Source of the DNA: an uncultured bacterium
GTDB lineage: Bacteria > SAR324 > XYD2-FULL-50-16
Direction of reading: 5' to 3'
Assembly: GCA_965602905.1 (NCBI GenBank)
Contig: CBFCZY010000016.1
Span: 2,280 to 66,279, forward strand
Length of the DNA: 64,000 nt
Part shown: piece after piece, positions 1 through 64,000 of the stretch
How the letters are laid out: every line of letters starts with the position of its first letter
How positions within the stretch are numbered: the stretch's first letter is position 1
The notes under the pieces: model-generated
The model's database searches: none
What the model was told of the DNA's origin: nothing
Seen by the model: the letters and a program-made list of their open reading frames with translations, nothing else
Program-made: the position numbers and the translations under genes

Positions 1-587
1 ACCACCACCGTTAAGATGATACCTACTAATATAAATATCAAAACTGAGCCAAAACCAAAGCCTGTGTATTGGGCTAAAAAAGCCACGCCTTCGGGGTTTG
101 ATTTTATATCTGGTACAGCTCCTTTTACGAGGTCCAAGCCCATAAAGACCAAACCAAAACCCATTAAGGCCCCACCCCACTGCTTATGTTTGGCAGTTGA
201 AGAAAATAAGAGGGGGATGGAAATTGCGATTGCAGGCATATAAAGACCACTGATTTTGAATTTAAACCCCAATATTGCCACGGCCCAAAAGGTAAAGGTT
301 GTGCCCAGATTGGCACCCATAATAACGCCTACCGCCTCTTTGAGTTTGAGCAGGCGAGCGTGCACAAAACTCACCACCAATACTGTGGTGGCAGAAGAGG
401 ATTGGATGATGCTGGTGATCATCACACCTGTGGCAACAGCGCCCAAGCGGGTTTTTGTAGCGGCTTTTATGGCTTGGCGCAGGCGTTCGCCTTTTAAACT
501 TAATATGGCTTCACTTAAGAGCTTTAAACCAAAGAAAAAGACACCGAGACTGCCTAAAACCTCGATGATTTTATTTGCATATTCCAT
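1..587 (-). CDS. Na+/phosphate cotransporter family protein (NptA/YjbB-like), partial; C-terminus lies beyond the left edge of the window
   Basis: Absent from the ORF track because it has no stop in the window. Reverse-strand translation from ATG (587-585) reads MEYANKIIEVLGSLGVFFFGLKLLSEAILSLKGERLRQAIK..VMITSIIQSSSATTVLVVSFV..VIMGANLGTTFTFWAVAILGFKFKISG... The IQSSSATT and GANxGTT motifs are signatures of the Na_Pi_cotrans family, and the frame stays open to position 1. Confidence 0.85.
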   Translation of the reverse strand, partial: MEYANKIIEVLGSLGVFFFGLKLLSEAILSLKGERLRQAIKAATKTRLGAVATGVMITSIIQSSSATTVLVVSFVHARLLKLKEAVGVIMGANLGTTFTFWAVAILGFKFKISGLYMPAIAISIPLLFSSTAKHKQWGGALMGFGLVFMGLDLVKGAVPDIKSNPEGVAFLAQYTGFGFGSVLIFILVGIILTVV

Positions 588-705
588 TGTTTTAACTTGA
601 ACACTGTAAAAATCAATTCTCTATTTAACCTTACCTTGAATTGCCCTTCTTGAAAAGAAGAAGGTTCGGGCTTTTGGGCTGACTTGACAAAGTAACTTCT
701 ACGAT

Positions 706-727
706 TCATCATTTAGCTAAACTACGA
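706..727. promoter_or_regulatory. Imperfect 11-0-11 inverted repeat (TCATCATTTAG|CTAAACTACGA, core perfect palindrome TTTAGCTAAA); candidate ArsR operator
   Basis: Seen directly 12 nt upstream of the arsR ATG. A perfect TTGACA -35-like hexamer lies at 684-689. ArsR/SmtB repressors bind imperfect inverted repeats overlapping their own promoter. No good -10 hexamer was identified. Confidence 0.35.
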
Positions 728-738
728 ATTGATAAAAA

Positions 739-1089
739 ATGAAAGAACTCGCAAAAATATTTAAATCCCTAAGCGACCCAAATCGACTTCGCATTCTTAA
801 AATGTTAGAGGCCAGACCCCTGTGCAACTGTGAGATCCAAGAGGTTTTGGGTCTGGCAGGCTCTACCGTGTCCAAGCATTTGGCATTACTGCGTGACTCG
901 GGACTTTTGGAAGATGAGCGTAAGGGTAAATGGGTGATCTACAGCCTAGCCACAGACCAGACAGACCTCTACTCACCCCTTCTGCTAGAGGCTGTGAACC
1001 TGTGGCTCAATGATGAGCCCCAAGTGAGTGATGATTTAGCCCAAGTGGAGGCCATGAAAGGCAAATTCTTTTGCGAGACAGGAGAATAG
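739..1089 (+). CDS. arsR: ArsR/SmtB family metalloregulatory transcriptional repressor
   Basis: 116 aa. Shows LSDPNRLRILKML and a winged HTH (GSTVSKHLALLRDSGLL). The vicinal Cys motif PLCNCEI occupies the position of the As(III)-binding ELCVCDL motif. First gene of the ars cluster. Confidence 0.85.
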   Translation: MKELAKIFKSLSDPNRLRILKMLEARPLCNCEIQEVLGLAGSTVSKHLALLRDSGLLEDERKGKWVIYSLATDQTDLYSPLLLEAVNLWLNDEPQVSDDLAQVEAMKGKFFCETGE

Positions 1090-2103
1090 ATGTTTCAAAT
1101 ATTTACAGATCTAGCCACAGGGGCTGTCAAATTAATGGGGATCGACCTAGAATCAAAGCTCGGCTCCAGTCTCCATTTTTTCATTGAAGATGTGACCAAA
1201 ATCATGGTCTTGCTGGTGGTGATGATTTACCTCATAGCTATCTTGCGGGCCTCCTTAAATATTGAAAAGGTCAGGGATTTTTTACAAAAAAGACACCCTC
1301 TTTTAGGCTACGCCTTTGGTGCCATTTTTGGGGCGATCACCCCCTTTTGTTCTTGCTCTTCTATTCCTCTATTTTTAGGTTTTACCACAGCACGCATCCC
1401 CGTGGGCATATCCTTAGCCTTTTTGATCACCTCACCGATGATCAATGAAGTTGCCATTGTGTTACTCGGTAGTTTGCTCGGTTTTCGTTTTACCTTGGTT
1501 TATGTGACCGTGGGCTTGATAGTGGGCATGGCGTCAGGTGCCTTACTGGATTTTTTCAAGGCGGAGCGTTATCTAAAACCCTTTTTAAAAGACGCCCTAA
1601 AAGAACAGGAAAATGCAGCAGCGGGCGGCACAGCCGAGCCAGAACATCTGGAGGAAAGCCCCTCTTTAACTTTGCTAGATCGGCATGCATACGCCAAAGA
1701 TGAACTTTTTGAAATCATGGGTCGCATTTGGAAATGGGTGTTTATTGGCATAGGCATAGGCGCTATTTTCCATGGCTTTGTCCCTGAATCTTGGGTGACG
1801 AGTAACCTTGGCGCTGGCCAGTGGTGGTCGGTTCCTATTGCGGTTTTTGTTGGTATTCCCCTTTATTCAAATGCCACAGGGATGATTCCCATCATGGAAA
1901 GCCTAATATTAAAGGGGTTGCCTATAGGCACGACCTTGGCCTTTTCTATGAGTGTCGTTGCTGCAAGCTTCCCTGAATTTGTTTTACTCAAGCAGGTAAT
2001 GGAGTGGCGTTTGCTCGCTATGCTCTGGGTTACTTTACTCTGCGCATTTATTTTGGTCGGTTGGTTTTTTAATGCCTTCTGGCCCATCATTGACTCACTC
2101 TAA
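1090..2103 (+). CDS. arsP: Permease of the ArsP / PF03773 family (putative organoarsenical efflux permease)
   Basis: 337 aa polytopic membrane protein. The ITPFCSCSSIP motif matches the (T/M)PFCSCS vicinal-cysteine motif described for Campylobacter ArsP. The ATG directly abuts the arsR stop (TAGATG), and a redox-active-disulfide thioredoxin-like gene follows, as is typical for this family. Confidence 0.6.
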   Translation: MFQIFTDLATGAVKLMGIDLESKLGSSLHFFIEDVTKIMVLLVVMIYLIAILRASLNIEKVRDFLQKRHPLLGYAFGAIFGAITPFCSCSSIPLFLGFTTARIPVGISLAFLITSPMINEVAIVLLGSLLGFRFTLVYVTVGLIVGMASGALLDFFKAERYLKPFLKDALKEQENAAAGGTAEPEHLEESPSLTLLDRHAYAKDELFEIMGRIWKWVFIGIGIGAIFHGFVPESWVTSNLGAGQWWSVPIAVFVGIPLYSNATGMIPIMESLILKGLPIGTTLAFSMSVVAASFPEFVLLKQVMEWRLLAMLWVTLLCAFILVGWFFNAFWPIIDSL

Positions 2104-2112
2104 AAGGAAAAA

Positions 2113-2343
2113 ATGAAATCAATTAAGGTATTGGGTTCAGGCTGCGCAAAATGCAACCAAACAGCAGACATTATTAAAGAAATTGCCCAACAAGAAGGGG
2201 CGGAAATCGACTTGCAAAAGGTTACAGATCCTATACAAATTATGCAGTATAAGGCCTTGAGCACCCCTGCTGTTGTTGTGGATGAAAAGCTTGTCCATTC
2301 AGGCTCTATCCCCAAAAAAGAGAAAATACTAACTTGGCTATAA
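2113..2343 (+). CDS. Thioredoxin-fold small protein (redox-active disulfide protein 2 type)
   Basis: 76 aa. MKSIKVLGSGCAKCNQT carries an N-terminal CxxC at the position typical of the TIGR00412/Thioredoxin_3 family. AAGGAAAAAATG ribosome-binding context. Confidence 0.8.
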   Translation: MKSIKVLGSGCAKCNQTADIIKEIAQQEGAEIDLQKVTDPIQIMQYKALSTPAVVVDEKLVHSGSIPKKEKILTWL

Positions 2344-2356
2344 AAGGAGAGTGATC

Positions 2357-2692
2357 ATGGATCAATTAGACACAAAAACCGTCTCAATGATTTCTTTGGC
2401 CGCAGGGATTGCCTGCAACCATCCTGCAATGGGTCAGTGCCAACTGAAACGCTTGCGTGATCTTGGGGTGAGTGAAGATGATTTGAATGCCCTAGTTGAA
2501 ATCGCGAGGCACATTCGAGACGAGGCGCACCAAGAGCTAGATCATAAATTTGACCAAGCGGCGGAGCTTGGGCAAGCAGATGGTTCACAAAAACCAGATG
2601 AGCCCCCAACTCCTCTAAATGTGGCCAGCCCCAAAGAAACCTCAGAAGCCTGTGGCTGCACTCCCACAAAAAGTGGGCAGAGTTGCTGTTAA
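2357..2692 (+). CDS. Small AhpD/carboxymuconolactone-decarboxylase-like protein with a Cys-rich C-terminal tail
   Basis: Start moved to ATG 2357, 6 nt after the AAGGAGA RBS; the track's GTG 2351 abuts the RBS. ISLAAGIACNHPAMGQC..LGVSEDDLNALVEIA resembles the CMD helical motif. The tail CGCTPTKSGQSCC holds 4 Cys in 13 residues. The assignment is tentative. Confidence 0.45.
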   Translation: MDQLDTKTVSMISLAAGIACNHPAMGQCQLKRLRDLGVSEDDLNALVEIARHIRDEAHQELDHKFDQAAELGQADGSQKPDEPPTPLNVASPKETSEACGCTPTKSGQSCC

Positions 2693-2696
2693 AGGA

Positions 2697-3110
2697 ATGA
2701 TGAAAGTACTCATACTTTGCACCGGGAATTCTTGCCGCAGCCAGATGGCAGAGGGAATATTGCAAGCTATAAAAAGCAACTGGCAAGTCTGTTCTGCAGG
2801 TACAAAACCTAGCAACGAGGTTCATCCCTTGGCTGTGATGGTAATGGCCGAGGCGGGTATTGACTTATCCAGTCATAAACCTGAATCAGTTGAAAAGTAT
2901 CTGGATGAAGAGTGGGATCTGATTTGGACTGTCTGTGGAGGAGCAAAGGAAATTTGTCCTGCTTTCTCGGGAATAGTGAAGGAAAGAATTCATATTGGTT
3001 TTGATGACCCTGCAGGATTTACCGGCAGCCCAGAAAATATTCTGGGCGGCTTTAGAAGGGTTCAGGCCCAGATCAACGAAACATGCAGGGAAATTGCGGG
3101 AAAATACTAG
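2697..3110 (+). CDS. arsC: Arsenate reductase, LMW-PTPase / thioredoxin-coupled type
   Basis: MMKVLILCTGNSCRSQMAEG contains the CX5R(S/T) P-loop, and VCGGAKEIC gives the second and third Cys spaced as in pI258 ArsC. In-frame ATG at 2697 was chosen because the track's longer ORF (2619) overlaps the upstream gene and its extra residues look non-protein-like. Confidence 0.9.
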   Translation: MMKVLILCTGNSCRSQMAEGILQAIKSNWQVCSAGTKPSNEVHPLAVMVMAEAGIDLSSHKPESVEKYLDEEWDLIWTVCGGAKEICPAFSGIVKERIHIGFDDPAGFTGSPENILGGFRRVQAQINETCREIAGKY

Positions 3111-3155
3111 CTGAGCAAAAAAGTAGACCGAAGCCTTGATAGGCTGCTGGGCTTT

Positions 3156-3599
3156 TCAACTTGGGCTTTTTTCTATTTCTTGGGCAATTTGCAGGGCCGC
3201 ATTTTCTAAGAAGGTACGCTCCTCCTCTGTAAAGGCATGGTCACGCAAGACCATGCAGTTAAAATTGACCGTTCCCCACACTTTCCCCTCTACCATGATG
3301 GGGCTACTGATGTAGGCCTCCAAAGCCATGGAATCGTATAGAGGATGCAGTTTTAAACCTGGGCACCCGTCAATTTCTGTTAGGGCAATGGTTCTTTTTT
3401 CCTTATAAACCTGCCTACAATAGGTTGCTTCCAGTGGGAAGGTTTCCCCAGCAACAAAAACCTCCGCTTCAGAAGAAACGGCAACCAGTTCATAATTTCC
3501 CTCTTCAATATGGCTTACTATCCCCATTGTAAGGCCCAGTTTTTCTCGGCCTTCCTTGAGTAGTTTATTGCTGAAACTATTGAGATCTGCTGAAAACAT
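3156..3599 (-). CDS. Stand-alone GAF domain protein
   Basis: 147 aa. The pattern GIVSHIEEGNYELVAV..ATYC..ALTEID..HPLY..LEAYISSPIMVEGKVWGTVNF is typical of a single GAF fold. No other domain is present. Confidence 0.7.
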   Translation of the reverse strand: MFSADLNSFSNKLLKEGREKLGLTMGIVSHIEEGNYELVAVSSEAEVFVAGETFPLEATYCRQVYKEKRTIALTEIDGCPGLKLHPLYDSMALEAYISSPIMVEGKVWGTVNFNCMVLRDHAFTEEERTFLENAALQIAQEIEKSPS

Positions 3600-3889
3600 C
3601 CTTCTCCTTTTTGATTCGATTAAGACGTTAAAGATGGATTAAGGTCTAGATTTTTGTGAAATTATCTCATGTTTTACCTAAAATCGGAATAAATATTTTC
3701 CGAGAAGGTAAGATTTATCTCATTTTCATAGGGGAAAAACCTTATTTTAAGTGAAAAATGTGTCTGAAATAAGGCCCTTGGCCCCACTAAAGGGAACCTG
3801 AACTAAAAATTAACATAACCTTAACAGAATCTAAATCTTTAACCTCTAGCCTTGGACGTAAAAACACACATAAATAAAGCCCATTCAAA

Positions 3890-6800
3890 ATGAAACTCAA
3901 GTCCATGAAGTCCAAATCCATCAGGGGAAAAATCAACTTCCTCCTCATTACCATCTCAGCCCTTTTTTTAGGGGCCATGGCTACGGTCGGCTGGAGCTAT
4001 TTCCAGATGTGGAATAACTACAAGGCTGTTGATAACAGCCGAAAACTCCAAATAAAAATTGAGGCCATCAGGAAAAATGTCGATGAGGCTAGGGTAATTG
4101 AAGGCCAGTTTTTACACCAAAAAAAGGATCACCTAAGAGACGAATTTGAAGAGCGATTGGGCAGGGCCTTAAATGATGTTGCTGAACTGATAGAAGACAA
4201 ACAAACCCCTGAAATGTCGCCCAAGCTGGTCGCTGTAGAGGAGGTTTTAGACAGCTACCAAATGGGTTTTGATAAGGTTGCCAGCCTGTATAAAAATGTG
4301 GGCTACAGTCTAATCGAGGGCTACAGAGGCCGCTTAAAGAAAAATAGCGATGAAATTAACGAGGTGATTGTCAAGCTGAAGGATAGGGCCATCATGTGGA
4401 ACTGGATGCAAGTCCAACTGCGAGAAAAAAACTACTTCCAGCTCCAAGGAGCGCCACAAGGTGGGGGGCAGTTAGCGCTTAAAAATCTTTTGAAAAGTGA
4501 GTTGCAGGCTTTAAAGGGGAAGCTCACAAAAAAACTAGGTAAGAATCATAAAATTGTTGAGCCAGCAGGCCTTTTAGATGGTTATATTAGCAATTTTGAT
4601 CGGGTTAGGTTTTACGAAACCGAAGTGCGAGACACAAAGCAAAAATTTGATGCAGAAATGGCGGCCTTGCCCCAACTTTTAACTTCACTGGAAGGGGAAC
4701 ACCGAGCCCAAGAAACCCAAATTTTTGGACAAGTGAAGCTGTTGCTCACGGTTATTACTTGGGCATTGGGGGGCATATTTTTCGGGGTGGTCGCTTACCT
4801 CTTTAAAATTTCTAGATGGGTGGGTGCAGAGATTTCTCAACCTTTAGAATCCATAACTGAAGCCAGTGTGGCCATGGCGCAGGGATGTGTAAATAAACCC
4901 TTAGCCTTTACGACAGATGATGAAATTGGTCGCCTTGCCACCAATTTTAACCTGATGCAGGAATCTGTGAAGGAGAAAATTCAATCCTTAGAGATCTTAA
5001 ATAGTCTCTCTGAAAAAATGATGGGCTTGAGCAAAAATCGTGAGATTTTAGAATTATCCCTAGATACCTTGACCGAGAAATTTGCCTCAAAATTTGATGT
5101 CAAATTCGGGTTTGCTTATCTTTACAATTCAAAAGGCCAGTTGCGCCTGAAAGGCAAAAGGGATGGTGGGCTGAGTTCGAGGCTACCCTTACAACTTGCA
5201 GAGCCAGTGGGCTTTGTTGCAGATGCCGTTGAGTCAGACCAAGCCTTGGTTCTTAAGTCTGATTTTAAACACCACGAAGACTTTTATTTTTTAAACGACC
5301 AAGTGGTGGTCGCTCTACCGATCCAGATTCAAGGTGAGTCTATTGGGGTCTTGTCTTTGGTAATTGGTTCAAGAGATTTTGTTTTCGACAGTGAAATGAA
5401 ATTTTTGGTCAACACCTTAGGGCGGATAATTTCTGCTAACCTGCAAAATGTCCAGATGATGAAGCAGATCAAAAAGCACAATCAGAGCTTAGAAACAAAG
5501 GTCAAGGCTCGGACTCAAGACGTGATGGAGCTTCTAGATAACGCAGGTCAGGGGTTTTTGGTTTTTAAGAAAGACTATAAAATTATGCCCAGTTATTCTA
5601 AGGTTTGCTTTAATCTTCTCAGTGGACACATGCAAGAGAACACGACAGACCTGACAGGATTAAAGATTACCGAGCTTCTCTTTCAAAAAAGTGATAGAGA
5701 AATGTTTACGGAATTTTTAAACCTGATTTTTGATGACTATAAAAAGAATTCCCACGGCTTTCACTTTTTACCTACAGAGTTAAACGTAGGGGATAAGATT
5801 TTAGAAAGCCGCTTTCAGCCCCTAATGGATGAATCTGGGGAGTTGAAGGTGATGGTGATTTTATCTGATATTACCAAAGAAAAATCCTTGGCTCATGAAA
5901 AATTAATCAAAGAGGAAAATAACCGCCTCTTGGTTCAGGTAGTCTCTGATAAAACAGGAACCCAGATCTTTTTAAGAGAAACAGATAAGCTTTTTTGGTG
6001 GCTCCAAGAAGGCACTGCAACCCAGTTCCAACAAGCATTGGTAATGCGTAGCCTCCACACCTTAAAGGGCAATTGTGCAAGCTTTGGCTTTACTCAAGTT
6101 TCAGCCTTAGCCCATAAAATTGAAAGTAGTATCCAAGAAAAAAATCCTTTTGACTTGGCCGCTTTGGAACGTTTAAGAATCGATTTGCAGGGGCTAGAGG
6201 CCAAGTTTAGGGATAAGGTAGCGGAACTTACAGAGCTGATTCCAGAGTTTTTAAAGGAGTCTGACAAGTTAGAAATTGCCCCACAAAAAATGGAACAGTT
6301 TAAATTGTCACTACTCACAAAAGTGAAAGAAGAGCACAAAGAAATAGTGATAGAAGAATTCACTAGCCTGCTTTACCAACAGGTAAACAAACTCCTAAAG
6401 GGTTACCCCAAAATGGTGCAAGATGTTGCCGACTCTTTGGGCAAAGAGATTGAATTTAGTGTAGAAGGCGGGGAAGTGGAGGCCGACCTAAACAGCCTAA
6501 CCCCCGTATTTTCAAACTTAGGGCATTTGGTGAAAAATGCCATTGACCACGGTATTGAAGAGTATGACACCAGAATCAAACTGGGCAAAAAAGAGGCAGG
6601 GAAATTACAGATCTCTATTTACGAAACAGAGCAAAATCTTATTTTAAAAATCACCGATGATGGCGCTGGAATGGACCCTGAAAAAATTCGCAAGTCAGCC
6701 GTTGCCAAGGGGATTTTAACGGAACAATCTTCTAAAAAATTAAGTGAGAAAGAAATTCTCCCTTTAATTTTCCATTCTGGGTTCACCACCAAAGACTCGG

Positions 6801-6982
6801 TGAGTCATATCTCTGGCAGGGGTGTGGGCATGGATGCTGTGAAAAATGCAGTGGAAGAATGTGGCGGAACCATTGCGATCACAAGCCAATTGGGCAAAGG
6901 CACCATATTTGAGATCCAACTGCCCTTAAGGGTAAGAAGATTTGGGCAGGCCGCTTTCCCTAAAGAAAAGAAACTGGCCTAA
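3890..6982 (+). CDS. Membrane sensor kinase with CheA-type core (TM-periplasmic helical domain-TM-HAMP-GAF-PAS-like-Hpt-HATPase); no CheW-like P5 domain
   Basis: 1030 aa with two TM segments (aa ~15-38 and ~284-305). HAMP is marked by DEIGRLATNFNLM. The Hpt motif is SLHTLKGNCASFGF. The CheA-type N-box is NLGHLVKNAIDHGIE, with G-boxes DDGAGMD and GRGVGMDAVKN. The protein ends about 20 aa after the ATPase domain. Confidence 0.8.
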   Translation: MKLKSMKSKSIRGKINFLLITISALFLGAMATVGWSYFQMWNNYKAVDNSRKLQIKIEAIRKNVDEARVIEGQFLHQKKDHLRDEFEERLGRALNDVAELIEDKQTPEMSPKLVAVEEVLDSYQMGFDKVASLYKNVGYSLIEGYRGRLKKNSDEINEVIVKLKDRAIMWNWMQVQLREKNYFQLQGAPQGGGQLALKNLLKSELQALKGKLTKKLGKNHKIVEPAGLLDGYISNFDRVRFYETEVRDTKQKFDAEMAALPQLLTSLEGEHRAQETQIFGQVKLLLTVITWALGGIFFGVVAYLFKISRWVGAEISQPLESITEASVAMAQGCVNKPLAFTTDDEIGRLATNFNLMQESVKEKIQSLEILNSLSEKMMGLSKNREILELSLDTLTEKFASKFDVKFGFAYLYNSKGQLRLKGKRDGGLSSRLPLQLAEPVGFVADAVESDQALVLKSDFKHHEDFYFLNDQVVVALPIQIQGESIGVLSLVIGSRDFVFDSEMKFLVNTLGRIISANLQNVQMMKQIKKHNQSLETKVKARTQDVMELLDNAGQGFLVFKKDYKIMPSYSKVCFNLLSGHMQENTTDLTGLKITELLFQKSDREMFTEFLNLIFDDYKKNSHGFHFLPTELNVGDKILESRFQPLMDESGELKVMVILSDITKEKSLAHEKLIKEENNRLLVQVVSDKTGTQIFLRETDKLFWWLQEGTATQFQQALVMRSLHTLKGNCASFGFTQVSALAHKIESSIQEKNPFDLAALERLRIDLQGLEAKFRDKVAELTELIPEFLKESDKLEIAPQKMEQFKLSLLTKVKEEHKEIVIEEFTSLLYQQVNKLLKGYPKMVQDVADSLGKEIEFSVEGGEVEADLNSLTPVFSNLGHLVKNAIDHGIEEYDTRIKLGKKEAGKLQISIYETEQNLILKITDDGAGMDPEKIRKSAVAKGILTEQSSKKLSEKEILPLIFHSGFTTKDSVSHISGRGVGMDAVKNAVEECGGTIAITSQLGKGTIFEIQLPLRVRRFGQAAFPKEKKLA

Positions 6983-7222
6983 GTCATTCAAGTCGCTCGC
7001 TTGAAAGAATTGCTTAACTATGCGAAAATAAACTAATTTCTACCTGAGCTATGCCGACAATGCGACTATAACGATTCCTTTTCTTTTGGTTTTTGAACCA
7101 GTTTTTCCTCAATTGGAGAAATAAAGGGATTATTGTGTCGTTTGTTTTTTTAGGTATTTCCTACTTCTACGCCAGCCTTCGGACATCTTCCCTTTATTGC
7201 TCTTCCGCTATTAAAGGTCTAA

Positions 7223-8707
7223 ATGTCGCTACAGTTTTCCTCTATTACCTTTGCCTTTGAAGGGCAAAAGGCTATTTTTAACAATTTAAATCTTTCCTTT
7301 TCTAAGGGTTGGACCGGTGTTCTGGGGGCCAATGGCGCTGGGAAAACCAGCCTTTTACTTTTAGCCTTGGGGCTGTTGCGGCCTCAAAAGGGTTCTATCT
7401 TGGGGGCGAGTGATTGCCTCTATTTGAGCCAACGAGTCGATAGCCCACCTGAGCAATTGGGCGACCTGACCCAAATTACCGACGGCAATGCAGCAAAGCT
7501 TTGTGGCCTCTTGCAAATTGGGGCAGATTGGAATTCCCGTTGGGAGAGCCTCAGCCCAGGGGAGAAAAAAAGGGCCCAAGCGGCCTGCGCCTTATGGATG
7601 CCGCCTTCTGTTTTGCTTTTAGATGAGCCTAGCAATCATTTGGACTTAGAAACAAAACAAATCCTAATGCCATTGTTCCAGCAGTTTAAGGGAGTGGGCA
7701 TCTTAGTTTCTCACGACCGTAGCTGGCTAGAAAGCCTATGCAGCAATTTGGTTTGGTTAGAGCCCGACTCAAAACCCCTGTGGGCGCCAAATTTGGAGCA
7801 ACTGGAGGAGGCACAAACCCAAAAAAAAACGTCCCAGAAAAATGAATATAACAGGGTCCAAAGCGAACTAAACAACTTGCAGCAGCAATCGAGTCACTAC
7901 CGTGACCTTGCAAGCCGCAGCCACCAACTGCGCAGCAAAAGACATATTGCAAAAAAGGATCACGATGCCAAAGCCAAGATCAATGCCGCTAGGGTAACAG
8001 GGCGAGATGGCACGGCTGGTAAGTTGCTCAACCAGTTGCAAGGTCGTGCTGAACAAATGGGCGAAAAGCTGCAAGGGATTAAAATCAAACGTGACTATAG
8101 AGGGGAAATTTCCCAAGGCGGAGAAAGGGCAAAATCGAATTTACTCTTGCAACTGCCTCCAGGGAGACTCAAAATGGGTGACGACGTTTCATTGCAGTAC
8201 CCTCAATTGGAGATTACCCCAAAGGACCGCATCGGTATTGTCGGGCCAAATGGGGCTGGGAAATCGACCCTTTTAAATTTTATTGTCAGCAAATTGGACC
8301 TCCCCCCAAACCGAGTTTTGACCCTTCCGCAAGAAGTAACCTTGGAGGGAAATCAGGAGGTTGTAAGACAGTTAAAGTCCACGGCCCAAACAGAAAAGGG
8401 CAAGTTACTGAGTCTTGTCGGTCGCTTGGGAAGCGACCCAAAGGCACTGCTCCAAAGTGAGTTTCCTAGTCCAGGGGAAACCCGTAAGCTTTTAATTGCC
8501 AAAGGATTACTCTTAGACCCTTGGTTGATTGTCTTAGATGAGCCTACAAATCACTTGGACCTCCCTTCCATTTTAGCTTTGGAGCAGGCCCTCGCTCTCA
8601 GCCCTGTGGCCTTGCTTCTGGTGAGCCATGACCAAAATTTTTTAGACCGACTTTGTAATCAATTTTGGGAAATCAATGGAGGTTCTTTGACTGTGGAAGG
8701 GGCTTAA
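7223..8707 (+). CDS. ABC-F family ATPase (two ABC domains, no transmembrane domain)
   Basis: Walker A GANGAGKTSLL and GPNGAGKSTLL; signature LSPGEKKR and PSPGETRK; Walker B LLLDEPSNHLD and VLDEPTNHLD. A Q/K/R-rich helical linker separates the cassettes. Confidence 0.8.
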   Translation: MSLQFSSITFAFEGQKAIFNNLNLSFSKGWTGVLGANGAGKTSLLLLALGLLRPQKGSILGASDCLYLSQRVDSPPEQLGDLTQITDGNAAKLCGLLQIGADWNSRWESLSPGEKKRAQAACALWMPPSVLLLDEPSNHLDLETKQILMPLFQQFKGVGILVSHDRSWLESLCSNLVWLEPDSKPLWAPNLEQLEEAQTQKKTSQKNEYNRVQSELNNLQQQSSHYRDLASRSHQLRSKRHIAKKDHDAKAKINAARVTGRDGTAGKLLNQLQGRAEQMGEKLQGIKIKRDYRGEISQGGERAKSNLLLQLPPGRLKMGDDVSLQYPQLEITPKDRIGIVGPNGAGKSTLLNFIVSKLDLPPNRVLTLPQEVTLEGNQEVVRQLKSTAQTEKGKLLSLVGRLGSDPKALLQSEFPSPGETRKLLIAKGLLLDPWLIVLDEPTNHLDLPSILALEQALALSPVALLLVSHDQNFLDRLCNQFWEINGGSLTVEGA

Positions 8708-8819
8708 GTAGATATAATAAATGCGGAGACTGCAATAATGTTTGACCTTGTAGGCTTTTTTACTTACCTAATATCTGAATATACATATACTCAAGGAAAA
8801 AATAAATTTAGGAGAAAAA

Positions 8820-9131
8820 ATGAAACGAATGATGTCCCTTATTTTATGCCTCTTTTTTATGAGTCCCGTAGTTGGCTACTCTCAACCCAGTGGTAAGGCT
8901 CTTTTTAAAGATCTAGGTTGCGCCAACTGTCACGATGCAAATAGACAAAAAAAGCTGGGCCCTTTTCCCGTTATCAAGCTTCAGACGGCCAAGGAAATTG
9001 AAAAGGTTTTAGCTATCTATAAAGCGGGGAAACAACGTGGACCCATGTCTAAAGTGATGAGTGGAAACACAAATATTCAGAGGCTTACCAAGGCGGATAT
9101 GGCGGCACTGGCTAAGTTTTTAACCAAATAA
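8820..9131 (+). CDS. Small periplasmic mono-heme c-type cytochrome
   Basis: 103 aa with an N-terminal signal peptide (MKRMMSLILCLFFMSPVVGYS), a heme-binding CANCH motif and a distal Met candidate (GPMSKVM). AGGAGAAAAAATG RBS. Confidence 0.75.
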   Translation: MKRMMSLILCLFFMSPVVGYSQPSGKALFKDLGCANCHDANRQKKLGPFPVIKLQTAKEIEKVLAIYKAGKQRGPMSKVMSGNTNIQRLTKADMAALAKFLTK

Positions 9132-9196
9132 ATTCCCCCCTACTTCTGGCGACCTTGCAGCCTGACCTAAACAGCTTGCAAGCTTTCAGCCTATAG

Positions 9197-9242
9197 TTAC
9201 AGGCCCCAGCCTTTCCTCCAGGGGCCTGTAATTCTTATTTTT
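9197..9242. terminator. Bidirectional intrinsic terminator between convergent genes
   Basis: Perfect 11-bp stem TTACAGGCCCC / GGGGCCTGTAA (9197-9207 and 9221-9231) with a 13-nt loop, followed by TTCTTATTTTT. It sits between the cytochrome c stop (9131) and the kinase stop (9253). Confidence 0.6.
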
Positions 9243-9252
9243 GCTTGTATTT

Positions 9253-11856
9253 TTAGTTGGTCTTTAGTCGCTCTAAAACCTCTTTGATTCTTATGACTAA
9301 AGCCAACCGCAAGATGGGCTTAGGGAGATAATCATCCATGCCGCTTTCAAGGCATGCGGCTTTATCATCATTAAAGGCATTGGCCGTTACGGCAATAATA
9401 GGGATGTGCCCGCCTTCACTGGCTTCCTTTTCTCGGATTAAACGAGTGGCCTTGAGGCCGTCCATCTTGGGCATCCTGATGTCCATTAAGATCAAATCAA
9501 AAGAATCTGTTTCGAGCTTCTCTAGTACCTCCACTCCATTTTGAGCGAGCACCATGGTCGCCTTTAATTTATTCAGGATACTTTTCATTAAAACCTGATT
9601 CACCCTTGTGTCTTCAGCGACTAAAATTTTCAGCCCTGCTAAATCAGGTGAATCATTGGTGTCAGGTTGTATTTTGGGGGGACTTTGCTCCGCCACGATC
9701 AAGGGGATCTCAACAAAAAACTTACTCCCTTGGCCTAACTGGCTGGTTACCCAGATTTCCCCATGCATCAAGTTAACCAGTTTTTTGCAAATTGCTAGGC
9801 CTAAACCTGTGCCTCCAAAGTGTTTTGTCGTGGTTGCATCAGCTTGTGTAAAACGGTCGAAAATATTTTCAATGGCCTGCTCGCTTATACCAATACCGCT
9901 GTCTGCAATGCAAAACTGTAAGGTGGCCTCTCCAGCTGTGGTGCTACCTTTTTTCACAGAAAGCTCTACAGAGCCCTCTTTGGTAAACTTTAAAGAATTG
10001 CTTAGAAGGTTGATCAGAATTTGGCGAATTCGCAGACTGTCACCGATATAATTATTTGGCAGGTCCTCTTCTAAAGTAACGAAAAAGTTTACATTTCTAA
10101 GCTTGAATTGCGTAAAAAATAGGTCTTTTTTTGAATCTAAGAGCTTATTTAGTTCAAAGGGTTCTTTATAGATCTCTAACTGGCCAGCTTCAATTTTTGA
10201 GTAGTCTAAAATATCATTGATCAACTGCAACAGGGAATTGGAAGAATCCACAACGATTTCTAAAAAGCGCCGTTGTTCTTGGTTGAGTTCTGAGTTTAAA
10301 ACTAGATCAGTCATCCCGATGATAGCATTCATTGGCGTGCGGATCTCATGGCTCATATTAGCGAGGAAGGCACTTTTCGCATGGTCGGCAGACCTCGCCT
10401 TTTCTTCGGCCTCTTTGATGTGGGTCACATCCGTTATGGTGCCTGAAAACTGCGCAACTTCGCCCTTTTGGCCACGAGCCATAACCTTTCCACGAGCCAT
10501 TACATAAAGGTAGTGACCTTCATGATGTAGCAGGCGGTGGGTGCATTGAAAATAGTCTGTATCGCCTCTTAGATGCTCTTGAAACTGCTTGTCGAACCAA
10601 GGTTTATCGTCTTCATGTATGCGGTCAGTCCAGCAGGCAATGGTATGCTGGTGTTTGATGTGGCTCAGGCCTAAAAGGTGTAACCAGCGTTCGTCTAAGA
10701 TTAATTTTTTGTCCATTGGGTGCCAGTCCCATAGGCCATGAGCTGTTCCCTCTAAAATTAAGTTGATCCGTTCCCCCGCTTCACGGAGGATTTCAGACTT
10801 TTCCCCTCGTTGCTGTTCCATTTTAAAGTAGAAAAAGAAACCAAAGGCCGTGACCAAAGAAAAGCCTAACCATAAGAAGATTAAACTTTGCGCAAATTCC
10901 CCTAGGTAATCATCCTTGCGAAAGCTGATCACGTAGGCGACTTGTTCCCCTAAGACATTCATCACAGGCAGAAAGACCAAAAGGTAATTTTGGCCCTTGA
11001 CCTTTACCGTTTCTGCAAAGGCCTCACCGCCATTTAGCCGTACCTGAATACTAGGGGCGATTGCCGCTTTAACCTCTTCAAAGCCTGTTGCAGCAAAGGA
11101 GCTTGTTTCGCCAAGAAAGGCAGAGTGAGCAATATTTTCCTCTAGGTACAGTGGGTTTAAGGGCGAGGTTTTATAGTTTGATTTTTCATCAAAAAACACT
11201 TTTTTTGAGATGACCTTTTTTTGTAAAATAAAGTCAAATCGAGTGTCGCTAGTTACGTTGAGTTTGGCTTTTAGCGCGTCAAAAGACATGCTGGTTTCCA
11301 CAGAACCAATATGGTTTTTTTTGTAAAAAAGAGGGAAAACGTAGCGAAAACCGTTATAGATTCTTCCCTCTTCAAAACCTGAAACATAACGCTGTTGGGT
11401 ATTGGCGAGATTTACACTGGCACGAACAGACATTAAATTATCCCCAAATTTACCAGGCCTGTGAAAGCGTAAAAAACTATCCCCGTTGGGCAAGTGGAAA
11501 TGGAGTTGGCGGATGCCAAATTTTTTAATTTCGGTGTATTCTAAGTGCAGCTCGTTCCAGAGTTTTGTCCTTATCGCAGCCTTATGCGCAAGGTCGCCAT
11601 CCTTGGCTGTAGAGATAATTTCTAGCACCTTGGGGTTATCTACAACATGGTGATAAAACACCTTAGCCAAAACTTCACTGGAATAAAAAGCCTGCTGGTA
11701 AACACGGTTGAGCTGTTTTATTTCTTGAGTGAAGTAGATACTGCGGCTTTCTTTCCAGTAGTGAAGCAGTGGGCCTATGAACAGGAATTGTAAAATAAAG
11801 AAGGCTCCAAGAAGCCCCAGAAAAGTGTTCTTTGTTTGTATTTTTTTCATGATCAT
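9253..11856 (-). CDS. Hybrid sensor histidine kinase/response regulator (TM-Cache-type periplasmic domain-TM-PAS-HisKA-HATPase-REC)
   Basis: 867 aa. The Cache_3/Cache_2-like signature is [38 protein letters not shown] is marked by [18 protein letters not shown] and the H-box by [18 protein letters not shown], with HATPase G-boxes present. The C-terminal receiver shows [42 protein letters not shown]. Confidence 0.9.
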
Positions 11857-12193
11857 TTTTACTTTTAGTCCTTAGTTAATGATTACAAAAAAAGATCCAT
11901 TTGTCGATAAAATACAGATGCCTTTTGTAGGTATCCACTTATAAAAAGTCATTCAAATAGGGTATTTACCCTGATTTAACCCTTTCAAAGTCTGAGGCTT
12001 TCCCTTTGCCTTTGGCCTCTTTCAAGGCGAAAATAAGAGGCTTTAAATCTTTAAGCCAAACAAATCTGCTAAGGTTGGATGCTGCATTTCTGAATCAAAA
12101 ATTAATCCTCTTCTAACATAATCTAAATACAAAGCCAGTATCCTGGGGTTAACTTTTAAGCCCATAGGTACTGTCAGGCGCCTGTAGGAAGTA

Positions 12194-13972
12194 ATGTTAA
12201 AAAAGGTACAGCTGATGATACAAGATTTAGAGCAAAAAGAGAAAATGGATTGGGTCCAGAGTTTTGAGCAGCTTCAAATTCTATTCAAGCCCATTGTAAA
12301 TACCCAAAGTGGTAAAATACATGCTGTAGAGTCCTCCATTGGTTCCATCTCAAAATTGGGGTTTTACAGCAGAAAAGAGCTTTTTTGCTTTGCTGAAGAA
12401 GAAGGCTATACAAAGGACCTTCACCATTGCCTGTTAAAAAAATCACTTAAAGGATTTAGCTCTCTCCACCCTGCCGGTGAACTAAAGCTATTTTACCCCT
12501 TAACCCTAGGTTTGGACGAAAGTAGCTGGCATGATTCTGTACAAGAGTTGGCCCAAGAATATAAAATTAAACTGCCAAATATTTGCATGGTCGCTGAAAG
12601 TGAAGAGTTAATCATAGACCCCTCCACGGTAAACCAATCGGGAATTTGTATCAGTGGTGAAGTGGGTTATTTTTCTAATTTTTTTGAAAAAGAACCTAAT
12701 TTTCAATATTTCCGCCTTACTCGAAACCTGTATATTCCAGCGCAAAAAAACCGAAAAAAACGTTTTTTTATGCAAAAACTTGTAGAAAATTGTGGCTACT
12801 TTGGGGTCTCGCTACTGGCTGTAGATGTGGAAACTAAGGGCGAAGCATTATTTTTAAAAGACTTAGGTTGTAACTACATTCAAGGTGAGGTTGTATCTCG
12901 GCCCTTAAGGCCAAGTGTAGAGAGGCCCTTAGAATTTGCCTTTATAGAGCAGGTTTATAACCAGTCTAAGCGGGAAAAGGAACAGAGATGCATACATTCT
13001 TTGGCAGAAGAGATTAAAGCTGTAGAGGCCATATCTGTAACTACCCCCGTTAGTGAGGTTTTGTCGAAGTTCCAGGCCCAAGAAGAGGTTAGCTTCTTTC
13101 CTGTTGTAAACGAAATTGGTGAGCCTCTAGGTTTGATTCGTGACCGAGAACTGAAAGCTTACGTCTATTCTCCCTTTGGTCACCAACTTTTAAAAAATAG
13201 AGGGATTGGCCTCGGGCTTGATGGCTTTATTACTCAGTGCCCTAAGGTAAACACCAACGAGAAGATTGAAGACATTTTAAATATCTTCGCTAATCAAAAT
13301 TGTGAAGATGGCATTTTAATTGTAGAAAATCAAAAGTACCGAGGTATGCTCAACGCCAATTCTTTGGTCCGCCTGATCAATGAAAAAAATCTCTTCCAAG
13401 CAAGGGATCAAAATCCCTTAAGTAAGCTTCCTGGGAATCAAGTGATCAACAACTATATTCAAAAGGTGCTTCAAGATAATTCTGAAACCAGTTATTTAAT
13501 CTATTTCGATTTTGATAATTTTAAACCCTTCAATGACTACTATGGCTTTCGCAAAGGCGACCGAGCTATTTTGCTTTTTGCGGAACTGATGCAGAAATTT
13601 ATTGCTTCAAGCGGTGGCTTTATAGGGCACATCGGTGGCGACGATTTTTTTGCAGGTTTGACAGGGGATGATTACGAGTCTGTAGCTAAAAAGATCGGCA
13701 AGCTTTTGCTTAAATTTGGCGAGGATGTAAAAAGTTTTTACGATCTTAATGACCGTAAACGAGGGTTCATAAAGGCTCTAGACCGAAATGGGCGGGAGCA
13801 AGATTTTCCTCTTTTGGGCGTTTCAGCGAGCCTGTTGCAGGTCTCACCTGCCAGCGGTTGTAGGTTTGAAGAGGTTGCCGATATCTTTGCCCCTATGAAA
13901 AAGTCTGCGAAAAGTAGCCCCGACCACTATGTTGCCGCTACTTTTTGGAGTCAGCCACAAACAAATCGATAG
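12194..13972 (+). CDS. Signalling protein with degenerate EAL, tandem CBS and GGDEF-like (GGDDF) domains
   Basis: 592 aa. The N-terminal EAL-like fold starts FKPIVNTQSGKIHAVES (EAL triplet replaced by VES) and ends LAVDVETKGEALFLKDLGCNYIQGEVVSRP, with the DDFG position reading SGEVG. The CBS pair covers aa ~270-400. The C-terminal part reads YLIYFDFDNFKPFNDYYGFRKGD..GHIGGDDFFAG. Confidence 0.75.
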   Translation: MLKKVQLMIQDLEQKEKMDWVQSFEQLQILFKPIVNTQSGKIHAVESSIGSISKLGFYSRKELFCFAEEEGYTKDLHHCLLKKSLKGFSSLHPAGELKLFYPLTLGLDESSWHDSVQELAQEYKIKLPNICMVAESEELIIDPSTVNQSGICISGEVGYFSNFFEKEPNFQYFRLTRNLYIPAQKNRKKRFFMQKLVENCGYFGVSLLAVDVETKGEALFLKDLGCNYIQGEVVSRPLRPSVERPLEFAFIEQVYNQSKREKEQRCIHSLAEEIKAVEAISVTTPVSEVLSKFQAQEEVSFFPVVNEIGEPLGLIRDRELKAYVYSPFGHQLLKNRGIGLGLDGFITQCPKVNTNEKIEDILNIFANQNCEDGILIVENQKYRGMLNANSLVRLINEKNLFQARDQNPLSKLPGNQVINNYIQKVLQDNSETSYLIYFDFDNFKPFNDYYGFRKGDRAILLFAELMQKFIASSGGFIGHIGGDDFFAGLTGDDYESVAKKIGKLLLKFGEDVKSFYDLNDRKRGFIKALDRNGREQDFPLLGVSASLLQVSPASGCRFEEVADIFAPMKKSAKSSPDHYVAATFWSQPQTNR

Positions 13973-14043
13973 GCAAGACCTCAAGTTTGACTTCAATTTG
14001 AATCATGGTACAATGGATTTGTACATATTATATAGGCGGACTC

Positions 14044-16995
14044 ATGAAACCAATTGATTCAAACCTAGAGAAAAAAGTCCAAAGCTTAGCTCAGGCTTTG
14101 TGGACGGCTACACAAGATAAGGCCCCTGGATTATTTGACCAAGACTTTTGGCAGGGCAAACTATTAGATCTGGTGATGAAAGACCCTGCCTTTAAAGTGG
14201 ATTTTTTTAGATTCATCGATGTGCTGCCCATCTTAAACAACAGCAAAGATTTTACCGAACACGTTGAAGAATACCTGCTGAAACCGGGCCACCAATTGCC
14301 TAAGTTCATCGAGCTCGCCTTGCAGGCTACAGCCTTCAAATTGACTGCACCCTTGGCTTCCAAAGCCGTTAAGGGCAGGGTGAGTGATCTCGCCATGGGC
14401 TTTATTTTAACAGATAAAATGGGTGAGGTTGCAGAGAAACTTTTAGAGCTCAACCATGGAGGTTTGGGGTATACTGTTGATCTATTAGGGGAAGCAACCT
14501 TGAGCCGAGAAGAGGCGCAAAGTTACCAAGAAAAATATCTCCAACTGATTGACCAAATCGCCGAAGCCAGTAAAAGACAACCTGCAAAAGGGGCCTTAAC
14601 GGAGTGGGTACAGGGGTTAGGAAACATGTCCATTAAGGTAACAGCCTTTGCCCCATACTTAGAATCTGCTGATTTAGAGGGGAATCTCGACCGATTGGAA
14701 GAGATGTTATTGCCTGTCTTTCGCAAAGCCAAAAAAGCGGGAATATTTATCAATCTCGATTTGGAACAGTGGCAGTATCACCAACTGACCTATCAACTCT
14801 TTGCAAGGCTGGCTCTGCACCCAGATCTGCAAGATTACCCTAAAATGGGTGTCGTGGTGCAAGCCTATTTGCTTTCCACAAAAGAAGACCTGCACTTTTT
14901 ATTGGGCCTTGCCCAAAAAAGAGGCACTTCCTTTAGTATCAGGTTGGTGAAGGGCGCCTACTGGGACTATGAAGTGATCAACGCCCAAAGCCACGGCCTG
15001 CCTGTTCCTGTATACTTGCAAAAGGCCCAGACGGACGTGAGTTATGAGCAGGCCAGTCAGTTTATATTGGACCATTACAAAGTGCTTCGCCCCGCCTTTG
15101 CCAGTCACAATTTGCGTAGTTTGGCCTTTGCCTTGTCTCTCGCTGAAGAGTTAGAAATACCAAAAAAAAATATAGAGATCCAAATGCTTTATGGCATGGC
15201 GGAACCGACCAGATTGGCTCTGCTAGAGGAAGGCTACCCCATTCGACTCTATACCCCTGTGGGGGATTTGCTTCCAGGGATGTCTTATTTGGTGCGGCGC
15301 CTCTTGGAAAATACCAGTAACGAAGGTTTTCTGCGCCAAAGTTACCAAGAGCATGCAAGCTTGGAAAGCCTGATGCAAAATCCCAAAAATCTAATCCAGC
15401 CCACCAGAGAGGCAACCACAGCGGATGGATTTACCAATTGCCCTGAGCTGGATTTTTCTCTGCCCCAAGTGGCAGGTAAATACCAAAAGGCGCTAAATAA
15501 AGTGCTACAAAGCCTGCCCACCCAAGTACCGGGGGTGATTTCAGGGGAACGATTCTTTCCTAAGAACTTACACTTTACCAAAAGCCCCAACGACCTAAAT
15601 TTAACTGTGGCAGAGCTCAGCTTCTTAGAAGTCAATGAGGCCGAACTTGCCATTGGTGAGGCTACCGAGGCTTGGCCCAGTTGGGCGGAAACCGCTGTGG
15701 CAAAAAGGGCCGATTACCTTGACCGTTTGGCCGATATTTTAGAAGAAAAACGCTATTTCTTTTGCGCTTTAGAGACGGTGGAGGTAGGGAAACCTTGGCC
15801 CGAGGCCGATGGGGATGTAGGCGAGGCCATCGATTTCTGCCGCTACTATGCCCATGTAGCCAGAATCACCTTAGAGCCTGAATCCTTAGGCCAACTGGAT
15901 GGAGAAGAAAACATCCTCTACCATGAGGGCCGAGGGCCAGCAGCCATCATAGCCCCATGGAATTTCCCCTTGGCCATTCTTTGCGGCATGACCACAGCGG
16001 CACTAGTGGCTGGCAACCCTGTCTTGATCAAGCCCAGTTCTAACGCAGCCCTAACAGGGTATCATTTCTTTTTGGCCCTAGAGGAAGCAGGTTTTCCTTC
16101 TGAGGTAATCCACTTTTTACCAGGGGCTGGGAGCAGTATTGGTGGCTATTTGGTTGATCATGTGGCTGTTCCTTTGGTGGCCTTTACGGGAAGTAAGGCT
16201 GTGGGTTTGGGGATTTTAGAGCGAGCAGGTCAGGTGAGGTCAGGGCAGAAACTCATTAAAAAGGTTGTCTGTGAAATGGGTGGAAAGAATGCCATCATTG
16301 TTGATTCTGATGCAGATATGGATCTTGCTGTAGCAGGGGTTATCCAGTCGGCCTTTGGTTTTGCAGGGCAAAAGTGTTCGGCCGCCTCTCGTATCATTTT
16401 GGTTGGCGAGGCCAAAGAATTATTTTTACCAAGGCTTTTGGAATCCTTAGCAAGCATGCCTGTAGCCCCTGCCACTTCGCCCAGTTGCCGCTTAGGGCCT
16501 GTTATCGACCAAGTGGCCTTTGACCGTTTGAAGGCTGTGGAGAAAAATCTAACGGCAGGGGCAGAGTTGCTATTTCGAGGTGAGGTTCCAGAAGGTGGAT
16601 TTTTTATCGCCCCACAAATTTACCAAGTGACCGACCGACAGCACCCCCTGTTACAGCAGGAATTATTTGGCCCTATTACTACAGTGATCCATTGCCCCGA
16701 TTTTGATTCGGCTTTAGATGTTGCCTTAGATAGTGAATATTTTCTAACCGGGGCAATCTATTCGCGTAACCCCGCCCATTTGGAATTGGGGAAGAAGCGC
16801 TTTAAGGTCGGTAATCTATACCTAAACCAAGGTTCCACAGGGGCAAAGGTTCAACGCCAGCCCTTTGGTGGCTTTGGCATGAGCGGGACAGGCACCAAAG
16901 CTGGGGGACGAGATTACTTAAAAAACTTTACCCACCCTAGGGTTGTAACAGAAAATTTACTAAGAAGAGGCTTTTCACCGACCCTACTCCTATAA
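14044..16995 (+). CDS. putA: Bifunctional proline dehydrogenase / L-glutamate-gamma-semialdehyde (P5C) dehydrogenase
   Basis: The N-terminal half is a proline-dehydrogenase TIM barrel (VVQAYL..RLVKGAYWDYE..MLYGM..YLVRRLLENTSN). The C-terminal half is an ALDH (PWNFPLAI, EMGGKNAIIVD, FGFAGQKCSA). Start is uncertain: ATG 14044 (MKPIDSNLEKK) is preferred over the track's ATG 14005, whose first 13 residues look non-native. Confidence 0.85.
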   Translation: MKPIDSNLEKKVQSLAQALWTATQDKAPGLFDQDFWQGKLLDLVMKDPAFKVDFFRFIDVLPILNNSKDFTEHVEEYLLKPGHQLPKFIELALQATAFKLTAPLASKAVKGRVSDLAMGFILTDKMGEVAEKLLELNHGGLGYTVDLLGEATLSREEAQSYQEKYLQLIDQIAEASKRQPAKGALTEWVQGLGNMSIKVTAFAPYLESADLEGNLDRLEEMLLPVFRKAKKAGIFINLDLEQWQYHQLTYQLFARLALHPDLQDYPKMGVVVQAYLLSTKEDLHFLLGLAQKRGTSFSIRLVKGAYWDYEVINAQSHGLPVPVYLQKAQTDVSYEQASQFILDHYKVLRPAFASHNLRSLAFALSLAEELEIPKKNIEIQMLYGMAEPTRLALLEEGYPIRLYTPVGDLLPGMSYLVRRLLENTSNEGFLRQSYQEHASLESLMQNPKNLIQPTREATTADGFTNCPELDFSLPQVAGKYQKALNKVLQSLPTQVPGVISGERFFPKNLHFTKSPNDLNLTVAELSFLEVNEAELAIGEATEAWPSWAETAVAKRADYLDRLADILEEKRYFFCALETVEVGKPWPEADGDVGEAIDFCRYYAHVARITLEPESLGQLDGEENILYHEGRGPAAIIAPWNFPLAILCGMTTAALVAGNPVLIKPSSNAALTGYHFFLALEEAGFPSEVIHFLPGAGSSIGGYLVDHVAVPLVAFTGSKAVGLGILERAGQVRSGQKLIKKVVCEMGGKNAIIVDSDADMDLAVAGVIQSAFGFAGQKCSAASRIILVGEAKELFLPRLLESLASMPVAPATSPSCRLGPVIDQVAFDRLKAVEKNLTAGAELLFRGEVPEGGFFIAPQIYQVTDRQHPLLQQELFGPITTVIHCPDFDSALDVALDSEYFLTGAIYSRNPAHLELGKKRFKVGNLYLNQGSTGAKVQRQPFGGFGMSGTGTKAGGRDYLKNFTHPRVVTENLLRRGFSPTLLL

Positions 16996-17002
16996 GGACG
17001 CC

Positions 17003-18217
17003 ATGGAAGACCAAGGAGTTAGTTTTTGCATTGAGGCCCATCTTTTAGACAGCCTAATTTTGTCTGAGCTTTTAGACCAGTTGGCCAGTTTAAAAGTTGA
17101 CTATCAGATCGAAGACTGGAAGATCGGCTCAACCAGAAAAAATGCCAGCAAGATCTGCCTGCGCCTTTGGCCCACAGGGCAGAAAGTTGAATCTTTGAAC
17201 CTACTTATGGCGAACTTTGACGCTGTGAGAGGCGAGCCTGAGCTGAAAGAAGTGGAGGTTGCCTTGTCGCCAAAGGATGGCGTTTACCCAGAAGGTTTTA
17301 TTACCACCAGCAACCAGCCAACAGAAGTTTTTTACAACAACCAATGGCTTACGGTGGCAAGTCTCTGTATGGATGCCGCCATTAAGGTGACAAAGAATAA
17401 GGCCAAGGCGGTAAAGTTTTTTGAAGTTAAAAAGGGAGACCTCATAGTTGTGAGTGATTTTGGTGTGCGAGTTCATCTGCCTAGTTCGTTGGGCAGTAGT
17501 GAAGGCTTTAGCTTTATGGGGTCTAATGTAAGCAGTGAAAAACCTTGGCAGCAGGTGATTACCTCCATTGCCAAAGAAATTAAGTCCCTCAAGGGTAGAA
17601 AAAAAGTATTGCTCGTCGGTGGCCCCGCTATTATCCACACAGGTGCAGCGATTGATTTAACGAATCTGATTGAAGGGGGTTGGGTCAATTTGATTTTTGC
17701 AGGCAACGCTCTGGCAACCCACGACATTGAAGCGGCGCTTTCGGGCACCAGTTTGGGGGTGGATCTAACGACAGGCAAAAATCAACATCTCGGCAACAGG
17801 CACCATTTGCAAGCGATCAATAAAATCCGTCAATGCGGGGGGATTGCTGAGGCTGTGAACCAAGGGGTTTTAAATTCTGGGATCATGCATGCCTGTGTGA
17901 AAGAGGGCGTAGATTTTGTTTTGGCTGGCTCCATCAGGGACGATGGGCCTTTGCCCGAAGTGATTACAGATGCAATTGAGGCCCAAAAGACCATGAAGGC
18001 GAGACTGCCTGAAGTGGGATTGGTTTTAATGGTGGCGACTCTGCTGCACTCTGTCGCTGTGGGGAATTTGCTCCCAGCAGGCATCCCCACTTATATGGTG
18101 GATATTCACTTGGGCGCAGCCACAAAATTGGGCGACCGAGGAACGGGGCAAGCGGAATCTTTGGTGATGGATGCCAAGTCCTTTTTGCATGAATTACATT
18201 TGGCCCTAAACCAATGA
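17003..18217 (+). CDS. LOR/SDH-conserved-region + TIGR00300-type protein; homologue of the C-terminal (ornithine cyclodeaminase-type) domain of cyanobacterial AgrE/ArgZ
   Basis: 404 aa. The N-terminus IEAHLLDSLILSELLDQL matches the GH(I/L)IDSxxLSxxLD signature of PF04455. The C-terminal Rossmann part reads VGGPAIIHTGAA..GWVNLIFAGNALATHDIEAALSGTSLG. It lies 8 nt after the putA stop. Confidence 0.7.
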   Translation: MEDQGVSFCIEAHLLDSLILSELLDQLASLKVDYQIEDWKIGSTRKNASKICLRLWPTGQKVESLNLLMANFDAVRGEPELKEVEVALSPKDGVYPEGFITTSNQPTEVFYNNQWLTVASLCMDAAIKVTKNKAKAVKFFEVKKGDLIVVSDFGVRVHLPSSLGSSEGFSFMGSNVSSEKPWQQVITSIAKEIKSLKGRKKVLLVGGPAIIHTGAAIDLTNLIEGGWVNLIFAGNALATHDIEAALSGTSLGVDLTTGKNQHLGNRHHLQAINKIRQCGGIAEAVNQGVLNSGIMHACVKEGVDFVLAGSIRDDGPLPEVITDAIEAQKTMKARLPEVGLVLMVATLLHSVAVGNLLPAGIPTYMVDIHLGAATKLGDRGTGQAESLVMDAKSFLHELHLALNQ

Positions 18218-19014
18218 AAGCCCTGCTTTGCAGCCCCGACTACTTTGGGGTGAGCTACGAGATCAACCCTTGGATGCATGTGCAAACCCAGCCTGATGGA
18301 GCACTGGCAATGACCCAGTGGCGGGCACTTTGCGAGGCCTTGCAAGGTTTGGGGGTGACTTTAGAATTGATTGCGCCTGTGAAAGGCCAACCAGATATGG
18401 TTTTTACTGCCAACGGGGGTTTGGTTAAGGGGTTAGGTGGAGCCGCCCAAGTAGTACTGCCAAACTTTCGGCACCCAGAAAGGCAAGGGGAAAGGTCAGC
18501 CTTTGCAGCATGGTTTGAAGCCTGCGGCTATCAAACCCAGAGTTTGCCTGCAAACTACCCCTTTGAGGGGGAGGGAGATGCGCTCTTTTGTGGGCAACGA
18601 TTATTTACAGGCTACCCTGTTCGCACTCATCTCGGCGCCCATAGGCAACTGGGGGAAATTTTTGACTGTGAAGTCATTTCTTTAATGTTGGTAAACCCTG
18701 CTTTTTACCACTTGGATACTTGCTTTTTTCCCATTAATCCTGAACTTGCTGTCTATTACCCTAAAGCCTTTGATGACCATGGTATCAAACTAATAAAAAC
18801 CTACTTTAAAGAAACCATTGCTCTGGCGGATACAGATGCAGCGGCCTTTTGTTGTAACGGCGTAGCCGTGGGGCAAAATTTGATTCTGCCTCAAGGTTCA
18901 GAGGAGTTGAAAGGGCAATTGGAAGCCTTAGGATTTAAGGTCACCTATCTAAATTTTAGTGAATTTATCAAGGCTGGCGGTGCGGCAAAATGCCTTACCC
19001 TCTGGCTAGAGTAA
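18214..19014 (+). CDS. Guanidino-group-modifying enzyme (amidinotransferase/arginine dihydrolase family), homologue of the N-terminal domain of ArgZ/AgrE
   Basis: 266 aa. Shows SPDYFGVSYEINPWM, DMVFTANGGLV, FEGEGDALF and AFYHLDTCFFP, with a C-terminal nucleophile motif KAGGAAKCLT. There is an ATGA start/stop overlap with the upstream gene. Confidence 0.7.
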   Translation: MKALLCSPDYFGVSYEINPWMHVQTQPDGALAMTQWRALCEALQGLGVTLELIAPVKGQPDMVFTANGGLVKGLGGAAQVVLPNFRHPERQGERSAFAAWFEACGYQTQSLPANYPFEGEGDALFCGQRLFTGYPVRTHLGAHRQLGEIFDCEVISLMLVNPAFYHLDTCFFPINPELAVYYPKAFDDHGIKLIKTYFKETIALADTDAAAFCCNGVAVGQNLILPQGSEELKGQLEALGFKVTYLNFSEFIKAGGAAKCLTLWLE

Positions 19015-19034
19015 GACAAATTAGGAGCCTTAAG

Positions 19035-20042
19035 CTACTTAAAAGAAGCCAAAAGTTGGCTGTTTTTGGGGTGCTTGCCTAGGAGTTCGATCAACTTTTC
19101 AATGGCACCTCGATCATTTTCTTTTCCCAAGGTGCGGTAAAGAGTATTGAGTTGTTCATATTCTTCAGGCTCAAATAAAAGCTCGGCTCTGCGAGTAGCA
19201 CTTTTCAACACATCAATTGCAGGGAAAAGACCATTTTGCGCCAGTTTTTTAGAGAGTACCAATTCCATGTTTCCTGTGCCCTTGAATTCTTCAAAGATCA
19301 CTGTGTCCATGGCGCTTCCTGTATCCACTAAAATGGTAGCGATAATGGTGATGGAACCTGAATCTTCAACGTTGCGAGCAGCACCAAAAATTCGACGAGG
19401 GATTTCCATAGCCCCTGCGCCCATACCACCTGACATGGTTTTTCCACCACTGCGGTGATTGGTGTTGTGCACCCTTGCCAAGCGAGTCAAGGAATCGAGC
19501 AGGATCATTACATCATGCCCTTCTGCGGCCTCTTTGAAGGCCTTAGATATTACTTGGTCAGCCACTTTAATATGTTCTTCTTGGCCTTGGTCCATTGAAG
19601 AAGAGTAGACTTCTGCGGTCACGCCACGTTTAAAATCCGTTACCTCTTCTGGTCTCTCATCAACCAGTAGGCAGAAGACTTTCATGTCGGGGTGGCCTTC
19701 TGTGACAGCCTTACAAATATTCTTTAAAAATGTCGTTTTTCCAGAGCCTGGTGAGGACACAACCAGTGCACGTTGACCCATACCGATGGGGCAAATTAGA
19801 TCCAGCGCACGGACAGATAAATCATCACTACCCTTTTCTAAGATAATACGAGGGTAGGGGTTGATAGCCGTCCCGCCTAAAAACCGTTTTTCTTCTATGG
19901 ATTGACTTGGTTTTTTTGGGGCGTTGCCATGTTGGGAGCGTTGCTGCGGTCTTCGTTGCTGGCTTTTGCCTTGGGGCTTTGTGCCTTCTGGTCTTTTGCG
20001 TCTATGTTGGATGGGGTCTCGTGGAAAATTCGTTTTGGACAG
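19035..20042 (-). CDS. Rho-family transcription-termination ATPase homologue lacking the N-terminal RNA-binding domain; start codon unresolved (possible pseudogene)
   Basis: From ATG 19781 the sequence reads MGQRALVVSSPGSGKTTFL (Walker A) ..ARNVEDSGSITIIATILVDTGSAMDTVIFEEFKGTGNMELVLSKKLAQNGLFPAIDVLKSATRRAELL, closely matching the E. coli Rho C-terminal domain. Homology (FLGGTAINPYPRIILEKGSDDLSVRALDLICPIG) and the open frame continue upstream to the TAA at 20043-20045, but that stretch has no in-frame ATG, GTG or TTG. No Rho_N or OB-fold domain is encoded. Confidence 0.7.
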   Translation of the reverse strand: MSKTNFPRDPIQHRRKRPEGTKPQGKSQQRRPQQRSQHGNAPKKPSQSIEEKRFLGGTAINPYPRIILEKGSDDLSVRALDLICPIGMGQRALVVSSPGSGKTTFLKNICKAVTEGHPDMKVFCLLVDERPEEVTDFKRGVTAEVYSSSMDQGQEEHIKVADQVISKAFKEAAEGHDVMILLDSLTRLARVHNTNHRSGGKTMSGGMGAGAMEIPRRIFGAARNVEDSGSITIIATILVDTGSAMDTVIFEEFKGTGNMELVLSKKLAQNGLFPAIDVLKSATRRAELLFEPEEYEQLNTLYRTLGKENDRGAIEKLIELLGKHPKNSQLLASFK

Positions 20043-20112
20043 TTAATCTTTAGGCCATTCTATGAAGAAGCTGGGCTGGTGTCAAGCAACCCCTTTGCAG
20101 CTCCTTTGCCCC

Positions 20113-20739
20113 TTAATCGGGAATATGGCCTTTGGTAAAAAACAAGAGTTCCACAACCATGAACACAAAGAAAATTGCCGTAATTAAAGCTCCAAGCTTA
20201 ATGTAGGGCGTGCTAATCTCATCCACATCAATTTTAGCTACAATCCCAATATCTAAATTTTCTACTGGCCCATAGGCTGCAATGACCATCCTCCCTCGGT
20301 AGTCTTGCACAACCATGGTGCCAGTCTGTTTTTGTAAGGCCTTTTGCATGGGTTCCATTTCTGGGGCTGGAGTTTCGTTACTCACAACATCAATGGGATC
20401 ATGTCCAAGATAAAAGTGAGTTTTCGAGCCATCAATTTTAGCCAGTTGGAATTCACCAGTCTTTCCAAACTTAGCAAAGCTGGGGTGAACGCTGGTAAAT
20501 TGCTCTAGTGTTTCCTTCAATGCCATCTCAGGGCCATAGCCCATTTTGATCTCTTCTTCCAATTCATGTTCATAAGCTTGGGCAATATATAGACTCCTGT
20601 TATGAACTTTTTGAGTCAAACCTTGGGTTTGCTCTTCTAAAGCTTGAAAATAGGTAATGGATAGATAGAGGAAAGCTGCGGTTATAGACAGGATTGAAAA
20701 AATTGCAGTAATCAAAAAACGGCGTTCTCGAAGTTCCAT
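20113..20739 (-). CDS. Membrane protein consisting only of TM-Cache-like periplasmic domain-TM (no output domain)
   Basis: 208 aa. TM1 is FLITAIFSILSITAAFLYLSI. The periplasmic part ends in the Cache-like motif TGTMVVQDYRGRMVIAAYGPVENLDIGIVAKIDVDE. TM2 is LGALITAIFFVFMVVELLFF, followed by only 8 cytoplasmic residues. Confidence 0.6.
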   Translation of the reverse strand: MELRERRFLITAIFSILSITAAFLYLSITYFQALEEQTQGLTQKVHNRSLYIAQAYEHELEEEIKMGYGPEMALKETLEQFTSVHPSFAKFGKTGEFQLAKIDGSKTHFYLGHDPIDVVSNETPAPEMEPMQKALQKQTGTMVVQDYRGRMVIAAYGPVENLDIGIVAKIDVDEISTPYIKLGALITAIFFVFMVVELLFFTKGHIPD

Positions 20740-21407
20740 AGTTGACCTTATCTGTGATCTTTGGCGTTTGCGAAATAGATTTAGATTAGTGAAATCAGCC
20801 TAACCTAGCTCCCAAGTTATGAGTATTTTAGCGCAAGTCATTCAAAAGATATAGATAAAAAGCTTCTCCTTAATCGTGATGACAGCCCTAATGCTTACCA
20901 GCTAGCGGCTCAAAATAGCGATAGAATTTTATTGGCAATAGACACACTCAAAAGCAGTGCGAAGGGTGGGTCTAGCGTGAAGGCAATCACAGATAAGGTA
21001 AAGCCACCAAAGAAGAGGGTCTTACCCCAGCCGATCAAGCGAGGGACCTCAGACCAATGGATGTTCTCGGCCTCCCCTAAGGTCAGTTTGGCCTGTGGTC
21101 TTGGCCAGTGTAGATGTGGTAACTGATGTAGGTTCATAAAACCTCCTTTTGTTTAGATAATAATAGCACAAAAGGAGTAGAATTAACAGCAGGCTTAGCC
21201 TTGCCCAAAAGGCACTATTGAGGCTTTTGCTCTCAATCTTCAAGCCCAAAACCTTGGGGCCAATCTAACTCAAGTTTAGATATTTTGGTAATCTAAAAGA
21301 GACTAAGGCAGCAGCGGTAATTTGAGTTCCTGCAAATTTTTGCTAGTTTTATATCTCTAGTATAGCTAGTATATAGCATCTAATGAATACGCAAATACCC
21401 CAGTTTG

Positions 21408-23381
21408 ATGACCAATAAACAACTTCTCTTTTTGATTCTACTCCTGTTTTTTGGGCAGGCAACGAACGCCGCTGTCCTGCCCTCAAGTGTTGGTGGGCAA
21501 GAAAGAATTCTTCTAACTCCTTATTTCTCCATTTTAAAAGATGCCTCAGGTAAACTAACGCCAGAAGAGGCTATAAAAGAGGACTTTACTCTTTTAAGGA
21601 TTCCAAAAAGTAGCGAAACCTATTCCTTTGGTTATTTAAACGACGTAGTATGGTTAAAGCTCAGTTTTAAAACAAACGACAAGGCTCAATCCATGATTCT
21701 GGAACAGGGTATCTGGTATGTGCATAGTTTTAAGGCATGGTTGTTTGGCAAGGGTAAGGTTCAGTTTTCCCAAACAGGGTCGCATCTCCCTAGCGCCCAA
21801 CGACCCATTAAGGCCCACAGTCTAGCCGTTCCTTTCGAATTAGTGGCCAACACAGAATACGAAATTTTACTGAGGATGGATTCAAAGCAAATTCTAGAGT
21901 TCAGTCTAATACTTTGGGAACCCGGTGCTTTCTGGGCACATGACACCTCTGAGATTCGGTTATCTTCCATGTACATGGGAATTTATTTGATCATTATCTT
22001 GTATGCCTTTATCTTATCGGTAGGAATTAAGGATGCCACTTTTGCATGGTATGGCATTCTGTTGATCCTGCTTTTAGCTAGCTTGGGTATTGTTGGAGGG
22101 GAGTGGAACCGAATTTTCTTTTTTGAAAATCCGCAGATCCTGTACCTCTTTTTCCCCTTTACTCGGGTGACGGCAATCTTTGTTTTTATAAGGTTCATCC
22201 AGTCTTTTTCTCAGTCTAAAGACCGCTGTCCACAATTGCACAGAGCAGCCAATGGCTTGGCGATTCTTTACCCCGTCACTTTGGTCAGCTTCCTGTTTGT
22301 AGAAATTTCCACAGCGCAGTATGCAAGTGCACTCCTTGCTGTGATCGTTGTTGGATTCAGTTTTGCTATATCGGTAAAAGTTTATTTGCAGGGCCACAGA
22401 GAAGCTAAGTATGCAGTGTTGGCCACAGGCCTTTATGGGATATCCAATGTCTTGATTGTGGTGCGGCAGTTAGGGCTCGTTTCGACACCTGCTATGGGGT
22501 TAGGGGCAGCAAAGATTTTTTCTTTGATCGATATTACCCTCTTGGCTTTGGCCCTAGCCAGTAAGTTTAAAGTGATCAGGGAAGAGCACAAGGTCGCCCA
22601 GAATGCACTCTTTAAACAGGCACAAGAGCATACCGATGAATTGGAGGGGAAAGTTGAGCAGCGAACCCTAGAATTATCATTAAGCCAGCAGGAACTAGAA
22701 AAGGCCAATGAGGCGAAAGACCAGTTCTTTTCTATTCTAGCCCATGATTTACGTGGCCCCATTGGAGCCTTAAACTCCACTTTGGAGTGTGTTCACCGCA
22801 AGGAAATCGACTGGAATGCCAAGGTAGCAAAAGTTTGCGCCAACTCCTCAGAGCAGGTGTACCAGCTTTTAGAAAATCTATTGATCTGGGCGCAGTCGCA
22901 GCAAAACACACTGCAACCCAACCCCACACCGATCAACGTAAATAATTTGTTTCACCATTCCCGTGAATTGGTAACAGAAAGAGCCGCCCAAAAAAATATT
23001 GAAATCACCATTTCATGCTCTGATGATTTATCCCTATTGGCCGATGAAATGATGACGCAAACAATACTGCGGAATCTGCTTTCTAACAGCCTAAAATTCA
23101 CAGAAAAAGGGAAGAATATCTATTTAAAAGCTCAGGTAGAAGGTGACCAAATTGTAATAGAGGTTCAGGATGAGGGTAAGGGAATGGAGCCTGAAAAAGC
23201 CAAGTCCTTGCTTGCAGAAGGCACAAAAAAAGAAAGTTTTCCTGGGACAGACAACGAGGCAGGTTCGGGGTTTGGGTTGACTCTAGTGCAAGAATTTGTG
23301 GCAAAAAATCAGGGGCGGCTAGAGCTGACCAGCGAAATGGGAGTGGGGAGCACATTTAGAGTTTATTTACCCCTAAGTTAA
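21408..23381 (+). CDS. 7TMR-DISM family sensor histidine kinase (7TMR-DISMED2 extracellular domain, 7 TM, HisKA, HATPase)
   Basis: Signal peptide plus a ~170-aa extracellular domain, then seven hydrophobic segments (aa ~190-390) and a coiled coil. The H-box is FFSILAHDLRGPIG and the N-box is [16 protein letters not shown]; G-boxes are DEGKGM and GSGFGL. The track ORF starts at TTG 21405; the adjacent ATG 21408 is used here. Confidence 0.85.
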   Translation: MTNKQLLFLILLLFFGQATNAAVLPSSVGGQERILLTPYFSILKDASGKLTPEEAIKEDFTLLRIPKSSETYSFGYLNDVVWLKLSFKTNDKAQSMILEQGIWYVHSFKAWLFGKGKVQFSQTGSHLPSAQRPIKAHSLAVPFELVANTEYEILLRMDSKQILEFSLILWEPGAFWAHDTSEIRLSSMYMGIYLIIILYAFILSVGIKDATFAWYGILLILLLASLGIVGGEWNRIFFFENPQILYLFFPFTRVTAIFVFIRFIQSFSQSKDRCPQLHRAANGLAILYPVTLVSFLFVEISTAQYASALLAVIVVGFSFAISVKVYLQGHREAKYAVLATGLYGISNVLIVVRQLGLVSTPAMGLGAAKIFSLIDITLLALALASKFKVIREEHKVAQNALFKQAQEHTDELEGKVEQRTLELSLSQQELEKANEAKDQFFSILAHDLRGPIGALNSTLECVHRKEIDWNAKVAKVCANSSEQVYQLLENLLIWAQSQQNTLQPNPTPINVNNLFHHSRELVTERAAQKNIEITISCSDDLSLLADEMMTQTILRNLLSNSLKFTEKGKNIYLKAQVEGDQIVIEVQDEGKGMEPEKAKSLLAEGTKKESFPGTDNEAGSGFGLTLVQEFVAKNQGRLELTSEMGVGSTFRVYLPLS

Positions 23382-23466
23382 GACAATTTAATTTCCCTAA
23401 AGCTTCTTTAAGTAGACCGTAGTTTTTAGTATATTTGATTTATAATGACCAACTTGGAGAGTGACT

Positions 23467-24333
23467 ATGTTATCTAGAGCCAAAAATTCTTTTACAGAAG
23501 AACAAAAAAACTGGTATTTCCGTTTAGTCATTACAGCAATTTTATCTGATGGAGAGGTAAACTCAGCAGAGGTTGTATACCTGACAGAGGTTTTAACGGC
23601 AGTCAAAAGCCCCGGTTTAAAAAAGGAGCTGATTGGATGCATCCAAGAACATAAATTCCCTGAATTAGGCCCTACTCCCGAATTTGATCGTCCTACCCAA
23701 TGTGCTATTTTTATAGAAATTGTTGAGATCTTAATTTGTGATGTGCACCTTGCTACACCAGAAAAAGACTTTATTAAGGATGTTGCAGGTTATTTCTCTT
23801 TTCCGAAAACATTTGAGAGGGAATTAATCGAATGGGCCTTTGATGGGCTTGCGTGGTATCACTCACGTAGTTTTTTAATTCACGGTAAGCTGAGTAAATC
23901 CAGACCTATTGAAAAAATTCCTATTGAAGACTTTAATCCAGACCAAAAATACCGCTACGCTTTGACTTTGGTTTCCACTGTCCTTTTAGACCATAAAATC
24001 GACCCTTGGGAACAACGATACGTCCATCAAGCCATTGGCCTAGTTGTTGAGGAAAATCAAAAGAAGGAACTTTTAGCTTACCTTGAGAAACAAGAACCAC
24101 CAAAGGTTGCCAGTCTGTCGACTTTTGGGCATGAGTGCCAGAGCATGATTTTAATTGAGGTGCTTTTGATGTTAAGCGTTGGGGTTTCCTCTCTGGAACA
24201 AAGCTCCTTAGACTACTTTAATGAGCTTTGCACAAGAGCAGATTATAACCTTGAAGATGCTCAAAAATTACTCCAATGGACTCAAAAGGGGATTACTTGG
24301 CGCGAGAATAAAGAAAGGTTAATTCAGGGATAA
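23467..24333 (+). CDS. Hypothetical protein with two tandem TerB-like helical domains
   Basis: Start set to ATG 23467, 6 nt after a GGAGA RBS. Both halves begin with the same pattern (FTEEQKNWYFRLVITAILSDGEVNSAEVVYL and FNPDQKYRYALTLVSTVLLDHKIDPWEQRYV), reminiscent of TerB/DjlA-N domains. A clear paralogue lies at 50060-50944. Confidence 0.5.
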   Translation: MLSRAKNSFTEEQKNWYFRLVITAILSDGEVNSAEVVYLTEVLTAVKSPGLKKELIGCIQEHKFPELGPTPEFDRPTQCAIFIEIVEILICDVHLATPEKDFIKDVAGYFSFPKTFERELIEWAFDGLAWYHSRSFLIHGKLSKSRPIEKIPIEDFNPDQKYRYALTLVSTVLLDHKIDPWEQRYVHQAIGLVVEENQKKELLAYLEKQEPPKVASLSTFGHECQSMILIEVLLMLSVGVSSLEQSSLDYFNELCTRADYNLEDAQKLLQWTQKGITWRENKERLIQG

Positions 24334-24462
24334 TTCATTTTGTGATTTTTCTAAGTTGTCATTGTTTTAATTTATCATTTTTTAGATTGAAAAACCAAAT
24401 TGCTGGTACCTCTCTCAGGGCAGTAAATAATAGAGATTCAAAAAACTAACATCAAACAAGAG

Positions 24463-25527
24463 ATGGTCATGACTCAAATAAACAAAGAAATGCCAGTAAT
24501 GGTAACGGGTGCAACGGGCTACGTTGCAGGCCATATCGTAAAGCTTCTTTTAGAGGCGGGGCTAACTGTCCACGCCCCCATCCGCAGCCCTGACGATAAA
24601 GAAAAAACTAAGTATTTAGATGAACTTGCAGAAAAGACCCAAGGTAAAATCGTCTATTTTAAGGCGGATCTTTTAGAATCGGGGTCTTATGACAAAGCCA
24701 TGGAAGGTTGTGAATTAGTTTTCCACACGGCTTCCCCTTTTATAACATCGGTAAAAGACCCTGTTAAAGACCTGATAGAGCCTGCCCTGTTGGGAACTAG
24801 AAATGTGGCCGAAGCTGCCAACCGCACTCAAACGGTCAAGCGAGTGGTGCTGACATCGAGCTGCGTGGCCGTTTTAGGTGATACCATTGATCTATTATCC
24901 TTACCAAATGGCACAGCCACAGAAGAGAACTGGAACGAGACTTCCACAGAAAAGCACCAACCCTATTCGTACTCCAAAACCCTTGCCGAAAAGGAAGCTT
25001 GGAAAATCAATGAGGCGCAGTCTCGCTGGGATTTAGTGGTAATCAACCCAACGTTGGTTTTAGGACCAGGCATCAATCCTCACGGCACTTCTGAAAGTTT
25101 TAGTATCTTTAAGCAATTGGGCGATGGCACCATAAAATCAGGTGCGCCTGATTTTGATATTGGCACTGTCGATGTTCGGGATGTGGCTCTGGCGCACTTC
25201 CAAGCGGCCTTTATCCCAGAAGCCCAAGGTAGGCACATTGTGTCTGCTAAAAGTGTGACTCTACTCGAAATTGCCAAGATCTTAGGCAATCATTTTGGTG
25301 ATGCCTTTCCTTTTCCTAAAAAGCAGCTACCTAAATTTATGGTTTGGTTGGTCGGCCCTTTAGTGGGTATGCCCCGAAAAATGGTATCTCGCAATATTGG
25401 TTACCCTTGGAAAGTGGATAATTCAAAGGCGCAAAAAGAACTGGGCATCAACTTTCGCCAGCCTGAAGACTATGTGGTTACCTTCTTCCAGCAACTGATT
25501 GATAGCGGGTATTTTAAGGGAAAGTAG
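24463..25527 (+). CDS. NAD(P)-dependent extended SDR (cinnamoyl-CoA/aldehyde reductase-like epimerase/dehydratase family)
   Basis: 354 aa with VTGATGYVAGHIV (GxxGxxG), the HTASP motif and YSYSK (YxxxK). Confidence 0.8.
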   Translation: MVMTQINKEMPVMVTGATGYVAGHIVKLLLEAGLTVHAPIRSPDDKEKTKYLDELAEKTQGKIVYFKADLLESGSYDKAMEGCELVFHTASPFITSVKDPVKDLIEPALLGTRNVAEAANRTQTVKRVVLTSSCVAVLGDTIDLLSLPNGTATEENWNETSTEKHQPYSYSKTLAEKEAWKINEAQSRWDLVVINPTLVLGPGINPHGTSESFSIFKQLGDGTIKSGAPDFDIGTVDVRDVALAHFQAAFIPEAQGRHIVSAKSVTLLEIAKILGNHFGDAFPFPKKQLPKFMVWLVGPLVGMPRKMVSRNIGYPWKVDNSKAQKELGINFRQPEDYVVTFFQQLIDSGYFKGK

Positions 25528-25545
25528 GAAATTCCAAGTTTCCTT

Positions 25546-25579
25546 AAGGGGAGCATCTTTACACAAAGATGCTTCCCTT
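25546..25579. terminator. Long hairpin between convergent genes (probable bidirectional terminator)
   Basis: AAGGGGAGCATCTTT-ACAC-AAAGATGCTTCCCTT: a 15-bp stem with one mismatch and a 4-nt loop, between the stop at 25527 (+) and the stop at 25599 (-). There is no clear U-tract on either side. Confidence 0.45.
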
Positions 25580-25598
25580 TAAGGAACAAAAGAAAAAA

Positions 25599-26630
25599 TT
25601 ATTTGACCCGAGGGCTAACAACAATATCCACCCTGCGGTTTAGGGCTTTGTTGGCTTGGCTGTTGTTAGGCACTACCGGTTGAAATTCGGCGTAGCCCGC
25701 AGCTGTAAATCGCTTTGGGTCTAGGTCCTTGTTTTTTAGCAAGTGACGTAAGACAGATAAAGAGCGCTCTGTGCTTAACTGCCAATTGTCGGTGTAGCGA
25801 CCTTTTGAAATTTTATCATTGTCAGTATGACCTTCAACAAAGATCTGATTTTCAGGGTAGTTGGCTAGAATTTTTCCAATTTTAGCAAAGGCCTTAAAGG
25901 CGCTTTTCTTTAACTGAGCCGACCCTGAAGCGAAGCTAATGCGGTTATCCACATTGATAATCAGCTTCCCGTGGAATTTTTTCAGGCGGATTTCCCCATT
26001 AATAATCTCATTTTTTAACTGTTTCGCCAGTTCCTGCTCCTGGGCTTTCATGCGTTCCAGTTCCGCTTTTTGGCTTTTGGTCAGGTTTTTTAACTGATCC
26101 AACTCAGCTTGCAAGTTACTCAGTTCCCTCATTTTTGCAGCTAGCTCTTCTTCTAAAGCCTGCTTTTTTGTCAGGTGAGCCTCGTTTTGTTCTTCCATCT
26201 GCGCAGTTAGGGCTAGAGTCTGCGCCTTAAAGCGCTTTTCCATCGCAAGGTTAGCTTGTAAAAGCTCCTTTTCTCGGTCACCTGATTTTGCCTTGAGAAT
26301 TTTAACGGTCTTCTCTAGTTCTAAAATTCTGGCGCTACTACTGGCCTTGGTTTGTTCCAGTTCCTTTTGGGTGCTATTAAACTTACCCTCTAAGTTGGCA
26401 AGCTGATTTTCCAGCTCACGAATTCGCTGTTTTAAATTGGTGGTTTCATTGGCAAAAAGCCGTTTGAATTCGTCTAATTCTCGCTCAAGCCCCACCTTAT
26501 CTTTATAGCAATATTTTTGCTGTAACTGGGTGGCAACCATATAGTTTTGGCACTGGGCTAAGCTTTCGGCTGCTTGAAGGGGCGGTGTCAAAAGGAACAA
26601 GGCCCAAAATCCTAAAATCATTTTTTTCAT
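25599..26630 (-). CDS. OmpA/MotB-domain protein with a long N-terminal coiled coil
   Basis: 343 aa. Signal peptide MKKMILGFWALFLLTPPLQA, then ~200 aa of heptad-rich E/K/L/Q sequence. The C-terminus reads FASGSAQL..VEGHTDN..NWQLSTERSLSVLRHL..NRRVDIVV, which is OmpA_C-like. Confidence 0.8.
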   Translation of the reverse strand: MKKMILGFWALFLLTPPLQAAESLAQCQNYMVATQLQQKYCYKDKVGLERELDEFKRLFANETTNLKQRIRELENQLANLEGKFNSTQKELEQTKASSSARILELEKTVKILKAKSGDREKELLQANLAMEKRFKAQTLALTAQMEEQNEAHLTKKQALEEELAAKMRELSNLQAELDQLKNLTKSQKAELERMKAQEQELAKQLKNEIINGEIRLKKFHGKLIINVDNRISFASGSAQLKKSAFKAFAKIGKILANYPENQIFVEGHTDNDKISKGRYTDNWQLSTERSLSVLRHLLKNKDLDPKRFTAAGYAEFQPVVPNNSQANKALNRRVDIVVSPRVK

Positions 26631-26635
26631 AATAG

Positions 26636-27295
26636 TTATAGTTGATCAGGGTGGGTTAGGGCTTCAAAGGTAGAAAGCTGACGATTGTAGGCGCTTTCGG
26701 CCTTGTCAAAGTTACTTTCAGAAATCCCCAAGTGACTCTTAAAACCAGCGATTTTAATGGGCTCATAGCCTTGCAGAAGTTTACCCTCTTCACTGCTTAA
26801 GTAAAGATCGGCAATCACGGCTTCTTGCAGCATTTGCATGGCAACTTTCAAGGCTAGCTCAGCGTCTAACAGCTTCAATTGCATTTTAAGTGTTTTCTTT
26901 TCTGAGGTATAATAGCTTAATATTTTACTCTTTTTCTCAGAGGTCGCCTCCTGCTTAAAGAGTAGAGACTTAGATTCCGCTATTTTAGCTTCATCCTTTT
27001 CTTTGGCCTTTTCCAGTTCAGCTAAGGTGGCTTTGGAAGTTTTTACTTCTTCTTGGGCCTGCTTAAGCTCGATTGTAGCCTTGGCTAGGGCGATTTTATT
27101 TTGAAAGTTTTTCTTGTCTAGAACGATTTTTTTATCAGGGATAACAATAATCTCCCTTTCTACCTTCTCTAAAGCTTCTGCATCTTCTTGGGTGGCATTT
27201 TGCAGTAAATCAGTGCTGACACGAGGGGGTAAGGCTGTGGGGGCACATGAGGCAAGCCACAGTAGTGATATAAGGATAATAATTTTTTTTTGCAT
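26636..27295 (-). CDS. Coiled-coil lipoprotein, function unknown
   Basis: 219 aa with lipobox LLWLASC and an E/K/A-rich helical sequence. It sits 5 nt upstream of the OmpA-domain gene on the same strand. Confidence 0.55.
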   Translation of the reverse strand: MQKKIIILISLLWLASCAPTALPPRVSTDLLQNATQEDAEALEKVEREIIVIPDKKIVLDKKNFQNKIALAKATIELKQAQEEVKTSKATLAELEKAKEKDEAKIAESKSLLFKQEATSEKKSKILSYYTSEKKTLKMQLKLLDAELALKVAMQMLQEAVIADLYLSSEEGKLLQGYEPIKIAGFKSHLGISESNFDKAESAYNRQLSTFEALTHPDQL

Positions 27296-27434
27296 TCTGT
27301 ACTTTATCTTTTTTAGTTTTGTAAAAAATAATTATAAGCTATTCCTTTTCATAGGTAAAGGCTCAGAGGCAAACTATAAGCAATTCCTTTAGGCCAATAC
27401 AATCACTTGGCACTGGGTTACAAATAATTACCTG

Positions 27435-27477
27435 AGCTCTAGTGACTTCCCTCAGCTCTAGTGACTTCCCTCAGCTC
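27435..27477. repeat. 19-bp direct tandem duplication (2.3 copies of CTAGTGACTTCCCTCAGCT) spanning the stop codon of the SGNH hydrolase gene
   Basis: Read directly: positions 27439-27457 equal 27458-27476, with partial copies on both sides. Confidence 0.85.
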
Positions 27478-28092
27478 AACGGCAATTGCCTTCCCTAAAA
27501 GGTGATGCTGCGATTTATCAAGGTGAATCCCATCAATTTCACTTGATGAGGTAACCGATTGCGCATCAAAAAAGTGACAGCCCAGTTCTTTGGCTACGGC
27601 TGCGTAGGCTTGGCCCAAACCTTCACATTTTAAATGCCCACCTTCAAACTTCGCTGCGATGGGGCCCTTTGGTTCTTGAATTAAAGGGGGCGCAACAATC
27701 ATAATTTCAGGCTTAGGCATGGTAGGCTCAATGGGCGCTGATTTAATGGCGGTAACGAGAGAGGCGATTCCTTGGGAAGAGCTCCAAGCGTTATTATCAT
27801 GCATCATTTGAAAGTCGTTGGTCCCCAGCATTAAAATAACCCACTTTAATGGCGAGTTGATTTCAATTCGCTGTTGTATGTTTTGCAGACCATTTCTGCC
27901 TTCTTTAAAGGGATCATCCCAGACGGTTCTTCTGCCGTTCAAACAATCCTCAATAACTCTAAAAGGTTGGCCCTGTTGGGCAAGTTGCCCCTCTAAAACC
28001 CCTGGCCAGCGATGTTCAAAGGGCAGGCGTTCCCGTGTTCCAGGGATGATCCCCCAGCTGAGTGAATCGGCATAGACTAAAATTTGACTCAT
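27439..28092 (-). CDS. SGNH/GDSL-family hydrolase (arylesterase/lipase-like)
   Basis: 217 aa. Block I is ILVYADSLSWG, block III is LMLGTNDF and block V is DGIHLD. Confidence 0.8.
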   Translation of the reverse strand: MSQILVYADSLSWGIIPGTRERLPFEHRWPGVLEGQLAQQGQPFRVIEDCLNGRRTVWDDPFKEGRNGLQNIQQRIEINSPLKWVILMLGTNDFQMMHDNNAWSSSQGIASLVTAIKSAPIEPTMPKPEIMIVAPPLIQEPKGPIAAKFEGGHLKCEGLGQAYAAVAKELGCHFFDAQSVTSSSEIDGIHLDKSQHHLLGKAIAVELREVTRAEGSH

Positions 28093-28196
28093 TTCATACC
28101 TCTTTTTTTAAGGTTACTTTAAATATTTAGCGGCCCTGTCCAGACCAGGAAAAATAATTAGTATACTGCCACTTAAAGCTTGCTACCGCTCTGAGT

Positions 28197-28787
28197 CTAT
28201 CCATGAGATCCTTCAGATTCACCAGCTTGCAACAAAAAAGTAGCCGTTTCAATTGCGGCATCAATGGGCCAATCCAAGCCCAAAGCCACGGATTCAGCGG
28301 CGGCACCATCAAACAAAATCACTAAAACATCGGCTAGGTGATTTGTGTCTAATCTCTTTTTAGGTAGGTCTGTGATTTGGGTCAGCAACCCCTTTAAAAA
28401 GTTACGGAAATTGTTTTTTTGCGCTATGACCAATCCTTGAATTTGCCTGTCCCCCGATGGAAAATCCATAGAAAGTTTTAAAAAAGCGCATCCCCGAAAG
28501 TCAGGGCTTTTAAGCCAGCTTTTCAATTGGGCAAAGAGATCCAATAGGGTTTCTCTGGGGGCCAGAGGCGACTCGTTCATCGCCTGCATCTGGGAATCCA
28601 ATTCTTTATTTGTAGCCTCAAGGTAGGCTAAGGCTAAAAGTTGTTTTGATTTAAAATGATAGTAAAAGCTGGCCTTAGCGACCTGTGACTGTGCAATGAT
28701 TTGGTTGATGCCTGTCTGGTTGTAACCCTGTTCATAAAAAAGTTTACCTGCAACTTCTAGAATTTTTTGTTTTGTTGAATTAGGCAT
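28197..28787 (-). CDS. TetR/AcrR family transcriptional regulator
   Basis: 196 aa. The N-terminal HTH KQKILEVAGKLFYEQGYNQTGINQIIAQSQVAKASFYYHFKSK is typical of TetR_N. Confidence 0.85.
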   Translation of the reverse strand: MPNSTKQKILEVAGKLFYEQGYNQTGINQIIAQSQVAKASFYYHFKSKQLLALAYLEATNKELDSQMQAMNESPLAPRETLLDLFAQLKSWLKSPDFRGCAFLKLSMDFPSGDRQIQGLVIAQKNNFRNFLKGLLTQITDLPKKRLDTNHLADVLVILFDGAAAESVALGLDWPIDAAIETATFLLQAGESEGSHG

Positions 28788-28817
28788 GATCTTCCAATTA
28801 GGGTTTTCTTTTTATGT

Positions 28818-28831
28818 ACAGACAAGTCTGT
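28818..28831. promoter_or_regulatory. Palindrome ACAGAC-AA-GTCTGT; candidate TetR operator
   Basis: Perfect 6-2-6 inverted repeat 31 nt upstream of the tetR-family ATG. A second inverted repeat, TTTGCA-N8-TGCAAA, follows at about 28835-28854. Confidence 0.4.
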
Positions 28832-29035
28832 CTATTTGCAAGGGGAAATGCAAAATTGAGTTTTAAAGATGGGCCTACTGGTTCCAAGGGGTAGTAAAAA
28901 ACCTATTAGCGCTTTTATAGACGGGAAGGCTGGCCTATTAGGCAGGGCGGCCACAGAGGCGGGCCTTGAGAAATTAAAATTATTGAGGATCTTTCTTGAG
29001 GCTTCCAACCAGAAAAATGGTTTGAAAGCCTAGGG

Positions 29036-30154
29036 CTATAAATTTTTACTAATAACAACTCGCCAGCCAAGACCCTCGTAGGTTTCATAGCCTGGGGTTT
29101 CAGCTTGGGCGACCAGTTTATTGTTCATCAGTTGATAGCCCTGGCCTTTTGGAATTTCAATATTGATTCGGTCACGTAAAAACCCCCTATGCTTTGTTGG
29201 CGCAATAATCAGCCCTGATTTTGCTAAGATCAAGCACTCAACGTCTTTGCGTTCACTTTCTTGCAGCCTGACCGAAGCCAAGGCTTCATCGGCAAGGCTT
29301 TCCCAGTTCATAAATACAGCAATCACGCCGATGACTTTACCATTTTCCTCACCATTTTCACGAATGGCAGTGGTATAGGGAATGGCTACCTTGGAATCCA
29401 GTTTAGAGTTGATATGGACATCACCGACAAAATAATCAGAACCGTCGGTGGTGTTCCTAGCTTGGATGAACCAATTTTCTGCCGCAACCGAGTGGTTAGT
29501 TAGGTTGAAACTTTCTGGTCTGCCGTTGGCGATGACCTGTCCATTTGTATCCATCAGCCAAATATCGTGATAAACGGTGTATGAATCTAAGATCACGCCG
29601 AGGCGTTTTGCAGCCCAGTCTTTATCATTTAGAGCATCAACAATAGCTGTATCTGTTGCCCACCAGCGAACATCACAGGTCCGCTCATAAAGGTTGCGGT
29701 CTACAATATCGATTAAATTTAGTGCCAGATCTGCAAACCTGCTTCCATTAATTTCATTGTCAATATTTCGGCTTTCTTTAGCCCGAGAAATGAGGCTTGC
29801 TATTACGTTTTTGGTGAAGGCATTGGATGCATTGTGGATGGTAAGGGCCAATTTCTTCATCTCTTCTGCTACGACCCCAAAACCCTTGCCTGCTTTGCCC
29901 GAGTTGGCAGCCTCGATCAAGGCATTTAGGGCCAGCATATTGATTTGAGTCGATATGTTCTCAAGGTCTTTATTGAATTGTTCGGCCTTGATGGCAGTGG
30001 ATTCAATGCCTTGGATTAAATGTTCTGAGGCACTAGCGTCAGATTGGGTCTCAGTCACTTGGGTTTGATCTTCCATGATTGGGGCAGGGGGATAGATTAG
30101 TACAATGCATAAATCCACTTTGGAAAGGGCTATGGACCTAGTTGCAAAATTCAT
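29036..30154 (-). CDS. Soluble protein with a minimal MCP signalling-tip segment followed by a C-terminal Cache/PAS-like sensory domain
   Basis: 372 aa with no TM segment. [33 protein letters not shown] matches the conserved MCP hairpin tip (LLALNAAIEAARAGExGRGFAVVAxEVRxLA), but only ~140 aa precede the sensory domain ([42 protein letters not shown]). Start is uncertain (30154 or 30076). Confidence 0.65.
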
Positions 30155-30381
30155 GGGTAAAGGGGGCGGCTTTTTAGGCTATTGATATTATATGCTTTTA
30201 ATTAATGAGGGGCCTGTTGCTTTTGTAGCAGATGTGATTTTTTTGTAGGATTGATAACCTTTTTATTGCAAATGATACAAAAAATCATTCAACCTTTTAA
30301 AAGTGATTCAAGCGGGGCATAATTACCCTTTTGAGGGGCGCCCTTTTTGAAAATACTCCACTGAAATCCAGTTAAAGACTA

Positions 30382-30472
30382 TACCCGATCATTGCCGTGA
30401 CAGCAAATGCCTTTTCTCGGAAACCGAGAAGCTTGCCTAGCTGTTGGAATGGATGACTACCTCACAAAGCCT
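30382..30472 (+). pseudogene. Relic of the C-terminal end of a receiver (REC) domain, frameshifted
   Basis: Translation gives [12 protein letters not shown], then after a +1 shift GNREACLAVGMDDYLTKP. Compare [30 protein letters not shown] in the kinase at 9253-11856. No intact ORF is present. Confidence 0.6.
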
Positions 30473-30516
30473 TCATCCAGTTCTGGGTTTTTTAATATTT
30501 TTTTACCTGAGTATAG

Positions 30517-31953
30517 TTATATTTTGTTTGGCTGCAAACAGTCTGCTTGACCCGTTACATCTGGGCAGAAGCTAGCTCTGTTTTGATCATAAAGATAGGG
30601 CCTTTTGGGGTCTCCTGTTTCTCGAAAGCAGGTCTTAAAGGGCGAACTATGCCAATTAAATTCGTGCGCTTTTGGCGGAATTCTTTCTAGTCGGCAGATG
30701 ACAGAGCGATGAAGTTTAAGCTTTCCTTTGTTGTACTTTGTATCTGAATAAGCCCAAAGATTTCTTTTTAGATTTTTATAAATAATGCCCACAGCTTGTT
30801 TTTTCGGATCATTAGAAGGAGCATAGGGATTTGCTTTTATACAATTTTCTTTTGGGAATATCTCATGGGAGTTTTCTGCCACTTGATCAAGCATCCATAG
30901 TAAAGAATTATTACCGATACCATTTTCAGAAATATGTGGTTTATATCCCATTATTTTATTGTAATTGTACTTAAAAAATCCTTGATCTGTGCTTTCAATG
31001 GTCCCACCGACATCAGCATGTGCCCCTGAAAACCAAACTTCATTAACATGCTCATCAATTGAAAACAAAACCTCATTACCATGCTCATCAATTTTTTGAG
31101 TGGGGCAATCGTCGGTTAAATGTTGCCTTGTCAAGAGGATGGGAGTGAAGATTTGGGCTCGGTTATCATCAAGAGAAACTGCATGGGCAGCTTTTTCCAC
31201 GTTGCAAAGTTGGTCATTGTACCTGCTATTTGGGTTTTCAATATTTTCATCATAATCAGGAATGCCAAGAGCTTCAACTGTATCCCAAAGCCCTAAAAAA
31301 CTAACTGTTACAGGTGCTAAATAATGATTTTTATCGGGGTTTTTGGGGTCATAGGGCTTTGTGTTAAATTCCTTGGCCACTGAAAGCCTTCGTTCTTCTA
31401 AGGTAGCCTCTTTTTGCTTAAAAGCCTTGTAGACTTTAGAGGCCAGATAGTCGGAGTTTGCCTCTGTTTTATTAATTTCCTCTTGGTAAGTTGGGATGCC
31501 TGCCGTATGCAACAAAGAGGCAAGAATTCTAGCTTGGTATGCCCCTCTGCTGAAACCAAAAATATAAACTTTATTGCCTTTGTTTTTACTAAAATTTTGT
31601 ATCAAAAAAGAATAGGCTTTTCGTACCCTATAGGCTGTACCCCAACCTAGAGCATTACCTAAAATTTTTCCCCTTGCCCCGACTCCTTCAATGTAAAAAG
31701 AGCTGGTATTGGCACCTTGGTTTTTTTTGGCGAGCTTATAAAGTTTATAGATATTGGTGTTGTGGGCTGGGTAGTTAGATGTGCCATCAAAAAAAATGAT
31801 AAAATTTCTAGGATTGCTTTTGTTAACAAGTGTTTCTGAAAGCTCAGGTGAAGGGGGGCAGAGTGAGTCTACCCCAACAAAAAACAAATAAACCACGAAT
31901 AGGAGTGGAGCATATTTTAGCACTTTAAATTTTAGTAATTTTTGAACATTCAT
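30517..31953 (-). CDS. Secreted DUF2235 alpha/beta hydrolase (T6SS Tle1-type phospholipase family fold)
   Basis: 478 aa with an N-terminal signal/anchor (LLFVVYLFFVGVDSLC). DUF2235 hallmarks are FIIFFDGTSN, IEGVGA, GFSRGAYQAR (GxSxG) and FLGLWDTV. The gene and its flanks look AT-richer than neighbouring genes by eye. Confidence 0.75.
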   Translation of the reverse strand: MNVQKLLKFKVLKYAPLLFVVYLFFVGVDSLCPPSPELSETLVNKSNPRNFIIFFDGTSNYPAHNTNIYKLYKLAKKNQGANTSSFYIEGVGARGKILGNALGWGTAYRVRKAYSFLIQNFSKNKGNKVYIFGFSRGAYQARILASLLHTAGIPTYQEEINKTEANSDYLASKVYKAFKQKEATLEERRLSVAKEFNTKPYDPKNPDKNHYLAPVTVSFLGLWDTVEALGIPDYDENIENPNSRYNDQLCNVEKAAHAVSLDDNRAQIFTPILLTRQHLTDDCPTQKIDEHGNEVLFSIDEHVNEVWFSGAHADVGGTIESTDQGFFKYNYNKIMGYKPHISENGIGNNSLLWMLDQVAENSHEIFPKENCIKANPYAPSNDPKKQAVGIIYKNLKRNLWAYSDTKYNKGKLKLHRSVICRLERIPPKAHEFNWHSSPFKTCFRETGDPKRPYLYDQNRASFCPDVTGQADCLQPNKI

Positions 31954-32288
31954 AGTAACATTCTTTTTAGACTCGAAATATGGGTGTAGGCAAAATTTGC
32001 GTTGTAAATCACATGGCCCTTGTAATAAAATATCTGTTGATATTTATAGCAGTATTTTTACATATTAAACAATGATTTTAAGCGGGAGTAATAATATAAA
32101 TTGATTTGCTGTATCTCTCAAGCCTAATACCCTGAAAAGCTCCCCCTTGAACCGACCACCCCAAAAGAGCCTGAGTTAAGGTTGCTAACGGCTCAGAGGA
32201 AAATGATCTTGAGTCTATAGAGGAAAAGGCTTTACAGTTCCTTGAGGTTACTTTAAAAAGAGTAGTTTGTTACAAGCACCGCAATCCA

Positions 32289-34361
32289 TTGTCCCCTTTG
32301 AAAAGTTCCCCAATATTAATTCTCCTAATCTTAGTTGTATTTGGGTTTTCTAGCTGTTCCAGCAATCACTTCAACCCTCGGGCAGCCGATGATTTTACAA
32401 AATTAGAAAGATCAGGGGAGTTGCGTATCCTGCTTTGGGCCGAGCCAAATGCACAAAATTCCACCGACCCCCTTTGGCGAGAGCGCCAAAAGGCCCGAGA
32501 CCTAGCGCTTTACTTAGGGCTAAAGCCAGTTTTTATCCACGGTAACAACTACCAAGATATGTTAAAAAAACTTGGACGGGGCCAAGTGGATTTGGTTGCA
32601 GGCAGAGACCTGAGTGGTCAAAAAAACAAGGCCTATAAATCAGTTCCCTATCTGATGCTCGACGAAGTGTTAGTGGTGAAAAAGGCTAGAAGAAACAGAC
32701 CCTACAAAAGCCTGAAGTCCTTTGGGAATCGGGTTCTCTGTTACCGTGCCAATAGCCCCCAGGCGCAATTGGCGAGCAGGTTACAATTAAAATGGCCTAA
32801 GCTGAAAACAAAAAAAATCCTCCATAGTTACTCCACCAACCAAATACTAAAAGAAGTGGAATTGGGTAGCTGTGGCGGTGCACTGGTTGACTCGCTCTTT
32901 TGGCGCAAGCAAAAAAAATCTCACAGAAAATTATTTTCCCCCTACAGGGCCGCAAAAAACCAACCTTTAGCCTTTGCCTTGCGCCCCAATTCGAAGATCT
33001 TACACTTACAGGTGAACAACTTTCTTTTTTCACAAGCCTTGGCTCGTAGAGGGAAACGCCACTCAAAAGTGGACCTCGCAGGCATCAAAAGACAGAAAAA
33101 CTTAAGGATGATCACCAGAAATAACAACATGACCTTTTTTATCCACCGAGGTGGTCAGTTGGGTTTTGAATATGAATTGATCCAGAGATTTGCCAAATCG
33201 CAGGGGTTGAAGCTGGAAGTGGTCAACCCTTCTTACCACAGTGATTTGATTCCTTGGCTGAAAGAAGGCAAAGGGGACTTGATTGCAGCGGCTATGACCA
33301 TTACCCCTAAAAGGGCCAAAGAAGTCCGCTTTACAAGGCCCTATTTAAAAGTGCAGCAGTGGATAATAGCGAAAAAAACCAAGGGGCAAAAGACAGGCAT
33401 TGAGGCTCTTACAGGGGCAACCATTTCTATCCGTAAATCCAGTGCCTTTTTAGCCCCCTTGAAAAAGCTGCAAGGGAAAGTGAAGGGTCTTAAAATCGAG
33501 TTTTTGCCTGAAGACATGGAAACAGAGGATATTTTAGAAAAGGTAGAAGCCCAAGAAATTGCCTTTGCTGTTGCCGATTCGAATCTAGCCAAAGCCCAGA
33601 TCCGTATGGGCCGAAAGCTGACCAAAGCTTACTCCCTTGGCTCTTCTGAACTTGCTTGGGCCGTAAGAAAAAATAACCCACAGCTTTTAAAAGCACTGAA
33701 TCGATTTATTGCCAAGGAAAGCCGCTCAGGTTATTTTAAAATCCTCCGTGAAAAGTATTTTTACAATCGTAAGGTATTGGCGAAAAGTGAAGATGCCTTC
33801 CGCTCCGATCTTTTTGGTCAAATTTCCCCCTATGATGCACAAGTGAAACAGTTTGCCGACCCCTACAATCTTGATTGGAGGCTGATTGTTTCTCAGATGT
33901 ACCAAGAATCAAGATTTGACCCTAAAAAACGCAGTTCTGCTGGGGCACAGGGCTTGATGCAAGTCATGCCTAGAACAGCAAAAGAAATGGGGTTGAAAAA
34001 AGGACAAAGTCTACACCAACCAGAGGCAGGGCTTAGGGTTGGAGTGAAGTATATGGCCAGGCTCTTTCGGCATTTTGATGATGTAGAACAATTGAGAGAT
34101 CGCATTTACTTTACCTTAGCCTCCTACAACGCAGGTCAGGGTCATGTTAAGGACGCTAGAATATTGGCTAGAAAACTGGGGTATTCTGGGGAGATTTGGT
34201 TTGGTCAGGTGGAAAAATCCATTCGTCTTTTGGCTCAACCGAAATACTATAAAAAAGCTCGATATGGTTATTGTCGGGGCGCTGAGCCTGCTAACTATGT
34301 TACAGACATTCAAAGCCGTTACTCTGTATATGTAGAACACATCCCCTCAATTCATTTTTAG
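32289..34361 (+). CDS. MltF-like lytic murein transglycosylase lipoprotein with two tandem SBP_bac_3-like domains and a C-terminal SLT domain
   Basis: 690 aa with a TTG start and lipobox VFGFSSC. There are two periplasmic-binding-protein-like modules (aa ~40-270 and ~275-500). The SLT catalytic motif is QESRFDPKKRSSAGAQGLMQVMP..SYNAG. Confidence 0.8.
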   Translation: MSPLKSSPILILLILVVFGFSSCSSNHFNPRAADDFTKLERSGELRILLWAEPNAQNSTDPLWRERQKARDLALYLGLKPVFIHGNNYQDMLKKLGRGQVDLVAGRDLSGQKNKAYKSVPYLMLDEVLVVKKARRNRPYKSLKSFGNRVLCYRANSPQAQLASRLQLKWPKLKTKKILHSYSTNQILKEVELGSCGGALVDSLFWRKQKKSHRKLFSPYRAAKNQPLAFALRPNSKILHLQVNNFLFSQALARRGKRHSKVDLAGIKRQKNLRMITRNNNMTFFIHRGGQLGFEYELIQRFAKSQGLKLEVVNPSYHSDLIPWLKEGKGDLIAAAMTITPKRAKEVRFTRPYLKVQQWIIAKKTKGQKTGIEALTGATISIRKSSAFLAPLKKLQGKVKGLKIEFLPEDMETEDILEKVEAQEIAFAVADSNLAKAQIRMGRKLTKAYSLGSSELAWAVRKNNPQLLKALNRFIAKESRSGYFKILREKYFYNRKVLAKSEDAFRSDLFGQISPYDAQVKQFADPYNLDWRLIVSQMYQESRFDPKKRSSAGAQGLMQVMPRTAKEMGLKKGQSLHQPEAGLRVGVKYMARLFRHFDDVEQLRDRIYFTLASYNAGQGHVKDARILARKLGYSGEIWFGQVEKSIRLLAQPKYYKKARYGYCRGAEPANYVTDIQSRYSVYVEHIPSIHF

Positions 34362-34364
34362 TTT

Positions 34365-36164
34365 ATGCGATTTTTAATTTTTCTTCTTCTTTTTCCCAGC
34401 CTCCTTATGGCCGCCGTAGAGCCTAAAATCTTGGGGCCGGGGAAATACCTTTACCCCAACGGTGACCTTTACCTAGGTGAATTAGACAAGGGGAAGCGAG
34501 AAAATTACGGTATCATTAAATTTAAAAATGGCAACAAATACGAAGGCAGTTTTCGCCACGATAAAATCGCTGGAGAAGGTGTGATGACCTATGCCAATGG
34601 CGATTCCTACCAAGGGCAATTTAAAGATGGAAAAAAGCATGGCAAGGGCCTTTATAAACATACTGGCGGTGGGCTATACAAGGGTGCATTTAAAAAGGGA
34701 TTCCGCCATGGGCAGGGGCTTTTTACTTCCCCCAGCGGGGATAGTTACGAGGGGATTTTTATCCAAGGCAAAAAAAAGAATTTTGGCCTCTATCGTTTTA
34801 AGAATGGAGACCGATACGAGGGAACTCTAGTTAAGGGAAAAAAGTTTGGTAAGGGCACCCTTGACTACGCAGGTGGAGAACACTTTGAGGGCATTTTTAA
34901 CTTTGATCTGAAAGAGGGCAAGGGCCTAACTCGATTTGCCCAAGGTGGCGGATACCAAGGGGATTACAAAGACGACCAAATGCATGGGCAGGGAATCTTA
35001 AAAGAGGCCAATGGGCAGGTTTACCGAGGGCAATTTCACAGAAATAACAAACAGGGCCAAGGTCGCTTGGACTTTCCCAATGGGGACTTTTATATTGGTG
35101 GCTTTTTTCGTGGTCAGTATCATGGCCAAGGAAAGCTAAACCTTCACAGTGGTTCTTACCAACAGGGAAAATATAAAAAGGGAGTTTTACATGGGCAGGG
35201 CCACTATAAAATGGCCAGCGGTGAGGAGTACCGAGGTGGATTTCTCTTTGGCGAAAAATCAGGAAAGGGGAGTTTATCTTTAGCCAATGGCGACAGCTAC
35301 AAGGGAAGGTTTTTTAAGGACCTTTTTCATGGCAAAGGTGTTTATGTCTATACCAAGGGGGATAAGTATATTGGCTCCTACCTTAAGGGTGTAAAAACAG
35401 GCTGGGGGAAATATCTATTTGCTGGTGGAGACAGATACCAAGGTCAATTTAGTAAAAATCATTTTAGCGGCAGAGGGGTTTTAAATTATCATGCTGGTCA
35501 TGTCTACAAGGGGCAATTTAAAGAAAGCTTGGCCGAGGGTAAGGGTAGCTTTCGCTATGTTTCTGGTGACCATTACCAAGGTCAGTTTAGTCGGGGCCTC
35601 TCTCATGGGAAGGGTGTACTAAAATATAAACATGGAGACCGCTACAAAGGTGATTTTCATAGGGGGTTTTTTGGCGGCAAGGGGAAGTACTTTTTTATAA
35701 ATGGAAATAGCTACCAAGGTGAATTTTCACGGGGCCGCATGGAGGGCCAAGGGCTATTTAAATTTAAGAAGGGAGACAGCTACCAAGGGACCTTTAAAGA
35801 TGACCAATTTGCAGGAAGTGGGAAATATAAAATGGCCCGAGGCGCAGAATACCAAGGTGACTTTTCAAAAAACAACTTTCATGGGAAAGGCCTTTGGGAG
35901 AGTCGCAGGTCAGATAAATATAAAGGAAATTTCACCCAAGGCCTTCCCCAAGGAAAGGGACAGCTGAGCTACGCCAATGGCGACCAGTATGAAGGCGACT
36001 TTGATATGGGCAAGCGTGAGGGCACAGGTTACTACACTTGGAAAAAAGGTGGCAGGTATCATGGTACTTTTAAGGCCGATAAAAGGGATGGCAGGGGAAG
36101 ATACATCCTTAAAAAAAGGCTCGAAAAGGGTGAATGGCACAACGATATTTTAATTGGAGAATAG
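34365..36164 (+). CDS. Secreted MORN-repeat protein (24 contiguous repeats)
   Basis: 599 aa. Signal peptide MRFLIFLLLFPSLLMA, then 24 back-to-back 23-residue units of the form Yx(F/Y)xNGDxYxGxFxxGxxxGxGx with no spacers. It starts 3 nt after the MltF-like stop. Confidence 0.85.
   Translation: MRFLIFLLLFPSLLMAAVEPKILGPGKYLYPNGDLYLGELDKGKRENYGIIKFKNGNKYEGSFRHDKIAGEGVMTYANGDSYQGQFKDGKKHGKGLYKHTGGGLYKGAFKKGFRHGQGLFTSPSGDSYEGIFIQGKKKNFGLYRFKNGDRYEGTLVKGKKFGKGTLDYAGGEHFEGIFNFDLKEGKGLTRFAQGGGYQGDYKDDQMHGQGILKEANGQVYRGQFHRNNKQGQGRLDFPNGDFYIGGFFRGQYHGQGKLNLHSGSYQQGKYKKGVLHGQGHYKMASGEEYRGGFLFGEKSGKGSLSLANGDSYKGRFFKDLFHGKGVYVYTKGDKYIGSYLKGVKTGWGKYLFAGGDRYQGQFSKNHFSGRGVLNYHAGHVYKGQFKESLAEGKGSFRYVSGDHYQGQFSRGLSHGKGVLKYKHGDRYKGDFHRGFFGGKGKYFFINGNSYQGEFSRGRMEGQGLFKFKKGDSYQGTFKDDQFAGSGKYKMARGAEYQGDFSKNNFHGKGLWESRRSDKYKGNFTQGLPQGKGQLSYANGDQYEGDFDMGKREGTGYYTWKKGGRYHGTFKADKRDGRGRYILKKRLEKGEWHNDILIGE
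34443..36135 (+). repeat. 69-nt-period coding repeat array (MORN units)
   Basis: The 23-aa periodicity of the encoded protein was counted by eye (24 full units plus a partial 25th). The nucleotide copies are diverged. Confidence 0.7.
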
Positions 36165-36350
36165 ATGTTAAAAATTTGTTTAATTTTTTCTTTGCTAGCT
36201 TTGAGTAGCTGCGCCGTCATCCAGCCCATGGCCAACAACAACCACGCAATCCCAGAGCCAAACCCTGTCTTTTTGCAGGCCCCACTCCCCAACATTACCC
36301 CTCTCCAACCCCTATCTATTTCCCCCTCCAAAAAACCTAGGAAGAAGTAA
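36165..36350 (+). CDS. Small Pro-rich lipoprotein, function unknown
   Basis: 61 aa with lipobox LLALSSC. Its ATG directly abuts the stop of the MORN gene (TAGATG), suggesting coupling. No homology was recognised. Confidence 0.45.
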   Translation: MLKICLIFSLLALSSCAVIQPMANNNHAIPEPNPVFLQAPLPNITPLQPLSISPSKKPRKK

Positions 36351-36357
36351 CCTTCGA

Positions 36358-38685
36358 TCAGGGATTGTGAAGTAATTTGGTAAGGGTATCTATGAGCTTT
36401 AATTTTTCTAAAGGCTTTTGCAGGAAGGATGCAAAGTTGACGCTATCGATACGGCTGTGGAGCTCGTGTTGTTGGTAGGAGCTTAGAGCAATGATTATAG
36501 ATTTAAAATTGGGCTGTTGCTGCAACTGTTCGGTCGCCTCAATGCCATTGAGGATGGGCATATCTATATCCATAAAAATAAAGTCGTAGTCCTTTGCCTT
36601 GGCTTTTTCAACGGCCTCCAAACCATTTTCAGCTACATCAAAATAGATGGAAAACTTGAGGAGGGTGTTTGCTGTAGTTTCACGGTGTAGCGCGTTATCA
36701 TCGGCAATCAAAACCTTGAGGCCGCTAAAATCAATGTTTTCCGCCAAGGTTTCTTGGGCTTTCGCCTCTACCCTTGGTAACTGGAACCAAAAATTGCTCC
36801 CCTGGCCTAGGGTTGAGTCAACGCCGATGTGGCCCCCATTTTTTGTAACAAATTCTTGGCAGAGGATTAACCCTAAGCCTGAGCCAATATTGTTGGCTGT
36901 GTCGGGGCTGCTTGCCACTTTTTCATCAATTTTAAAGAGGCGATCTAGGATCTTTTTTTCAATCCCTCGGCCATTGTCTTTAATAGATACGTGGGCTTGC
37001 CCATCTTTTTCTTGAGCGCCAATTTCAATGGTTCCCTTTTCAGGGGTAAATTTTACGGCGTTAGATAGTAGATTCCGAATGACAGTTGTCACCATGGATA
37101 TATCGGCATGAACAGGCAAACGCTGACCTAGCCTCATCTTTAAAGTGATGTGCTTTTGGGCCGCTTGGGGCTCTAAAAAGTTCACCACCTCTTCAATGGG
37201 CTGATTTAAATCAAAATAGGTCGGTTGAACTTCTAAGTGGCCCGATTGACTGTGCGCCCAATCTAAAAGATTGTTTAGCATTTGGCTGGTGCTTTTTGTA
37301 GTTCGCTGGGCGGCTATAAATAGGTCTTCTTCAAGGTCACTTGCCGACTTTAATACATCGTTGAAGATCACAGAAAGGCTGCCAATGGGCCCACGTAAAT
37401 CATGGCTAATGATAGAGAAAAACTTATCTTTGGTATCATTGGCTTCTTTCAGCTCTAAGGTCCTTTCTTTTACTTTACCTTCTAATTCCAGCGCATAGCT
37501 TTTCCCTGCCTCTACCAAGTTTTTTTGAGCGATAATTTTTTCTTTTGAAAGGCTGTTGATTCGGTCGGCTAGGGCAATAGAAAATATAATAAGCTCGACC
37601 AAACAGAAAAACATCTGGAAAAAACTACCCTCAGTTATCGTCAGGTCGACCAAAGGGTAACCGACGAGCATTAAATTCATCAGGGTATGGGCGATCAAAA
37701 ATCCGATCCAACCTAAAAAGAAAAAGACAACAGGCCGTTTTATGTATTTGTAGCATAATAGGCAATTGCCGATCAGAACCACAGGCAGAAATTCCCCCCA
37801 TATGAAAATGGTATCTGAGATGTAATGCAGTGGAAAAATAAATAACAGTAGGAATAACAAAAAGTTAAAAGAGGCATAAACTATATTCACCCTGTGCCAG
37901 CGGGGGCAGTGAGTTTTTGTATGTAGCAATTCCGTGGAAAAGAGCACGATTAAGGAGGCCGTGAAAGCGCCGCTACTGAATCCAATAAAGGGGTTTTGCA
38001 TGGGTTCCCAAAGGTAGGCCATACCGAGGCCTGAGATGGAACCCAAATAGACACCTAAAGAAAGAGTAGTGCCTACATAAAACAAATAGCTAATATCACG
38101 GAGCGAGAAAAATAGAAAAAGGTTGTAGGCCGCAAGAGCAAACAGCGCCCCGTAATAAAGTGTGATGAGGATTTGGGTTGCCAGTTGATCTTCCCAATAT
38201 TCTTCTTCACTACTTAAAATAAGTTCCAAGATAAAACCAGCCCCATGGGGGGCGGCGCTGCTTGCGTAAAGGTCGATTTTCTGGTTTGGCTCTAAGGTAA
38301 TTTGGTAGAGTTGTTCCCATGAGCCCTCTCTCCAAAGATCCAGTTTCACAGGTTCACGGCCTTCTTGGTGAACCCAGGCATGGGTAATATGATTGGAAAG
38401 GCTAACTTGCAGAATTCGCTTTAGGGCTTTTGCAGAGTTGTTTTCTAATTGCACCTTAAACCAAGCGGTATCAAAGCTGATGCCAATAATTCCAATACGA
38501 CGATTCCAAGGTTGAAAGCGTTTTTGTGTCTGTTCCTGTAAAACGTGGTTTATTTCTAGAGGTTTTTCTTTTGCTTGGAGAAAGTAACTCCCCGTGTGGG
38601 CTAGGTACAGTTGTTCCTGCTCTATATTGAGAGCCTGAGCTGAAATAGAGAAACTAAATAATAAAAGAAAAAAAACTGTTCGCAT
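36358..38685 (-). CDS. 7TMR-DISM hybrid sensor histidine kinase/response regulator
   Basis: Signal peptide MRTVFFLLLFSFSISAQA (ATG 38685; the track starts at TTG 38712), an extracellular DISMED2-like domain and seven TM segments. The H-box is FFSIISHDLRGPIG, the N-box is VIRNLLSNAVKFTPEKG and a G-box is GSGLGL. The C-terminal REC shows VLIADDNALH..DFIFMDIDMPILNG. Confidence 0.85.
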   Translation of the reverse strand: MRTVFFLLLFSFSISAQALNIEQEQLYLAHTGSYFLQAKEKPLEINHVLQEQTQKRFQPWNRRIGIIGISFDTAWFKVQLENNSAKALKRILQVSLSNHITHAWVHQEGREPVKLDLWREGSWEQLYQITLEPNQKIDLYASSAAPHGAGFILELILSSEEEYWEDQLATQILITLYYGALFALAAYNLFLFFSLRDISYLFYVGTTLSLGVYLGSISGLGMAYLWEPMQNPFIGFSSGAFTASLIVLFSTELLHTKTHCPRWHRVNIVYASFNFLLFLLLFIFPLHYISDTIFIWGEFLPVVLIGNCLLCYKYIKRPVVFFFLGWIGFLIAHTLMNLMLVGYPLVDLTITEGSFFQMFFCLVELIIFSIALADRINSLSKEKIIAQKNLVEAGKSYALELEGKVKERTLELKEANDTKDKFFSIISHDLRGPIGSLSVIFNDVLKSASDLEEDLFIAAQRTTKSTSQMLNNLLDWAHSQSGHLEVQPTYFDLNQPIEEVVNFLEPQAAQKHITLKMRLGQRLPVHADISMVTTVIRNLLSNAVKFTPEKGTIEIGAQEKDGQAHVSIKDNGRGIEKKILDRLFKIDEKVASSPDTANNIGSGLGLILCQEFVTKNGGHIGVDSTLGQGSNFWFQLPRVEAKAQETLAENIDFSGLKVLIADDNALHRETTANTLLKFSIYFDVAENGLEAVEKAKAKDYDFIFMDIDMPILNGIEATEQLQQQPNFKSIIIALSSYQQHELHSRIDSVNFASFLQKPLEKLKLIDTLTKLLHNP

Positions 38686-39127
38686 TGACTTGGTAGAGGG
38701 CTGGTGAGTCAAACAAAGATTACAAACTCTTTAAGAATCTGATCTGTAATTTGTCATACTTAAGGATTGATTACAATAGCCCCAATGAAAAATCAATTTC
38801 CTCTTAAATTGGCCACAGGTATAGAGTAGCAGGAAAATAATTTGTTTTGGTAGGTAGGGGCATTTTTCATAGCGATGCTCATTTATTGAGGCCTGTCTTG
38901 GTTATGAACTCAGGCTGTTAGCTTAGCCCAATTTAGGTGACTAAATCAAGCAATTATTGGCGGCTAGCCTTTGGTGTGACCTCTGTAACAGGGTAGCTAC
39001 CCCCATTTTTTGAAGCCTATTCTTGGCTGTTGAGGTTCGCTGGTAGATCCTTTATAAAATGCCTTAGTATATTGGGCCTTTTTTATATGGCCTCCCTGCA
39101 AGTTACAGGAGATTAAAAAGATCTAGA

Positions 39128-39157
39128 AAACCAAAGAAAAAGCATAATAAGATGCTT
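39128..39157 (-). terminator. Weak candidate intrinsic terminator downstream of the corrinoid-linked kinase operon
   Basis: On the minus strand: AAGCAT-CTTATT-ATGCTT followed by TTTCTTTGGTTTT, about 108 nt after the kinase stop. The stem is only 6 bp. Confidence 0.3.
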
Positions 39158-39264
39158 AAACCACCCAAAAGGAAAATCTGATCTAGACCTTTAGGAGGTT
39201 TTTAAGTACCAAGTTTAGCGCCCAAGGAGACTCAAATCCACTAAGCTGCTACCCCTTATTGCTG

Positions 39265-41589
39265 TTAGTTGGGACTATGGTAGTTAGTGAGAATTTGGTA
39301 TAACAATTGTGGTTTGACAGGTTTGGCTATATAGCCATTCATCCCACAGGCTAGGCAGGCTACTTTGTCTTCGGCAAAGGCATTGGCTGTCATGGCTACG
39401 ATGGGAATAGCAGGGTTCCTTACCGCATTTACCCCTGCACGGATGGCCTCGGTTGCCTCAAGTCCATTCATAACGGGCATTCTAATATCCATTAAAACCA
39501 GATCAAAGTCTTTTTTCGCTAAGATATCTAAGGCCTCGGCTCCATTTTCTGCAAAGCCCAGCTGAACCCCAACTCGGCTTAGCATCTTTTCAACCAGCAT
39601 TTTACTCAATTTGTTATCGTCTACGACCAACACAGTTAGGCCTGTTAAATCAATATGAGTTGGATCGACTTCTTTTCCTAGATGAGGGTCTTCTGTGGTG
39701 GGTAAAGTCAAAGGGAAACTAAATTGGCTCCCTTGGCCAAGCTGACTCACTAGATCTATTTTGCTACCCATTAGCTCTACTAAACGCTGGGAAATATTAA
39801 GGCCCAGACCTGTGCCGCCATATTTAAAATGAATATCCAAATCCGCTTGGGCAAAGCTTTTAAAAATCTTCTCTTGGGACTCAGTTGCAATGCCAATGCC
39901 TGTATCTATGACGGTAAATAGAAGGGTAACCTGTCCATTTTCTTCCCCTAAAGATTTTACATGCAAATCCACTCCCCCTTGGTGAGTGAATTTTAGAGAG
40001 TTGGAAAGAAGGTTGATCAAAATTTGATTCAGCCTAAGAGCGTCTCCCATTATAAATTGAGGCAGGTCAGGGGTAATGTTTACAGTAAAGCTCAGCCCCT
40101 TTGCATTAAACTCCTTGGCAAATAAGGACTCTAGAGACTTTAAAAAATGAGGTAAGTCAAAGGGGTGTTGGTCTATCTGTAGTTTCCCTGATTCAATTTT
40201 TGCGAGATCTAAGATGTCATTGATCAATTCCAAAAGGATTTGGGAGGATTGCAATACAATTTCTAAATTTTGGGTCTGGTCTTGGTCTAAGGGGCTGTCT
40301 AAGACCAAACTGGTCATGCCCATGATCGAGTTCATAGGGGTGCGTAGATCATGGCTCATTTTCGCTAGAAAATCAGATTTGGCTCTATTGGCGAGTTCAG
40401 CCTCATTTTTGGCCTGCAATAGATCTTTGGTGCGCTCGGTAACCCGTTGTTCTAATTTCTCATTCATTGTCTGCAATTGCGCCTCAATGTGCCTTTGCTC
40501 CTCTAGGCTAATGGACAATTGCTGTTTAGAGTCCTCTAGCCTTTTATAGGCCCTGCTACTGGCAATGGCCATAGCAAGGACAGGCGTGAGACTTAAAATT
40601 AGATTAAGGTAGTGGCTTTGGTGCTCAGGGTGCTGTAAGCCTGCAACCTCTAGTATAGCCAAGGGTTCTTCTTGGTAGGTGAGGGTAACTTGGAAACCCT
40701 TCTTGGTTATCAGATAAGATTTTGGCCAATTTTTAGGTTCATTGCTTGCTTCATTGGTTGCTTTAGGTGGCTTAGTGGTATTGGGCCAACCTTGGTACCA
40801 AAGAGGCGCCCCTTCAGACCAAGCCTGCAAGCTAATTTGCTGGGGGGCGATTAAAGACATGACCAGTTGAATCAATCGTTGGGCCAAGTCCTCTTCAGGT
40901 TGGTACCCCGCTAGACTGGTAAAGAGGTCCATCATCATAGCATATTCGGCTAATTTAACCGCCGATGATTTTTTAGTTTCTTTTAACTTTTTCCCAAGCT
41001 GTTTGTGTGTTCTTTCATCTAAAAGATGTTGAATTTTTAGTTTAAGGAAGCTGGTTCCAAGGGGAATTCGCAAAACAGGGATGTCTAAAAACTCACCAAA
41101 GGCAATTAGTTTTTCTTCAACATTGGGGTAGCAGAGACTATCAAAAAGCACCAAGATGCTGGTTGATTCTTTAAAGAACAATTGTGCCGTTTCTTGGTCG
41201 AAGCCCGTGCGAGAAATGTAATCTTGCCACTCGTCAATCATGCCTGCCGAATAGATATGGGCGCCCTGAGATAAGTAGTATTCACTTAGGCTTTCAGGGG
41301 CTAAGAGGTTGAAACAGTGGCCTGCAATGGAGCAAATTTGCACGTCAGGTTGCAAAAGTGATTCAGGTTTTAACTCGGCAACGCAGGCACTACTAATGAC
41401 AAGCGTATCCCCCTCATGGTCTTGAGCCTGCTCAAAAAGCGACTCTAATTTTTCCCGACCTTTACTAGGCTGGTCGTATTCTAAAGGCAGGCTAATATTT
41501 ACAAGGTCTGGATCTCCTAACTCCTCTAGGACTTGGGTCATTTCTCGTGATAGGTAACCGCAGGTCATAATACGAAGTGGCTCCTCCAT
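39265..41589 (-). CDS. Cytoplasmic hybrid sensor histidine kinase/response regulator with an N-terminal DUF1638-like domain
   Basis: 774 aa with no TM segment. The ~200-aa N-terminal Cys-containing domain ([34 protein letters not shown]) is tentatively DUF1638-like. A GAF-like region and a coiled coil follow. The H-box is [18 protein letters not shown], with HATPase motifs [12 protein letters not shown] and GGTGLGL. REC shows [35 protein letters not shown]. Its ATG directly abuts the upstream stop (TAAATG). Confidence 0.85.
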
Positions 41590-42624
41590 TTAGCCCTCTC
41601 CTAGTGGGTATTTCCCCCATTTGTGGGCAGCGGCAACAATTTGATGAAGGACAGAGTCTGAAACTTGCCAAGGGATTTCCCCGTGATTATCGGCCAAGAT
41701 AAAACCACCGCCCTGGCCTGCCTTGGTGATGCAGGCTTTTACATTTGCCTCAGTGGTGGCTTGGTCCCAGTTGCGCATCTCCACACCGTTTAGGGTGCCC
41801 AAGATCGAAATCTTATCTTTGCAAGTTTCTTTTAGAACGACCAGATCATCTTCCATGCTCGCTCCTAAAACCGCAGCGCCTGACTGGGCAATATCACCTG
41901 CAACGGCCAAGCTTCGGCCCGAAGCCAAGTGAGTGGCTACAGGGCCATTTATGGCGGCAATCGTTTTTTGGGCGACAATATAGCCTGTCTCTAAAAATAG
42001 CTGTCGTGGTATGATTGTCGGTGAGGCGATAGGGTCAAAATAACAAATAGCCGTTGCCCCTGCTGCTAGTTGAGCGTTGGCCCATGCAGTACTAAAGGCT
42101 TGGTTTTTTTCCATTAAGCGCCAGAAGACGGGCCTGTCTTCTAGCATTAATTGCAGGTAGCCCTCAAAACCCATTTGCATGACTGGAATAGAAAAGGGTG
42201 AGATCGCAACGGCGATGATGGGCGCTTCATCCCCTTTTTCTTTGATGATGCGGATGGATTCTAAAACCTCCATTAGTGGCCGTGAGTCTTCTACTGAAGG
42301 TGGTTGAAACTTCTCAAGATCATCCAGGGTAAAGATCGGCCTGCCAGCATTGGGTGGGCCATCGGTGCGAAAAAGAACATCCCCACCCATAGCTTGCGTT
42401 TCAATGGGAGCATAGAAAAAGGGGTAGTAGCAATCATGCTGGAATTTTTCTTTCATCCGCAATTGCCCCTCTGCGACCTGTGAACCTTTAGAGAAGTAGT
42501 CCTCAATGGAAAGATCTAGCTCTTTGGCCCCATGCATGGTCAAAAATAAAAACACAGGAACACGATCAGGTTCTTGGTGGCCAAGGGTTGTTAGCACTCG
42601 CTGTAAGGAAGTCATTTCGCTCAT
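41590..42624 (-). CDS. Uroporphyrinogen-decarboxylase (URO-D) family protein, MtaA/CmuA-like corrinoid methyltransferase homologue
   Basis: 344 aa. LQRVLTTLGHQEPDRVPVF is the typical URO-D/MT2 N-terminus, and the protein has (beta/alpha)8-like length and pattern. At the position where I expect the MtaA H-x-C-G zinc motif the sequence reads THLASG. ATGA overlap with the corrinoid-protein gene. Confidence 0.7.
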   Translation of the reverse strand: MSEMTSLQRVLTTLGHQEPDRVPVFLFLTMHGAKELDLSIEDYFSKGSQVAEGQLRMKEKFQHDCYYPFFYAPIETQAMGGDVLFRTDGPPNAGRPIFTLDDLEKFQPPSVEDSRPLMEVLESIRIIKEKGDEAPIIAVAISPFSIPVMQMGFEGYLQLMLEDRPVFWRLMEKNQAFSTAWANAQLAAGATAICYFDPIASPTIIPRQLFLETGYIVAQKTIAAINGPVATHLASGRSLAVAGDIAQSGAAVLGASMEDDLVVLKETCKDKISILGTLNGVEMRNWDQATTEANVKACITKAGQGGGFILADNHGEIPWQVSDSVLHQIVAAAHKWGKYPLGEG

Positions 42625-43262
42625 GGGGCCTCCAAAATTAATTTTTCAAGTGCGCCCACTACTTCTGAGGCCGTGCCTGCGGTTGCAGTGGCCCCAACTT
42701 CTTGCCAAAGATTTGGGTCAAGGCGAAAGGGAGCCCCGCCCACAAGGATCTTAATGGGGTAGTTTTCTTCCTTAAAATGCGCAACAAGTTGCCCAACGGC
42801 GAGGGCGGAAGGCAGCATTAATGCAGAGATCAGTAGGATTTCAATCTCTTCTTTTTGAACTCGATGGGCTAAGTCCTTTACCGCAACCCCAAGGCCAAAG
42901 TCTTCCACCTTGTAACCTGCGGCGCCCAAAGCGGACTGGACAATCCTTTTACCTAAACCATGGAAATCTTCCAAAACAGCAATGGCCATTTTTGGCTGTG
43001 TCGGTTTTTTCTGGGTCCCACTTGAGGCAAATTCGCCAATGATCTCTTCACAAATGCGCCCACTCATATAGAGCTGTGAAAGAGCGGCATCCCCATTTTC
43101 CCAGTCATTGCCAATGGACTCAAAGGCTTGAACCAATAAATGCTCTGCTTTTTCCTGAGAGTTTTTGGCAATGGCCTCATTAAGGATATTGCGAACCTGA
43201 ACTCTTTCAATATTGATCAGAGCTTCTTTTAGCTCTTCTATTTCAATGGATATTTGCACCAT
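42621..43262 (-). CDS. Corrinoid (cobalamin)-binding protein: B12-binding_2 helical cap + B12-binding Rossmann domain
   Basis: 213 aa. It carries the full base-off/His-on signature: EDFHGLG (DxHxxG), ISALML (SxL) and VGGAPF (GG). The N-terminal ~85-aa helical cap domain resembles MtaC/MtmC/MetH cap. Confidence 0.8.
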   Translation of the reverse strand: MVQISIEIEELKEALINIERVQVRNILNEAIAKNSQEKAEHLLVQAFESIGNDWENGDAALSQLYMSGRICEEIIGEFASSGTQKKPTQPKMAIAVLEDFHGLGKRIVQSALGAAGYKVEDFGLGVAVKDLAHRVQKEEIEILLISALMLPSALAVGQLVAHFKEENYPIKILVGGAPFRLDPNLWQEVGATATAGTASEVVGALEKLILEAP

Positions 43263-43402
43263 TTTACTTTTTTGATTGAGGTACTCTTGAGGATGGGAAC
43301 CTCGTCTTTCTTCAGGTTCCTTTTAGGATTACTATACACATAAATAGCCTTAGAAGCAATTCTTGGCTCATCTACAAGGCAATGTTTTTGGAAGATAGGT
43401 CC

Positions 43403-43924
43403 TTATCGACGGTTCAAAATTCGACTTAGGGCAACAGGCGTGATGCCAAGGTAAAGAGCAATCTCCTTTTGGGGGATTTTTTCTAGCAGGTCAGGTGTTC
43501 TGTCTTTGATCAAATCAAAGCGTTCTTGGGCCGTGCAGCAAAGAAATTCGTATTCTCGTTGCTCTTTTTTCAAAGCCAGCTCTAAGAGAAAATTAAAGAG
43601 GGTTCCTGTAATTTCCTTTTCCTCTAAACCCAGCTTCATGAGGTGGGAAAAGTCGATTTGAATGAGTTCTGACTCTTCATAGCAAAGAAGCGAGAAGGAA
43701 TTCCCTTGGCCCTTGTATGCCGCCTTTAAGCTACCCATTACATCTCCAGGAAGTAAAAAGGACTTGATCATTTCCTTCCCTTCTAGGGTCAAATAGTAGG
43801 CTTTTAGTAACCCTTTTTGGATAAAGTATAGAGCTGTGTCTTGGTCCCCTTGCCGAAAAACATGGGCACCCTTTTCCATGAGTACAGGTTTCCCATATTC
43901 TTTTAGATAACCTTTAAAATCCAT
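43403..43924 (-). CDS. Crp/Fnr family transcriptional regulator (cNMP-binding-like domain + C-terminal HTH)
   Basis: 173 aa. Shows VFRQGDQDTALYFIQKGLLKAYYL (beta-roll) and a C-terminal QKEIALYLGITPVALSRIL HTH. No N-terminal Fnr Cys cluster is present. Confidence 0.75.
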   Translation of the reverse strand: MDFKGYLKEYGKPVLMEKGAHVFRQGDQDTALYFIQKGLLKAYYLTLEGKEMIKSFLLPGDVMGSLKAAYKGQGNSFSLLCYEESELIQIDFSHLMKLGLEEKEITGTLFNFLLELALKKEQREYEFLCCTAQERFDLIKDRTPDLLEKIPQKEIALYLGITPVALSRILNRR

Positions 43925-43929
43925 TCTCT

Positions 43930-43941
43930 TAACCTAGGTTA
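43930..43941. promoter_or_regulatory. Perfect 12-bp palindrome TAACCTAGGTTA in the divergent crp-like/SDR promoter region
   Basis: Read directly, 6 nt upstream of the crp-like ATG. A function as an operator is inferred only from position. Confidence 0.3.
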
Positions 43942-44002
43942 ATTACCAAACTTTTGGCTGACTATAAACTAGGAATATAGAACAAGCAAACAAAGGAAAA
44001 AC

Positions 44003-44734
44003 ATGGATTTAAAAGCAAAAAATATTGTGATCACAGGGGGAACCCTAGGGATTGGCTTGGAGATGGTGAAACAACTTTACCCAAACAATAATCTTTTGGT
44101 CATTGCCAGTAATGGGGAGAGGTTAGGGGCGTTAATGGAAACTTTCCCAAAGATTAAAATCCAACAATTGGATCTCAGCCAGTTATCACAACTTACTGAA
44201 GGCGCTGAAAAAATCATAGAGCAGATGCCGCAGGTGGATCTTTTGATAAATAATGCAGCCGTCCAATATACCCCCCAGTTTTTAGATGCTCAATTTGAAT
44301 ACGAAAATATTGCACGAGAGGTGACCATTAATTTTACCTCGCTTTGTTGTTTATGCCACCTTCTTTTGCCCTCAATGCAAAAGCAAAGTCGCTCAGTAAT
44401 TTTAAACATAAATTCAGGCTTGGCTTTGGCTGCGAAAAAAAGCTCTGCAATTTACTGCGCTACCAAGGGGGCGATGAATCTCTTTTCACAGTCCCTAGGT
44501 TACCAGTTAGAAGGCAGTAATATTAAAGTCTTACAAGCTTTTTTGCCCTTAGTGGAAACGGGTATGACTAAAGGGCGGGGCCAAGGGAAACTCACCGCTC
44601 CTGTGGCCGCAAAGGCTATTTTACAGGGACTTAAAAAAGAGAAAAAAGAGATTAATATTGGCAAGGTGAAACTACTGCGCTGGATACTAAGGATCAGCCC
44701 CACTTTGGGCCATAAAATTTTAAAGGGGAGTTAG
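44003..44734 (+). CDS. Classical short-chain dehydrogenase/reductase
   Basis: 243 aa with ITGGTLGIGLE (TGxxxGxG), NNAA and YCATKGA (YxxxK). Confidence 0.8.
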   Translation: MDLKAKNIVITGGTLGIGLEMVKQLYPNNNLLVIASNGERLGALMETFPKIKIQQLDLSQLSQLTEGAEKIIEQMPQVDLLINNAAVQYTPQFLDAQFEYENIAREVTINFTSLCCLCHLLLPSMQKQSRSVILNINSGLALAAKKSSAIYCATKGAMNLFSQSLGYQLEGSNIKVLQAFLPLVETGMTKGRGQGKLTAPVAAKAILQGLKKEKKEINIGKVKLLRWILRISPTLGHKILKGS

Positions 44735-44736
44735 TG

Positions 44737-45177
44737 ATGAGGTTTGTATGGACGATTTTTTTAATCCTATTTTTTTGTGAGGGGGCTATGGCTCAAGATT
44801 ATATTGTAAAGGTTAAGGGCATAAAAGCGAAGCTTGGGGGCAACCTCATCTTATTTGTTTTTGGTGCCGAGGGATTCCCGAAAGAGCATGACAAAGCCTT
44901 AGCTCTTTTTACGGTACCCGTAACAACACAAGAGGTGGCAATCGCCTTTCAGAGCGAAGAGCCAGAGGTTGCCTTAAAGATTCTCCATGATGAAAACGGA
45001 GATGGTAAGGTGACCAAAAACTGGACTAAAATCATCCCGAAAGACGGGCTTGGCTTTTCCAAGGGGCAAAAAATCACCTTCCAAGGCGTGCCGAAATACA
45101 AAAAATCCAAGGTGACAGCGCAGGAAATGCAAAGTGGGCTGGAAGTAAATCTACATTATTATTCAGGAGAAAAATGA
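44737..45177 (+). CDS. DUF2141 domain protein (secreted)
   Basis: Signal peptide MRFVWTIFLILFFCEGAMA. ILHDENGDGKVTKNWTKIIPKDGLGFS matches the DUF2141 core (HDENxNGKLDxNxxGIPxEGYGFS). ATG 44737 is preferred over the track's GTG 44734 on RBS spacing. Confidence 0.65.
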   Translation: MRFVWTIFLILFFCEGAMAQDYIVKVKGIKAKLGGNLILFVFGAEGFPKEHDKALALFTVPVTTQEVAIAFQSEEPEVALKILHDENGDGKVTKNWTKIIPKDGLGFSKGQKITFQGVPKYKKSKVTAQEMQSGLEVNLHYYSGEK

Positions 45178-45836
45178 AATCACTACTTAAAATTATCTTG
45201 ATTCTCGGTCTTGCTTTTGCTTCGACTTTTGTAATTGCCAAGGCGACAGGCTTTTTAAATGTGGAGCAATTAACAGGCTGGGTGATAGATTCTAAAGAAA
45301 ATGCAACGGCACCTGTAGGTTTACTGATTAGCCTTTTATTGGCAGCAGACTTATTTATAGCCGTGCCTACCCTGAGCTTGAATATACTATCTGGATACCT
45401 ACTGGGCTTTGTACCGGGGGCTTTGTATGCTTTTGCTGGGATGCTTACAGCTGGGGTTCTCGGCTATGGTATCAGTAGATTGGTTGGGGAAAAATTACTA
45501 AAGTTTATTTTAAGAGACGAGGCAGACCGCAGGTCCGCAACAGAGCAATTTAACAGGTACGGATTTGTGATGATACTGCTGGCTAGGGCAGTGCCCATTT
45601 TACCAGAAGTAACAGCCTGCCTCGCGGGCATTACGAAAATGCCTTTTTGGAAGTTTCTTCTTGCATGGTTGCTCAACTCCATTCCCTATGCTTTTTTGGC
45701 TTCTTACGCTGGTTCCATCAGTACATTAGAAAACCCTAAACCCATGTTATTTACCGCCATGGCCATTAGTGGCCTCTTGTGGCTCGGTTGGTTTTTATTG
45801 CAAAAGAAGATCAAAAAACTCCATCAATCCAACTAG
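45174..45836 (+). CDS. TVP38/TMEM64 (VTT/DedA-related) family membrane protein
   Basis: 220 aa with ~5 TM segments and a VTT-like core (GYLLGFVPGALYAFAGMLTAGVLGYGISRLVG..RAVPILPEVTACLAGITKM). ATGA overlap with the DUF2141 gene. Confidence 0.7.
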   Translation: MKSLLKIILILGLAFASTFVIAKATGFLNVEQLTGWVIDSKENATAPVGLLISLLLAADLFIAVPTLSLNILSGYLLGFVPGALYAFAGMLTAGVLGYGISRLVGEKLLKFILRDEADRRSATEQFNRYGFVMILLARAVPILPEVTACLAGITKMPFWKFLLAWLLNSIPYAFLASYAGSISTLENPKPMLFTAMAISGLLWLGWFLLQKKIKKLHQSN

Positions 45837-45865
45837 TCTAATTTTATGGGCGGGGGATCTAAAAC

Positions 45866-46729
45866 CTAGCCAGAAATTAGGCTACGTGACTCTGTCATTT
45901 TCCATAGTGCTTGGGCCGGGGGCGAGGGGTTTTTATCTGTTCGTGCTAAATAAACGGTCATTTCACCGACAGAGCCGCTGGTGGGAATGATCTTGAGTTG
46001 TTCCTGTAAGGGGCTTTTGTCAAAAACCAACTTGGGAACAACGCCTATGCCGCTGCCCATAGCTGTGAGTGCCAGTACGGCCTCATTACCCACTACCTCT
46101 TGAACGGCCACATCCTTAAAATTATGTGTCTCTAGCCAGCCCAAAGCGGCTTCACCGGCAACCCCTTTTTTAGTAAGGATCAAGTTAAATTTCCCTCCTT
46201 TTTTAAGTAGAGGGTCTGCTAGATTTTCTGATCTTACAAAAACGATGTCTGTTTTAGTTAGGGGAATTTTTTCGATTTCCTCTGACTCTTTGAAGCTAGC
46301 GACGACAAGGTCTTTGGTTTTGCATTTTTCATGGGCTAAATACCTGCTTCCCACCTCCAAATCAATTTCAACTTGAGGGTAAGTTGCACGGAAGCTTTTG
46401 AGTAAACTTGGTAAAATGGAGTAGGCCGCTGTTGCCGAGCAAAATAGGCGCAAGGTGCCTGTCATTTTTTGGCTACTAAAGGCCAAATCTGTTTTGATCT
46501 CAGACCATTTAGATAGGCTTTCTTGGGCATAGTCTACAAAACGACTTCCCTCTTTTGTGAGGGCGACAGATTTATTATTACGGTCAAAGAGCGGGCACCC
46601 AAGCTCCTCTTCCATTCGTTGAATGCATCTACTCAAGGTAGAGGGGCTGACAAAAGATTCTTGGGCCGTTTTAGTAAAGCTTAAGTTCTTTGCAAGCTGC
46701 AAAAAGAGTTTCAGTTCATCAATGTTCAT
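45866..46729 (-). CDS. LysR family transcriptional regulator
   Basis: 287 aa. The N-terminal HTH is MNIDELKLFLQLAKNLSFTKTAQESFVSPSTLSRCIQRMEEELG, followed by a LysR substrate-binding domain. Confidence 0.85.
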   Translation of the reverse strand: MNIDELKLFLQLAKNLSFTKTAQESFVSPSTLSRCIQRMEEELGCPLFDRNNKSVALTKEGSRFVDYAQESLSKWSEIKTDLAFSSQKMTGTLRLFCSATAAYSILPSLLKSFRATYPQVEIDLEVGSRYLAHEKCKTKDLVVASFKESEEIEKIPLTKTDIVFVRSENLADPLLKKGGKFNLILTKKGVAGEAALGWLETHNFKDVAVQEVVGNEAVLALTAMGSGIGVVPKLVFDKSPLQEQLKIIPTSGSVGEMTVYLARTDKNPSPPAQALWKMTESRSLISG

Positions 46730-46750
46730 AATCTTTCAAAGTCCTTGAGT

Positions 46751-46767
46751 GTTGCAAAATTTGCAAC
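46751..46767. promoter_or_regulatory. GTTGCA-N5-TGCAAC inverted repeat containing a T-N11-A motif; candidate LysR-type regulator binding site
   Basis: Read directly in the divergent LysR / leuC-like intergenic region, 22 nt upstream of the lysR-family ATG. Confidence 0.4.
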
Positions 46768-46851
46768 GCATTGTTGTTTATATATCATTTTACAAAAGGT
46801 TGTTCCAGCCCTACTTTGATCATAGATTTTAAATTACTTGAGAGAGAGAAA

Positions 46852-48159
46852 ATGAAACCAATGACCATTTCAGAAAAGATCCTTGCTAAAAAAGCGGGCA
46901 AGGACTTTGTAACAGCGGGAGAAACCCACTGGTGTAAAATAGATCGGATCTTTACCCATGACCCCTGTTCCCCTGGCGTTATCGGGATTTTTAATAAAGA
47001 ATTTGGGGCTGAAGCCCCCGTCTTTAGTAAAGAGCGATATGTTATGATCCCTGAGCATTTTGTCTATACTACCGATGACTTGGCAAATAGGAACATTGTG
47101 CAAATGAGAGACTTTGCCACTGCCAAAGGGGTAAAGCATTTTTACGACGTTGGAACAAGCGACTACAAGGGCGTTTGCCATGTGGCAATGGTTGAAGGGG
47201 GCCATGTTCGCCCCTTTGAGCTAATGTTGGGGACCGATTCCCATACGGTAACGGCTGGGGCATTTGGGTGTTTTGCTATTGGGGTGGGGAATACCGATGC
47301 CGCTTACGCACTGGGCACAGGTGAAATTCTGCTCAAAGTACCTCAGTCCATTAAGGTGGAAATAGAGGGGGAACTATCTAAAGGCGTTGGCGCCAAGGAT
47401 ATCATTCTTTATCTCCTAGGCAAGTTAGGTGTAAATGGAGCAACCTACAAGACCTTGGAATTTAGTGGTTCGACCATAGAAAATATGAGCCCTGAAGAAC
47501 GAATGACTTTGTGCAACATGGCAACAGAAGCAGGTGCCAAAAGCGGGATTATGTCGCCCAATCAGGCGGCACTAGACTACTTGAAAGACTTTACCAGCGA
47601 ACCCTTAGATGTTGTGGTTGCTGACCTAGGCGCTACTTACGCCCAAGTCATTAATGTTACGGCTAAAAGCCTAGTGCCCATGGTTGCCAAGCCCTTTTCA
47701 CCAGATAACGCTGCCCCTGTGACAGAGGTTGAAGGCACTAAAGTAACCCGGGTATATTTAGGGTCTTGCACAGGTGGGAAGTTGGCTGATTTTAGGGCCT
47801 TTGCGAGAATCATAAAGGGGAACCGAGTTAAAATACCTACCTTTGCCGTTCCTGCAACCACTAGAGTATCTCAGCAGTTGGTCACCGAAAAGATAGAAGG
47901 TCAGAGTTTATATGAAATTCTACTTGGGGCAGGTGTGAATATCTCCCCCAATGCTGGTTGCGCCGCCTGTTGTGGCGGCCCGAAGGGAACCTTTGGTCGA
48001 GTAGAAGAGCCCATTACCGTTGTTTCTACCACCAATAGAAACTTCCCCGGGAGGATGGGCCATAAAGAGGCACGAGTTTATTTAGCTTCGGCACAAACGG
48101 CAGCAGCGACAGCCTTAACAGGCGTTATTTCAGACCCTAGAAACAGTAGCAAAGGATAA
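46852..48159 (+). CDS. Aconitase-family dehydratase large subunit (3-isopropylmalate / homoaconitate / methylmalate dehydratase, short LeuC type)
   Basis: MKPMTISEKILAKKAG..IDRIFTHD..MLGTDSHT..LGSCTGG..TTNRNFPGRMG includes the three Fe-S cluster Cys regions. ATG 46852 is preferred to the upstream track start at 46771. Confidence 0.8.
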   Translation: MKPMTISEKILAKKAGKDFVTAGETHWCKIDRIFTHDPCSPGVIGIFNKEFGAEAPVFSKERYVMIPEHFVYTTDDLANRNIVQMRDFATAKGVKHFYDVGTSDYKGVCHVAMVEGGHVRPFELMLGTDSHTVTAGAFGCFAIGVGNTDAAYALGTGEILLKVPQSIKVEIEGELSKGVGAKDIILYLLGKLGVNGATYKTLEFSGSTIENMSPEERMTLCNMATEAGAKSGIMSPNQAALDYLKDFTSEPLDVVVADLGATYAQVINVTAKSLVPMVAKPFSPDNAAPVTEVEGTKVTRVYLGSCTGGKLADFRAFARIIKGNRVKIPTFAVPATTRVSQQLVTEKIEGQSLYEILLGAGVNISPNAGCAACCGGPKGTFGRVEEPITVVSTTNRNFPGRMGHKEARVYLASAQTAAATALTGVISDPRNSSKG

Positions 48160-48161
48160 CA

Positions 48162-48695
48162 ATGAAAGTATTAAATGGCTCAGTCTTGGTTTTACCTAAA
48201 AATGTGGATACAGACCAAATATTAACAGCGGAATTTATGAAGATTAACCCTTCTACAGAGGAGGGGCGAAGTCAACTTGGGGCCTTGGCCTTCTGTGGGT
48301 TAGTGGAGGGAAACCAAGATATCATTGACCCTCAAAGTGGAAAGTCTCACTTTGAAATTATATTAGCTGGGGAAAACTTTGGCTGTGGTTCCTCACGTGA
48401 GCATGCACCTGTGGCACTAGGTGCCGCTGGGTTCAAGGTTGTCGTGGCCCAAAGCTTTGCAAGGATCTTTTATAGAAACTGCATCGCAACGGGGGAACTA
48501 CTTCCCTTAGAAGCACCTGAGTTAGATGTTACCGCTTTAAGCAACAAGGATGAAGTGAGCATCGACCTTGAAAAAATGGAGCTTACCTTGCGGAAAGAAA
48601 ATAAATGCTTACAGCTAAACCCGCTGGGCGATGTTAAGGGGATCATCCAAGCTGGCGGACTCTTTGCCTTTGGCCGAAAAGAGGGGCGGATTTAG
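48162..48695 (+). CDS. Aconitase-family dehydratase small subunit (LeuD type)
   Basis: 177 aa. [45 protein letters not shown] is the swivel-domain signature. Confidence 0.8.
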
Positions 48696-48771
48696 GCTCC
48701 ATAGAAAATCCCCTGAATGGGGGGCATGCCCGTAAAAAAGGGCTGCCCTTTCAGGGAAGGCTTTTATGGTT

Positions 48772-49944
48772 TTAGGTGCCGAGAGCCCAATAGGTATGGA
48801 CTAGTTCTTTGAATCCCTTAGCCTGAACAGTGCCCCGAGGCTCACAGGATATTTGATCCTTCACTAGTTCGTAAGTGGATTCCGAAATTAAGATCTGCCC
48901 ATCATTGGAACTGGCCTCTAGGCGAGCGGCCAAGTTCACAGGTGCGCCAACGATGGTATAATCCATACGGTGTTCCGACCCAAAATTCCCTACAACACAG
49001 TCCCCTGTGTTGACCCCAATCCGAATTCCGATACCCATTTCTTTGGCCTTATCTCGCATTTCTAAGGACATTAAAAGGCAGTTTATAGCATCTTCTTTTT
49101 CCCCACGGGACTCAGGGTCACCAAAAAAGATCATCACGCCATCACCAATAAATTTATCAATAGTAGCTCCATGGTTAAGGGCGATTTGAGCCATTTCATT
49201 AAGGTAGCTATTCATCCACAGGGTTAAATCAGGGAGATCCATCGATTCTGAGGTAGCTGTAAAATCCACGATATCAGAGAAAAAGACAGTTAGTTTTTTA
49301 AGGTTGGTTTCGATTTTAACATCCCTTATCCCTTCAAAGATCGAATCATAGATCTGAGGAGAAAGGTATTTTGATAATTTTGAGGCTAAAAGTTCAATTT
49401 GTATTTTCTTCTCTTTGATCACAGCCGATTTTTTATAAATGGTATAACCAACCATCATTAAGAATGAAAAAAGAGAAAGGGCGCAAAGGAAAGAGGTTAA
49501 AAGGTCTGTTTCAGGGATAAACTCAAAACCAGTTGTGACAACAGCAAGGCCCATCCCTAGGGCTAAGGCCAGGGCGCCTTTGGCAAACATCATTAAACCT
49601 GCAGAAATATTATTCATGCAAGCCATTGAAACTAGGGCCGTTGTAATCCACAGGGAAAAGGACATATGGCCAACACAAAAGCCAACACAGAGGGACTCAT
49701 ACAGAAAATTTCTTAATTCTGCCTGCTTAGAGTTGGAGCTATATTTTGCGAGGAGGTAAAAAATATGGGGGCAAAGAAAACAAAAGAGGACTAAAAGAAC
49801 CCAAGAGGTTACTTCCATTTCTCGAAAATATGCCGTTGGGGCCAAGATCACAAAACCAAAGAGATAACCAATAGTACGGTTTTGGTAGGCTAGTTTATAT
49901 AGCGGCCTACGGTAAAACTTGGTTTTAGATGTCGATGGATTCAT
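48772..49944 (-). CDS. Membrane-anchored class III adenylate/guanylate cyclase
   Basis: 390 aa with ~6 N-terminal TM segments, then LTVFFSDIVDFTATSE..KFIGDGVMIFFGDP..IRIGVNTGDCVVGNFGS..YTIVGAPVNLAARLE. Confidence 0.8.
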   Translation of the reverse strand: MNPSTSKTKFYRRPLYKLAYQNRTIGYLFGFVILAPTAYFREMEVTSWVLLVLFCFLCPHIFYLLAKYSSNSKQAELRNFLYESLCVGFCVGHMSFSLWITTALVSMACMNNISAGLMMFAKGALALALGMGLAVVTTGFEFIPETDLLTSFLCALSLFSFLMMVGYTIYKKSAVIKEKKIQIELLASKLSKYLSPQIYDSIFEGIRDVKIETNLKKLTVFFSDIVDFTATSESMDLPDLTLWMNSYLNEMAQIALNHGATIDKFIGDGVMIFFGDPESRGEKEDAINCLLMSLEMRDKAKEMGIGIRIGVNTGDCVVGNFGSEHRMDYTIVGAPVNLAARLEASSNDGQILISESTYELVKDQISCEPRGTVQAKGFKELVHTYWALGT

Positions 49945-50059
49945 GAGGTACTTTTATGTGTAGTTCATTAGTTCATTTTTTATCCGCTAAGCTTGAGTCT
50001 AAGTCAATGTAGTAGCCCCAATAGGGTCACTAATGTTCTTTTGCCTTGAAATATTTACC

Positions 50060-50944
50060 TTAAGCGTTAACGAATTGAATTTTTTTAATCAAATAGTCTT
50101 TTCTTGATCGCCACTCAATGCCTCTCTGATTCCAGAGTAACAGCTTATTGGCATTTTCTGAACCGTAGTTGGCCCTTAGATATAACTGCGAAAAGTAGTC
50201 TTTCGATCTATTACTCAACTGCTTTACCCCCACACTTAGCATCATTAACACCTCCATTAGAATCATGGTCAACCATTCTTGAGGAAAGGAGGAAAGGCTG
50301 TGCATTTGGGGTGCAATCTTATTTTTTAAACAAGCAGCCAGTTGCCTCTTATCCTTATCCGATTCCACTAGTGAAACCGCATGTTTCACATACCTTTGTT
50401 CCCAAGGGTCAATTTGGTGATCGAGCAAGACAGTTGAAACTAAAGTCAGGGCGTAGCGATACCTTTGGCTTGCATCAAATAGTTCTACAGGAACTTTCCC
50501 AACAGGTTTGCTTTTGTGGTCTTGCCCATGAACAAAAAAGCTTCGGCCATGATACCAGGCTAAACCATCGCTGGTCCATTGAGATAAATCTGCCTTGATG
50601 CTCGTTGGGAATTTAAATCTTTCTGCGAGCATCTTGAGTAATTCACGCTCAGGGGCCGCAAGATGGACATCACAAATTAAGATCTCCACGACTTCGATAA
50701 AGATCGCAACTTGGTAGTGAGGATAAAATTCAGGTGGAGGGCCTAGTTTGGGAGGTTGGTGTTTTTGGATCGACTCCAATAACTCGGCTTTTATAGGTGA
50801 ATCTTGGATCAGCTGCATCATCCCTTTCAAGAAAGAAATTTCAGCCTCTTTGATTTTAGAATCGGCCAAGATGGCAACGATGATCAGGCGGACATACCAT
50901 TGTTTTTGTTCTTCGTTAAAAGCACTGACAGGTACTGCAAGCAT
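50060..50944 (-). CDS. Hypothetical protein with two tandem TerB-like domains; paralogue of 23467-24333
   Basis: 294 aa, collinear with the other copy along its whole length. Compare FNEEQKQWYVRLIIVAILADSKIKEAEISFL, FIEVVEILICDVHLAAPE, DGLAWYHGRSF and YRYALTLVSTVLLDHQIDPWEQRYV with the equivalent strings in the 23.5-kb copy. Confidence 0.5.
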   Translation of the reverse strand: MLAVPVSAFNEEQKQWYVRLIIVAILADSKIKEAEISFLKGMMQLIQDSPIKAELLESIQKHQPPKLGPPPEFYPHYQVAIFIEVVEILICDVHLAAPERELLKMLAERFKFPTSIKADLSQWTSDGLAWYHGRSFFVHGQDHKSKPVGKVPVELFDASQRYRYALTLVSTVLLDHQIDPWEQRYVKHAVSLVESDKDKRQLAACLKNKIAPQMHSLSSFPQEWLTMILMEVLMMLSVGVKQLSNRSKDYFSQLYLRANYGSENANKLLLWNQRGIEWRSRKDYLIKKIQFVNA

Positions 50945-51663
50945 GAGTCTATCCTTGGTTTGAGAGCGGTTTTACTCTTTACTCCCTAAATGCTGAGCTG
51001 CTCCATAAGCCAAATCCCAACGAGTTTGATCAAGTGAGCGAGTCTCACTTATGATTTGCAATGTTGGGTCACTCGCCCAGAGCAATGAAAGGGAATGGGT
51101 TACTTTGAAAGGAAAATTATTTCATAAGCTTAGCGAAATTATCTAGGGTGTTTTACCTAGTAGACCATAGAGTCTTTTTTATTGCAATCTTTGTATTGTA
51201 GATTGCCAAAATTTTCAAGGCTACCCACCTCTATATTAGAAGGCTGGGAGTATCAGTTATCATTACCAGATGCCTTTTAAGATCTTCGTGAATTTGAAGG
51301 ATTAGCGGGGCAGGCTTGGCATTTATCTAACCTTTTGCAGGGGGGACTTTCTTACTAAACAGGTTTTTGCGAGGTAATAGATTTGGTCTTCACATGTAAT
51401 TTCTGGAAAAATACCACTTTTAGAAATATTTTGTAATCTACTTACTAAGGTCAACTCCCTATTTTGAAAGGCTTTTTAATCTTGACCAAACCGATCAATT
51501 TATAAAATTTGGTGTTTTATCTTGTTGAAATTTATAAGTAAATGGAAATCCATCTAAAAAAACACCCTAAAAAGGACAAAAAAAGCCTTCACATATTCGA
51601 TTAGTCGTATATGCTAATGTTAAGTTTCTTAACAGACCTTCCAAAATAAAAAATGAGGTTTCA

Positions 51664-53106
51664 ATGACCAATTCTTCTCCCCTTGAGTATGACTACTCTG
51701 TTGCCAAAGGTTTTATCATCTCCGCTCTTGTCTGGGGTGCAGTGGGTATGACTGTAGGTGTCTGGATCGCTTTAGAGTTAGCATTTCCAGTCCTTAACTT
51801 CGATACCCCCTACTTGAGTTTTAACCGACTGCGGCCGCTTCACACTAATGCTGTGATCTTTGGTTTTACCCTGTCTGGTATTTTTGCCAGTTGGTATTAT
51901 ATCTCACAACGAGTGTTGAAAGTTCGCATGGTTTACCCTGGCCTCGCAAAGTTCCATTTAGTATTATACAACTTAATCATTGTCCTTGCTGCAATTACGC
52001 TTTTAATGGGGGTAACCTCTTCTAAAGAGTATGCTGAGTTACAGTGGCCTCTTGATATTCTTGTAGTGGTCATGTGGCTTAGTTGGGGTGCCCATATCTT
52101 TGCCATGGCAGGGGCTAGGAAAGAAAAAACCCTTTATGTTTCTATTTGGTATTACATGGCCTCCTTTTTAGGGGTGGGCATGCTTTATATCTTTAACAAC
52201 TTCGCTATCCCTACAAGGCTTTACTCAGGGGTCGGCAGTGTTATGCATTCGGTTTCTGCTTATTCGGGGACAAACGACGCTAATGTGCAGTGGTGGTATG
52301 GCCACAATGCTGTGGCCTTTGTTTTTACCGTGCCTATCATCGCCATGGCTTACTACTTCCTCCCAAAGCAAGTAAACCAACCTATTTGGAGCTACAAGCT
52401 TTCTCTTTGGAGCTTCTGGGGTTTGATTTTTCTCTACCTTTGGGCTGGCCCACACCATATGTTATACTCAACTATTCCTGATTGGGTGCAAACCTTAGGT
52501 ATGCTCTTTTCCCTCGTGTTAATCATTCCCAGTTGGGGCTCTATGATTAACTTGATGCTCACAGTGAGTGGAAAGTGGGAACAACTGAAAACAGATCCAC
52601 TTTTAAAATTTATGGTGATTGGTTCTACTTTCTATGGTTTTTCAACCTTAGAAGGTTCTGTGCAAGCCATTAAGTCCGTGAATGCTCTGGCGCACTTCGG
52701 TGATTGGATTATTGGGCATGTTCACAATGGTGCACTGGGCTGGGTAGCCTTTATGATCATGGCTGCAATCATGCACATGGTGCCTCGAATTTGGAATACA
52801 GAACTCTATTCCTTGAAGATTGCAAACCAGCAATTTTGGCTGCAAACCATTGGCATTGTCTTTTACTTTTCCAGCATGTGGGTAGCAGGAATAACCCAAG
52901 GTATGATGTGGCGAGCTACAGACCAATGGGGCAACCTAGCCTATAGTTTCTTAGATACAGTTAAGGTCTTGTACCCCTACTGGAGTCTTCGGGCATTCGG
53001 CGGAACTCTGTTCTTAATAGGTTTCTTTATGTTTGCTTACAATATTATTAAAACCATCCAGTTAGCGCCTAAGGCCAGCTTGGATAGTCAACCTGCAACA
53101 GCTTAA
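51664..53106 (+). CDS. ccoN: cbb3-type cytochrome c oxidase subunit I
   Basis: 480 aa with 12+ TM segments and heme-copper His ligands in the typical contexts (RPLHTNAVIFGF, WWYGHNAVAF, GPHHM, HFGDWIIGHVHNGALGW). Confidence 0.9.
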   Translation: MTNSSPLEYDYSVAKGFIISALVWGAVGMTVGVWIALELAFPVLNFDTPYLSFNRLRPLHTNAVIFGFTLSGIFASWYYISQRVLKVRMVYPGLAKFHLVLYNLIIVLAAITLLMGVTSSKEYAELQWPLDILVVVMWLSWGAHIFAMAGARKEKTLYVSIWYYMASFLGVGMLYIFNNFAIPTRLYSGVGSVMHSVSAYSGTNDANVQWWYGHNAVAFVFTVPIIAMAYYFLPKQVNQPIWSYKLSLWSFWGLIFLYLWAGPHHMLYSTIPDWVQTLGMLFSLVLIIPSWGSMINLMLTVSGKWEQLKTDPLLKFMVIGSTFYGFSTLEGSVQAIKSVNALAHFGDWIIGHVHNGALGWVAFMIMAAIMHMVPRIWNTELYSLKIANQQFWLQTIGIVFYFSSMWVAGITQGMMWRATDQWGNLAYSFLDTVKVLYPYWSLRAFGGTLFLIGFFMFAYNIIKTIQLAPKASLDSQPATA

Positions 53107-53117
53107 TAGGTGAAAAA

Positions 53118-53795
53118 ATGTTAAATAAATTTTTCTCATACATCGAACAGCGACCTTTCCACTTTGGCTTGGCTATCTTTTTAGTCATTGTCGTTGGTGG
53201 GGTTGTGGAAATCTTTCCCAGCTTCGTGGAAAACTCCCGACCAAACCAAGGTGAAAAGCCCTATACTGCTTTGCAGTTAGCAGGTAGACAGATTTATATT
53301 CAAGAATCATGTAACGCCTGTCACTCCCAGTTAATCAGGCCTTTTAAGTCGGAAACCGATCGCTATGGCAAATTCTCCACCAGTGGAGAATATGCTTACG
53401 ACCGCCCCTTCCTTTGGGGTTCCAAACGTACTGGGCCAGATCTTTTACGTGTGGGCAACTATAGAACGACCGACTGGCACGAAAATCATTTTCGCAACGC
53501 TGCCTCTGTTTCCCCTGGAACCAATATGCCTAATTTCCCTTGGCTATTTGAATGGAAGGTGGATACCGACACAGTATATGCAGAAATGTACACCATCAAA
53601 GGGGTCTTTAATACTCCCTACGACCAGGAAGGAATGCCCCCACTTGGGAGTCTAGAAGATCTGAAAAAACATATCATGGCTGAAGCTGAGTTGATTGCCG
53701 AAGACATGAAAGGGCAAGACGTAAAGGATGCCATTGCAAAAGGGGATATCCCCCAAGTGGTAGCCTTAATTAGTTACTTAAACAGTTTAAAGTGA
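53118..53795 (+). CDS. ccoO: cbb3-type cytochrome c oxidase subunit II (mono-heme)
   Basis: 225 aa with an N-terminal TM anchor, the CNACHSQ heme site and GPDLLRVGNYRTTDWHENHFRNAASVSPGTNMP. Confidence 0.9.
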   Translation: MLNKFFSYIEQRPFHFGLAIFLVIVVGGVVEIFPSFVENSRPNQGEKPYTALQLAGRQIYIQESCNACHSQLIRPFKSETDRYGKFSTSGEYAYDRPFLWGSKRTGPDLLRVGNYRTTDWHENHFRNAASVSPGTNMPNFPWLFEWKVDTDTVYAEMYTIKGVFNTPYDQEGMPPLGSLEDLKKHIMAEAELIAEDMKGQDVKDAIAKGDIPQVVALISYLNSLK

Positions 53796-53802
53796 GGTTG
53801 TG

Positions 53803-53982
53803 ATGGAAATGGATTGGAGACAGTGGCTTTATGCCGCATTTGTATTTTCCATGCTGGTGAGCATGTTGGGCTTTGCCGCCTACCTGTGGCTTGATAAAGG
53901 CCGAGCCAGCAGAATTGAGCAAGATGGGATGATCCCCTTGCAGGATGAACCCGTTCACCCTCTTCTTAAAACTTCGGAGTAA
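53803..53982 (+). CDS. ccoQ: Small single-TM protein at the CcoQ position of the cbb3 operon
   Basis: 59 aa with one TM (LYAAFVFSMLVSMLGFAAYLW), located between ccoO and ccoP. The assignment is positional. ATG 53803 is preferred to the track's GTG 53800 on RBS spacing. Confidence 0.55.
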   Translation: MEMDWRQWLYAAFVFSMLVSMLGFAAYLWLDKGRASRIEQDGMIPLQDEPVHPLLKTSE

Positions 53983-53985
53983 CCC

Positions 53986-54888
53986 ATGTTTGCTGCAAAT
54001 TTTTCTATTGATAGTGAATCCCAGATCACCTTGATTGCGGCTATCGCAATTGCTGGGGCTGTAGCTTGGCTCTTTTTGTTTATTATGAAAAGAATCAAGA
54101 ACCATAAAGAATTAGAAGGTGAAATTTTAGACCATAAATGGGATGGGATTGGTGAACGTAACAACCCTGCCCCTAAGGTGATGCATGTGATCATGCTTTC
54201 CACCTTTTTGTTTACTGTTTGGTACGCTACCATGGGTTTTCCCTTGGGTTCCTTTTCGCAGATCACCCAGTATAATACTGAGGTGAAAGAATACAAAGAA
54301 ACCTTTGATCAAAATTGGTCAGAGGCCAGTGAAGATGAACTCAGTGCTTTAGGCGAGAGTATTTTTAATTCCAAGTGTGTCGCTTGCCACGGTTATACTG
54401 GTGAAGGCCAAGACGGCAAGGCCGCCAACCTAATTGAGTTTGGATCAGTTAAGCATGTAGTCTATGTGTTAAAAAATGGTTCCCAAGGAATGGGTAAGCT
54501 CACTCCTTCTATGCCTGCCTTCTATATGATGTTAGGTGCTACTCCTGAGGAGAAAGAACAGAACGCCGCTGATGTGGCAGCCTATGTTGTCTCTCTTTCA
54601 AACCGTACACCAAGCGCTGGAAACCCAGAAGCTGGCAAGACAGTCTTTGATACAAACTGTTCGGCCTGCCATGGTTTTGATGGTAAAGGAAACGGCATCG
54701 GTGGTTCTATCCCCAATATGGCTGCAAACCTTACAGAGTACGGTACAGCACCCTATGTTGAAGCCATAATCAGAAATGGTAAAAAAGGTTTGATTGGCGA
54801 AATGCCTGGCTTTGAAGCTGAGGGAACTCTTTCTAACTTACAATACCAAGCCTTGTCCCTTTATGTGGCCAAGGGATTGGTAGAATAA
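53986..54888 (+). CDS. ccoP: cbb3-type cytochrome c oxidase subunit III (di-heme)
   Basis: 300 aa with an N-terminal TM, the FixP_N motif DHKWDGIGERNNPAP and two heme sites, CVACHG and CSACHG. Confidence 0.85.
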   Translation: MFAANFSIDSESQITLIAAIAIAGAVAWLFLFIMKRIKNHKELEGEILDHKWDGIGERNNPAPKVMHVIMLSTFLFTVWYATMGFPLGSFSQITQYNTEVKEYKETFDQNWSEASEDELSALGESIFNSKCVACHGYTGEGQDGKAANLIEFGSVKHVVYVLKNGSQGMGKLTPSMPAFYMMLGATPEEKEQNAADVAAYVVSLSNRTPSAGNPEAGKTVFDTNCSACHGFDGKGNGIGGSIPNMAANLTEYGTAPYVEAIIRNGKKGLIGEMPGFEAEGTLSNLQYQALSLYVAKGLVE

Positions 54889-54901
54889 TCAAGGATACAT
54901 T

Positions 54902-55030
54902 ATGTTTAAATTGCAAGGTCTTGGTGGGTTTGTGCTCCTCGTTGTTGTTTTGGTTTCGCTCTGGGCTGGTCTTGTTACCACCGCTGTGAACAACCAAGCA
55001 GACAACGCCACCAACTATATTGAGAAGTAG
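54902..55030 (+). CDS. Unlisted 42-aa single-TM ORF downstream of ccoP (DUF4006-like)
   Basis: Below the ORF-track size cutoff. Translation: MFKLQGLGGFVLLVVVLVSLWAGLVTTAVNNQADNATNYIEK. It starts 13 nt after the ccoP stop and ends 8 nt before ccoG. It resembles the small protein found after ccoP in Campylobacterota (recollection, not verified). Confidence 0.4.
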   Translation: MFKLQGLGGFVLLVVVLVSLWAGLVTTAVNNQADNATNYIEK

Positions 55031-55038
55031 GCTTTAAA

Positions 55039-56397
55039 ATGGCTGGGCTAAAGGGCAGCTATGTAGCAAAGCGCTACTGGGTTTTCGCTTTAATCACCTT
55101 GGTGATTGGGGCCATTCCCTTTGTGAAGCTTGGGGAATACCACCTGTTGCTCTTAAGCTTTAATCATGGTCGCTTTGAGCTTTTAGGTGCCAATTTTGAT
55201 GCCCAAGAGCTTTACTTCATTCCCCTTTTAATGATTTTAGGCTTTATCTTCCTCTTTTTTCTAACCAGCTTGGGTGGGAGAATCTGGTGTGGGTGGTTCT
55301 GCCCCCAAACCATTTTCCGCAGCCTTTTCCGTGATGGAATTCAGGGCCTTTTGTTGGGCTTGAGTCGTTGGAAGTGGAAAGACCGACCGCCTAAGTCTGA
55401 ATCCTTTAGCCAAAAGATTAGATTAGGCCTTTCCTACCTTATTTTACTGGTTTTAGCGGCGGTAGCCTCTGCCAATATGCTTTGGTATTTTGTCACTCCT
55501 GCTGAATTTTTTGCAGCTTTTACTGCCCCCCTAGACCATCAAATTTTACTTGGGCTTTGGGCCGGTAGCAGTCTTTTTCTCTGGCTGGATATCGGCTTTT
55601 GGGGGGAATCCTTTTGCGCTGTCGCTTGCCCCTACGCTAGGATTCAATCGGTTTTATTTGATGAAGATACCTTACTGGTTCTCTACGATGAAAAGAGAGG
55701 GAATAATAGTGATGGCTCCATGGGCAACAGAAACCTTGCCAAAGAGAAGGATGACTCTGGTGATTGTATTGGTTGCGACCTTTGTGTAAAGGTTTGCCCA
55801 GCAGGCATTGATATCCGTGAAGGTTTGCAGCTACCCTGTATTGAGTGTTTAGAGTGTGTTGATGCCTGTGCTCCTATTATGGCCAAAAAGGGCAAGGAAA
55901 ACTTAATCCACTGGGCAAGTAACAAATCCTTAAAGGGTGAAAAACTTCATCTTTTCAGGCCTAGAACCATTTTCTATTTTGTGGTTATGGCGGCCTTTGT
56001 GGCCGTTCTGTTAGGCTTAAGCGGTAAGCAGGTGGAGGTTTTAGCAAACTTAAATAGAGCGACAGGGCTTTATGCTATTAAGCCAGAACGGGTTGAAAAT
56101 CACTATATCCTGCTCTTAACCAATAAGACTTCAGAGACGAAAAGAGTAACCATTTTGGTAAAAAGTGAAGGCAATATCACATTAATCCGCCCAAAAAAGG
56201 CGGTGTTTTTAAAGCCTAAAGGCCGAGTGAAAAAGGTCTTGGTACTGGCTACAAAAGACAACCTAAACCCCAATGGGGAAAAGGATAAATCCTTGCCTAT
56301 TCGGCTCCTATTGCAAAGCGAAGCGGGAGTAGAATTGAATCAAATGATGAGTATATTTATTTATCCCTCGACACAGGAACTAAAGGAAAAACGATGA
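55039..56397 (+). CDS. ccoG: cbb3 oxidase accessory protein CcoG/FixG (membrane 4Fe-4S ferredoxin)
   Basis: 452 aa. Shows the GRIWCGWFCPQT motif, TM segments and two ferredoxin motifs, CIGCDLCVKVCP and CIECLECVDAC. Confidence 0.85.
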   Translation: MAGLKGSYVAKRYWVFALITLVIGAIPFVKLGEYHLLLLSFNHGRFELLGANFDAQELYFIPLLMILGFIFLFFLTSLGGRIWCGWFCPQTIFRSLFRDGIQGLLLGLSRWKWKDRPPKSESFSQKIRLGLSYLILLVLAAVASANMLWYFVTPAEFFAAFTAPLDHQILLGLWAGSSLFLWLDIGFWGESFCAVACPYARIQSVLFDEDTLLVLYDEKRGNNSDGSMGNRNLAKEKDDSGDCIGCDLCVKVCPAGIDIREGLQLPCIECLECVDACAPIMAKKGKENLIHWASNKSLKGEKLHLFRPRTIFYFVVMAAFVAVLLGLSGKQVEVLANLNRATGLYAIKPERVENHYILLLTNKTSETKRVTILVKSEGNITLIRPKKAVFLKPKGRVKKVLVLATKDNLNPNGEKDKSLPIRLLLQSEAGVELNQMMSIFIYPSTQELKEKR

Positions 56398-56903
56398 AAC
56401 AATGGAATTATTGGCCCTATATCACAGCGAGCTTTCTCGCCGTCGCCTTTATGATGACAGGCATGACGATATTTATTGCCGTAACAAAAGTACCTGTTGA
56501 ATTAGATGGCCGTTTTCAAATGAGCTACCAAGATTTTAATGAGAGCTATCTTGATTTTCAAAATCAGAGAGATGCCTTTGATCAGGCAGGCTATAAGATC
56601 AAAATGGAACTGCCAAAGTCGCTTGCAGCAGGCCAGTTTAATTTGTTGGTTACAGGCCCATCCAAGGTAGAAACTGCCAGCTTAGTTATCAGTCGGCCAG
56701 CTACAAACTTAGACCAACTTGGACCATTTAAATTACTTGGAGACGGGTCTAGTTTTGCCCATGAAATAACCTTACCCTTGACTGGCTGTTGGGTATTTGA
56801 TGTTAAAATGAAAGTAAATGACTGGATGATTTTTGAGCGTTCTTCCTTATTTTTCAACGATGCTGGTGAGCTTATAAAAAACCGTACCTGTGGTAGAAAA
56901 TGA
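56394..56903 (+). CDS. FixH/CcoH-like protein
   Basis: 169 aa with an N-terminal TM (WPYITASFLAVAFMMTGMTIFIAV). It sits between ccoG and ccoI with ATGA overlaps at both ends. Confidence 0.6.
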   Translation: MKQWNYWPYITASFLAVAFMMTGMTIFIAVTKVPVELDGRFQMSYQDFNESYLDFQNQRDAFDQAGYKIKMELPKSLAAGQFNLLVTGPSKVETASLVISRPATNLDQLGPFKLLGDGSSFAHEITLPLTGCWVFDVKMKVNDWMIFERSSLFFNDAGELIKNRTCGRK

Positions 56904-59293
56904 ACCAAGCCTTAACTAGCAAATTAGTTTGTGACCATTGCCTATTGCCCATGATCCAAGAGGAGGCCATCATCCATGATGCTGCTGCCTTCTGTTGTCA
57001 CGGTTGCAAAGGCGCTTGGGACATGATCCATGCTGCTGGTTTGGCTTCTTACTATGAAAAACGAGAGCCCACCCCAGGCCTTGCTGTCAGCTTGCCTGAT
57101 TTACTTCCAGAAAGTGCAAATTTTACTGCTACTGAATTCCAAGAGACACAATCTACCCAGCTACTAATTACAGGCATCCACTGCGCTGCTTGCGTCTGGT
57201 TGAATGAAGCCTATTTGCTTAAATTGGATGGGGTGATTTCTGCAAAGGTGAACTATAGTAACCATCGAGCAACCATTGAGTGGGAGCCCGCAAAGACAGA
57301 CCTTGCAACCATCATTCATGCCCTTGCTAGTTTAGGGTATAGGGCTATGTATTACGATCCTCAGCAAAGCGAAAAGATGTTAGCCTCTCAAAGGTTGCTG
57401 GATTACCGCCGTTTTATCTTAGGCCTTTTTGCCATGATGAATATTATGTGGCTGGCTATTGCCGAATGGGCAGGATATTTTAGTGGCATGGAGCAAAATG
57501 TGAAAGATCTGCTTCACCTGGCCCAATTTACCTTGGCTACCCCTGTTGTTTTTTACTCGGGTAAGCCCTTTTTTACAGGCGCCATTGCAGGGCTTAAAAA
57601 CGGAATTTTAGGGCTGGATTTTCAAATCGCCTTTTCCACCTTTTTAATCTGGGGCTATAGTAGCTATGCTTCTGTAACCCAAACGGGCAGACCCTATTTT
57701 GAGTCGGCAGTGATGCTGATCACTTTTGTACTTGGCGGGAAATTCATAGAGCGTATTTCCCTAAAAAACATCTATGAATTTTCCAGCCATCTTGGGAACC
57801 ATCTCAAGGGCTTTGCCACTAGAATTGAAAAAAATCAAAGATCGCAGATTGCAGCCGTTTCCATTGAAATTGGCTGGGTTTTGGAAGCTAAGGCAGGGGA
57901 GCGGATTTTAGCCGATGGCATCATTGCCCAAGGTGCAAGCGACTTTGATGAAAGCTTTTTAACAGGGGAGTCAAAAGCCCAGTTTAAAAATCAAGGAGGC
58001 GAAGTTTTGGCTTCCAGCCTAAATTTGAGTGGATTAGTGCAATATAGGGTAACGAAAAAACCAGATGAATCTGTGGCCGCAAAGATCGCAGACCTTGTTG
58101 ACCTAGCCACCAACTCCAAACCACCGATGCAGCAAAGAGCAGACAAAATTGCTCGTGTTTTTGTACCCCTAGTTTTAGTACTAGCCACCTTAAATGGCTG
58201 GATTTGGGGGTGGCATGAAGGCAACTTTGAGGCTGGATTGATCCAGTTTATTGCCCTGTTAGTCATTGCCTGCCCCTGTGCTTTAAGCTTAGCTACGCCC
58301 ATTGCCTATTTGATTGGCATCAAGGAAGCCGCAAAAAAGGGCATTTTGTTTCGCAAAGCTTCCGTTATTGAAGACTTGAGCCAAGCTGAAGAATTATATT
58401 TAGATAAAACAGGCACCTTAACCGAGGGCAAGCCCAAGGTGATCCAAACATGGGGCGAAAGCCATGGTCCCTTACTCTTTGAAATGGTTTCAGGTTCACA
58501 TCATCCCTTATCCAGAGCCATTGTAGATTTTTTACCTAAATCCACAGAGTTGCAGGGCTTAGGCCTAGAGGAAATAGCAGGCAGAGGGCTAAGGGCCGAA
58601 CACAAAGGCCAAAATTACTTCCTTGGAAGTTTGGATTGGTTGAAAGAAGTTTGTGAGCTACCAGATGAGGCCCGTGTGTTCGCAAACCAACAGTTGGAAC
58701 TAGGTCGCAGTTTAGTCGCTTACGGCAAATCAGAAGTAAAGGTTATCTTTAGCTTGGAAGACCAAATCAAACCTGATCTTAATCTGACTTTGCAAAAACT
58801 AAAGGAACAGGGACTTAATTTATCCCTCTTGAGTGGTGATGCTAAGGCCCCCAGTGAAGCAGTAGCGGGCAAGGTTGGGATTAAAAATGTAATTGCTCCC
58901 TCCAGTCCTGAGGCAAAATTAGAGGTGATCTGTGAGGCTCAAAAGCGGGGCCCCGTGATCATGGTCGGTGATGGCATTAATGATAGCCCTGCCTTGGTCC
59001 AAGCCGACGTAGGGATCTCTATAGGCTGCGGCACCCAGACAGCCATTGCAGCCAGTGACTTGGTGCTTTTAGGTGACGATTTAAAAGGTCTTTTCCAAGC
59101 AAGGGTTATAGCTTCTAAAGTAGGTAGGCTAGTAAAACAAAACTTAGGGATTTCTTTAGGCTATAATATCCTCGCCCTTTCCTTGGCCTTTTTAGGCCTA
59201 GTTAACCCTCCCTTAGCCGCTGCAGCCATGTCACTTTCCAGCCTTTTGGTGGTGGGGAATGCATGGTTTTTCGGTGGAACTCAATTCAGGTAA
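56900..59293 (+). CDS. ccoI: Copper-translocating P1B-type ATPase CcoI/FixI
   Basis: 797 aa. Shows an N-terminal Cys-rich domain (CDHCLLP..CCHGCKG), HMA (GIHCAACV), the CPC motif (IACPCALSLATP), DKTGTLT and GDGINDSPAL. Confidence 0.85.
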   Translation: MNQALTSKLVCDHCLLPMIQEEAIIHDAAAFCCHGCKGAWDMIHAAGLASYYEKREPTPGLAVSLPDLLPESANFTATEFQETQSTQLLITGIHCAACVWLNEAYLLKLDGVISAKVNYSNHRATIEWEPAKTDLATIIHALASLGYRAMYYDPQQSEKMLASQRLLDYRRFILGLFAMMNIMWLAIAEWAGYFSGMEQNVKDLLHLAQFTLATPVVFYSGKPFFTGAIAGLKNGILGLDFQIAFSTFLIWGYSSYASVTQTGRPYFESAVMLITFVLGGKFIERISLKNIYEFSSHLGNHLKGFATRIEKNQRSQIAAVSIEIGWVLEAKAGERILADGIIAQGASDFDESFLTGESKAQFKNQGGEVLASSLNLSGLVQYRVTKKPDESVAAKIADLVDLATNSKPPMQQRADKIARVFVPLVLVLATLNGWIWGWHEGNFEAGLIQFIALLVIACPCALSLATPIAYLIGIKEAAKKGILFRKASVIEDLSQAEELYLDKTGTLTEGKPKVIQTWGESHGPLLFEMVSGSHHPLSRAIVDFLPKSTELQGLGLEEIAGRGLRAEHKGQNYFLGSLDWLKEVCELPDEARVFANQQLELGRSLVAYGKSEVKVIFSLEDQIKPDLNLTLQKLKEQGLNLSLLSGDAKAPSEAVAGKVGIKNVIAPSSPEAKLEVICEAQKRGPVIMVGDGINDSPALVQADVGISIGCGTQTAIAASDLVLLGDDLKGLFQARVIASKVGRLVKQNLGISLGYNILALSLAFLGLVNPPLAAAAMSLSSLLVVGNAWFFGGTQFR

Positions 59294-59296
59294 ACT

Positions 59297-59485
59297 ATGG
59301 ATATGCTACCGATCATGATTTTTGTGTCCATCTTCTTAGGTGGTTTGGGGTTGGCAGGTGTCCTTTGGGGATTGAAAAATGAACAGTTTGATGACCCTGA
59401 AGGCAGCCGTTACCGCATACTGTTTGATGATGAAGAGGAAGACCGCTACCAAGAAAACCTAAAATCTAAAAAAAGAGAGATCTGA
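59297..59485 (+). CDS. ccoS: cbb3 oxidase maturation protein CcoS/FixS
   Basis: 62 aa with one TM, then KNEQFDDPEGSRYRILFDDEE, typical of CcoS. Confidence 0.8.
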   Translation: MDMLPIMIFVSIFLGGLGLAGVLWGLKNEQFDDPEGSRYRILFDDEEEDRYQENLKSKKREI

Positions 59486-60222
59486 TGGAAGGCCTGATCA
59501 TATCCCTGCCATTTTTTGCAGGTTTACTCGGTGGTTTGCATTGTTTAGGTATGTGTGGGCCAATTGTTTGTGCTTTTGGGGCAAGCTGTGGGCCTGATCG
59601 AAAGAAGGAATTTCACCTAGGCTACCAATCTGGTCGGTTGAGTTCCTACCTTGTCTTAGGGGCAGGGTTTGGCTATTTAGGAAGCCTTTTAGAAGAATCT
59701 CTACTGCTGGTTCGGTTGCAATCGGGCGCAGCTCTTTTTGGAGGGGCAGTGATGATTCTTTTTGCTTTAAGCCAAATCACAGGATTAGGGGTTGGTTTTG
59801 GCGGTTTTCAAGGGGCTATAGGCCAAAAACTAGGAAGCTTAGCTGCAAAAATCCAAAGATTAGGTAAGGGAAGTTGGTTTGTATTGGGTTCCATGACAGG
59901 CCTTCTGCCATGCGGCTTACTCTTTAGTTTGGAAGCCTTAGCCATGTCTACTGGCGACTGGTTTGGCGGTGTGGTGATCATGGGCCTTTTTTGGCTAGGC
60001 AGCCTCCCCTATCTATTGCTAGCAGGGGAATTAGCCAACAGGTTTAGTGCGAAATTACGTGGAAAAGGGCAGCAAATTTTGGCTGTGTTAATGCTCTTAA
60101 GTGGAATAGCTATTATTTACCACCGCTGGAGTATGCTTGAGTGGAGAGCAGCCTGCATCGAAAACGACCTTCTAGACCCCACAAGCAGTCTCCATTGGTT
60201 TCCCTTTGAGCTGTTTAATTGA
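59485..60222 (+). CDS. DsbD_2 / TauE-SafE-like membrane protein associated with cco maturation clusters
   Basis: 245 aa and polytopic. GGLHCLGMCGPIV is the family signature. There is a 1-nt start/stop overlap (TGATG) with ccoS. Confidence 0.65.
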   Translation: MEGLIISLPFFAGLLGGLHCLGMCGPIVCAFGASCGPDRKKEFHLGYQSGRLSSYLVLGAGFGYLGSLLEESLLLVRLQSGAALFGGAVMILFALSQITGLGVGFGGFQGAIGQKLGSLAAKIQRLGKGSWFVLGSMTGLLPCGLLFSLEALAMSTGDWFGGVVIMGLFWLGSLPYLLLAGELANRFSAKLRGKGQQILAVLMLLSGIAIIYHRWSMLEWRAACIENDLLDPTSSLHWFPFELFN

Positions 60223-60255
60223 CTCTACCTTCTTCAAAAAACTAGGGTTCCAATG

Positions 60256-62442
60256 TTAAATTACCAACTCAAGCCGAATGGGCGTGTATTTGTAACTTGG
60301 TTGCCTCGAGCTGGTATCAAATACTGGCTCTAAGAGTTGATTGACAGGGGCAAAATGCATGGGGATAAAGACCTCACCATATTTAACTTGGTTGGTTATC
60401 AAGGCCTTTGCTTTTACCACGGCTCTTTGACTGGTTACCATGACTCGATTCCCCTCTTGGATTCGCAACTCCCTCGCCTGCTCGGGGTTAATCTCTAGAT
60501 AAATTTCCTTAGGGGAAATCTTTTTTAGAATTGGCGAACGGTCTGTTCTGGTTCCTGTGTGCCACTGGGCGGAGCTACCCCTGCCAGTTAAAAGCACCAA
60601 GGGGAATTCTTTGTTTGTTACCTGTGGTGGAGCTGCCACCGCACCAAATAAAAACTTGGCTTTTTGGTCAGGGTGGAAGAACTTCCCATCGGCAAAAAGT
60701 CGGGTTTTACTGGGTCTTCTTAGGGGCCTTGGCCATTGCACCCCCCCTTGTTCTTCAATTTCTGTGTAGCCCCTAATGCCTGAAAAATTACAGGGTTGCC
60801 CCTTACTGATTTCTTGTAATGTGGCAAAAGCAACGGCTGGAGTAGCAAAGGCAGACTCTACCCAATCCAACCCAAATTTATTGGCTAGTTTTAAAAAAAT
60901 ATCAAAGTCTGTTTTTGCTTCACCTTTGATCGCTGAAACAGGGTTAACTTTGGAAAGCCTTCTTTCTGAATTGATCATAACCCCTTCCTTTTCTCCCCAG
61001 CCAGCAGCAGGTAAAAATAGATCTGCCTCTAAGGCTGTGGCTGTGTCACAAAAGATATCTTGTACCACCAGAAAGTCTAACTTTTCTCTCATTTTTTTGA
61101 GTTTTTCAGGCTCAATCCAAGAGTGAAATGGATTGGTAGCAATAACCCATAAAAATTTGATTTTTCCCTCTTCAATTTGCTCTAAAATCTGGTCATAGGC
61201 TAGCGAAGGCTGATCAGGAATTTTAGATTCATCCAGCTTTAAAATGGAGGCGATTTTTTTTCTGTCTCTTGGGCTAGCAAAGTCGTGGCCTCCAAGCAGA
61301 TTTGTAGTGTTGCTAAAAAGTCTGGAACCCATAGCGTTACATTGGCCTGTGATGGAGTTGGCACCTGTGCCAACTCTGCCAATGTTACCTGTCATCAAGG
61401 CTAGATTGATAATCGCTTGTGCCGTTAAAACAGCTTGGTGACCTTGGTTAACCCCCATGGTCCACCAGAAAGAAACTCGTTTTCCCTGGGCTATCGTGCT
61501 TGCTAGCTCTTGGATCTGGCTAAAGGTTAACCCTGTTTCTTCGGTAAGATTTAACAAATTAACGTTACTTAAAAAGTTCTTAAATGACTGAAATTCAACG
61601 GTATGGGTATCAATAAAACTCGGATCAATTGCATTTTTATCAATGAGTATTTTTGCCAATCCATAGAGTAGGCTCAAATCTGATTTGGCCTTTAAGGGGT
61701 AATGGCTTGTTGCCCCTTGGGCCGTTTTGGTATTTCTTGGGTCGATTACCAAAATTTTAGGGTCATGGGGATTTTGGACCACATGCTTCCACAATATGGG
61801 GTGGTTGATACAGGGGTTTGCCCCAATAAAAACCAAGACGTCAGACTCTTTTAAGTCTTCATAGCTAAAGGGGGGTGCATCAAAACCAAAGGACTGTTTG
61901 TAAGCGACAGCGCTGGTTGCCATGCACTGTCTTGTATTGCCGTCGCCTTCTTTTATCCCCAAACCGAACTTGGCAAGGCTACCGAGCAGAGCCATTTCTT
62001 CTGTGGTGATCTGGCCTGTAGATAAAAAGGCCGCCTCAGCGTTCCCCTTGGAATCTGTAACCGAGGTGAGTTTTTCTTTAAATAGGTTCAAGGCGGCATC
62101 CCAGCTAGATTGAGTAAACTCACCTGTTTCCCCTTTGATCAATGGGGTGGTTGCTCTGTCCTCTGCCAAAACAGGCGCCAAGGCTTGCCAACCCTTGGGG
62201 CATGCTTTTCCTAAGTTTACAGGGTGGCTTTTTTCTGGGCTGAGATTGATCGCCACGCCCTCTTTTTTATGTACCTGCAAGTTGCAACCTGTGGAGCAAT
62301 AGCCACAAACTAGGGATTGGGTTTTGTCCGGTTGGTGTGGCACTAGGCCCAAACCTTCTGGCCCAGTGGCTTTTTTGATGCTGTCCGTTAGTGGACCTTC
62401 TGTTTGTGTGACTAAGCTCTGTATTTTAGTTAAGAAGTTCAT
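60256..62442 (-). CDS. Molybdopterin (Mo-bisPGD) oxidoreductase catalytic subunit, Nap/Nas/Fdh clade, no Tat signal
   Basis: 728 aa. The N-terminal 4Fe-4S motif is CGYCSTGCNLQV..GKACPKG. The Mo-ligand region NTRQCMATSAVAYKQSFG resembles ARHCMASAVVGFMRTFG of NapA, and TGQCNAMGSR resembles TGQPNAMG of NarB/NasA. No twin-arginine leader is present. Confidence 0.8.
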   Translation of the reverse strand: MNFLTKIQSLVTQTEGPLTDSIKKATGPEGLGLVPHQPDKTQSLVCGYCSTGCNLQVHKKEGVAINLSPEKSHPVNLGKACPKGWQALAPVLAEDRATTPLIKGETGEFTQSSWDAALNLFKEKLTSVTDSKGNAEAAFLSTGQITTEEMALLGSLAKFGLGIKEGDGNTRQCMATSAVAYKQSFGFDAPPFSYEDLKESDVLVFIGANPCINHPILWKHVVQNPHDPKILVIDPRNTKTAQGATSHYPLKAKSDLSLLYGLAKILIDKNAIDPSFIDTHTVEFQSFKNFLSNVNLLNLTEETGLTFSQIQELASTIAQGKRVSFWWTMGVNQGHQAVLTAQAIINLALMTGNIGRVGTGANSITGQCNAMGSRLFSNTTNLLGGHDFASPRDRKKIASILKLDESKIPDQPSLAYDQILEQIEEGKIKFLWVIATNPFHSWIEPEKLKKMREKLDFLVVQDIFCDTATALEADLFLPAAGWGEKEGVMINSERRLSKVNPVSAIKGEAKTDFDIFLKLANKFGLDWVESAFATPAVAFATLQEISKGQPCNFSGIRGYTEIEEQGGVQWPRPLRRPSKTRLFADGKFFHPDQKAKFLFGAVAAPPQVTNKEFPLVLLTGRGSSAQWHTGTRTDRSPILKKISPKEIYLEINPEQARELRIQEGNRVMVTSQRAVVKAKALITNQVKYGEVFIPMHFAPVNQLLEPVFDTSSRQPSYKYTPIRLELVI

Positions 62443-62444
62443 AA

Positions 62445-63881
62445 TTACCCTGCCTCGCCTTGGGGCATCTGTGGGCCCAGTCCAACTTTAAAAAATAAAT
62501 GCCGCTCAATTAAGCTTCCGCAAAGAAGTCCGTAAAAAATAAAGGTTCCCAAGGTTTTTACATCGCCGACCTGTAAAACCCAAAGGGGGATAAATAGACC
62601 AAAAACCAAGATAGAATATTGCTGCAATAGCCATTCACCCCTTAACTTTGTGGTTAAAAGTTTATGGCTTTTGCCCAATAGACCTGTTGTCTTTTGGAAT
62701 TGAGTTAACTCATAGCCTACCCAAAGGAGGCTCACGGCCATAATTATCAGTAAAAGCTGGTGCGCCTCGCTTGCACGGGCAAAAGATAAAGCAAAGGAGG
62801 CCGATAAAATCAAACCTGTTAAGGGAAAACCAATCAAAGCCCTCGCCCCTTTCCAGTAGGGTCTGGGGGCTGTTTCATAAAGTTTGGCAGAGGAATAAAC
62901 CCCAAGGGCCCCAAAGATGGAGGCTAGAATCTTTAAAGGCAAGCTCAAGGCAAGACTAAAGGGAGGAGATAGCCCCAAGCCTGAAACTTGCCCAATAGCA
63001 AGAACTAACAAAAGTAGAGGTAGATAAACCCCAAGTAGTATTGCTTCACGGCTTAACCACGAAGTCTTAAGGCCTAAAAAAGCACGGTAGCTTTTAAGGG
63101 GGTGACCAAGGTGGAAGATGCTGGAGCCTAAACCAACCAGTAAAGTAACAGCCGCTAGGGCCTCAAGAAATTTAGCCTCCTCTAGAAAGAAGGAAAGGCC
63201 CAATAGGCCTAAAGAAAACTGGCTAAAAACTAAAAGCAAAACCAAAGGCAAATGGCCCTTGTCTGGTTTTCTTGTGGTCTCTAGACTTTTGTCATTTTGA
63301 GTAATATCCCCATTCACATAGTCTGTAGTGGGAAAGGTGAATTTTCGGTCTACCTCTATATTTAAGCTACTATGCATCCCCCCTGTAATTTCGTCCCTTG
63401 GTTTTACCACGATTTTAATGGCATCATTGGGGCAGCCCTGTTGGCAGGCCGTTTCTTCGCCAACTTCCAAGCGGTCGCTGCACATGTCGCATTTGCGCAC
63501 TATTTTAAGTTCTGGAATCCATTTTGGTGCATCATAGGGGCAACGTAATATACAATATTGGCAGCCAATACATTGGTCGTCTAAGTGTTTAACAATTCCT
63601 GTATTTTCGTCTTTAATGTAGGCACCAGTGGGGCAACCTGACATGCAAGCTGGGTCTAAACAATGGTGGCAAGAGGTGGTGATGGTTTGGCTGATTGAGC
63701 CAGTGGTAGATTCCACAACGCCTACGGTTCTCCAAGATTCTTCAGGTTGTAAACCATTCAAATTTTGGCAGGCTGTTACGCAGCCCTTACAACCAGTGCA
63801 GGCCTTTAAGTCGATTTCAAAGGCGTACTGCTCCCCATGGTTTGGGGTTTTTAAGGTAGAATTCATTGTTTTACTGGTCAA
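62445..63881 (-). CDS. Fusion of a 4x[4Fe-4S] DmsB/NrfC-type ferredoxin domain with a DmsC/NrfD-like polytopic membrane domain
   Basis: 478 aa. There are four cluster motifs: CTGCKGCVTAC, CHHCLDPACMSGCP, CIGCQYCILRCP and CDMCSDRL..CQQGCP. About 8 hydrophobic helices follow from aa ~205. The stop lies 2 nt before the molybdoenzyme ATG. Confidence 0.75.
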   Translation of the reverse strand: MTSKTMNSTLKTPNHGEQYAFEIDLKACTGCKGCVTACQNLNGLQPEESWRTVGVVESTTGSISQTITTSCHHCLDPACMSGCPTGAYIKDENTGIVKHLDDQCIGCQYCILRCPYDAPKWIPELKIVRKCDMCSDRLEVGEETACQQGCPNDAIKIVVKPRDEITGGMHSSLNIEVDRKFTFPTTDYVNGDITQNDKSLETTRKPDKGHLPLVLLLVFSQFSLGLLGLSFFLEEAKFLEALAAVTLLVGLGSSIFHLGHPLKSYRAFLGLKTSWLSREAILLGVYLPLLLLVLAIGQVSGLGLSPPFSLALSLPLKILASIFGALGVYSSAKLYETAPRPYWKGARALIGFPLTGLILSASFALSFARASEAHQLLLIIMAVSLLWVGYELTQFQKTTGLLGKSHKLLTTKLRGEWLLQQYSILVFGLFIPLWVLQVGDVKTLGTFIFYGLLCGSLIERHLFFKVGLGPQMPQGEAG

Positions 63882-64000
63882 GTAAACTAGGCTTTATGGT
63901 TTATCCAAAAACTACTTTAAAGCTACCTACTTTCTTAACCTTCTTTCAAAGTGTGGTCTTCTGATAGGTGATTTTTTCTCCTGTGCATTACTCCAATTAA

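Follow-up and report, generated by a model that had tools for sequence, protein, structure and literature searches.

In cyanobacteria, arginine is degraded by the 'ornithine-ammonia' route, in which ArgZ (Sll1336) or AgrE (Alr4995), a single polypeptide of ~700 aa, combines an N-terminal arginine dihydrolase with a C-terminal ornithine cyclodeaminase, and PutA acts downstream; AgrE together with PutA is the pathway precedent (PMC8262935). An earlier note on the DNA described here stated that putA is encoded elsewhere in cyanobacterial genomes; in Synechocystis (sll1336 and sll1561) and Nostoc (alr4995 and alr0540), argZ/agrE and putA indeed carry distant locus tags (PMC2242806). Both catalytic modules also have stand-alone counterparts. 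Methanogens possess stand-alone cyclodeaminases of the TIGR00300 family (M. maripaludis Q6LXX7, PDB 3c2q, and the M. jannaschii protein) that make proline for biosynthesis; a 2026 GapMind preprint, citing Burnat 2019, credits both Anabaena AgrE and the M. maripaludis homologue with conversion of ornithine to proline and states that loss of the latter lowers fitness without added proline. In Mycobacterium tuberculosis, Rv2323c, annotated as a dimethylarginine dimethylaminohydrolase (DDAH), is likewise a separate protein but is encoded in the roc cluster (Rv2319c-rocE-rocD-Rv2323c), together with an ornithine aminotransferase and a permease rather than a TIGR00300 cyclodeaminase and PutA; this cluster is induced by arginine, which the bacterium converts to ornithine and proline even though no arginase is involved (PMC4569260). 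For Coxiella burnetii, a non-cyanobacterial two-protein route from arginine via ornithine to proline, consisting of CBU_0279 (a homologue of the ArgZ N-domain) and CBU_1727 (ornithine cyclodeaminase), has been proposed from sequence in a 2026 preprint; the two genes are unlinked, and no linkage to putA is described (PMC13252051). The classical arginase pathway (rocF-rocD-rocA in Bacillus subtilis), also organized in arginine-catabolic gene clusters, connects the same ends, arginine and glutamate, via ornithine and glutamate-gamma-semialdehyde (P5C), but yields urea and employs a transaminase (PMC4569260).

The locus analysed here is part of a 64,000-nucleotide stretch of DNA (hereafter, the window) from a marine-type, SAR324-like bacterium: among named relatives, a SAR324 metagenome-assembled genome (MAG) is the closest, and a cbb3 oxidase cluster as well as a Rho-like gene lie in the window, in line with the non-cyanobacterial source that had been presumed. 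Three open reading frames on the plus strand, at 14005-16995 (996 aa), 17003-18217 (404 aa) and 18214-19014 (266 aa), in agreement with the coordinates given earlier, most likely make up a catabolic operon for the conversion of L-arginine to L-glutamate via ornithine and proline. The putA stop codon TAA has its last base at 16995, and the following gene starts with the ATG at 17003, which leaves a spacer of 7 nt (ggacgcc) rather than the 8 nt previously given; the ATGA at 18214-18217, in which the stop codon of the 404-aa gene overlaps the start codon of the 266-aa gene, was confirmed on the sequence. The common strand, the 7-nt gap, the 4-nt overlap, a conserved promoter-like block upstream and the preservation of the junctions in relatives are all features of a single transcription unit, and we infer that the putA, cyclodeaminase and dihydrolase genes are co-transcribed as one operon in the order promoter-putA-ocd-adh. 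A terminator-like palindrome (AGCCAAAAGTTGGCT then GTTTTTGG; 19047-19061, no strand assigned), found by consensus scan only, is located 33 nt past the last stop codon of the operon, inside the 3'-terminal part of the Rho-like gene that converges on it, and is readable on both strands; this assignment is tentative because the palindrome has a weak stem of 6 bp and because such sites are no more numerous in the region than in shuffled sequences.

The first gene had been placed at 14005, and the frame is indeed open from that position; however, the ATG at 14044 is most likely the true start, giving a putA gene at 14044-16995 (plus strand) with a product of 983 aa. The ATG at 14005 falls within a sigma-70-type promoter-like element at 13987-14014 on the plus strand (TTGACT, a 16-nt spacer and the extended -10 sequence TG-TACAAT), identified by consensus scan and conservation, which is the top promoter match within 11700-19400 (10/12, with TG). 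In two relatives, one from the SAR324 MAG (L087) and another denoted L001, the block GTTTGACTTCAATT ... TG.TACA.T is retained whereas the DNA farther upstream is not conserved, and the PutA proteins, 983-984 aa long, begin at residues equivalent to ATG 14044 (MKPID/MKSKD); the sequence ATAGG precedes this start. The PutA_N, Pro_dh and Aldedh domains are present in one chain, consistent with the assignment to putA in the earlier note. The protein matches solved bifunctional PutAs along its full length (5ur2, E = 1.4e-268, residues 23-980; 4nm9, 2.5e-228) and scores 624.8 on NCBIfam PRK11904, under the cut-off of 747. By domain content and homology, the gene product is a full-length bifunctional PutA, with predicted proline dehydrogenase and P5C dehydrogenase activities.

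The 404-aa protein (17003-18217, plus strand) contains, in this order and all above the respective cut-offs, the domains Saccharop_dh_N (PF04455), ArgZ-like_C_1st (PF21571) and ArgZ-like_C_2nd (PF21570), as expected of the stand-alone, LOR/SDH-like protein of the TIGR00300 type that had been recognized. It aligns over the whole length with the C-domains of AgrE and ArgZ (E = 1e-75 to 1e-78; for AgrE, 4e-78 and 36% identity), and its closest solved relative, with the same stand-alone architecture, is the M. maripaludis protein 3c2q (3e-86, 47% identity). All 66 invariant columns in an alignment of 13 sequences, including the AgrE C-domain and the M. maripaludis enzyme, are present in this protein, which falls narrowly under the curated equivalog cut-off of TIGR00300 (405.5 vs 410.8 bits). 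NCBIfam names this family an ornithine cyclodeaminase dependent on a nickel-pincer nucleotide. Thus, the 404-aa protein is predicted to be an ornithine cyclodeaminase that converts ornithine to proline and ammonia. The genetic support for proline formation by LOR/SDH-type domains that the earlier note suggested is redundant, this activity having been assigned to the Anabaena and M. maripaludis members of the family in the GapMind 2026 preprint and being part of the NCBIfam name of TIGR00300.

The 266-aa protein (18214-19014, plus strand) is a stand-alone guanidino-modifying enzyme of the ArgZ-N type. The previously noticed motif GGAAKCLT occupies residues 255-262 near the C-terminus (...EFIKAGGAAKCLTLWLE), and residues 2-263 align with the N-domains of ArgZ and AgrE (6lrf, 6jv0 and 6juy) with E-values between 1e-63 and 1e-64 (AgrE 6lrf, 1.1e-64; ArgZ 6jv0, 1.6e-64) and 44-45% identity. 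In ArgZ, C264, H168 and E118 are the catalytic Cys-His-Glu residues, and N71 is tied to the second hydrolysis. The equivalents of all four, N67, E118, H166 and C260 (corresponding to ArgZ N71, E118, H168 and C264), are found in the 266-aa protein and are invariant or nearly so across 24 homologues. In a neighbour-joining tree, the N-domains of cyanobacterial ArgZ/AgrE nest inside the stand-alone dihydrolase family. These similarities point to a putative arginine dihydrolase that would convert arginine to ornithine, two molecules of ammonia and CO2.

An unlikely alternative is that this protein is a hydrolase resembling DDAHs or deiminases, which would take arginine or methylarginines no further than citrulline, or that it uses another guanidino compound, in which case the operon would not begin from arginine in the proposed way. 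The sole Pfam match is indeed DDAH_eukar, a DDAH-type guanidino-modifying domain; the public annotations of the homologues mostly read 'N-dimethylarginine dimethylaminohydrolase'; and the score on the M. tuberculosis-type 'dimethylargininase' model NF045659 (256.7 bits, cut-off 300) is about the same as that on the arginine dihydrolase model NF052232 (260.7 bits, under the equivalog cut-off of 450). However, NF045659 does not discriminate between the two activities because it also assigns 231-239 bits to the genuine ArgZ/AgrE N-domains; the latter score 527 on NF052232, and none of the stand-alone homologues tested reaches 450 on that model. The protein is not closely similar to characterized DDAHs: the other DDAH models score far under their cut-offs (NF045658, 39.8 vs 450; NF045660, 51.2 vs 340), and the E-values with solved DDAHs, from P. 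aeruginosa, are no better than 1e-6 to 1e-7, compared to 1e-64 for ArgZ/AgrE. The asparagine required for the second hydrolysis is conserved, and in most relatives, the dihydrolase gene is translationally coupled to that of an ornithine-consuming enzyme. Furthermore, M. tuberculosis, which obtains ornithine and proline from arginine with no arginase, needs the DDAH-annotated Rv2323c to grow on arginine (PMC4569260); a relationship of Rv2323c to the 266-aa protein is suggested only by a similar score with the M. tuberculosis-type NCBIfam model.

With the 266-aa protein taken as an arginine dihydrolase, the route from arginine via ornithine and proline to glutamate that had been proposed for this operon is supported by homology and gene context, and each computational check suggested in the earlier note agreed with it. 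In the first step, two rounds of hydrolysis of the guanidino group in the Cys-His-Glu active site of the 266-aa enzyme would take place (arginine + 2 H2O -> ornithine + 2 NH3 + CO2), as is the case for the N-domain of ArgZ/AgrE. The 404-aa enzyme would then cyclize ornithine to proline, releasing the third ammonia. PutA would oxidize proline to P5C, with the electrons entering the respiratory chain, and would oxidize P5C in turn to glutamate, with formation of NADH. The net outcome would be glutamate, three molecules of ammonia, CO2 and reducing power from each arginine, the same chemistry as in the cyanobacterial route; compared to the arginase pathway, all three nitrogens would leave as ammonia, and free proline would be an intermediate. 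The gene order is the reverse of the pathway order. Through the ATGA overlap, the cyclodeaminase and dihydrolase genes are translationally coupled; this would help to keep the two products, which are fused in cyanobacteria, at equal levels. The operon may also be induced by arginine, and the proteins may form a physical complex.

Slightly less probable still than a DDAH-like first enzyme is the possibility that the cluster is real but serves mainly to supply proline from ornithine, balanced by PutA, or to release ammonia for pH or nitrogen homeostasis. The stand-alone M. maripaludis cyclodeaminase is described as biosynthetic in the GapMind 2026 preprint, both types of enzyme are proposed to act in pH homeostasis in the Coxiella preprint (PMC13252051), and domain annotation of the window detected no arginine transporter or dedicated, arginine-responsive regulator inside or beside the operon. 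Nevertheless, a proline-destroying PutA as the first gene of the transcription unit argues for flux from proline to glutamate, and linkage to putA recurs only where the cyclodeaminase gene is linked as well. It appears highly improbable that this host has an incomplete or non-functional arginine-catabolic route, with the cofactor not made or the genes decaying: although a requirement for a nickel-pincer (adenine dinucleotide) cofactor is ascribed to the cyclodeaminase family (NCBIfam; PMC13524815, citing Desguin 2025), no LarB-, LarC- or LarE-like genes were found among the window ORFs of at least 150 aa (64 kb, domain annotation) and the dihydrolase gene is truncated in L001, the three ORFs in the window are intact with all family-invariant residues in place, the promoter and junctions are conserved, and cofactor genes need not be linked, clustering of the neighbours of 85 loci having shown no family that co-travels across lineages.

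Compared to the cyanobacterial system, the locus differs in that the two modules are separate proteins, encoded in the order opposite to that in the fusion (cyclodeaminase, then dihydrolase), as had been pointed out, and in that putA belongs to the same operon, in a SAR324-like heterotroph rather than a cyanobacterium. The dihydrolase has the same active-site residues as its cyanobacterial counterpart and is 44-45% identical to it; the cyclodeaminase is 36% identical to its own. The context is apparently catabolic, in contrast to that of the methanogen cyclodeaminases, and all three genes are linked, unlike those of Coxiella. A single bifunctional polypeptide of the ArgZ/AgrE type (NF052231) was ruled out by the stop codon between the genes and by the cyclodeaminase coming first; the two small proteins score 260.8 and 322.2 bits on this model (cut-off 1025).

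The three-gene arrangement is more than a chance juxtaposition. L087 and L001, with protein identities of 73-82%, share the gene order and both junctions (the gap of 7 nt and the overlap of 4 nt), and the cyclodeaminase-dihydrolase pair recurs across phyla. The dihydrolase gene in L001 lacks the part encoding the C-terminus, including the catalytic cysteine, so the first step is dispensable or decaying in that lineage. Among the 137 assessable loci, from Planctomycetota, Verrucomicrobiota, Nitrospirota and others, 81 carry a cyclodeaminase gene directly upstream of the dihydrolase gene on the same strand (51 of the 76 loci from genomes and 30 of the 61 from metagenomes). A putA gene is present within the fetched flanks of 14 of the 81 cyclodeaminase-linked loci vs none of the 56 unlinked ones (Fisher p = 8e-4), in several orientations and on several deep branches. 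The notion of a compact, non-cyanobacterial split version of the pathway is therefore supported, but the split pair is less special than had been implied because it is widespread across many bacterial phyla: the SAR324-like operon is a new genetic arrangement of a known pathway, the split form of which is common.

A broader generalization, which we advance tentatively and consider somewhat less likely to hold than to fail, is that the cyclodeaminase-dihydrolase pair, with recurrent recruitment of putA, represents a major but experimentally unstudied route from arginine to glutamate. If so, Planctomycetota, Verrucomicrobiota, Nitrospirota, SAR324 and other bacteria would employ this route; the two split proteins would form a channelling complex equivalent to the fused ArgZ/AgrE; and many bacterial proteins annotated as 'DDAH' would actually be arginine dihydrolases. 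The fused protein of cyanobacteria would be the derived state, and the gene order behind it has no split representative: among 159 loci, no split one shows the fusion order, dihydrolase followed by cyclodeaminase. In the clustering of neighbours at 85 loci, no further family was found to travel with the pair across lineages; recurrent neighbours appear only at the verrucomicrobial loci and are mostly replication, repair or biosynthetic housekeeping proteins.

The three open reading frames that the earlier note had placed in this part of the window are all found there, on the forward strand. They encode, in order, PutA (Pfam PutA_N, Pro_dh and Aldedh), a 404-aa protein (17003-18217; Saccharop_dh_N, ArgZ-like_C_1st and ArgZ-like_C_2nd) and a 266-aa protein (18214-19014) with a single weak Pfam match, DDAH_eukar. 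The putA frame is open over 14005-16995 as proposed, but 14005 is not the likelier start. The strongest sigma-70-like site of the region (TTGACT, 16 nt, TG-TACAAT; 13987-14014) spans the ATG at 14005, and the PutA proteins of two relatives (984 and 983 aa) start at residues matching the ATG at 14044, which is preceded by a conserved ATAGG; judged from these two features, putA most likely occupies 14044-16995 and encodes 983 aa. The spacing between putA and the 404-aa gene is close, as claimed, but amounts to 7 nt rather than 8 nt, with the putA stop ending at 16995 and the next start at 17003. The ATGA overlap between the stop of the 404-aa gene and the start of the 266-aa gene is present at 18214-18217, the two genes being translationally coupled, and the GGAAKCLT motif lies near the C-terminus of the 266-aa protein. 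This anatomy is observed directly, as are the homologies of the three products.

PutA aligns end to end with the solved bifunctional PutA proteins (5ur2, 1.4e-268; 4nm9, 2.5e-228). The 404-aa protein aligns with the C-terminal halves of AgrE and ArgZ, the fused cyanobacterial proteins, at 4e-78 and 1e-75 (36% identity); its best solved relative is the Methanococcus maripaludis protein 3c2q (3e-86, 47% identity), and it retains 66 of the 66 invariant columns in an alignment of 13 sequences including 3c2q and the AgrE/ArgZ C-terminal halves. On NCBIfam TIGR00300, at present named 'ornithine cyclodeaminase, nickel-pincer nucleotide-dependent', it scores 405.5 bits, below the cut-off of 410.8. In the GapMind 2026 preprint, Anabaena AgrE and the M. 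maripaludis homologue are the family members to which cyclodeaminase activity is ascribed, so that the genetic evidence for a proline-forming LOR/SDH-type domain, which the earlier note would have drawn from this operon if its reading was correct, is now redundant. The nickel-pincer adenine dinucleotide is reported as the cofactor of the family in PMC13524815, which cites Desguin 2025. Among the window ORFs of at least 150 aa, none contains a Lar-type domain, which carries little weight given that the window covers only 64 kb of the genome.

The identity of the 266-aa protein required a choice between arginine dihydrolase and dimethylarginine dimethylaminohydrolase (DDAH), clustering with the latter having been named beforehand as the outcome that would speak against the split ArgZ/AgrE. 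Residues 2-263 of the protein match the N-terminal domains of AgrE and ArgZ (E ~1e-64; 44-45% identity), clearly better than they match solved DDAHs (only 1e-6 to 1e-7). The counterparts of N67, E118, H166 and C260 in the solved chain 6juy_A are residues 73, 120, 170 and 266, and these positions are invariant or nearly so among 24 homologues. Less a two-residue tag, the 6juy_A positions correspond to ArgZ N71, E118, H168 and C264, which we take to be the active-site residues. On the NCBIfam models, the protein scores 260.7 bits for arginine dihydrolase vs 256.7 bits for the Mycobacterium tuberculosis-type 'dimethylargininase', both below cut-off. Neither the 266-aa nor the 404-aa protein formally belongs to a curated equivalog. 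We dropped these scores as a discriminator between the two functions because genuine ArgZ/AgrE N-domains, run as a control, score 231-239 bits with the mycobacterial model as well. The behavior of the window protein is shared by seven stand-alone homologues; therefore, the stand-alone proteins, the ArgZ/AgrE N-domains and the mycobacterial type form one family that is inseparable by HMM score. A quick neighbor-joining (NJ) tree, computed without support values, places the cyanobacterial N-domains among the stand-alone proteins rather than outside them. The DDAH label in this branch may itself be wrong: M. tuberculosis Rv2323c, annotated as DDAH, sits in a roc cluster induced by arginine and is required for growth on this amino acid, and the species converts arginine to ornithine and proline without arginase (PMC4569260).

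Homology and context support the reading of the operon as a route from arginine via proline to glutamate. The dihydrolase would convert arginine to ornithine, 2 NH3 and CO2; the cyclodeaminase would convert ornithine to proline and NH3; and PutA would oxidize proline to glutamate, the three separate proteins being expressed, presumably, from one promoter. We infer the dihydrolase, cyclodeaminase and PutA activities, the co-transcription of the genes, and any complex or regulation. The combination of AgrE and PutA described in cyanobacteria (PMC8262935) constitutes the same pathway, whereas in the window it is split into three proteins under one predicted promoter. A complete-looking cbb3-type cytochrome oxidase cluster is also present in the window (51664-59293, forward strand; CcoN, CcoO and CcoP, then FixG, a FixH-like protein and a FixI-type P-type ATPase), which points to respiration under micro-aerobic conditions and supplies a sink for the electrons from PutA.

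Both enzymes and the pathway are already known. Stand-alone TIGR00300-family cyclodeaminases are known from methanogens (GapMind 2026 preprint), and a two-protein, non-cyanobacterial route from arginine to proline has been proposed for Coxiella (2026 preprint, PMC13252051). Within the literature searchable, we found no description of a conserved cyclodeaminase-then-dihydrolase pair, of repeated recruitment of putA by this pair, or of a single three-gene operon like the one in this SAR324-like lineage.

The dihydrolase family is large, with 608 clusters at 50% identity for E <= 1e-30 and 2012 for E <= 1e-10. Stand-alone proteins of 255-300 aa make up most of it, next to a few ArgZ-type fusions of ~700 aa. 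We surveyed 80 species-representative loci from genomes of Planctomycetota, Verrucomicrobiota, Nitrospirota, Methylomirabilales, Omnitrophota and others, in which no dihydrolase exceeds 48% identity to the window protein, together with loci on metagenome contigs. The cyclodeaminase gene lies directly upstream on the same strand in 51 of the 76 assessable genome loci, typically with a gap of a few tens of nucleotides, and in 30 of 61 assessable metagenome loci (81/137 combined). The order of the cyanobacterial fusion, dihydrolase then cyclodeaminase, does not occur in split form at any of the 159 survey loci. PutA is encoded within the fetched flanks of 5 genome and 10 metagenome loci, and every assessable PutA-containing locus also contains the cyclodeaminase: PutA is found at 14 of the 81 cyclodeaminase-linked loci vs 0 of the 56 unlinked assessable loci (p = 8e-4). 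These PutA-linked loci are spread over several deep branches of the NJ tree. The putA gene is co-directional and upstream, as in the window, at two of the surveyed loci (L068 and L074). At many others it is transcribed divergently from the pair, and a few loci have it downstream on the other strand.

When all ORFs from 85 loci were clustered, no other family, including any transporter, regulator or lar gene, was found to travel with the pair across lineages. Recurrent neighbor clusters come from verrucomicrobial loci only, are seemingly unrelated to arginine metabolism, and mostly look like housekeeping proteins of replication, repair or biosynthesis. The 25 dihydrolase genes without an adjacent cyclodeaminase have no common partner among their neighbors. 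Gastranaerophilales are non-photosynthetic relatives of cyanobacteria, and a Gastranaerophilales MAG (L064) encodes the stand-alone protein that lies closest to the cyanobacterial ArgZ N-domain in the NJ tree. Its gene ends at a stop codon directly behind the dihydrolase domain, and there is no cyclodeaminase gene within 10 kb upstream.

A database entry 100% identical to the window cyclodeaminase exists. In the metagenome scan, close relatives of the lineage are almost absent (one duplicate and one at 55%). An 82%-identical cyclodeaminase is encoded on contig L087 of a MAG that bears the label SAR324 cluster bacterium, and the SAR324-like assignment of the window rests on this relative. On L087, putA, cyclodeaminase and dihydrolase follow in the same order as in the window and precede the same convergent Rho-like gene. 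The same trio is present at L001, with the cyclodeaminase 73% and the dihydrolase 66% identical to those of the window. At both loci, the gap between putA and the cyclodeaminase gene is 7 nt, and the cyclodeaminase and dihydrolase genes share a 4-nt start/stop overlap (GTGA in L087, ATGA in L001). The promoter block is common to all three loci; the DNA further upstream diverges. At L001, the dihydrolase gene (10001-10732) is broken: the 243-aa product is replaced from about residue 230 by a histidine-kinase (HATPase_c) fragment and lacks the catalytic Cys of GGAAKC. This broken version occurs in three independent assemblies (L001; also L002, L003, L089), and putA and the cyclodeaminase gene stay intact there; the first step of the pathway appears to have been lost in this lineage.

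If correct, the proposed reading describes a compact, transferable three-gene module for the full deamination of arginine to glutamate and extends the cyanobacterial ArgZ/AgrE-PutA route to abundant uncultured lineages, among them SAR324, planctomycetes and soil verrucomicrobia. It would also suggest that thousands of genes labelled 'dimethylarginine dimethylaminohydrolase' or 'TIGR00300 family protein' encode the arginine dihydrolase and ornithine cyclodeaminase pair. With the chemistry, the pathway and the non-cyanobacterial two-protein version already described or proposed, no new question is raised and a specialist would not be surprised; the use of the result is as a re-annotation lead for this very large gene set.

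Upstream of the operon, a signalling gene with the unusual domain order EAL-CBS-GGDEF, EAL first (12194-13972, forward strand), ends 15 nt before the -35 element of the putA promoter, and its transcription may read through into the operon. In the relatives, this gene is absent beside the operon, and a divergent adenylate/guanylate cyclase gene is found there instead. An Rfam scan of the window returned no match to RNA elements. The GC content of the operon is 48% vs 43.7% for the window; together with the Rho-like gene (14005-20042), the range is 46.5-48.4%, and the flanking signalling genes have 40-41%. The difference is within the range of other housekeeping genes of the window and too small to point to horizontal transfer.

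The similarity of the convergent Rho-like ATPase gene (19035-20042, reverse strand) to Rho is confined to the C-terminal ATPase part (positions 115-359 of NCBIfam 'Rho, short form'), the RNA-binding N-domain being absent. Its frame is open for 336 codons, with no ATG, GTG or TTG among the first 88; the L087 counterpart, also 336 aa, has an Ile codon at the equivalent position as its annotated start. This may reflect initiation at a non-canonical codon, or a short and unusual Rho paralogue. Elsewhere in the window, a gene for a Tle1-like phospholipase effector of type VI secretion (30517-31953, reverse strand) has a GC content of 38% and GC3 of 33%, vs 43.7% GC for the window, and no further T6SS genes were seen in the window. 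On the reverse strand at 41590-43262, the gene for a B12-binding corrinoid protein (213 aa) overlaps a downstream URO-D-family gene (344 aa) in what looks like a corrinoid-dependent methyltransferase pair, adjoined by a Crp-like regulator and a hybrid histidine kinase. On the forward strand at 32289-36164, the gene for an MltF-like fusion of a solute-binding domain (SBP_bac_3) and an SLT lytic transglycosylase is followed, 4 nt on, by the gene for a 599-aa protein that consists nearly entirely of MORN repeats.

Follow-up and report, generated by a model that had tools for sequence, protein, structure and literature searches.

A corrinoid protein, a URO-D-family protein and a DUF1638-GAF kinase encoded as a conserved trio: apparently an uncharacterised sensing unit

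Several described systems provide background to the locus analysed here. MtaA, which docks on MtaC, requires two zinc cysteines. CarH carries the cap signature W-x9-E-H, and reductive activators of corrinoid proteins discriminate cobalt oxidation states. The third component of interest is the DUF1638 family. In the aerobe Phaeobacter inhibens a DUF1638 gene adjoins the gene for a B12-binding subunit, co-occurs with a RamA-like activase, and is required for methionine synthesis by a split B12 methionine synthase (PMC5764234). In Ruegeria pomeroyi, DUF1638 is induced together with MtgBCD (PMC12478193). Because of these examples the family is not confined to anaerobes, and the original prediction for this locus, which described it as an anaerobe family with no known function, has to be corrected. 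This independent link between DUF1638 and corrinoid proteins supports reading the locus as a sensory one.

Gene order and its conservation

Within the window (the whole 64-kb stretch of DNA that was analysed), three co-directional, translationally coupled genes on the minus strand encode, in this order, a corrinoid protein, a URO-D-family protein and a soluble hybrid histidine kinase (Table 1). Checked against the ORF list and the sequence, the open reading frames, the ATGA overlap and the TAA/ATG abutment that had been predicted were all exact.

Table 1. Features of the locus and of the window, with positions in the window
Feature	Position	Strand	Basis or detail
Corrinoid (cobalamin-binding) protein gene	42621..43262	-	ORF, 213 aa; first gene of the trio
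Helical cap domain, corrinoid protein residues 8-75	43038..43241	-	Pfam B12-binding_2 (PF02607), 36.7 bits
Rossmann-type B12-binding domain, corrinoid protein residues 94-205	42648..42983	-	Pfam B12-binding (PF02310), 60.4 bits
ATGA overlap, corrinoid gene stop / URO-D gene start	42621..42624	-	read from sequence
URO-D-family, MtaA-like protein gene	41590..42624	-	ORF, 344 aa; Pfam URO-D
URO-D gene TAA directly abutting kinase gene ATG	41587..41592	-	read from sequence
Soluble hybrid histidine kinase gene	39265..41589	-	ORF, 774 aa; DUF1638, helix, GAF, HisKA, HATPase_c, REC
DUF1638-type alpha/beta domain, kinase residues 1-178	41056..41589	-	
Long connecting helix, kinase residues 180-227	40909..41052	-	AF2 secondary structure H180-227
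GAF domain, kinase residues 232-345	40555..40896	-	no Pfam match in this kinase
HisKA dimerisation and phospho-acceptor domain, kinase residues 403-468	40186..40383	-	Pfam, 73.9 bits
HATPase_c catalytic domain, kinase residues 515-629	39703..40047	-	Pfam, 83.5 bits
Receiver (REC) domain, kinase residues 653-767	39289..39633	-	Pfam, 93.5 bits
Crp/Fnr-like protein gene	43403..43924	-	173 aa; Pfam cNMP_binding and partial HTH
cbb3 oxidase CcoN, CcoO, CcoP	51664-54888		

Gene neighbourhoods were compared across 80 GTDB loci, the best-scoring of at least 581, and the trio was found conserved as neighbours. The corrinoid gene lies directly upstream of the URO-D gene in 78/80 loci, and of the 77 loci with sufficient sequence, 76 have a gene matching the sensor profile directly downstream. 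Starting from the sensor gave the same picture: all four sensor proteins found by profile (4/4) have the corrinoid/URO-D pair directly upstream. The trio was also present in 6 more distinct genomic contexts. There are two true exceptions, one locus with the pair and no sensor (L072) and one with no adjoining corrinoid gene (L042). The corrinoid and URO-D genes share an ATGA overlap in 62/84 related loci and a GTGA overlap in 6 more, and the estimated sensor gene start falls about -30 to +20 nt from the URO-D stop in 64/69. Both the coupling and the gene order are beyond chance and recur across phyla. As the 80 loci are the best-scoring ones, remoter members may show a lower rate of synteny. 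Matches to the sensor region come from 1012 clusters (50% identity), nearly always across its residues 1-344 and at the N-terminus of the matching protein. An ordered, translationally coupled trio has been co-inherited in hundreds of species spread over many phyla, while the genes flanking it are unrelated between genomes. No published description of a corrinoid/URO-D/DUF1638-GAF sensor arrangement was found in the searchable literature.

A Crp-like gene does stand 140 nt upstream of the corrinoid gene on the same strand, as predicted. Only two contigs, L001 and L002, both of the same species, have it ahead of the trio; it is absent in L003-L010 and was rejected as a member of the conserved module: it is a lineage-specific neighbour.

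Catabolic partners were sought in the window with Pfam scans of 42 of the 45 ORFs of at least 150 aa and the four genes considered here, the other three being short ORFs overlapping larger genes (2619-3110, 50104-50598, 36059-36331-type overlaps); the scanned set included 45174-45836. These scans detected no DUF4445/RamA, MtaB, MttB/MtgB or pterin-binding family, in agreement with the claim that the window holds no MT1 or RamA. Clustering all ORFs of 86 loci likewise returned no fourth shared gene family, and no RamA, MT1, MT2 or pterin methyltransferase linked to the trio. The host does carry a cbb3 oxidase, as had been stated.

The corrinoid protein and its URO-D-family partner

Both Pfam matches of the corrinoid protein are over cutoff, and the complete cobalamin signature that had been read from it is borne out: the DxHxxG, SxL and GG motifs (D99-F-H101-G-L-G104, S146-A-L148, G175-G176) are each at least 95% conserved among 81 orthologues. 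The conserved residues of the B12-binding domain are D99, H101, G104, S146, L148, G175 and G176, with His101 the predicted lower ligand, and on these motifs the protein appears to be of the His-on type. In the cap domain the same 81 orthologues conserve W54, G57, L61-S62-Q63, Y65-M66, G68 and E72. Among solved structures the corrinoid protein comes closest to MtmC (3ezx) and to the corrinoid protein of the D. hafniense O-demethylase (4jgi), each with E 2.9e-13; its NCBIfam score, 78 bits, is below the curated cutoff of 215.

The partner matches Pfam URO-D with 164 bits, and among PDB structures it matches MtaA best (4ay7, E 5.5e-10). In the alignment to 4ay7, MtaA 'vlHiC-Gn' stands opposite 'atHlasGr' in the query, and 'apgCGiap' opposite 'adnHGeip'. 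The predicted placement of THLASG at the H-x-C position of MtaA is therefore right. The protein had also been called a member of the MtaA/CmuA (MT2) type. It is indeed of the URO-D family and closest to MtaA, but the MT2-type label was an overstatement, and membership in MtaA/CmuA was rejected because the NCBIfam mtaA_cmuA score is 95 bits against a curated cutoff of 235 and both zinc cysteines are missing. They are missing in 121/121 subfamily sequences examined, in which T-H232-x-A-S-G and D-N-H314-G-E-I-P-x-Q are invariant. MtaA requires its two zinc cysteines, whereas the protein here has neither, and methyl transfer is therefore suggested by family relationship alone, which counts against the sensory mechanism proposed below.

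The URO-D subfamily keeps about 58% identity across phyla and is present in the genomes of at least 581 GTDB species. Across phyla, 95/344 positions are at least 97% conserved in the 121 sequences, and because of this the protein is expected to have a precise catalytic or binding role.

The sensor kinase and its outputs

The kinase was predicted to be soluble, and its maximum 19-residue hydropathy, 1.58 within the last GAF helix, agrees with this; there is no transmembrane segment. A GAF fold stands directly ahead of the kinase core, whose motifs are intact: the H-box SHDLRTP (H413), the N box at 526, G1 at 562, G2 at 591, and the receiver Asp in MDIRMP at 700. The closest relatives have a second REC, of which no remnant was found in the gap downstream of the kinase gene.

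The N-terminus was proposed to be DUF1638. Taken alone, this kinase matches only below the cutoff (E 0.003, 17.9 bits vs 27; profile positions 14-158 of 161). Among orthologous sensors, PF07796 is found at E <= 0.001 in 53/58 (best 1.9e-14), each of four relatives run on its own scores over the cutoff, at 27.8-47.6 bits, and 16/16 profile hits carry PF07796 in precomputed annotation. The DUF1638 identity is secure because of homology to these orthologues. The family's conserved cysteines are Cys10, Cys38, Cys69 and Cys92, and the second, Cys38, is Tyr in this kinase; for this particular kinase, the Tyr and the low DUF1638 score weigh against the sensory mechanism.

The first ~200 residues had been read as DUF1638-like. 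DUF1638 does span about 180 aa, but the conserved sensor unit is longer, about 345 aa, including the connecting helix and the GAF domain. The DUF1638 half is missing in about 14% of sensors (11 of the 76 found), which keep the helix and GAF, so DUF1638 is not the sole reader, if it is a reader at all.

Past the GAF domain, and solely there, the sensor proteins vary. The domains found in 58 orthologous sensors were HATPase_c (40), HisKA (27), GGDEF (11), REC (10), HisKA_2 (3) and Hpt (3), with the rarer HWE (2), EAL (1) and SpoIIE (1); other variants carry a Cys-rich output or no Pfam output domain. One sensor N-terminus with interchangeable outputs is a hallmark of an input module. The phosphorelay that had been proposed as the output fits this hybrid kinase, and across the family it is merely one output among several.

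Mechanism and competing explanations

On sequence grounds, a sensory reading of the trio is strongly supported. Synteny, the lack of linked partners and the swappable outputs favour the corrinoid/URO-D pair as a signalling input rather than a catabolic system, as originally predicted. That the trio is one self-contained sensory unit working by the following mechanism seems to us rather probable. The corrinoid protein would bind cobalamin in the base-off/His-on form. Its MtaA-like partner would dock on it, much as MtaA does on MtaC, and set the cobalt state through methyl exchange with some small molecule of wide occurrence; methyl-Co(III), Co(I) and oxidatively inactivated Co(II) would be the states in play. 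The DUF1638-GAF module would bind the corrinoid protein, or the pair, depending on that state, a discrimination like that of the reductive activators. The C-terminal helix of the GAF domain would relay the change to the HisKA/HATPase core, which in this kinase would autophosphorylate on His413 and hand the phosphate on to the kinase's own receiver. The favoured signal is methyl donor or acceptor availability, reported as corrinoid methylation state; next in preference comes redox or oxidant status through Co(II) formation, possibly with the four conserved DUF1638 cysteines binding a metal or an Fe-S centre. No reductive activase is linked to the trio, which counts against this mechanism with respect to Co(II) recycling.

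In falling order of probability, the leading rival is a metabolic pair, in which corrinoid/URO-D methyl transfer is housekeeping or catabolic and the kinase senses otherwise through DUF1638-GAF and regulates it or is co-regulated. Corrinoid methyltransferase operons often adjoin regulators, such as MecA, the mec cassette's PocR-type kinase, the Azoarcus KH32C copy sits among C1-metabolism genes, and DUF1638 is found in metabolic corrinoid systems. We nevertheless consider this unlikely: one methyltransferase and a carrier are insufficient for a net reaction, no MT1, MT2 or activase is linked in the 86 loci, no conserved DNA-binding response regulator lies nearby, outputs include GGDEF, EAL and SpoIIE with some sensors having no output domain, and a regulator and its target seldom show fixed-order translational coupling across phyla. 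The coupling bears as well on the idea that the pair produces or uses up a small molecule bound by GAF, so that a metabolite is read and not the corrinoid state. A diffusible product needs no stoichiometric, translationally coupled co-expression, most members (53/58) have the corrinoid-linked DUF1638, and there is no known candidate ligand, which makes this quite unlikely.

A B12 light sensor comparable to CarH, AerR and LitR, in which methyl- or adenosyl-cobalamin is photolysed, the URO-D protein resets it by re-methylation and the sensor reads dark or light, is doubtful in the extreme. The corrinoid protein has the two-domain cap and Rossmann module in common with CarH (model match E 3.4e-5, far below cutoff), and some hosts, for example Beggiatoa relatives, are gradient organisms known to respond to light. 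Yet the cap lacks W-x9-E-H, W54 being followed at +10/+11 by L64-Y65, the NCBIfam CarH model gives 23 bits where its cutoff is 400, and many hosts inhabit anoxic surroundings that are always dark (Smithella, Syntrophomonadaceae, Desulfobacterales, groundwater Chloroflexi, deep-sea Mariprofundus). Could the kinase instead tell apo from holo corrinoid protein and so report B12 supply? The conserved B12-binding residues (at least 95%) and a locus with no cobalamin riboswitch fit such a cobamide-availability sensor, but it leaves unexplained both the DUF1638 cysteines and a URO-D partner with 95 positions at least 97% conserved, no genes for B12 transport or synthesis accompany the trio in the 86 loci, and its chances are very slim. 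Hardly credible is a DUF1638-HATPase protein that acts not in signalling but as an ATP-driven corrinoid reactivase, a functional analogue of RamA/RACo. Some members do have DUF1638 and HATPase_c as their sole Pfam domains, and DUF1638, which is found together with RamA-like activases, is required for a B12 enzyme (PMC5764234). In this kinase, by contrast, the HisKA H-box is complete and a receiver domain is present, orthologues have GGDEF, EAL or SpoIIE or lack any ATPase, and receiver-domain genes come next in several loci.

The sensory reading therefore remains the preferred one, and the trio is apparently an uncharacterised, conserved sensing unit. Two-component and c-di-GMP signalling are what the module most often controls, and as these are the commonest outputs they point to behaviour or lifestyle, not to a specific catabolic operon. 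The trio suggests that bacteria perceive a signal through protein-bound B12 chemistry.

The coupled locus and its surroundings in the window

The corrinoid protein, the URO-D protein and the hybrid histidine kinase (together, the trio) are encoded co-directionally on the minus strand, as is a Crp-like protein 140 nt upstream, according to the ORF listing. Both tight junctions of the original prediction were read in the sequence: the corrinoid stop and the URO-D start share an ATGA at 42621-42624, and the URO-D TAA directly abuts the kinase ATG (41587-41592). The prediction had also stated that the window lacks a substrate-specific methyltransferase (MT1) and a RamA-type reductive activase, and Pfam searches of nearly all ORFs of at least 150 aa agreed, finding no RamA-like protein, MT1 or pterin-binding methyltransferase. 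The cbb3 oxidase attributed to the host was located in a Pfam scan of the window ORFs. Near the operon no cobalamin riboswitch or other RNA element was found at E <= 1, promoter and terminator scans scored no higher than on shuffled sequence, and no Hpt domain or cognate regulator was found adjoining the trio in the window.

Features of the trio and of its surroundings in the window
Feature	Position	Strand	Description
Crp-like protein	43403-43924	-	173 aa (ORF listing)
Corrinoid protein	42621-43262	-	213 aa (ORF listing); Pfam B12-binding_2 and B12-binding
URO-D protein	41590-42624	-	344 aa (ORF listing); Pfam URO-D, full-length
Hybrid histidine kinase	39265-41589	-	774 aa (ORF listing); HisKA, HATPase_c, Response_reg
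Gap after the kinase stop	38713-39264		552 nt
7TMR-DISM hybrid histidine kinase	36358-38712	-	downstream of the trio
MORN-repeat protein	34365-36164	+	599 aa, nearly all MORN repeats; signal-peptide-like N-terminus
Tle1-like protein	30517-31953	-	T6SS Tle1-like phospholipase homologue
MCPsignal/dCache_1 protein	29036-30154	-	MCPsignal residues 48-123, dCache_1 178-368
cbb3 oxidase genes	51664-54888

The Crp-like gene was considered as a component of the system and rejected because its conservation stops at the same species: it accompanies the trio in same-species contigs only. Its short product has a clear cNMP-binding domain, whereas its HTH, right at the C-terminal end, is only partial (positions 18-45 of 70 in HTH_Crp_2; below cutoff). 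The closest relatives of the kinase are longer by a second C-terminal REC domain, and a lost C-terminal domain or pseudogene remnant was considered for the roughly 550-nt gap 3' of the kinase gene. This was rejected as well, since the gap holds no ORF of at least 35 aa, has no Rfam match and shows no similarity to the relatives' second REC domain.

The adjoining 7TMR-DISM hybrid kinase (784-792 aa) lies upstream of the trio in a 74%-identical relative (locus L003/L004, 4587-6965), and could be a lineage-specific phosphorelay partner or a coincidence. The window is unusually rich in signalling genes. Loci 3890-6982(+), 9253-11856(-), 12194-13972(+), 21405-23381(+) and 48772-49944(-) encode a 1030-aa HAMP-GAF-Hpt-HATPase protein (the only Hpt seen in the window), a dCache-PAS hybrid kinase, an EAL-CBS-GGDEF protein, a second 7TMR-DISM kinase and a MASE2 adenylate/guanylate cyclase. 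In the MCPsignal/dCache_1 protein the domains stand in the reverse of the usual chemoreceptor order; both matches are partial and the dCache_1 match is below cutoff.

Domain assignments of the three proteins

The corrinoid protein has the cap and Rossmann B12-binding domains, both with Pfam scores above cutoff. The cobalamin signature that had been read by eye is complete (D99-x-H101-x-x-G104, S146-x-L148, G175-G176) and its motifs are at least 95% conserved; the protein is a predicted cobalamin binder in the His-on form. Its NCBIfam scores fall far below the curated cutoffs: 78.3 bits against 215.3 for TIGR02370 (pyl_corrinoid, covering MtmC/MtbC/MttC/MtgC/MtaC), 68 against 310 for MtgC, and 23.2 against 400 for the CarH model NF052513. 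Pfam finds no fused DNA-binding HTH domain. The cap motif of CarH is W-x9-E-H, and the residues at +10 and +11 from W54 of the corrinoid protein are L-Y rather than E-H. No MT1 partner is linked to it among the scanned ORFs of the window or in the 86 related loci compared.

The URO-D protein matches PF01208 over its full length (164 bits), and its closest solved structure is MtaA (4ay7, E 5.5e-10). It had been classed as an MtaA/CmuA (MT2) type protein, and this goes too far: the URO-D TIM-barrel fold and the pairing with a cognate corrinoid gene, overlapping by ATGA, stand, but it scores 95.1 bits against mtaA_cmuA (TIGR01463; cutoff 235.4) and lacks the His-x-Cys ... Cys zinc site which activates the thiol acceptor. 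The remark that THLASG occupies the H-x-C position of MtaA proved accurate, as alignment to 4ay7 places H232-L-A234 there; the C-terminal zinc Cys of MtaA aligns with H314. All 121 subfamily members compared have A234 and H314, and the motifs T-H232-x-A-S-G and D-N-H314-G-E-I-P-x-Q around them are equally invariant. Because the replacing motifs are invariant, the absence of the zinc cysteines is a trait of the subfamily and not decay. Scores against the MtaA equivalog (71.9 bits, cutoff 400), MtbA (65.8, cutoff 600) and HemE (TIGR01464; 45.3, cutoff 302.95) are also low, and HemE structures in the PDB match at E 1e-6 to 3e-4 only. A total of 3407 database proteins match at E <= 1e-10. Most of the best 120 matches are 55-61% identical though they come from many phyla, the best match (97% identical) lies in ENA metagenome contigs, and 95 of the 344 positions are at least 97% conserved among 121 sequences. 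These figures mark out a sharply defined subfamily, whose methyl-transfer activity is presumed from homology.

The N-terminus of the kinase required a more sensitive search. A word-indexed search with residues 1-390 returned no match, not even the kinase itself, while exhaustive HMMER searching of 1.84 billion representatives with residues 1-345 returned 1012 clusters at E <= 0.001 and 747 at E <= 1e-10. Nearly all matches span the full ~340 residues and lie at the N-terminus of the subject, whose total length ranges from 265 to 1685 aa. The conserved sensor unit is therefore about 345 aa. The original prediction had assigned the first ~200 residues to DUF1638; the identity is upheld through homologues, but the extent is not, since the conserved unit is longer. 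The kinase itself scores 17.9 bits against PF07796 (E 0.003, gathering cutoff 27, profile positions 14-158 of 161). Among 58 orthologous sensors (the products of the third gene), 53 match PF07796 at E <= 0.001 (best E 1.9e-14), four homologues aligned over the whole sensor region pass the cutoff (27.8, 34.9, 47.0 and 47.6 bits), and precomputed annotation assigns PF07796 to all 16 profile hits. Judged from these sequence comparisons, membership in DUF1638 holds by transitive homology, with the kinase on a divergent branch. A plasmid search for stand-alone DUF1638 proteins returned one sensor-type member only, in Azoarcus.

In the AlphaFold2 model of the sensor N-terminus (pLDDT 81), an alpha/beta domain (1-178) is followed by a long helix (180-227); the protein also contains a GAF fold. 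Cysteines at query positions 10, 38, 69 and 92 are each conserved in 89-96% of 150 sequences, and each position directly follows a beta-strand in the model. A metal or Fe-S site on the DUF1638 cysteines is plausible. In the kinase and the two proteins closest to it, position 38 is Tyr and position 153 is Cys. Compensation between the C38 loss and the C153 gain was considered (Fisher p = 1.6e-4) and, though it stays a lead, rejected as evidence: all co-occurrences fall in one clade and other members without C38 do not have C153, so the swap is a single evolutionary event and therefore not statistical evidence. Further along, the kinase has HisKA, HATPase_c and receiver domains (Pfam 73.9, 83.5 and 93.5 bits), with the phospho-acceptor His, the N/G1/G2 boxes, the receiver acceptor Asp and intact catalytic motifs; no Hpt domain was found within it. 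It has no membrane segment and is soluble, as had been proposed.

Conservation of the trio and exchange of its outputs

In a GTDB survey anchored on the URO-D profile, at least 581 species genomes proved to have relatives. Among the matches listed are members of Desulfobacterota, Chloroflexota, SAR324, Alpha-, Beta-, Gamma- and Zetaproteobacteria, Bacteroidota, Verrucomicrobiota, magnetotactic Nitrospirota, Campylobacterota, Spirochaetota, Bacillota, Riflebacteria, Cloacimonadota and one Methanosarcinaceae MAG. Seven neighbourhoods, whose members are 97% to 57% identical, were compared, including those of Mariprofundus aestuarium, Ca. Thiodiazotropha, an Anaerolineales isolate and a genome labelled Aminicenantes. 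In each, the corrinoid gene is followed by the URO-D gene and then by a gene for a signalling protein with DUF1638, while the flanking contexts are otherwise unrelated. Among the best 80 of the at least 581, the corrinoid gene is immediately upstream of the URO-D gene at 78 loci, two genes upstream of the sensor, which is the association with a corrinoid protein expected of PF07796; at 76 of the 77 loci with enough sequence, the next gene downstream matches the sensor profile. Of 84 loci, 62 retain the ATGA overlap. When the search started instead from the sensor profile alone, each of the four sensor proteins found had the pair (corrinoid and URO-D genes) directly upstream. The neighbourhood check thus bears out the trio as a conserved unit in both search directions. 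Clustering of all other ORFs across 86 loci found no fourth shared gene family; RamA-like activases, MT1, pterin methyltransferases, B12 transporters and conserved DNA-binding regulators were all missing.

Two loci genuinely depart from this arrangement. In a Prolixibacteraceae MAG (L072:5261-7035) the pair has no sensor and is followed by a convergent unrelated gene, and in a Caldilinea MAG (L042:1223-4831) a GNAT-like gene takes the place of the corrinoid gene beside URO-D and sensor genes. An Opitutales MAG has a separate DUF1638-like ORF (L035:3-506; E 4e-16 over positions 56-186 of the sensor profile) some 5 kb upstream of the pair; that contig ends 28 nt past the URO-D gene, before the usual sensor position. 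The Methanosarcinaceae MAG (L081, JASMTL010000189.1) has a trio in an archaeon-labelled bin, with a divergent, kinase-fused sensor matching in its GAF part only (E 3e-18); either an archaeon truly carries the trio or the contig was misbinned. In the cultured denitrifier Azoarcus sp. KH32C (L095), the trio (AZKH_RS24050, 24055 and 26485) is on the 738-kb plasmid pAZKH (NC_020548.1, 271288-274755), flanked by genes for formylmethanofuran dehydrogenase A/B and a PQQ-dehydrogenase relay, a C1-metabolism context, and followed by a second 'ATP-binding protein' gene.

The sensor N-terminus stays constant while the output varies. Pfam finds HATPase_c in 40 of the 58 orthologous sensors, HisKA in 27, GGDEF in 11, REC in 10, PAS in 7, HisKA_2 and Hpt in 3 each, HWE in 2, and EAL and SpoIIE in 1 each; in some sensors of 368-449 aa, DUF1638 is the sole Pfam domain. 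A constant N-terminal module with swappable transmitters is the signature of an input domain. DUF1638 was not found in 11 of 76 sensors, and in a subset rich in Desulfobacterales it is missing but the helix and GAF are kept; after these come a coiled coil and a Cys-rich motif.

These Cys-rich variants, 3' of the pair in Desulfobacterales (L017:7075-7797, L020:7074-7784, L031:7096-7860, L036:3376-4170, L039:7071-7781, L043:7096-7866, L045:7154-7882 and L069:7062-7730), have no kinase and end in a Cys/His-rich motif of about 55 aa, LPICxHCKKIRDDKGYW...FSHGICxxC. Two that were scanned have no Pfam match, and the motif may be an uncharacterised zinc-ribbon-like output domain.

Proposed sensing mechanism, rival readings and significance

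Like MtaA-MtaC and MtbA-MtbC of methanogens and the bacterial O-demethylase and glycine-betaine systems, the trio has a His-on corrinoid protein of ~210 aa adjoining a URO-D-fold partner, and the best solved matches of the pair are MtmC, a D. hafniense corrinoid protein and MtaA. A catabolic role nevertheless seems unlikely, because the outputs are swappable, the sensor is obligately coupled to the two upstream genes, and no enzyme partners that would complete a pathway accompany them. Unlike the MtaA-MtaC/MtbA-MtbC-type systems, the trio comes without MT1, second methyltransferase or RamA-type activase; unlike MtaA, its URO-D partner lacks both zinc-binding cysteines, and both proteins of the pair are far below curated cutoffs. 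In contrast to methylotrophic pairs, this pair is followed by a signalling protein in 76 of 77 assessable best loci. The sensory role of the original prediction is therefore supported, with corrections, by synteny, interchangeable outputs and the lack of linked methyl-transfer partners. Another reading, in which the kinase is an ATP-driven reactivase of the corrinoid protein, is disfavoured because sensors with non-ATPase outputs occur; no reductase linked to the trio was found.

What the data show are the anatomy of the trio, its conservation, the intact motifs for cofactor binding and kinase activity, and the modular outputs; the mechanism and signal under the sensory reading are inferred. 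The corrinoid protein would bind cobalamin His-on, and the MtaA-like URO-D protein would dock on it and set the cobalt state by methyl exchange with a small molecule, probably a common one. DUF1638-GAF would recognise the cobalt state, or the state of the complex, and switch the transmitter through the GAF C-terminal helix; the transmitter encoded in the window is a HisKA kinase carrying a single receiver domain. Availability of a methyl donor or acceptor ranks first among the candidate signals, then redox or oxidant status, sensed as Co(II) forms and through the possible Cys4 metal site, third an enzyme-made ligand for the GAF domain, fourth light and last B12 supply. Light is disfavoured because many hosts dwell in the dark and the hallmarks of CarH are absent. 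There is a substantial chance that perception here is new in kind. The specific proposal is that the primary sensing event takes place when an enzyme transfers a methyl group (or an electron) to protein-bound cobalamin, and that DUF1638-GAF, as a 'corrinoid-state reader', passes this event to two-component or c-di-GMP signalling. This would be a new perception mode, and we hold it tentatively, at somewhat less than an even chance.

The trio belongs with cofactor-based sensor kinases and c-di-GMP enzymes and with B12-dependent regulation, which is currently known from riboswitches and from light- or B12-responsive transcription factors (CarH, LitR, AerR). Like these factors, it uses a B12 module (cap and Rossmann) as the perceiving element. 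CarH, LitR and AerR, however, sense light via the Co-C bond and are either single polypeptides or antirepressors that act on DNA-binding partners, whereas in the trio the B12 protein is separate, has a methyltransferase-like partner and reports to kinases or c-di-GMP enzymes; its signal is probably different from that of CarH/AerR. The GAF-kinase junction resembles that of DosS/DevS, where the haem sits inside the GAF and no accessory proteins are needed, whereas the trio's GAF comes after DUF1638 and is linked with the two genes upstream. The sensor kinases MecA (a PocR-domain kinase of the anaerobic dichloromethane mec cassette) and MsmS/RdmS of Methanosarcina are likewise encoded beside corrinoid methyltransferase genes. 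Their sensor domains are unrelated (PocR; haem-GAF/PAS); they have no DUF1638 and regulate complete catabolic systems, their neighbouring genes being targets and not inputs.

The closest functional context for DUF1638 comes from roseobacters. In Phaeobacter inhibens a DUF1638 gene (PGA1_c13340) lies beside that of the B12-binding subunit of a split methionine synthase; this DUF1638 gene is required for the synthase to make methionine, and it occurs together with a RamA-like protein (PMC5764234). In Ruegeria pomeroyi a DUF1638 gene is induced together with MtgBCD (PMC12478193). As in the trio, DUF1638 is there encoded beside, and functionally tied to, a separate B12-binding protein in non-anaerobes (PMC5764234, PMC12478193). 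There it is a stand-alone enzyme accessory alongside a RamA-like protein, whereas in the trio it is fused to GAF and outputs; the trio also lacks the enzymes and RamA of the split MetH/MtgBCD systems, and its sensor branch matches PF07796 modestly.

No description of the trio was found in the open-access full-text literature, including every paper mentioning DUF1638, and it is absent from a survey of B12-domain signalling proteins. Public annotation of its genes is generic, as in Azoarcus sp. KH32C ('cobalamin-dependent protein', 'uroporphyrinogen decarboxylase family protein', 'ATP-binding protein'). The trio of the window belongs to a three-gene sensory module that is large, phylogenetically broad and apparently uncharacterised.

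If the proposal is true, a corrinoid protein and a methyltransferase-like partner that feed kinases and c-di-GMP enzymes would be a new input class in signal transduction. The module itself occurs in hundreds of species of at least ten phyla. Under the same proposal, the general role of DUF1638 would be to recognise which state a corrinoid protein is in, which would explain its requirement in the split methionine synthase. The domain matters for marine methionine and glycine-betaine metabolism, and the module would make its role testable. Since cultured carriers exist (Azoarcus sp. KH32C, Mariprofundus aestuarium), the module is open to experiment now. It points to an apparently universal cue for bacteria of sediments and redox gradients, among them sulfur oxidisers, sulfate reducers, magnetotactic bacteria, iron oxidisers and methanotrophs.

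Follow-up and report, generated by a model that had tools for sequence, protein, structure and literature searches.

Assimilatory nitrate reductases of the NasA/NasC/NarB type are cytoplasmic MopB enzymes of about 700 aa, with an N-terminal [4Fe-4S] motif and the segments R-x-C-M and TGQxNAMG; their genes adjoin nirBD, or nirA, and those of nitrate transporters. The donors of all known Nas enzymes are soluble; their donor modules are an NADH reductase subunit, a [2Fe-2S] extension, ferredoxin or flavodoxin. The sulfite:quinone oxidoreductase SoeABC has a Mo-bisPGD and a four-cluster subunit, both without Tat signals and on the cytoplasmic side, together with an eight-helix membrane subunit that carries the quinol-site residues His65, Ser82, Ser85 and Glu87 (DmsC numbering) and is proposed to be inverted relative to DmsC. 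DmsABC and other periplasmic complex iron-sulfur molybdoenzymes (CISM) combine a four-cluster B subunit with an eight-helix, haem-free C subunit; DmsB and DmsC are separate proteins, DmsAB is exported to the periplasm by the Tat pathway, and the Mo ligand of DmsA is Ser. NarGHI oxidizes quinol in the membrane, relays the electrons over Fe-S clusters and reduces nitrate in the cytoplasm as part of an electrogenic redox loop; the Mo ligand of NarG is Asp, NarI is a dihaem cytochrome b, and the complex also supports assimilation in mycobacteria. The periplasmic nitrate reductase NapA, with NapB and NapC or with NapGH as partners, is Tat-exported and uses quinol-derived electrons. In the MopB phylogeny of Wells et al. 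(2020), the Nas/Nap/Fdh/Aio clade is without partner subunits of the DmsBC type.

We analysed a gene pair in a 64,000-nucleotide stretch of DNA (the window) from an uncultured SAR324 bacterium. The pair encodes a catalytic subunit of 728 aa, a predicted cytoplasmic Mo-bisPGD enzyme (60256–62442, minus strand, ATG start), and a fused electron-input subunit (62445–63881, minus strand), which comprises 478 aa when read from a TTG. Public gene calls start the fused gene at the ATG at 63866, and the resulting 473-aa protein (protein P0001) likely reflects the true start. Both open reading frames lie where the earlier note had placed them and are separated by 2 nt, the TAA of the fused gene ending at 62445 and the catalytic ATG beginning at 62442. 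In the window, the pair adjoins a cbb3 oxidase cluster, an adjacency that is not kept in relatives.

The catalytic subunit contains the Pfam domains Molybdop_Fe4S4, Molybdopterin and Molydop_binding. Three of its segments, all on the minus strand, line up with Nas from five taxa: the N-terminal [4Fe-4S] motif C46-x2-C49-x3-C53...C81 (62191–62307, also aligned to Nap and Fdh), the stretch RQCMATSAVAY from R171, with the predicted Mo ligand Cys173 followed by Met (61900–61932), and the active-site segment TGQCNAMG(SR) from T365 (61327–61350). The equivalents of the last are TGQPNAMGGRE in Nas, TGQPSACG in Nap and RGQNNVQG in Fdh. The Cys-Met pair marks the Nas/Nap type; formate dehydrogenases instead have Cys/Sec-His, which stands opposite Cys173 in the alignment to their structures. 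Together, the Fe-S motif, R-x-C-M and TGQxNAMG are common to Nas and Nap and absent from Fdh. Cys-Met and TGQCNAMG do not fit an FdhF-type formate dehydrogenase. In DmsA (21% identity), Cys173 falls opposite the YSSAQ stretch.

For the catalytic subunit, Nas and Fdh models of NCBIfam gave 423–462 bits, and formate dehydrogenases were the best scorers in both NCBIfam and the PDB. The protein stayed below every NCBIfam equivalog cut-off (for the Nas models, 424 against 1000 and 423 against 1100 bits). A bona fide rhizobial NasA, however, has a nearly identical score profile, also misses the Nas cut-offs and likewise has Fdh-alpha as its top model. In a comparison with annotated genes of plasmids, the best matches were assimilatory nitrate reductases (E values of 1e-99 to 1e-113), followed by FdhF (1e-70 to 1e-86) and NapA (about 1e-63). 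No NarG equivalog model was among the best 25 of 27 NCBIfam families. The earlier note described the subunit as more Nas-like than SoeA-like, and the related models agree: PhsA (132 bits) and DmsA/YnfE (127 bits) place it outside the Psr/Phs-type lineage, to which SoeA presumably belongs. Identity to classical Nas (proteobacterial, actinobacterial and Bacteroidota) was 31–35%, to NapA 29–30%, and to 119 homologues in other phyla among the matches listed 52–74%. The subunit is shorter than proteobacterial NasA (873–913 aa) and lacks its C-terminal [2Fe-2S] extension. In a neighbour-joining tree built without NarB and NasC sequences, it fell into a clade of its own with 100% bootstrap support and a Cetobacterium sequence as sister. 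The phylogenetic placement that had been called for thus yielded a distinct clade, but its deep nodes within Nas/Nap/Fdh reached only 25–52%.

The fused subunit joins a Fer4_11 domain (residues 68–157) to a DmsC domain (PF04976, residues 211–464). The DmsB/PsrB-like ferredoxin domain (63411–63830, minus strand; supported by NCBIfam, Cys motifs and fold) is predicted to be cytoplasmic and carries four [4Fe-4S] motifs (Cys28–38, 71–84, 104–115 and 131–151), whose 16 Cys are invariant in 85 homologues. Its top NCBIfam model was DMSO_dmsB with 121 bits, whereas the narH model reached only 51 bits. The membrane domain (62487–63254, minus strand; Pfam, hhalign and AlphaFold2) has eight predicted helices with the N-terminus inside the cell, and hhalign matched it to nearly the whole of E. 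coli DmsC (residues 6–281 of 287, probability 97.8%). The AlphaFold2 model of the fused subunit (pLDDT 82.6, pTM 0.86; membrane domain mostly above pLDDT 90) contains eight helices, and its Fe-S domain resembles FdnH, PsrB and ArrB in fold, its membrane domain PsrC and ActC. The composition proposed earlier, a Nas/Nap-like catalytic subunit with a DmsB-DmsC fusion, is thus borne out by motifs, Pfam domains and the invariant Cys residues.

A predicted quinol-site segment lies at the cytoplasmic end of helices 2–3 (63045–63122, minus strand). In the hhalign register, S254, H257, S274, S277 and E279 correspond to S62, H65, S82, S85 and E87 of E. coli DmsC, which are given as the DmsC/SoeC quinol-site residues (PMC8076601); replacement of DmsC His65 blocks quinol oxidation (PMC8076601). 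Across 85 sequences, H257, S274, S277 and E279 were invariant and S254 was at least 90% conserved.

A signal peptide was found on neither protein of the pair. The catalytic subunit starts with MNFLTKIQSLV..., which contains neither an RR motif nor a hydrophobic region, and a Tat-like N-terminus was present in 0 of 120 catalytic homologues among the matches listed. An in-frame stop lies just upstream of each open reading frame, both of which are already the longest possible, so that start-codon revision cannot add a Tat signal, the finding that according to the earlier note would have spoken against a cytoplasmic enzyme. An RR-containing N-terminal extension with a KRRLP[VL]LPVAALL stretch occurs in 11 of the 120 listed fused homologues (Myxococcota). 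All 21 sequences examined have 12–15 Lys and Arg residues in the loops on the side of the Fe-S domain and 0–3 in those on the opposite side, the RR-bearing Myxococcota proteins included. In E. coli DmsC the bias is reversed (8 versus 4), and the opposite distribution here indicates a cytoplasmic position for both the Fe-S domain and the site of quinol oxidation. These sequence features fit an orientation of the fused subunit inverted relative to DmsC, as proposed for SoeC, and they agree with the cytoplasm-facing complex and the analogy to the SoeABC topology that had been put forward. The missing Tat signals and the charge bias speak against DmsABC-like export with a periplasmic quinol site.

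At least 583 species genomes contain the fused architecture, which falls into at least 490 clusters at 50% identity, and the B and C parts form one open reading frame in all 120 fused homologues among the matches listed. The pairing is not due to chance, because hundreds of genomes contain it. Culturable carriers include Singulisphaera acidiphila DSM 18658, Sorangium cellulosum So0157-2 and Cerasicoccus arenae. The earlier note had called the arrangement unusual and had asked how far it is spread; it is not rare, but the fused pair is apparently undescribed, as our literature search found no account or test of it. Gene order was surveyed in 80 species genomes from SAR324, Verrucomicrobiota, Planctomycetota and Myxococcota. 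In 67 of the 70 loci with enough downstream sequence, the fused gene is directly followed by the catalytic gene; in the other 3, it adjoins nirA and has no catalytic gene beside it.

Other contigs bearing the identical protein show nirB (833 aa) and nirD divergently oriented about 440 bp upstream of the pair, just beyond the end of the window, and this arrangement recurs in relatives at 48–62% identity. Fifty-four loci have flanks of 6 kb or more on each side; 50 of them include a nitrite reductase gene (29 NirA, 23 NirB), whereas none was found near the pair in the other 4, and 24 of the 54 contain a transporter-like gene (MFS or NrtA-like). LysR regulators are linked to the pair in Verrucomicrobiota, Planctomycetota and Myxococcota. 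The available sequence of the source organism shows no nitrate transporter. The loci without a nitrite reductase gene, together with those without an adjacent catalytic gene, suggest that the fused subunit may have another or an additional partner. The substrate had been said to be beyond deduction from the sequence; the conserved gene context, with nirBD beside the pair and nirA or nirBD and nitrate-transporter-like genes across phyla, nevertheless points to nitrate assimilation.

The pair differs from each of the described systems. It departs from Nas in its partner, a translationally linked four-cluster/DmsC fusion, and from SoeABC in having B and C in one polypeptide, a presumed opposite electron flow (quinol to substrate) and a nitrogen rather than a sulfur gene context; fusion, context and the PhsA/DmsA model scores speak against SoeABC itself. 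NarGHI is similar in outline but was rejected on the basis of the absence of a NarG model from the best 25 of 27 families, the low narH score and the DmsC-like membrane domain. NapA shares the Cys-Met ligand motif and was rejected because the Tat signal is missing and nap genes occur neither in the window nor in the 80 related loci.

From the architecture, predicted topology, conserved cofactor and quinol-site residues and linkage to nitrate-assimilation genes, we infer that nitrate is the substrate, quinol the donor, and that electrons flow from the latter to the former. We give a probability of about 60% to the pair being a cytoplasm-facing, membrane-bound assimilatory nitrate reductase that is fed by the quinol pool through the fused subunit. 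On the cytoplasmic face of the membrane, a site in the DmsC-like domain would take electrons from quinol, which is probably menaquinol. The ferredoxin domain, part of the same chain, would relay them over its four [4Fe-4S] clusters to the [4Fe-4S] cluster of the catalytic subunit and on to its Cys-ligated Mo-bisPGD, where nitrate would be reduced to nitrite in the cytoplasm. The neighbouring NirBD would convert nitrite to ammonium. The conserved quinol-site residues suggest quinol turnover by the fused subunit but are no proof of it. The nitrate/nitrite couple lies at about +430 mV and the quinol couples are far below it. Release of the quinol protons and uptake of those needed for nitrate reduction would both take place on one side of the membrane, so that the step should be electroneutral, unlike the Nar redox loop. 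It would be cheaper than NADH-dependent Nas, because electrons can first cross energy-conserving dehydrogenases.

The alternative that survives best, although we consider it improbable, is that the DmsC-like domain only anchors an assimilatory nitrate reductase, and that electrons from NAD(P)H or ferredoxin enter the four-cluster domain, for example via NirB/NirD or a CysJ-like reductase. Such a route would match the soluble donors of the known Nas enzymes, and nirBD, or nirA with a CysJ-like diflavin reductase, adjoins the pair in most loci. NasB/NasG pass NADH electrons in Paracoccus, and the adjacent nirBD could in principle do likewise. However, a mere anchor has no need of quinol-site residues or eight conserved helices, whereas all five DmsC/SoeC positions are conserved across phyla. 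Moreover, the CysJ-like genes (25 loci) follow NirA (29 loci) and not the pair, and the pair also occurs where no nitrite reductase gene is near.

It is unlikely that the complex is primarily dissimilatory or redox-balancing, that is, a cytoplasmic, non-energy-conserving quinol:nitrate oxidoreductase acting as a Nap-like electron sink or in respiration. The architecture is that of the respiratory CISM enzymes, enterobacteria also use NirBD to reduce nitrite for dissimilation or detoxification, and a cbb3 oxidase cluster lies next to the pair in the window. That adjacency is lost in relatives, however, and the predicted topology allows no charge separation. In aerobic Verrucomicrobiota, Planctomycetota and Myxococcota, moreover, the pair keeps the company that is usual in assimilation clusters: nitrite reductases of the NirA type (assimilatory, with sirohaem), nitrate-transporter-like genes and LysR regulators.

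Another substrate or direction, either a quinone-reducing dehydrogenase (formate, sulfite or arsenite) or a reductase of another oxyanion (chlorate, selenate or iodate), appears very unlikely. Sequence is a poor guide to the substrates of MopB enzymes, the SoeABC-like architecture would suit a dehydrogenase, and formate dehydrogenases gave the highest scores; yet rhizobial NasA behaves in the same way, the ligand and active-site segments are not those of Fdh, the PhsA and DmsA/YnfE models reach only about 130 bits (no SoeA model is among the NCBIfam families listed), and the conserved neighbours are nitrite reductase and nitrate transport genes, not formate or sulfur genes. A periplasmic enzyme, exported by Tat hitch-hiking or from a mis-called start, can practically be dismissed even though CISM enzymes with DmsBC-type partners are mostly periplasmic and some Myxococcota homologues carry an RR stretch, given the upstream stops, the absence of Tat-like N-termini in the listed catalytic homologues, the uniform charge bias and the cytoplasmic location of NirBD and NirA.

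Two extensions of the quinol-fed assimilatory reductase would give the fused subunit a role beyond passive electron entry, and we regard them as quite doubtful. A DmsC/NrfD-type proton path could release the quinol protons outside the cell and render the nitrate reductase electrogenic, or the fused subunit could act as a quinol-driven 'membrane ferredoxin' of general use, supplying the NirA-type nitrite reductase as well, for which the nirA–fused-gene pairs without an adjacent catalytic gene provide a hint. If the former were true, the pair would represent a Nas that conserves energy from the drop of roughly 0.3–0.5 V between quinol and nitrate. In either case, Planctomycetota, Verrucomicrobiota, Myxococcota and SAR324 would have nitrogen assimilation coupled directly to their respiratory chain.

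The catalytic subunit gene (60256-62442, minus strand; ORF of 728 aa, ATG start) lies downstream of the fused subunit gene (62445-63881, minus strand; ORF of 478 aa counted from a TTG), and the stop of the latter is separated from the start of the former by 2 nt. Public gene calls of the identical fused protein (P0001) use the ATG at 63866 as start, yielding 473 aa. In Pfam, the 728-aa protein contains the Molybdop_Fe4S4, Molybdopterin and Molydop_binding domains, and its partner a four-cluster ferredoxin domain (Fer4_11) plus DmsC (PF04976, residues 211-464). The catalytic subunit carries the motifs C46-x2-C49-x3-C53...C81, RQC173MATSAVAY and TGQCNAMG; the fused subunit has 16 cysteines in four complete [4Fe-4S] motifs. 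The two-gene anatomy and all motifs named in the earlier note were thus recovered from the ORFs, Pfam domains and motif coordinates, and its statement that a Tat signal is lacking also holds. In-frame stop codons are located directly upstream of both ORFs, so that a signal peptide cannot arise through revision of the start codon, and a Tat-like N-terminus was seen in 0/120 catalytic homologues among the matches listed. An Rfam scan of the 64-kb window gave no match.

Fusion of the Fe-S and DmsC parts is the rule within the family of the fused protein, as both domains were present in 120/120 of its best database homologues among the matches listed. When 1.84 billion cluster representatives were searched exhaustively, 490 proteins reached E ≤ 1e-30; the best 150 of these are 438-619 aa long, and most match nearly the whole query. 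On plasmids, no record spanned at least 80% of the fused protein, and the matches were to PhsB-like Fe-S proteins only; the membrane domain alone had no match in NCBIfam. Databases label the fused partner as 'formate dehydrogenase iron-sulfur subunit' or 'DMSO reductase anchor subunit'. Most homologues (P0006-P0120; alignments A1 and A2) have a conserved N-terminal extension of ~50 aa (LLxEQxxLTAVxRFSxxHE...YRDLIPL), which is absent from the small SAR324-like subclade of the window; in Myxococcota (11/120 homologues) the extension is preceded by KRRLP[VL]LPVAALL, with a superficial twin-arginine likeness.

The membrane domain was aligned to residues 6 to 281 of the 287 residues of E. coli DmsC by profile comparison (probability 97.8%). 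In this register S62, H65, S82, S85 and E87 of DmsC correspond to S254, H257, S274, S277 and E279 of the fused protein. Across 85 sequences there is no variation in the cluster cysteines (16/16) or in H257, S274, S277 and E279, and conservation of S254 reaches at least 90%. The five positions are listed as the quinol site of both DmsC and SoeC by Calisto and Pereira (PMC8076601), who cite mutagenesis in which replacement of His65 in DmsC blocked quinol oxidation. An earlier AlphaFold2 model from 21 sequences was unreliable in the Fe-S domain (pLDDT 66.9) and was rebuilt with the 85 sequences (pLDDT 82.6, pTM 0.86). The new model has eight transmembrane helices; one half matched FdnH, PsrB and ArrB, which are four-cluster subunits, and the other half matched ActC and PsrC, which are membrane subunits.

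The Fe-S domain is N-terminal with no signal or helix before it and must therefore remain cytoplasmic. The loops on the side of this domain (2-3, 4-5, 6-7 and the C-terminus) contain 12-15 Lys plus Arg residues and those on the other side 0-3, a bias observed in 21/21 sequences; in E. coli DmsC the bias is reversed (8 versus 4). The quinol site of E. coli DmsC faces the periplasm, and an inverted orientation has been proposed for SoeC (PMC8076601). Since its charge bias is opposite to that of E. coli DmsC, the fused protein would be an inverted DmsC, as proposed for SoeC, and its quinol site is predicted at the cytoplasmic face, beside its own Fe-S domain. In principle, the membrane domain could be a mere anchor, with electrons supplied by NAD(P)H or ferredoxin, and the nirBD or CysJ-like genes adjacent to the pair (see below) would fit such an arrangement. 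However, this leaves the conserved quinol-site residues unexplained, and we regard it as fairly unlikely.

The window stops 119 nt into the intergenic region (~440 nt) that precedes the fused gene, and the key functional clue thus falls outside it. On two other contigs of the same organism with an identical fused protein, which reach past window position 64000, nirB (833 aa) and a Rieske-type nirD are found ~440 bp upstream of the fused gene and divergent from it (L001 3-2231 and L002 168-3016). Of the region between nirB and the fused gene (L001 2232-2656), the window holds the last 119 nt only (63882-64000). A sigma-54-like GGCAC-N5-TTGA element (L001 ~2492-2505) and several TGTCAG/CTGACA repeats, spotted by eye in this region, may be nitrogen-control sites. 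On the other side of the pair, the window contains a complete cbb3-type cytochrome oxidase cluster (ccoNOP-GHIS) together with a DsbD_2 membrane protein (51664-60222, plus strand). The cluster comprises ccoN, ccoO, ccoP, ccoG, a fixH-like gene, the ccoI P-type ATPase gene and ccoS (62 aa, called on L001); its transcription converges with that of the Nas-like gene. Relatives do not keep the two side by side, and the cluster says little about the function of the pair.

The layout of nirD-nirB and the fused and catalytic genes is kept in relatives with 48-62% identity in the fused and 59-74% in the catalytic subunit. With one genome taken per species, relatives of the fused protein were found in at least 583 species, mostly Verrucomicrobiota, Planctomycetota and Myxococcota, and including cultured carriers in the genera Sorangium, Singulisphaera, Paludisphaera, Cerasicoccus, Rubritalea and Luteolibacter; among them are Singulisphaera acidiphila DSM 18658, Sorangium cellulosum So0157-2, Cerasicoccus arenae KCTC 12870, Rubritalea profundi and Paludisphaera soli. 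These species and the 490 cluster representatives contradict the description of the pair as unusual, in the sense of rare. Loci were counted in the best 80 of the species. A Nas-like gene lies directly 3' of the fused gene in 67 of the 70 loci with enough downstream sequence. The other three (L083 and L086 from Luteolibacter, and L049 from a Verrucomicrobiales MAG) carry nirA next to the fused gene and no adjacent catalytic gene; in L083, the one inspected, subtilisin-like protease genes follow. In these genomes the catalytic gene may be located away from the pair, or the fused subunit may work with a different partner. Neighbouring genes were counted in those 54 of the best 80 loci that are flanked by 6 kb or more on each side: a nitrite reductase gene was nearby in 50 (NirA 29, NirB 23) and absent nearby in 4, a CysJ-like diflavin reductase was present in 25, and an MFS or NrtA-like transport gene in 24. 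The conserved neighbours are the signature of a nitrate-assimilation cluster, and nitrate assimilation is likely to be the role of the pair. The earlier note held that the substrate cannot be deduced; nitrate can, however, be inferred from the nirBD/nirA and transporter context, as far as sequence analysis allows. A dissimilatory or redox-balancing role would agree with the architecture, which is like that of complex iron-sulfur molybdoenzymes (CISM), but the context of NirA, transporter and LysR genes disagrees with it and makes it unlikely.

Two further features of the compared loci were observed. The CysJ-like diflavin reductase has flavodoxin, FAD and NAD domains and accompanies the NirA-type nitrite reductase (L005 13831-15567), a pairing that suggests an NADPH-dependent NirA organised like the sulfite reductase CysJI. 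A gene for a PP2C phosphatase-Ser/Thr kinase fusion often follows a nitrate-transporter-like MFS gene (12 loci; L005 4880-8101, L007 3341-6570), and its product may be a regulator of nitrate uptake.

The highest NCBIfam scores of the catalytic subunit were for Fdh-alpha (462 bits), haloarchaeal NasA (424) and NasC (423), followed by NapA (298) and PhsA and DmsA (~130), all below the curated cut-offs. A genuine rhizobial NasA, from a nirB-nirD-nasA operon, gave a near-identical profile (470, 378, 429, 369), and sub-threshold scores are thus no argument against a Nas function. Among annotated plasmid genes the best matches were assimilatory nitrate reductases (31-35% identity, E 1e-99 to 1e-113), then FdhF (26-31%) and NapA (27%). 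In the aligned sequence the Mo-ligand position reads Cys-Met, versus RLCMSS in Nas, RHCMAS in Nap and R[LV]C/U-H in Fdh, and a second segment reads TGQCNAMGSR, versus TGQPNAMGGRE in Nas and RGQNNVQG in Fdh. Formate dehydrogenase was rejected despite the best PDB and NCBIfam scores, as the ligand and active-site motifs are of the Nas/Nap type and NasA scores likewise.

In a neighbour-joining tree (682 columns, 200 bootstraps; built without NarB, NasC, AioA and SoeA/B/C), the enzymes paired with a fused subunit, sampled from SAR324, Verrucomicrobiota, Planctomycetota, Myxococcota, Acidobacteriota and Omnitrophota, form one clade with 100% bootstrap. An unpaired Cetobacterium enzyme is its sister (100%), and placement relative to Nas, Nap and Fdh has bootstraps of 25-52%. 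Judged by sequence, the catalytic subunit is a distinct Nas-like lineage, neither a formate dehydrogenase nor NapA. SoeA belongs to the Psr/Phs-type lineage. On model scores and the tree, identity with SoeA, Psr/Phs or DmsA was rejected, and the catalytic subunit falls outside the Psr/Phs-type lineage; SoeA was compared through the related PhsA and DmsA models. The sister enzyme, the closest relative of the clade, is encoded on a Cetobacterium somerae plasmid (L091 6983-9995; 44% identity) of an anaerobic Fusobacterium, where it lacks a fused partner and adjoins mobB/moeA and, downstream, a 307-aa hypothetical gene; in an hhalign comparison the latter proved unrelated to the fused subunit (probability 0.07%). 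As aligned, a Rhodococcus 'nitrate reductase' (L096 1399-3906) has no N-terminal [4Fe-4S] cysteines, and a second Sorangium MopB (L045 11815-14322), which shares a well-supported clade with the Rhodococcus protein, keeps them. The motifs and the gene context speak against a substrate other than nitrate, which is very improbable; a periplasmic location hardly merits consideration in view of the upstream stop codons, the biased loop charges and the absence of Tat signals across the family.

The analysis itself demonstrates the architecture, the conserved residues and the gene linkage and yields a topology prediction; in the mechanism that we propose, nitrate as substrate, quinol as donor and the direction of electron flow are inferred. 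The DmsC-like domain would oxidise quinol at the cytoplasmic face, and electrons would pass through the four [4Fe-4S] clusters to the cluster of the catalytic subunit and on to Mo-bisPGD. Nitrate would be reduced to nitrite in the cytoplasm, and nitrite to ammonium by NirBD. Quinol couples are far below the nitrate/nitrite couple. With the latter at about +430 mV (2023 survey by the Wells group), the reaction would be strongly favourable. As protons would be released and taken up on the same side, the quinol:nitrate step should be electroneutral. We put the probability of the full quinol-driven mechanism at about 0.6.

In outline, the pair would operate like NarGHI, which passes electrons from quinol to cytoplasmic nitrate, but it lacks NarG/NarI. 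SoeABC has a similar layout, a CISM facing the cytoplasm on an inverted anchor of DmsC type, but the pair differs from it in catalytic lineage and in having no separate B and C subunits. The B and C parts resemble DmsB and DmsC but are fused, and the pair departs from DmsABC in Tat signal and orientation, from Nap in Tat signal and NapB/C, and from Fdh in the ligand motif. Most features of Nas are present, but its known donor modules are absent, and bootstrap support for the position of the clade relative to Nas, Nap and Fdh is low (25-52%). In its textbook form, bacterial nitrate assimilation relies on soluble enzymes that draw electrons from NADH, ferredoxin or flavodoxin. According to the comprehensive MopB phylogeny of Wells et al. 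2020 (PMC7331816), canonical subunits of the four-cluster or membrane-anchor kind are not associated with any enzyme of the Fdh/Nas/Aio/Nap clade, and the 2023 survey by the Wells group is likewise silent on such partners. Full-text searches of the open-access literature brought up no account of a Nas enzyme that is paired with a DmsBC-type subunit. The data suggest a third mode of electron supply, from quinol via a cytoplasm-facing fused DmsBC-type subunit. Several phyla that are abundant in soils and the sea appear to have it as their standard form. Should this be confirmed, the pair would be a second example, beside SoeABC, of an inverted complex iron-sulfur molybdoenzyme, it would allow better annotation of the partner gene now labelled as a formate dehydrogenase or DMSO reductase subunit, and it would shift the energy cost ascribed to nitrate assimilation in the organisms that carry it.
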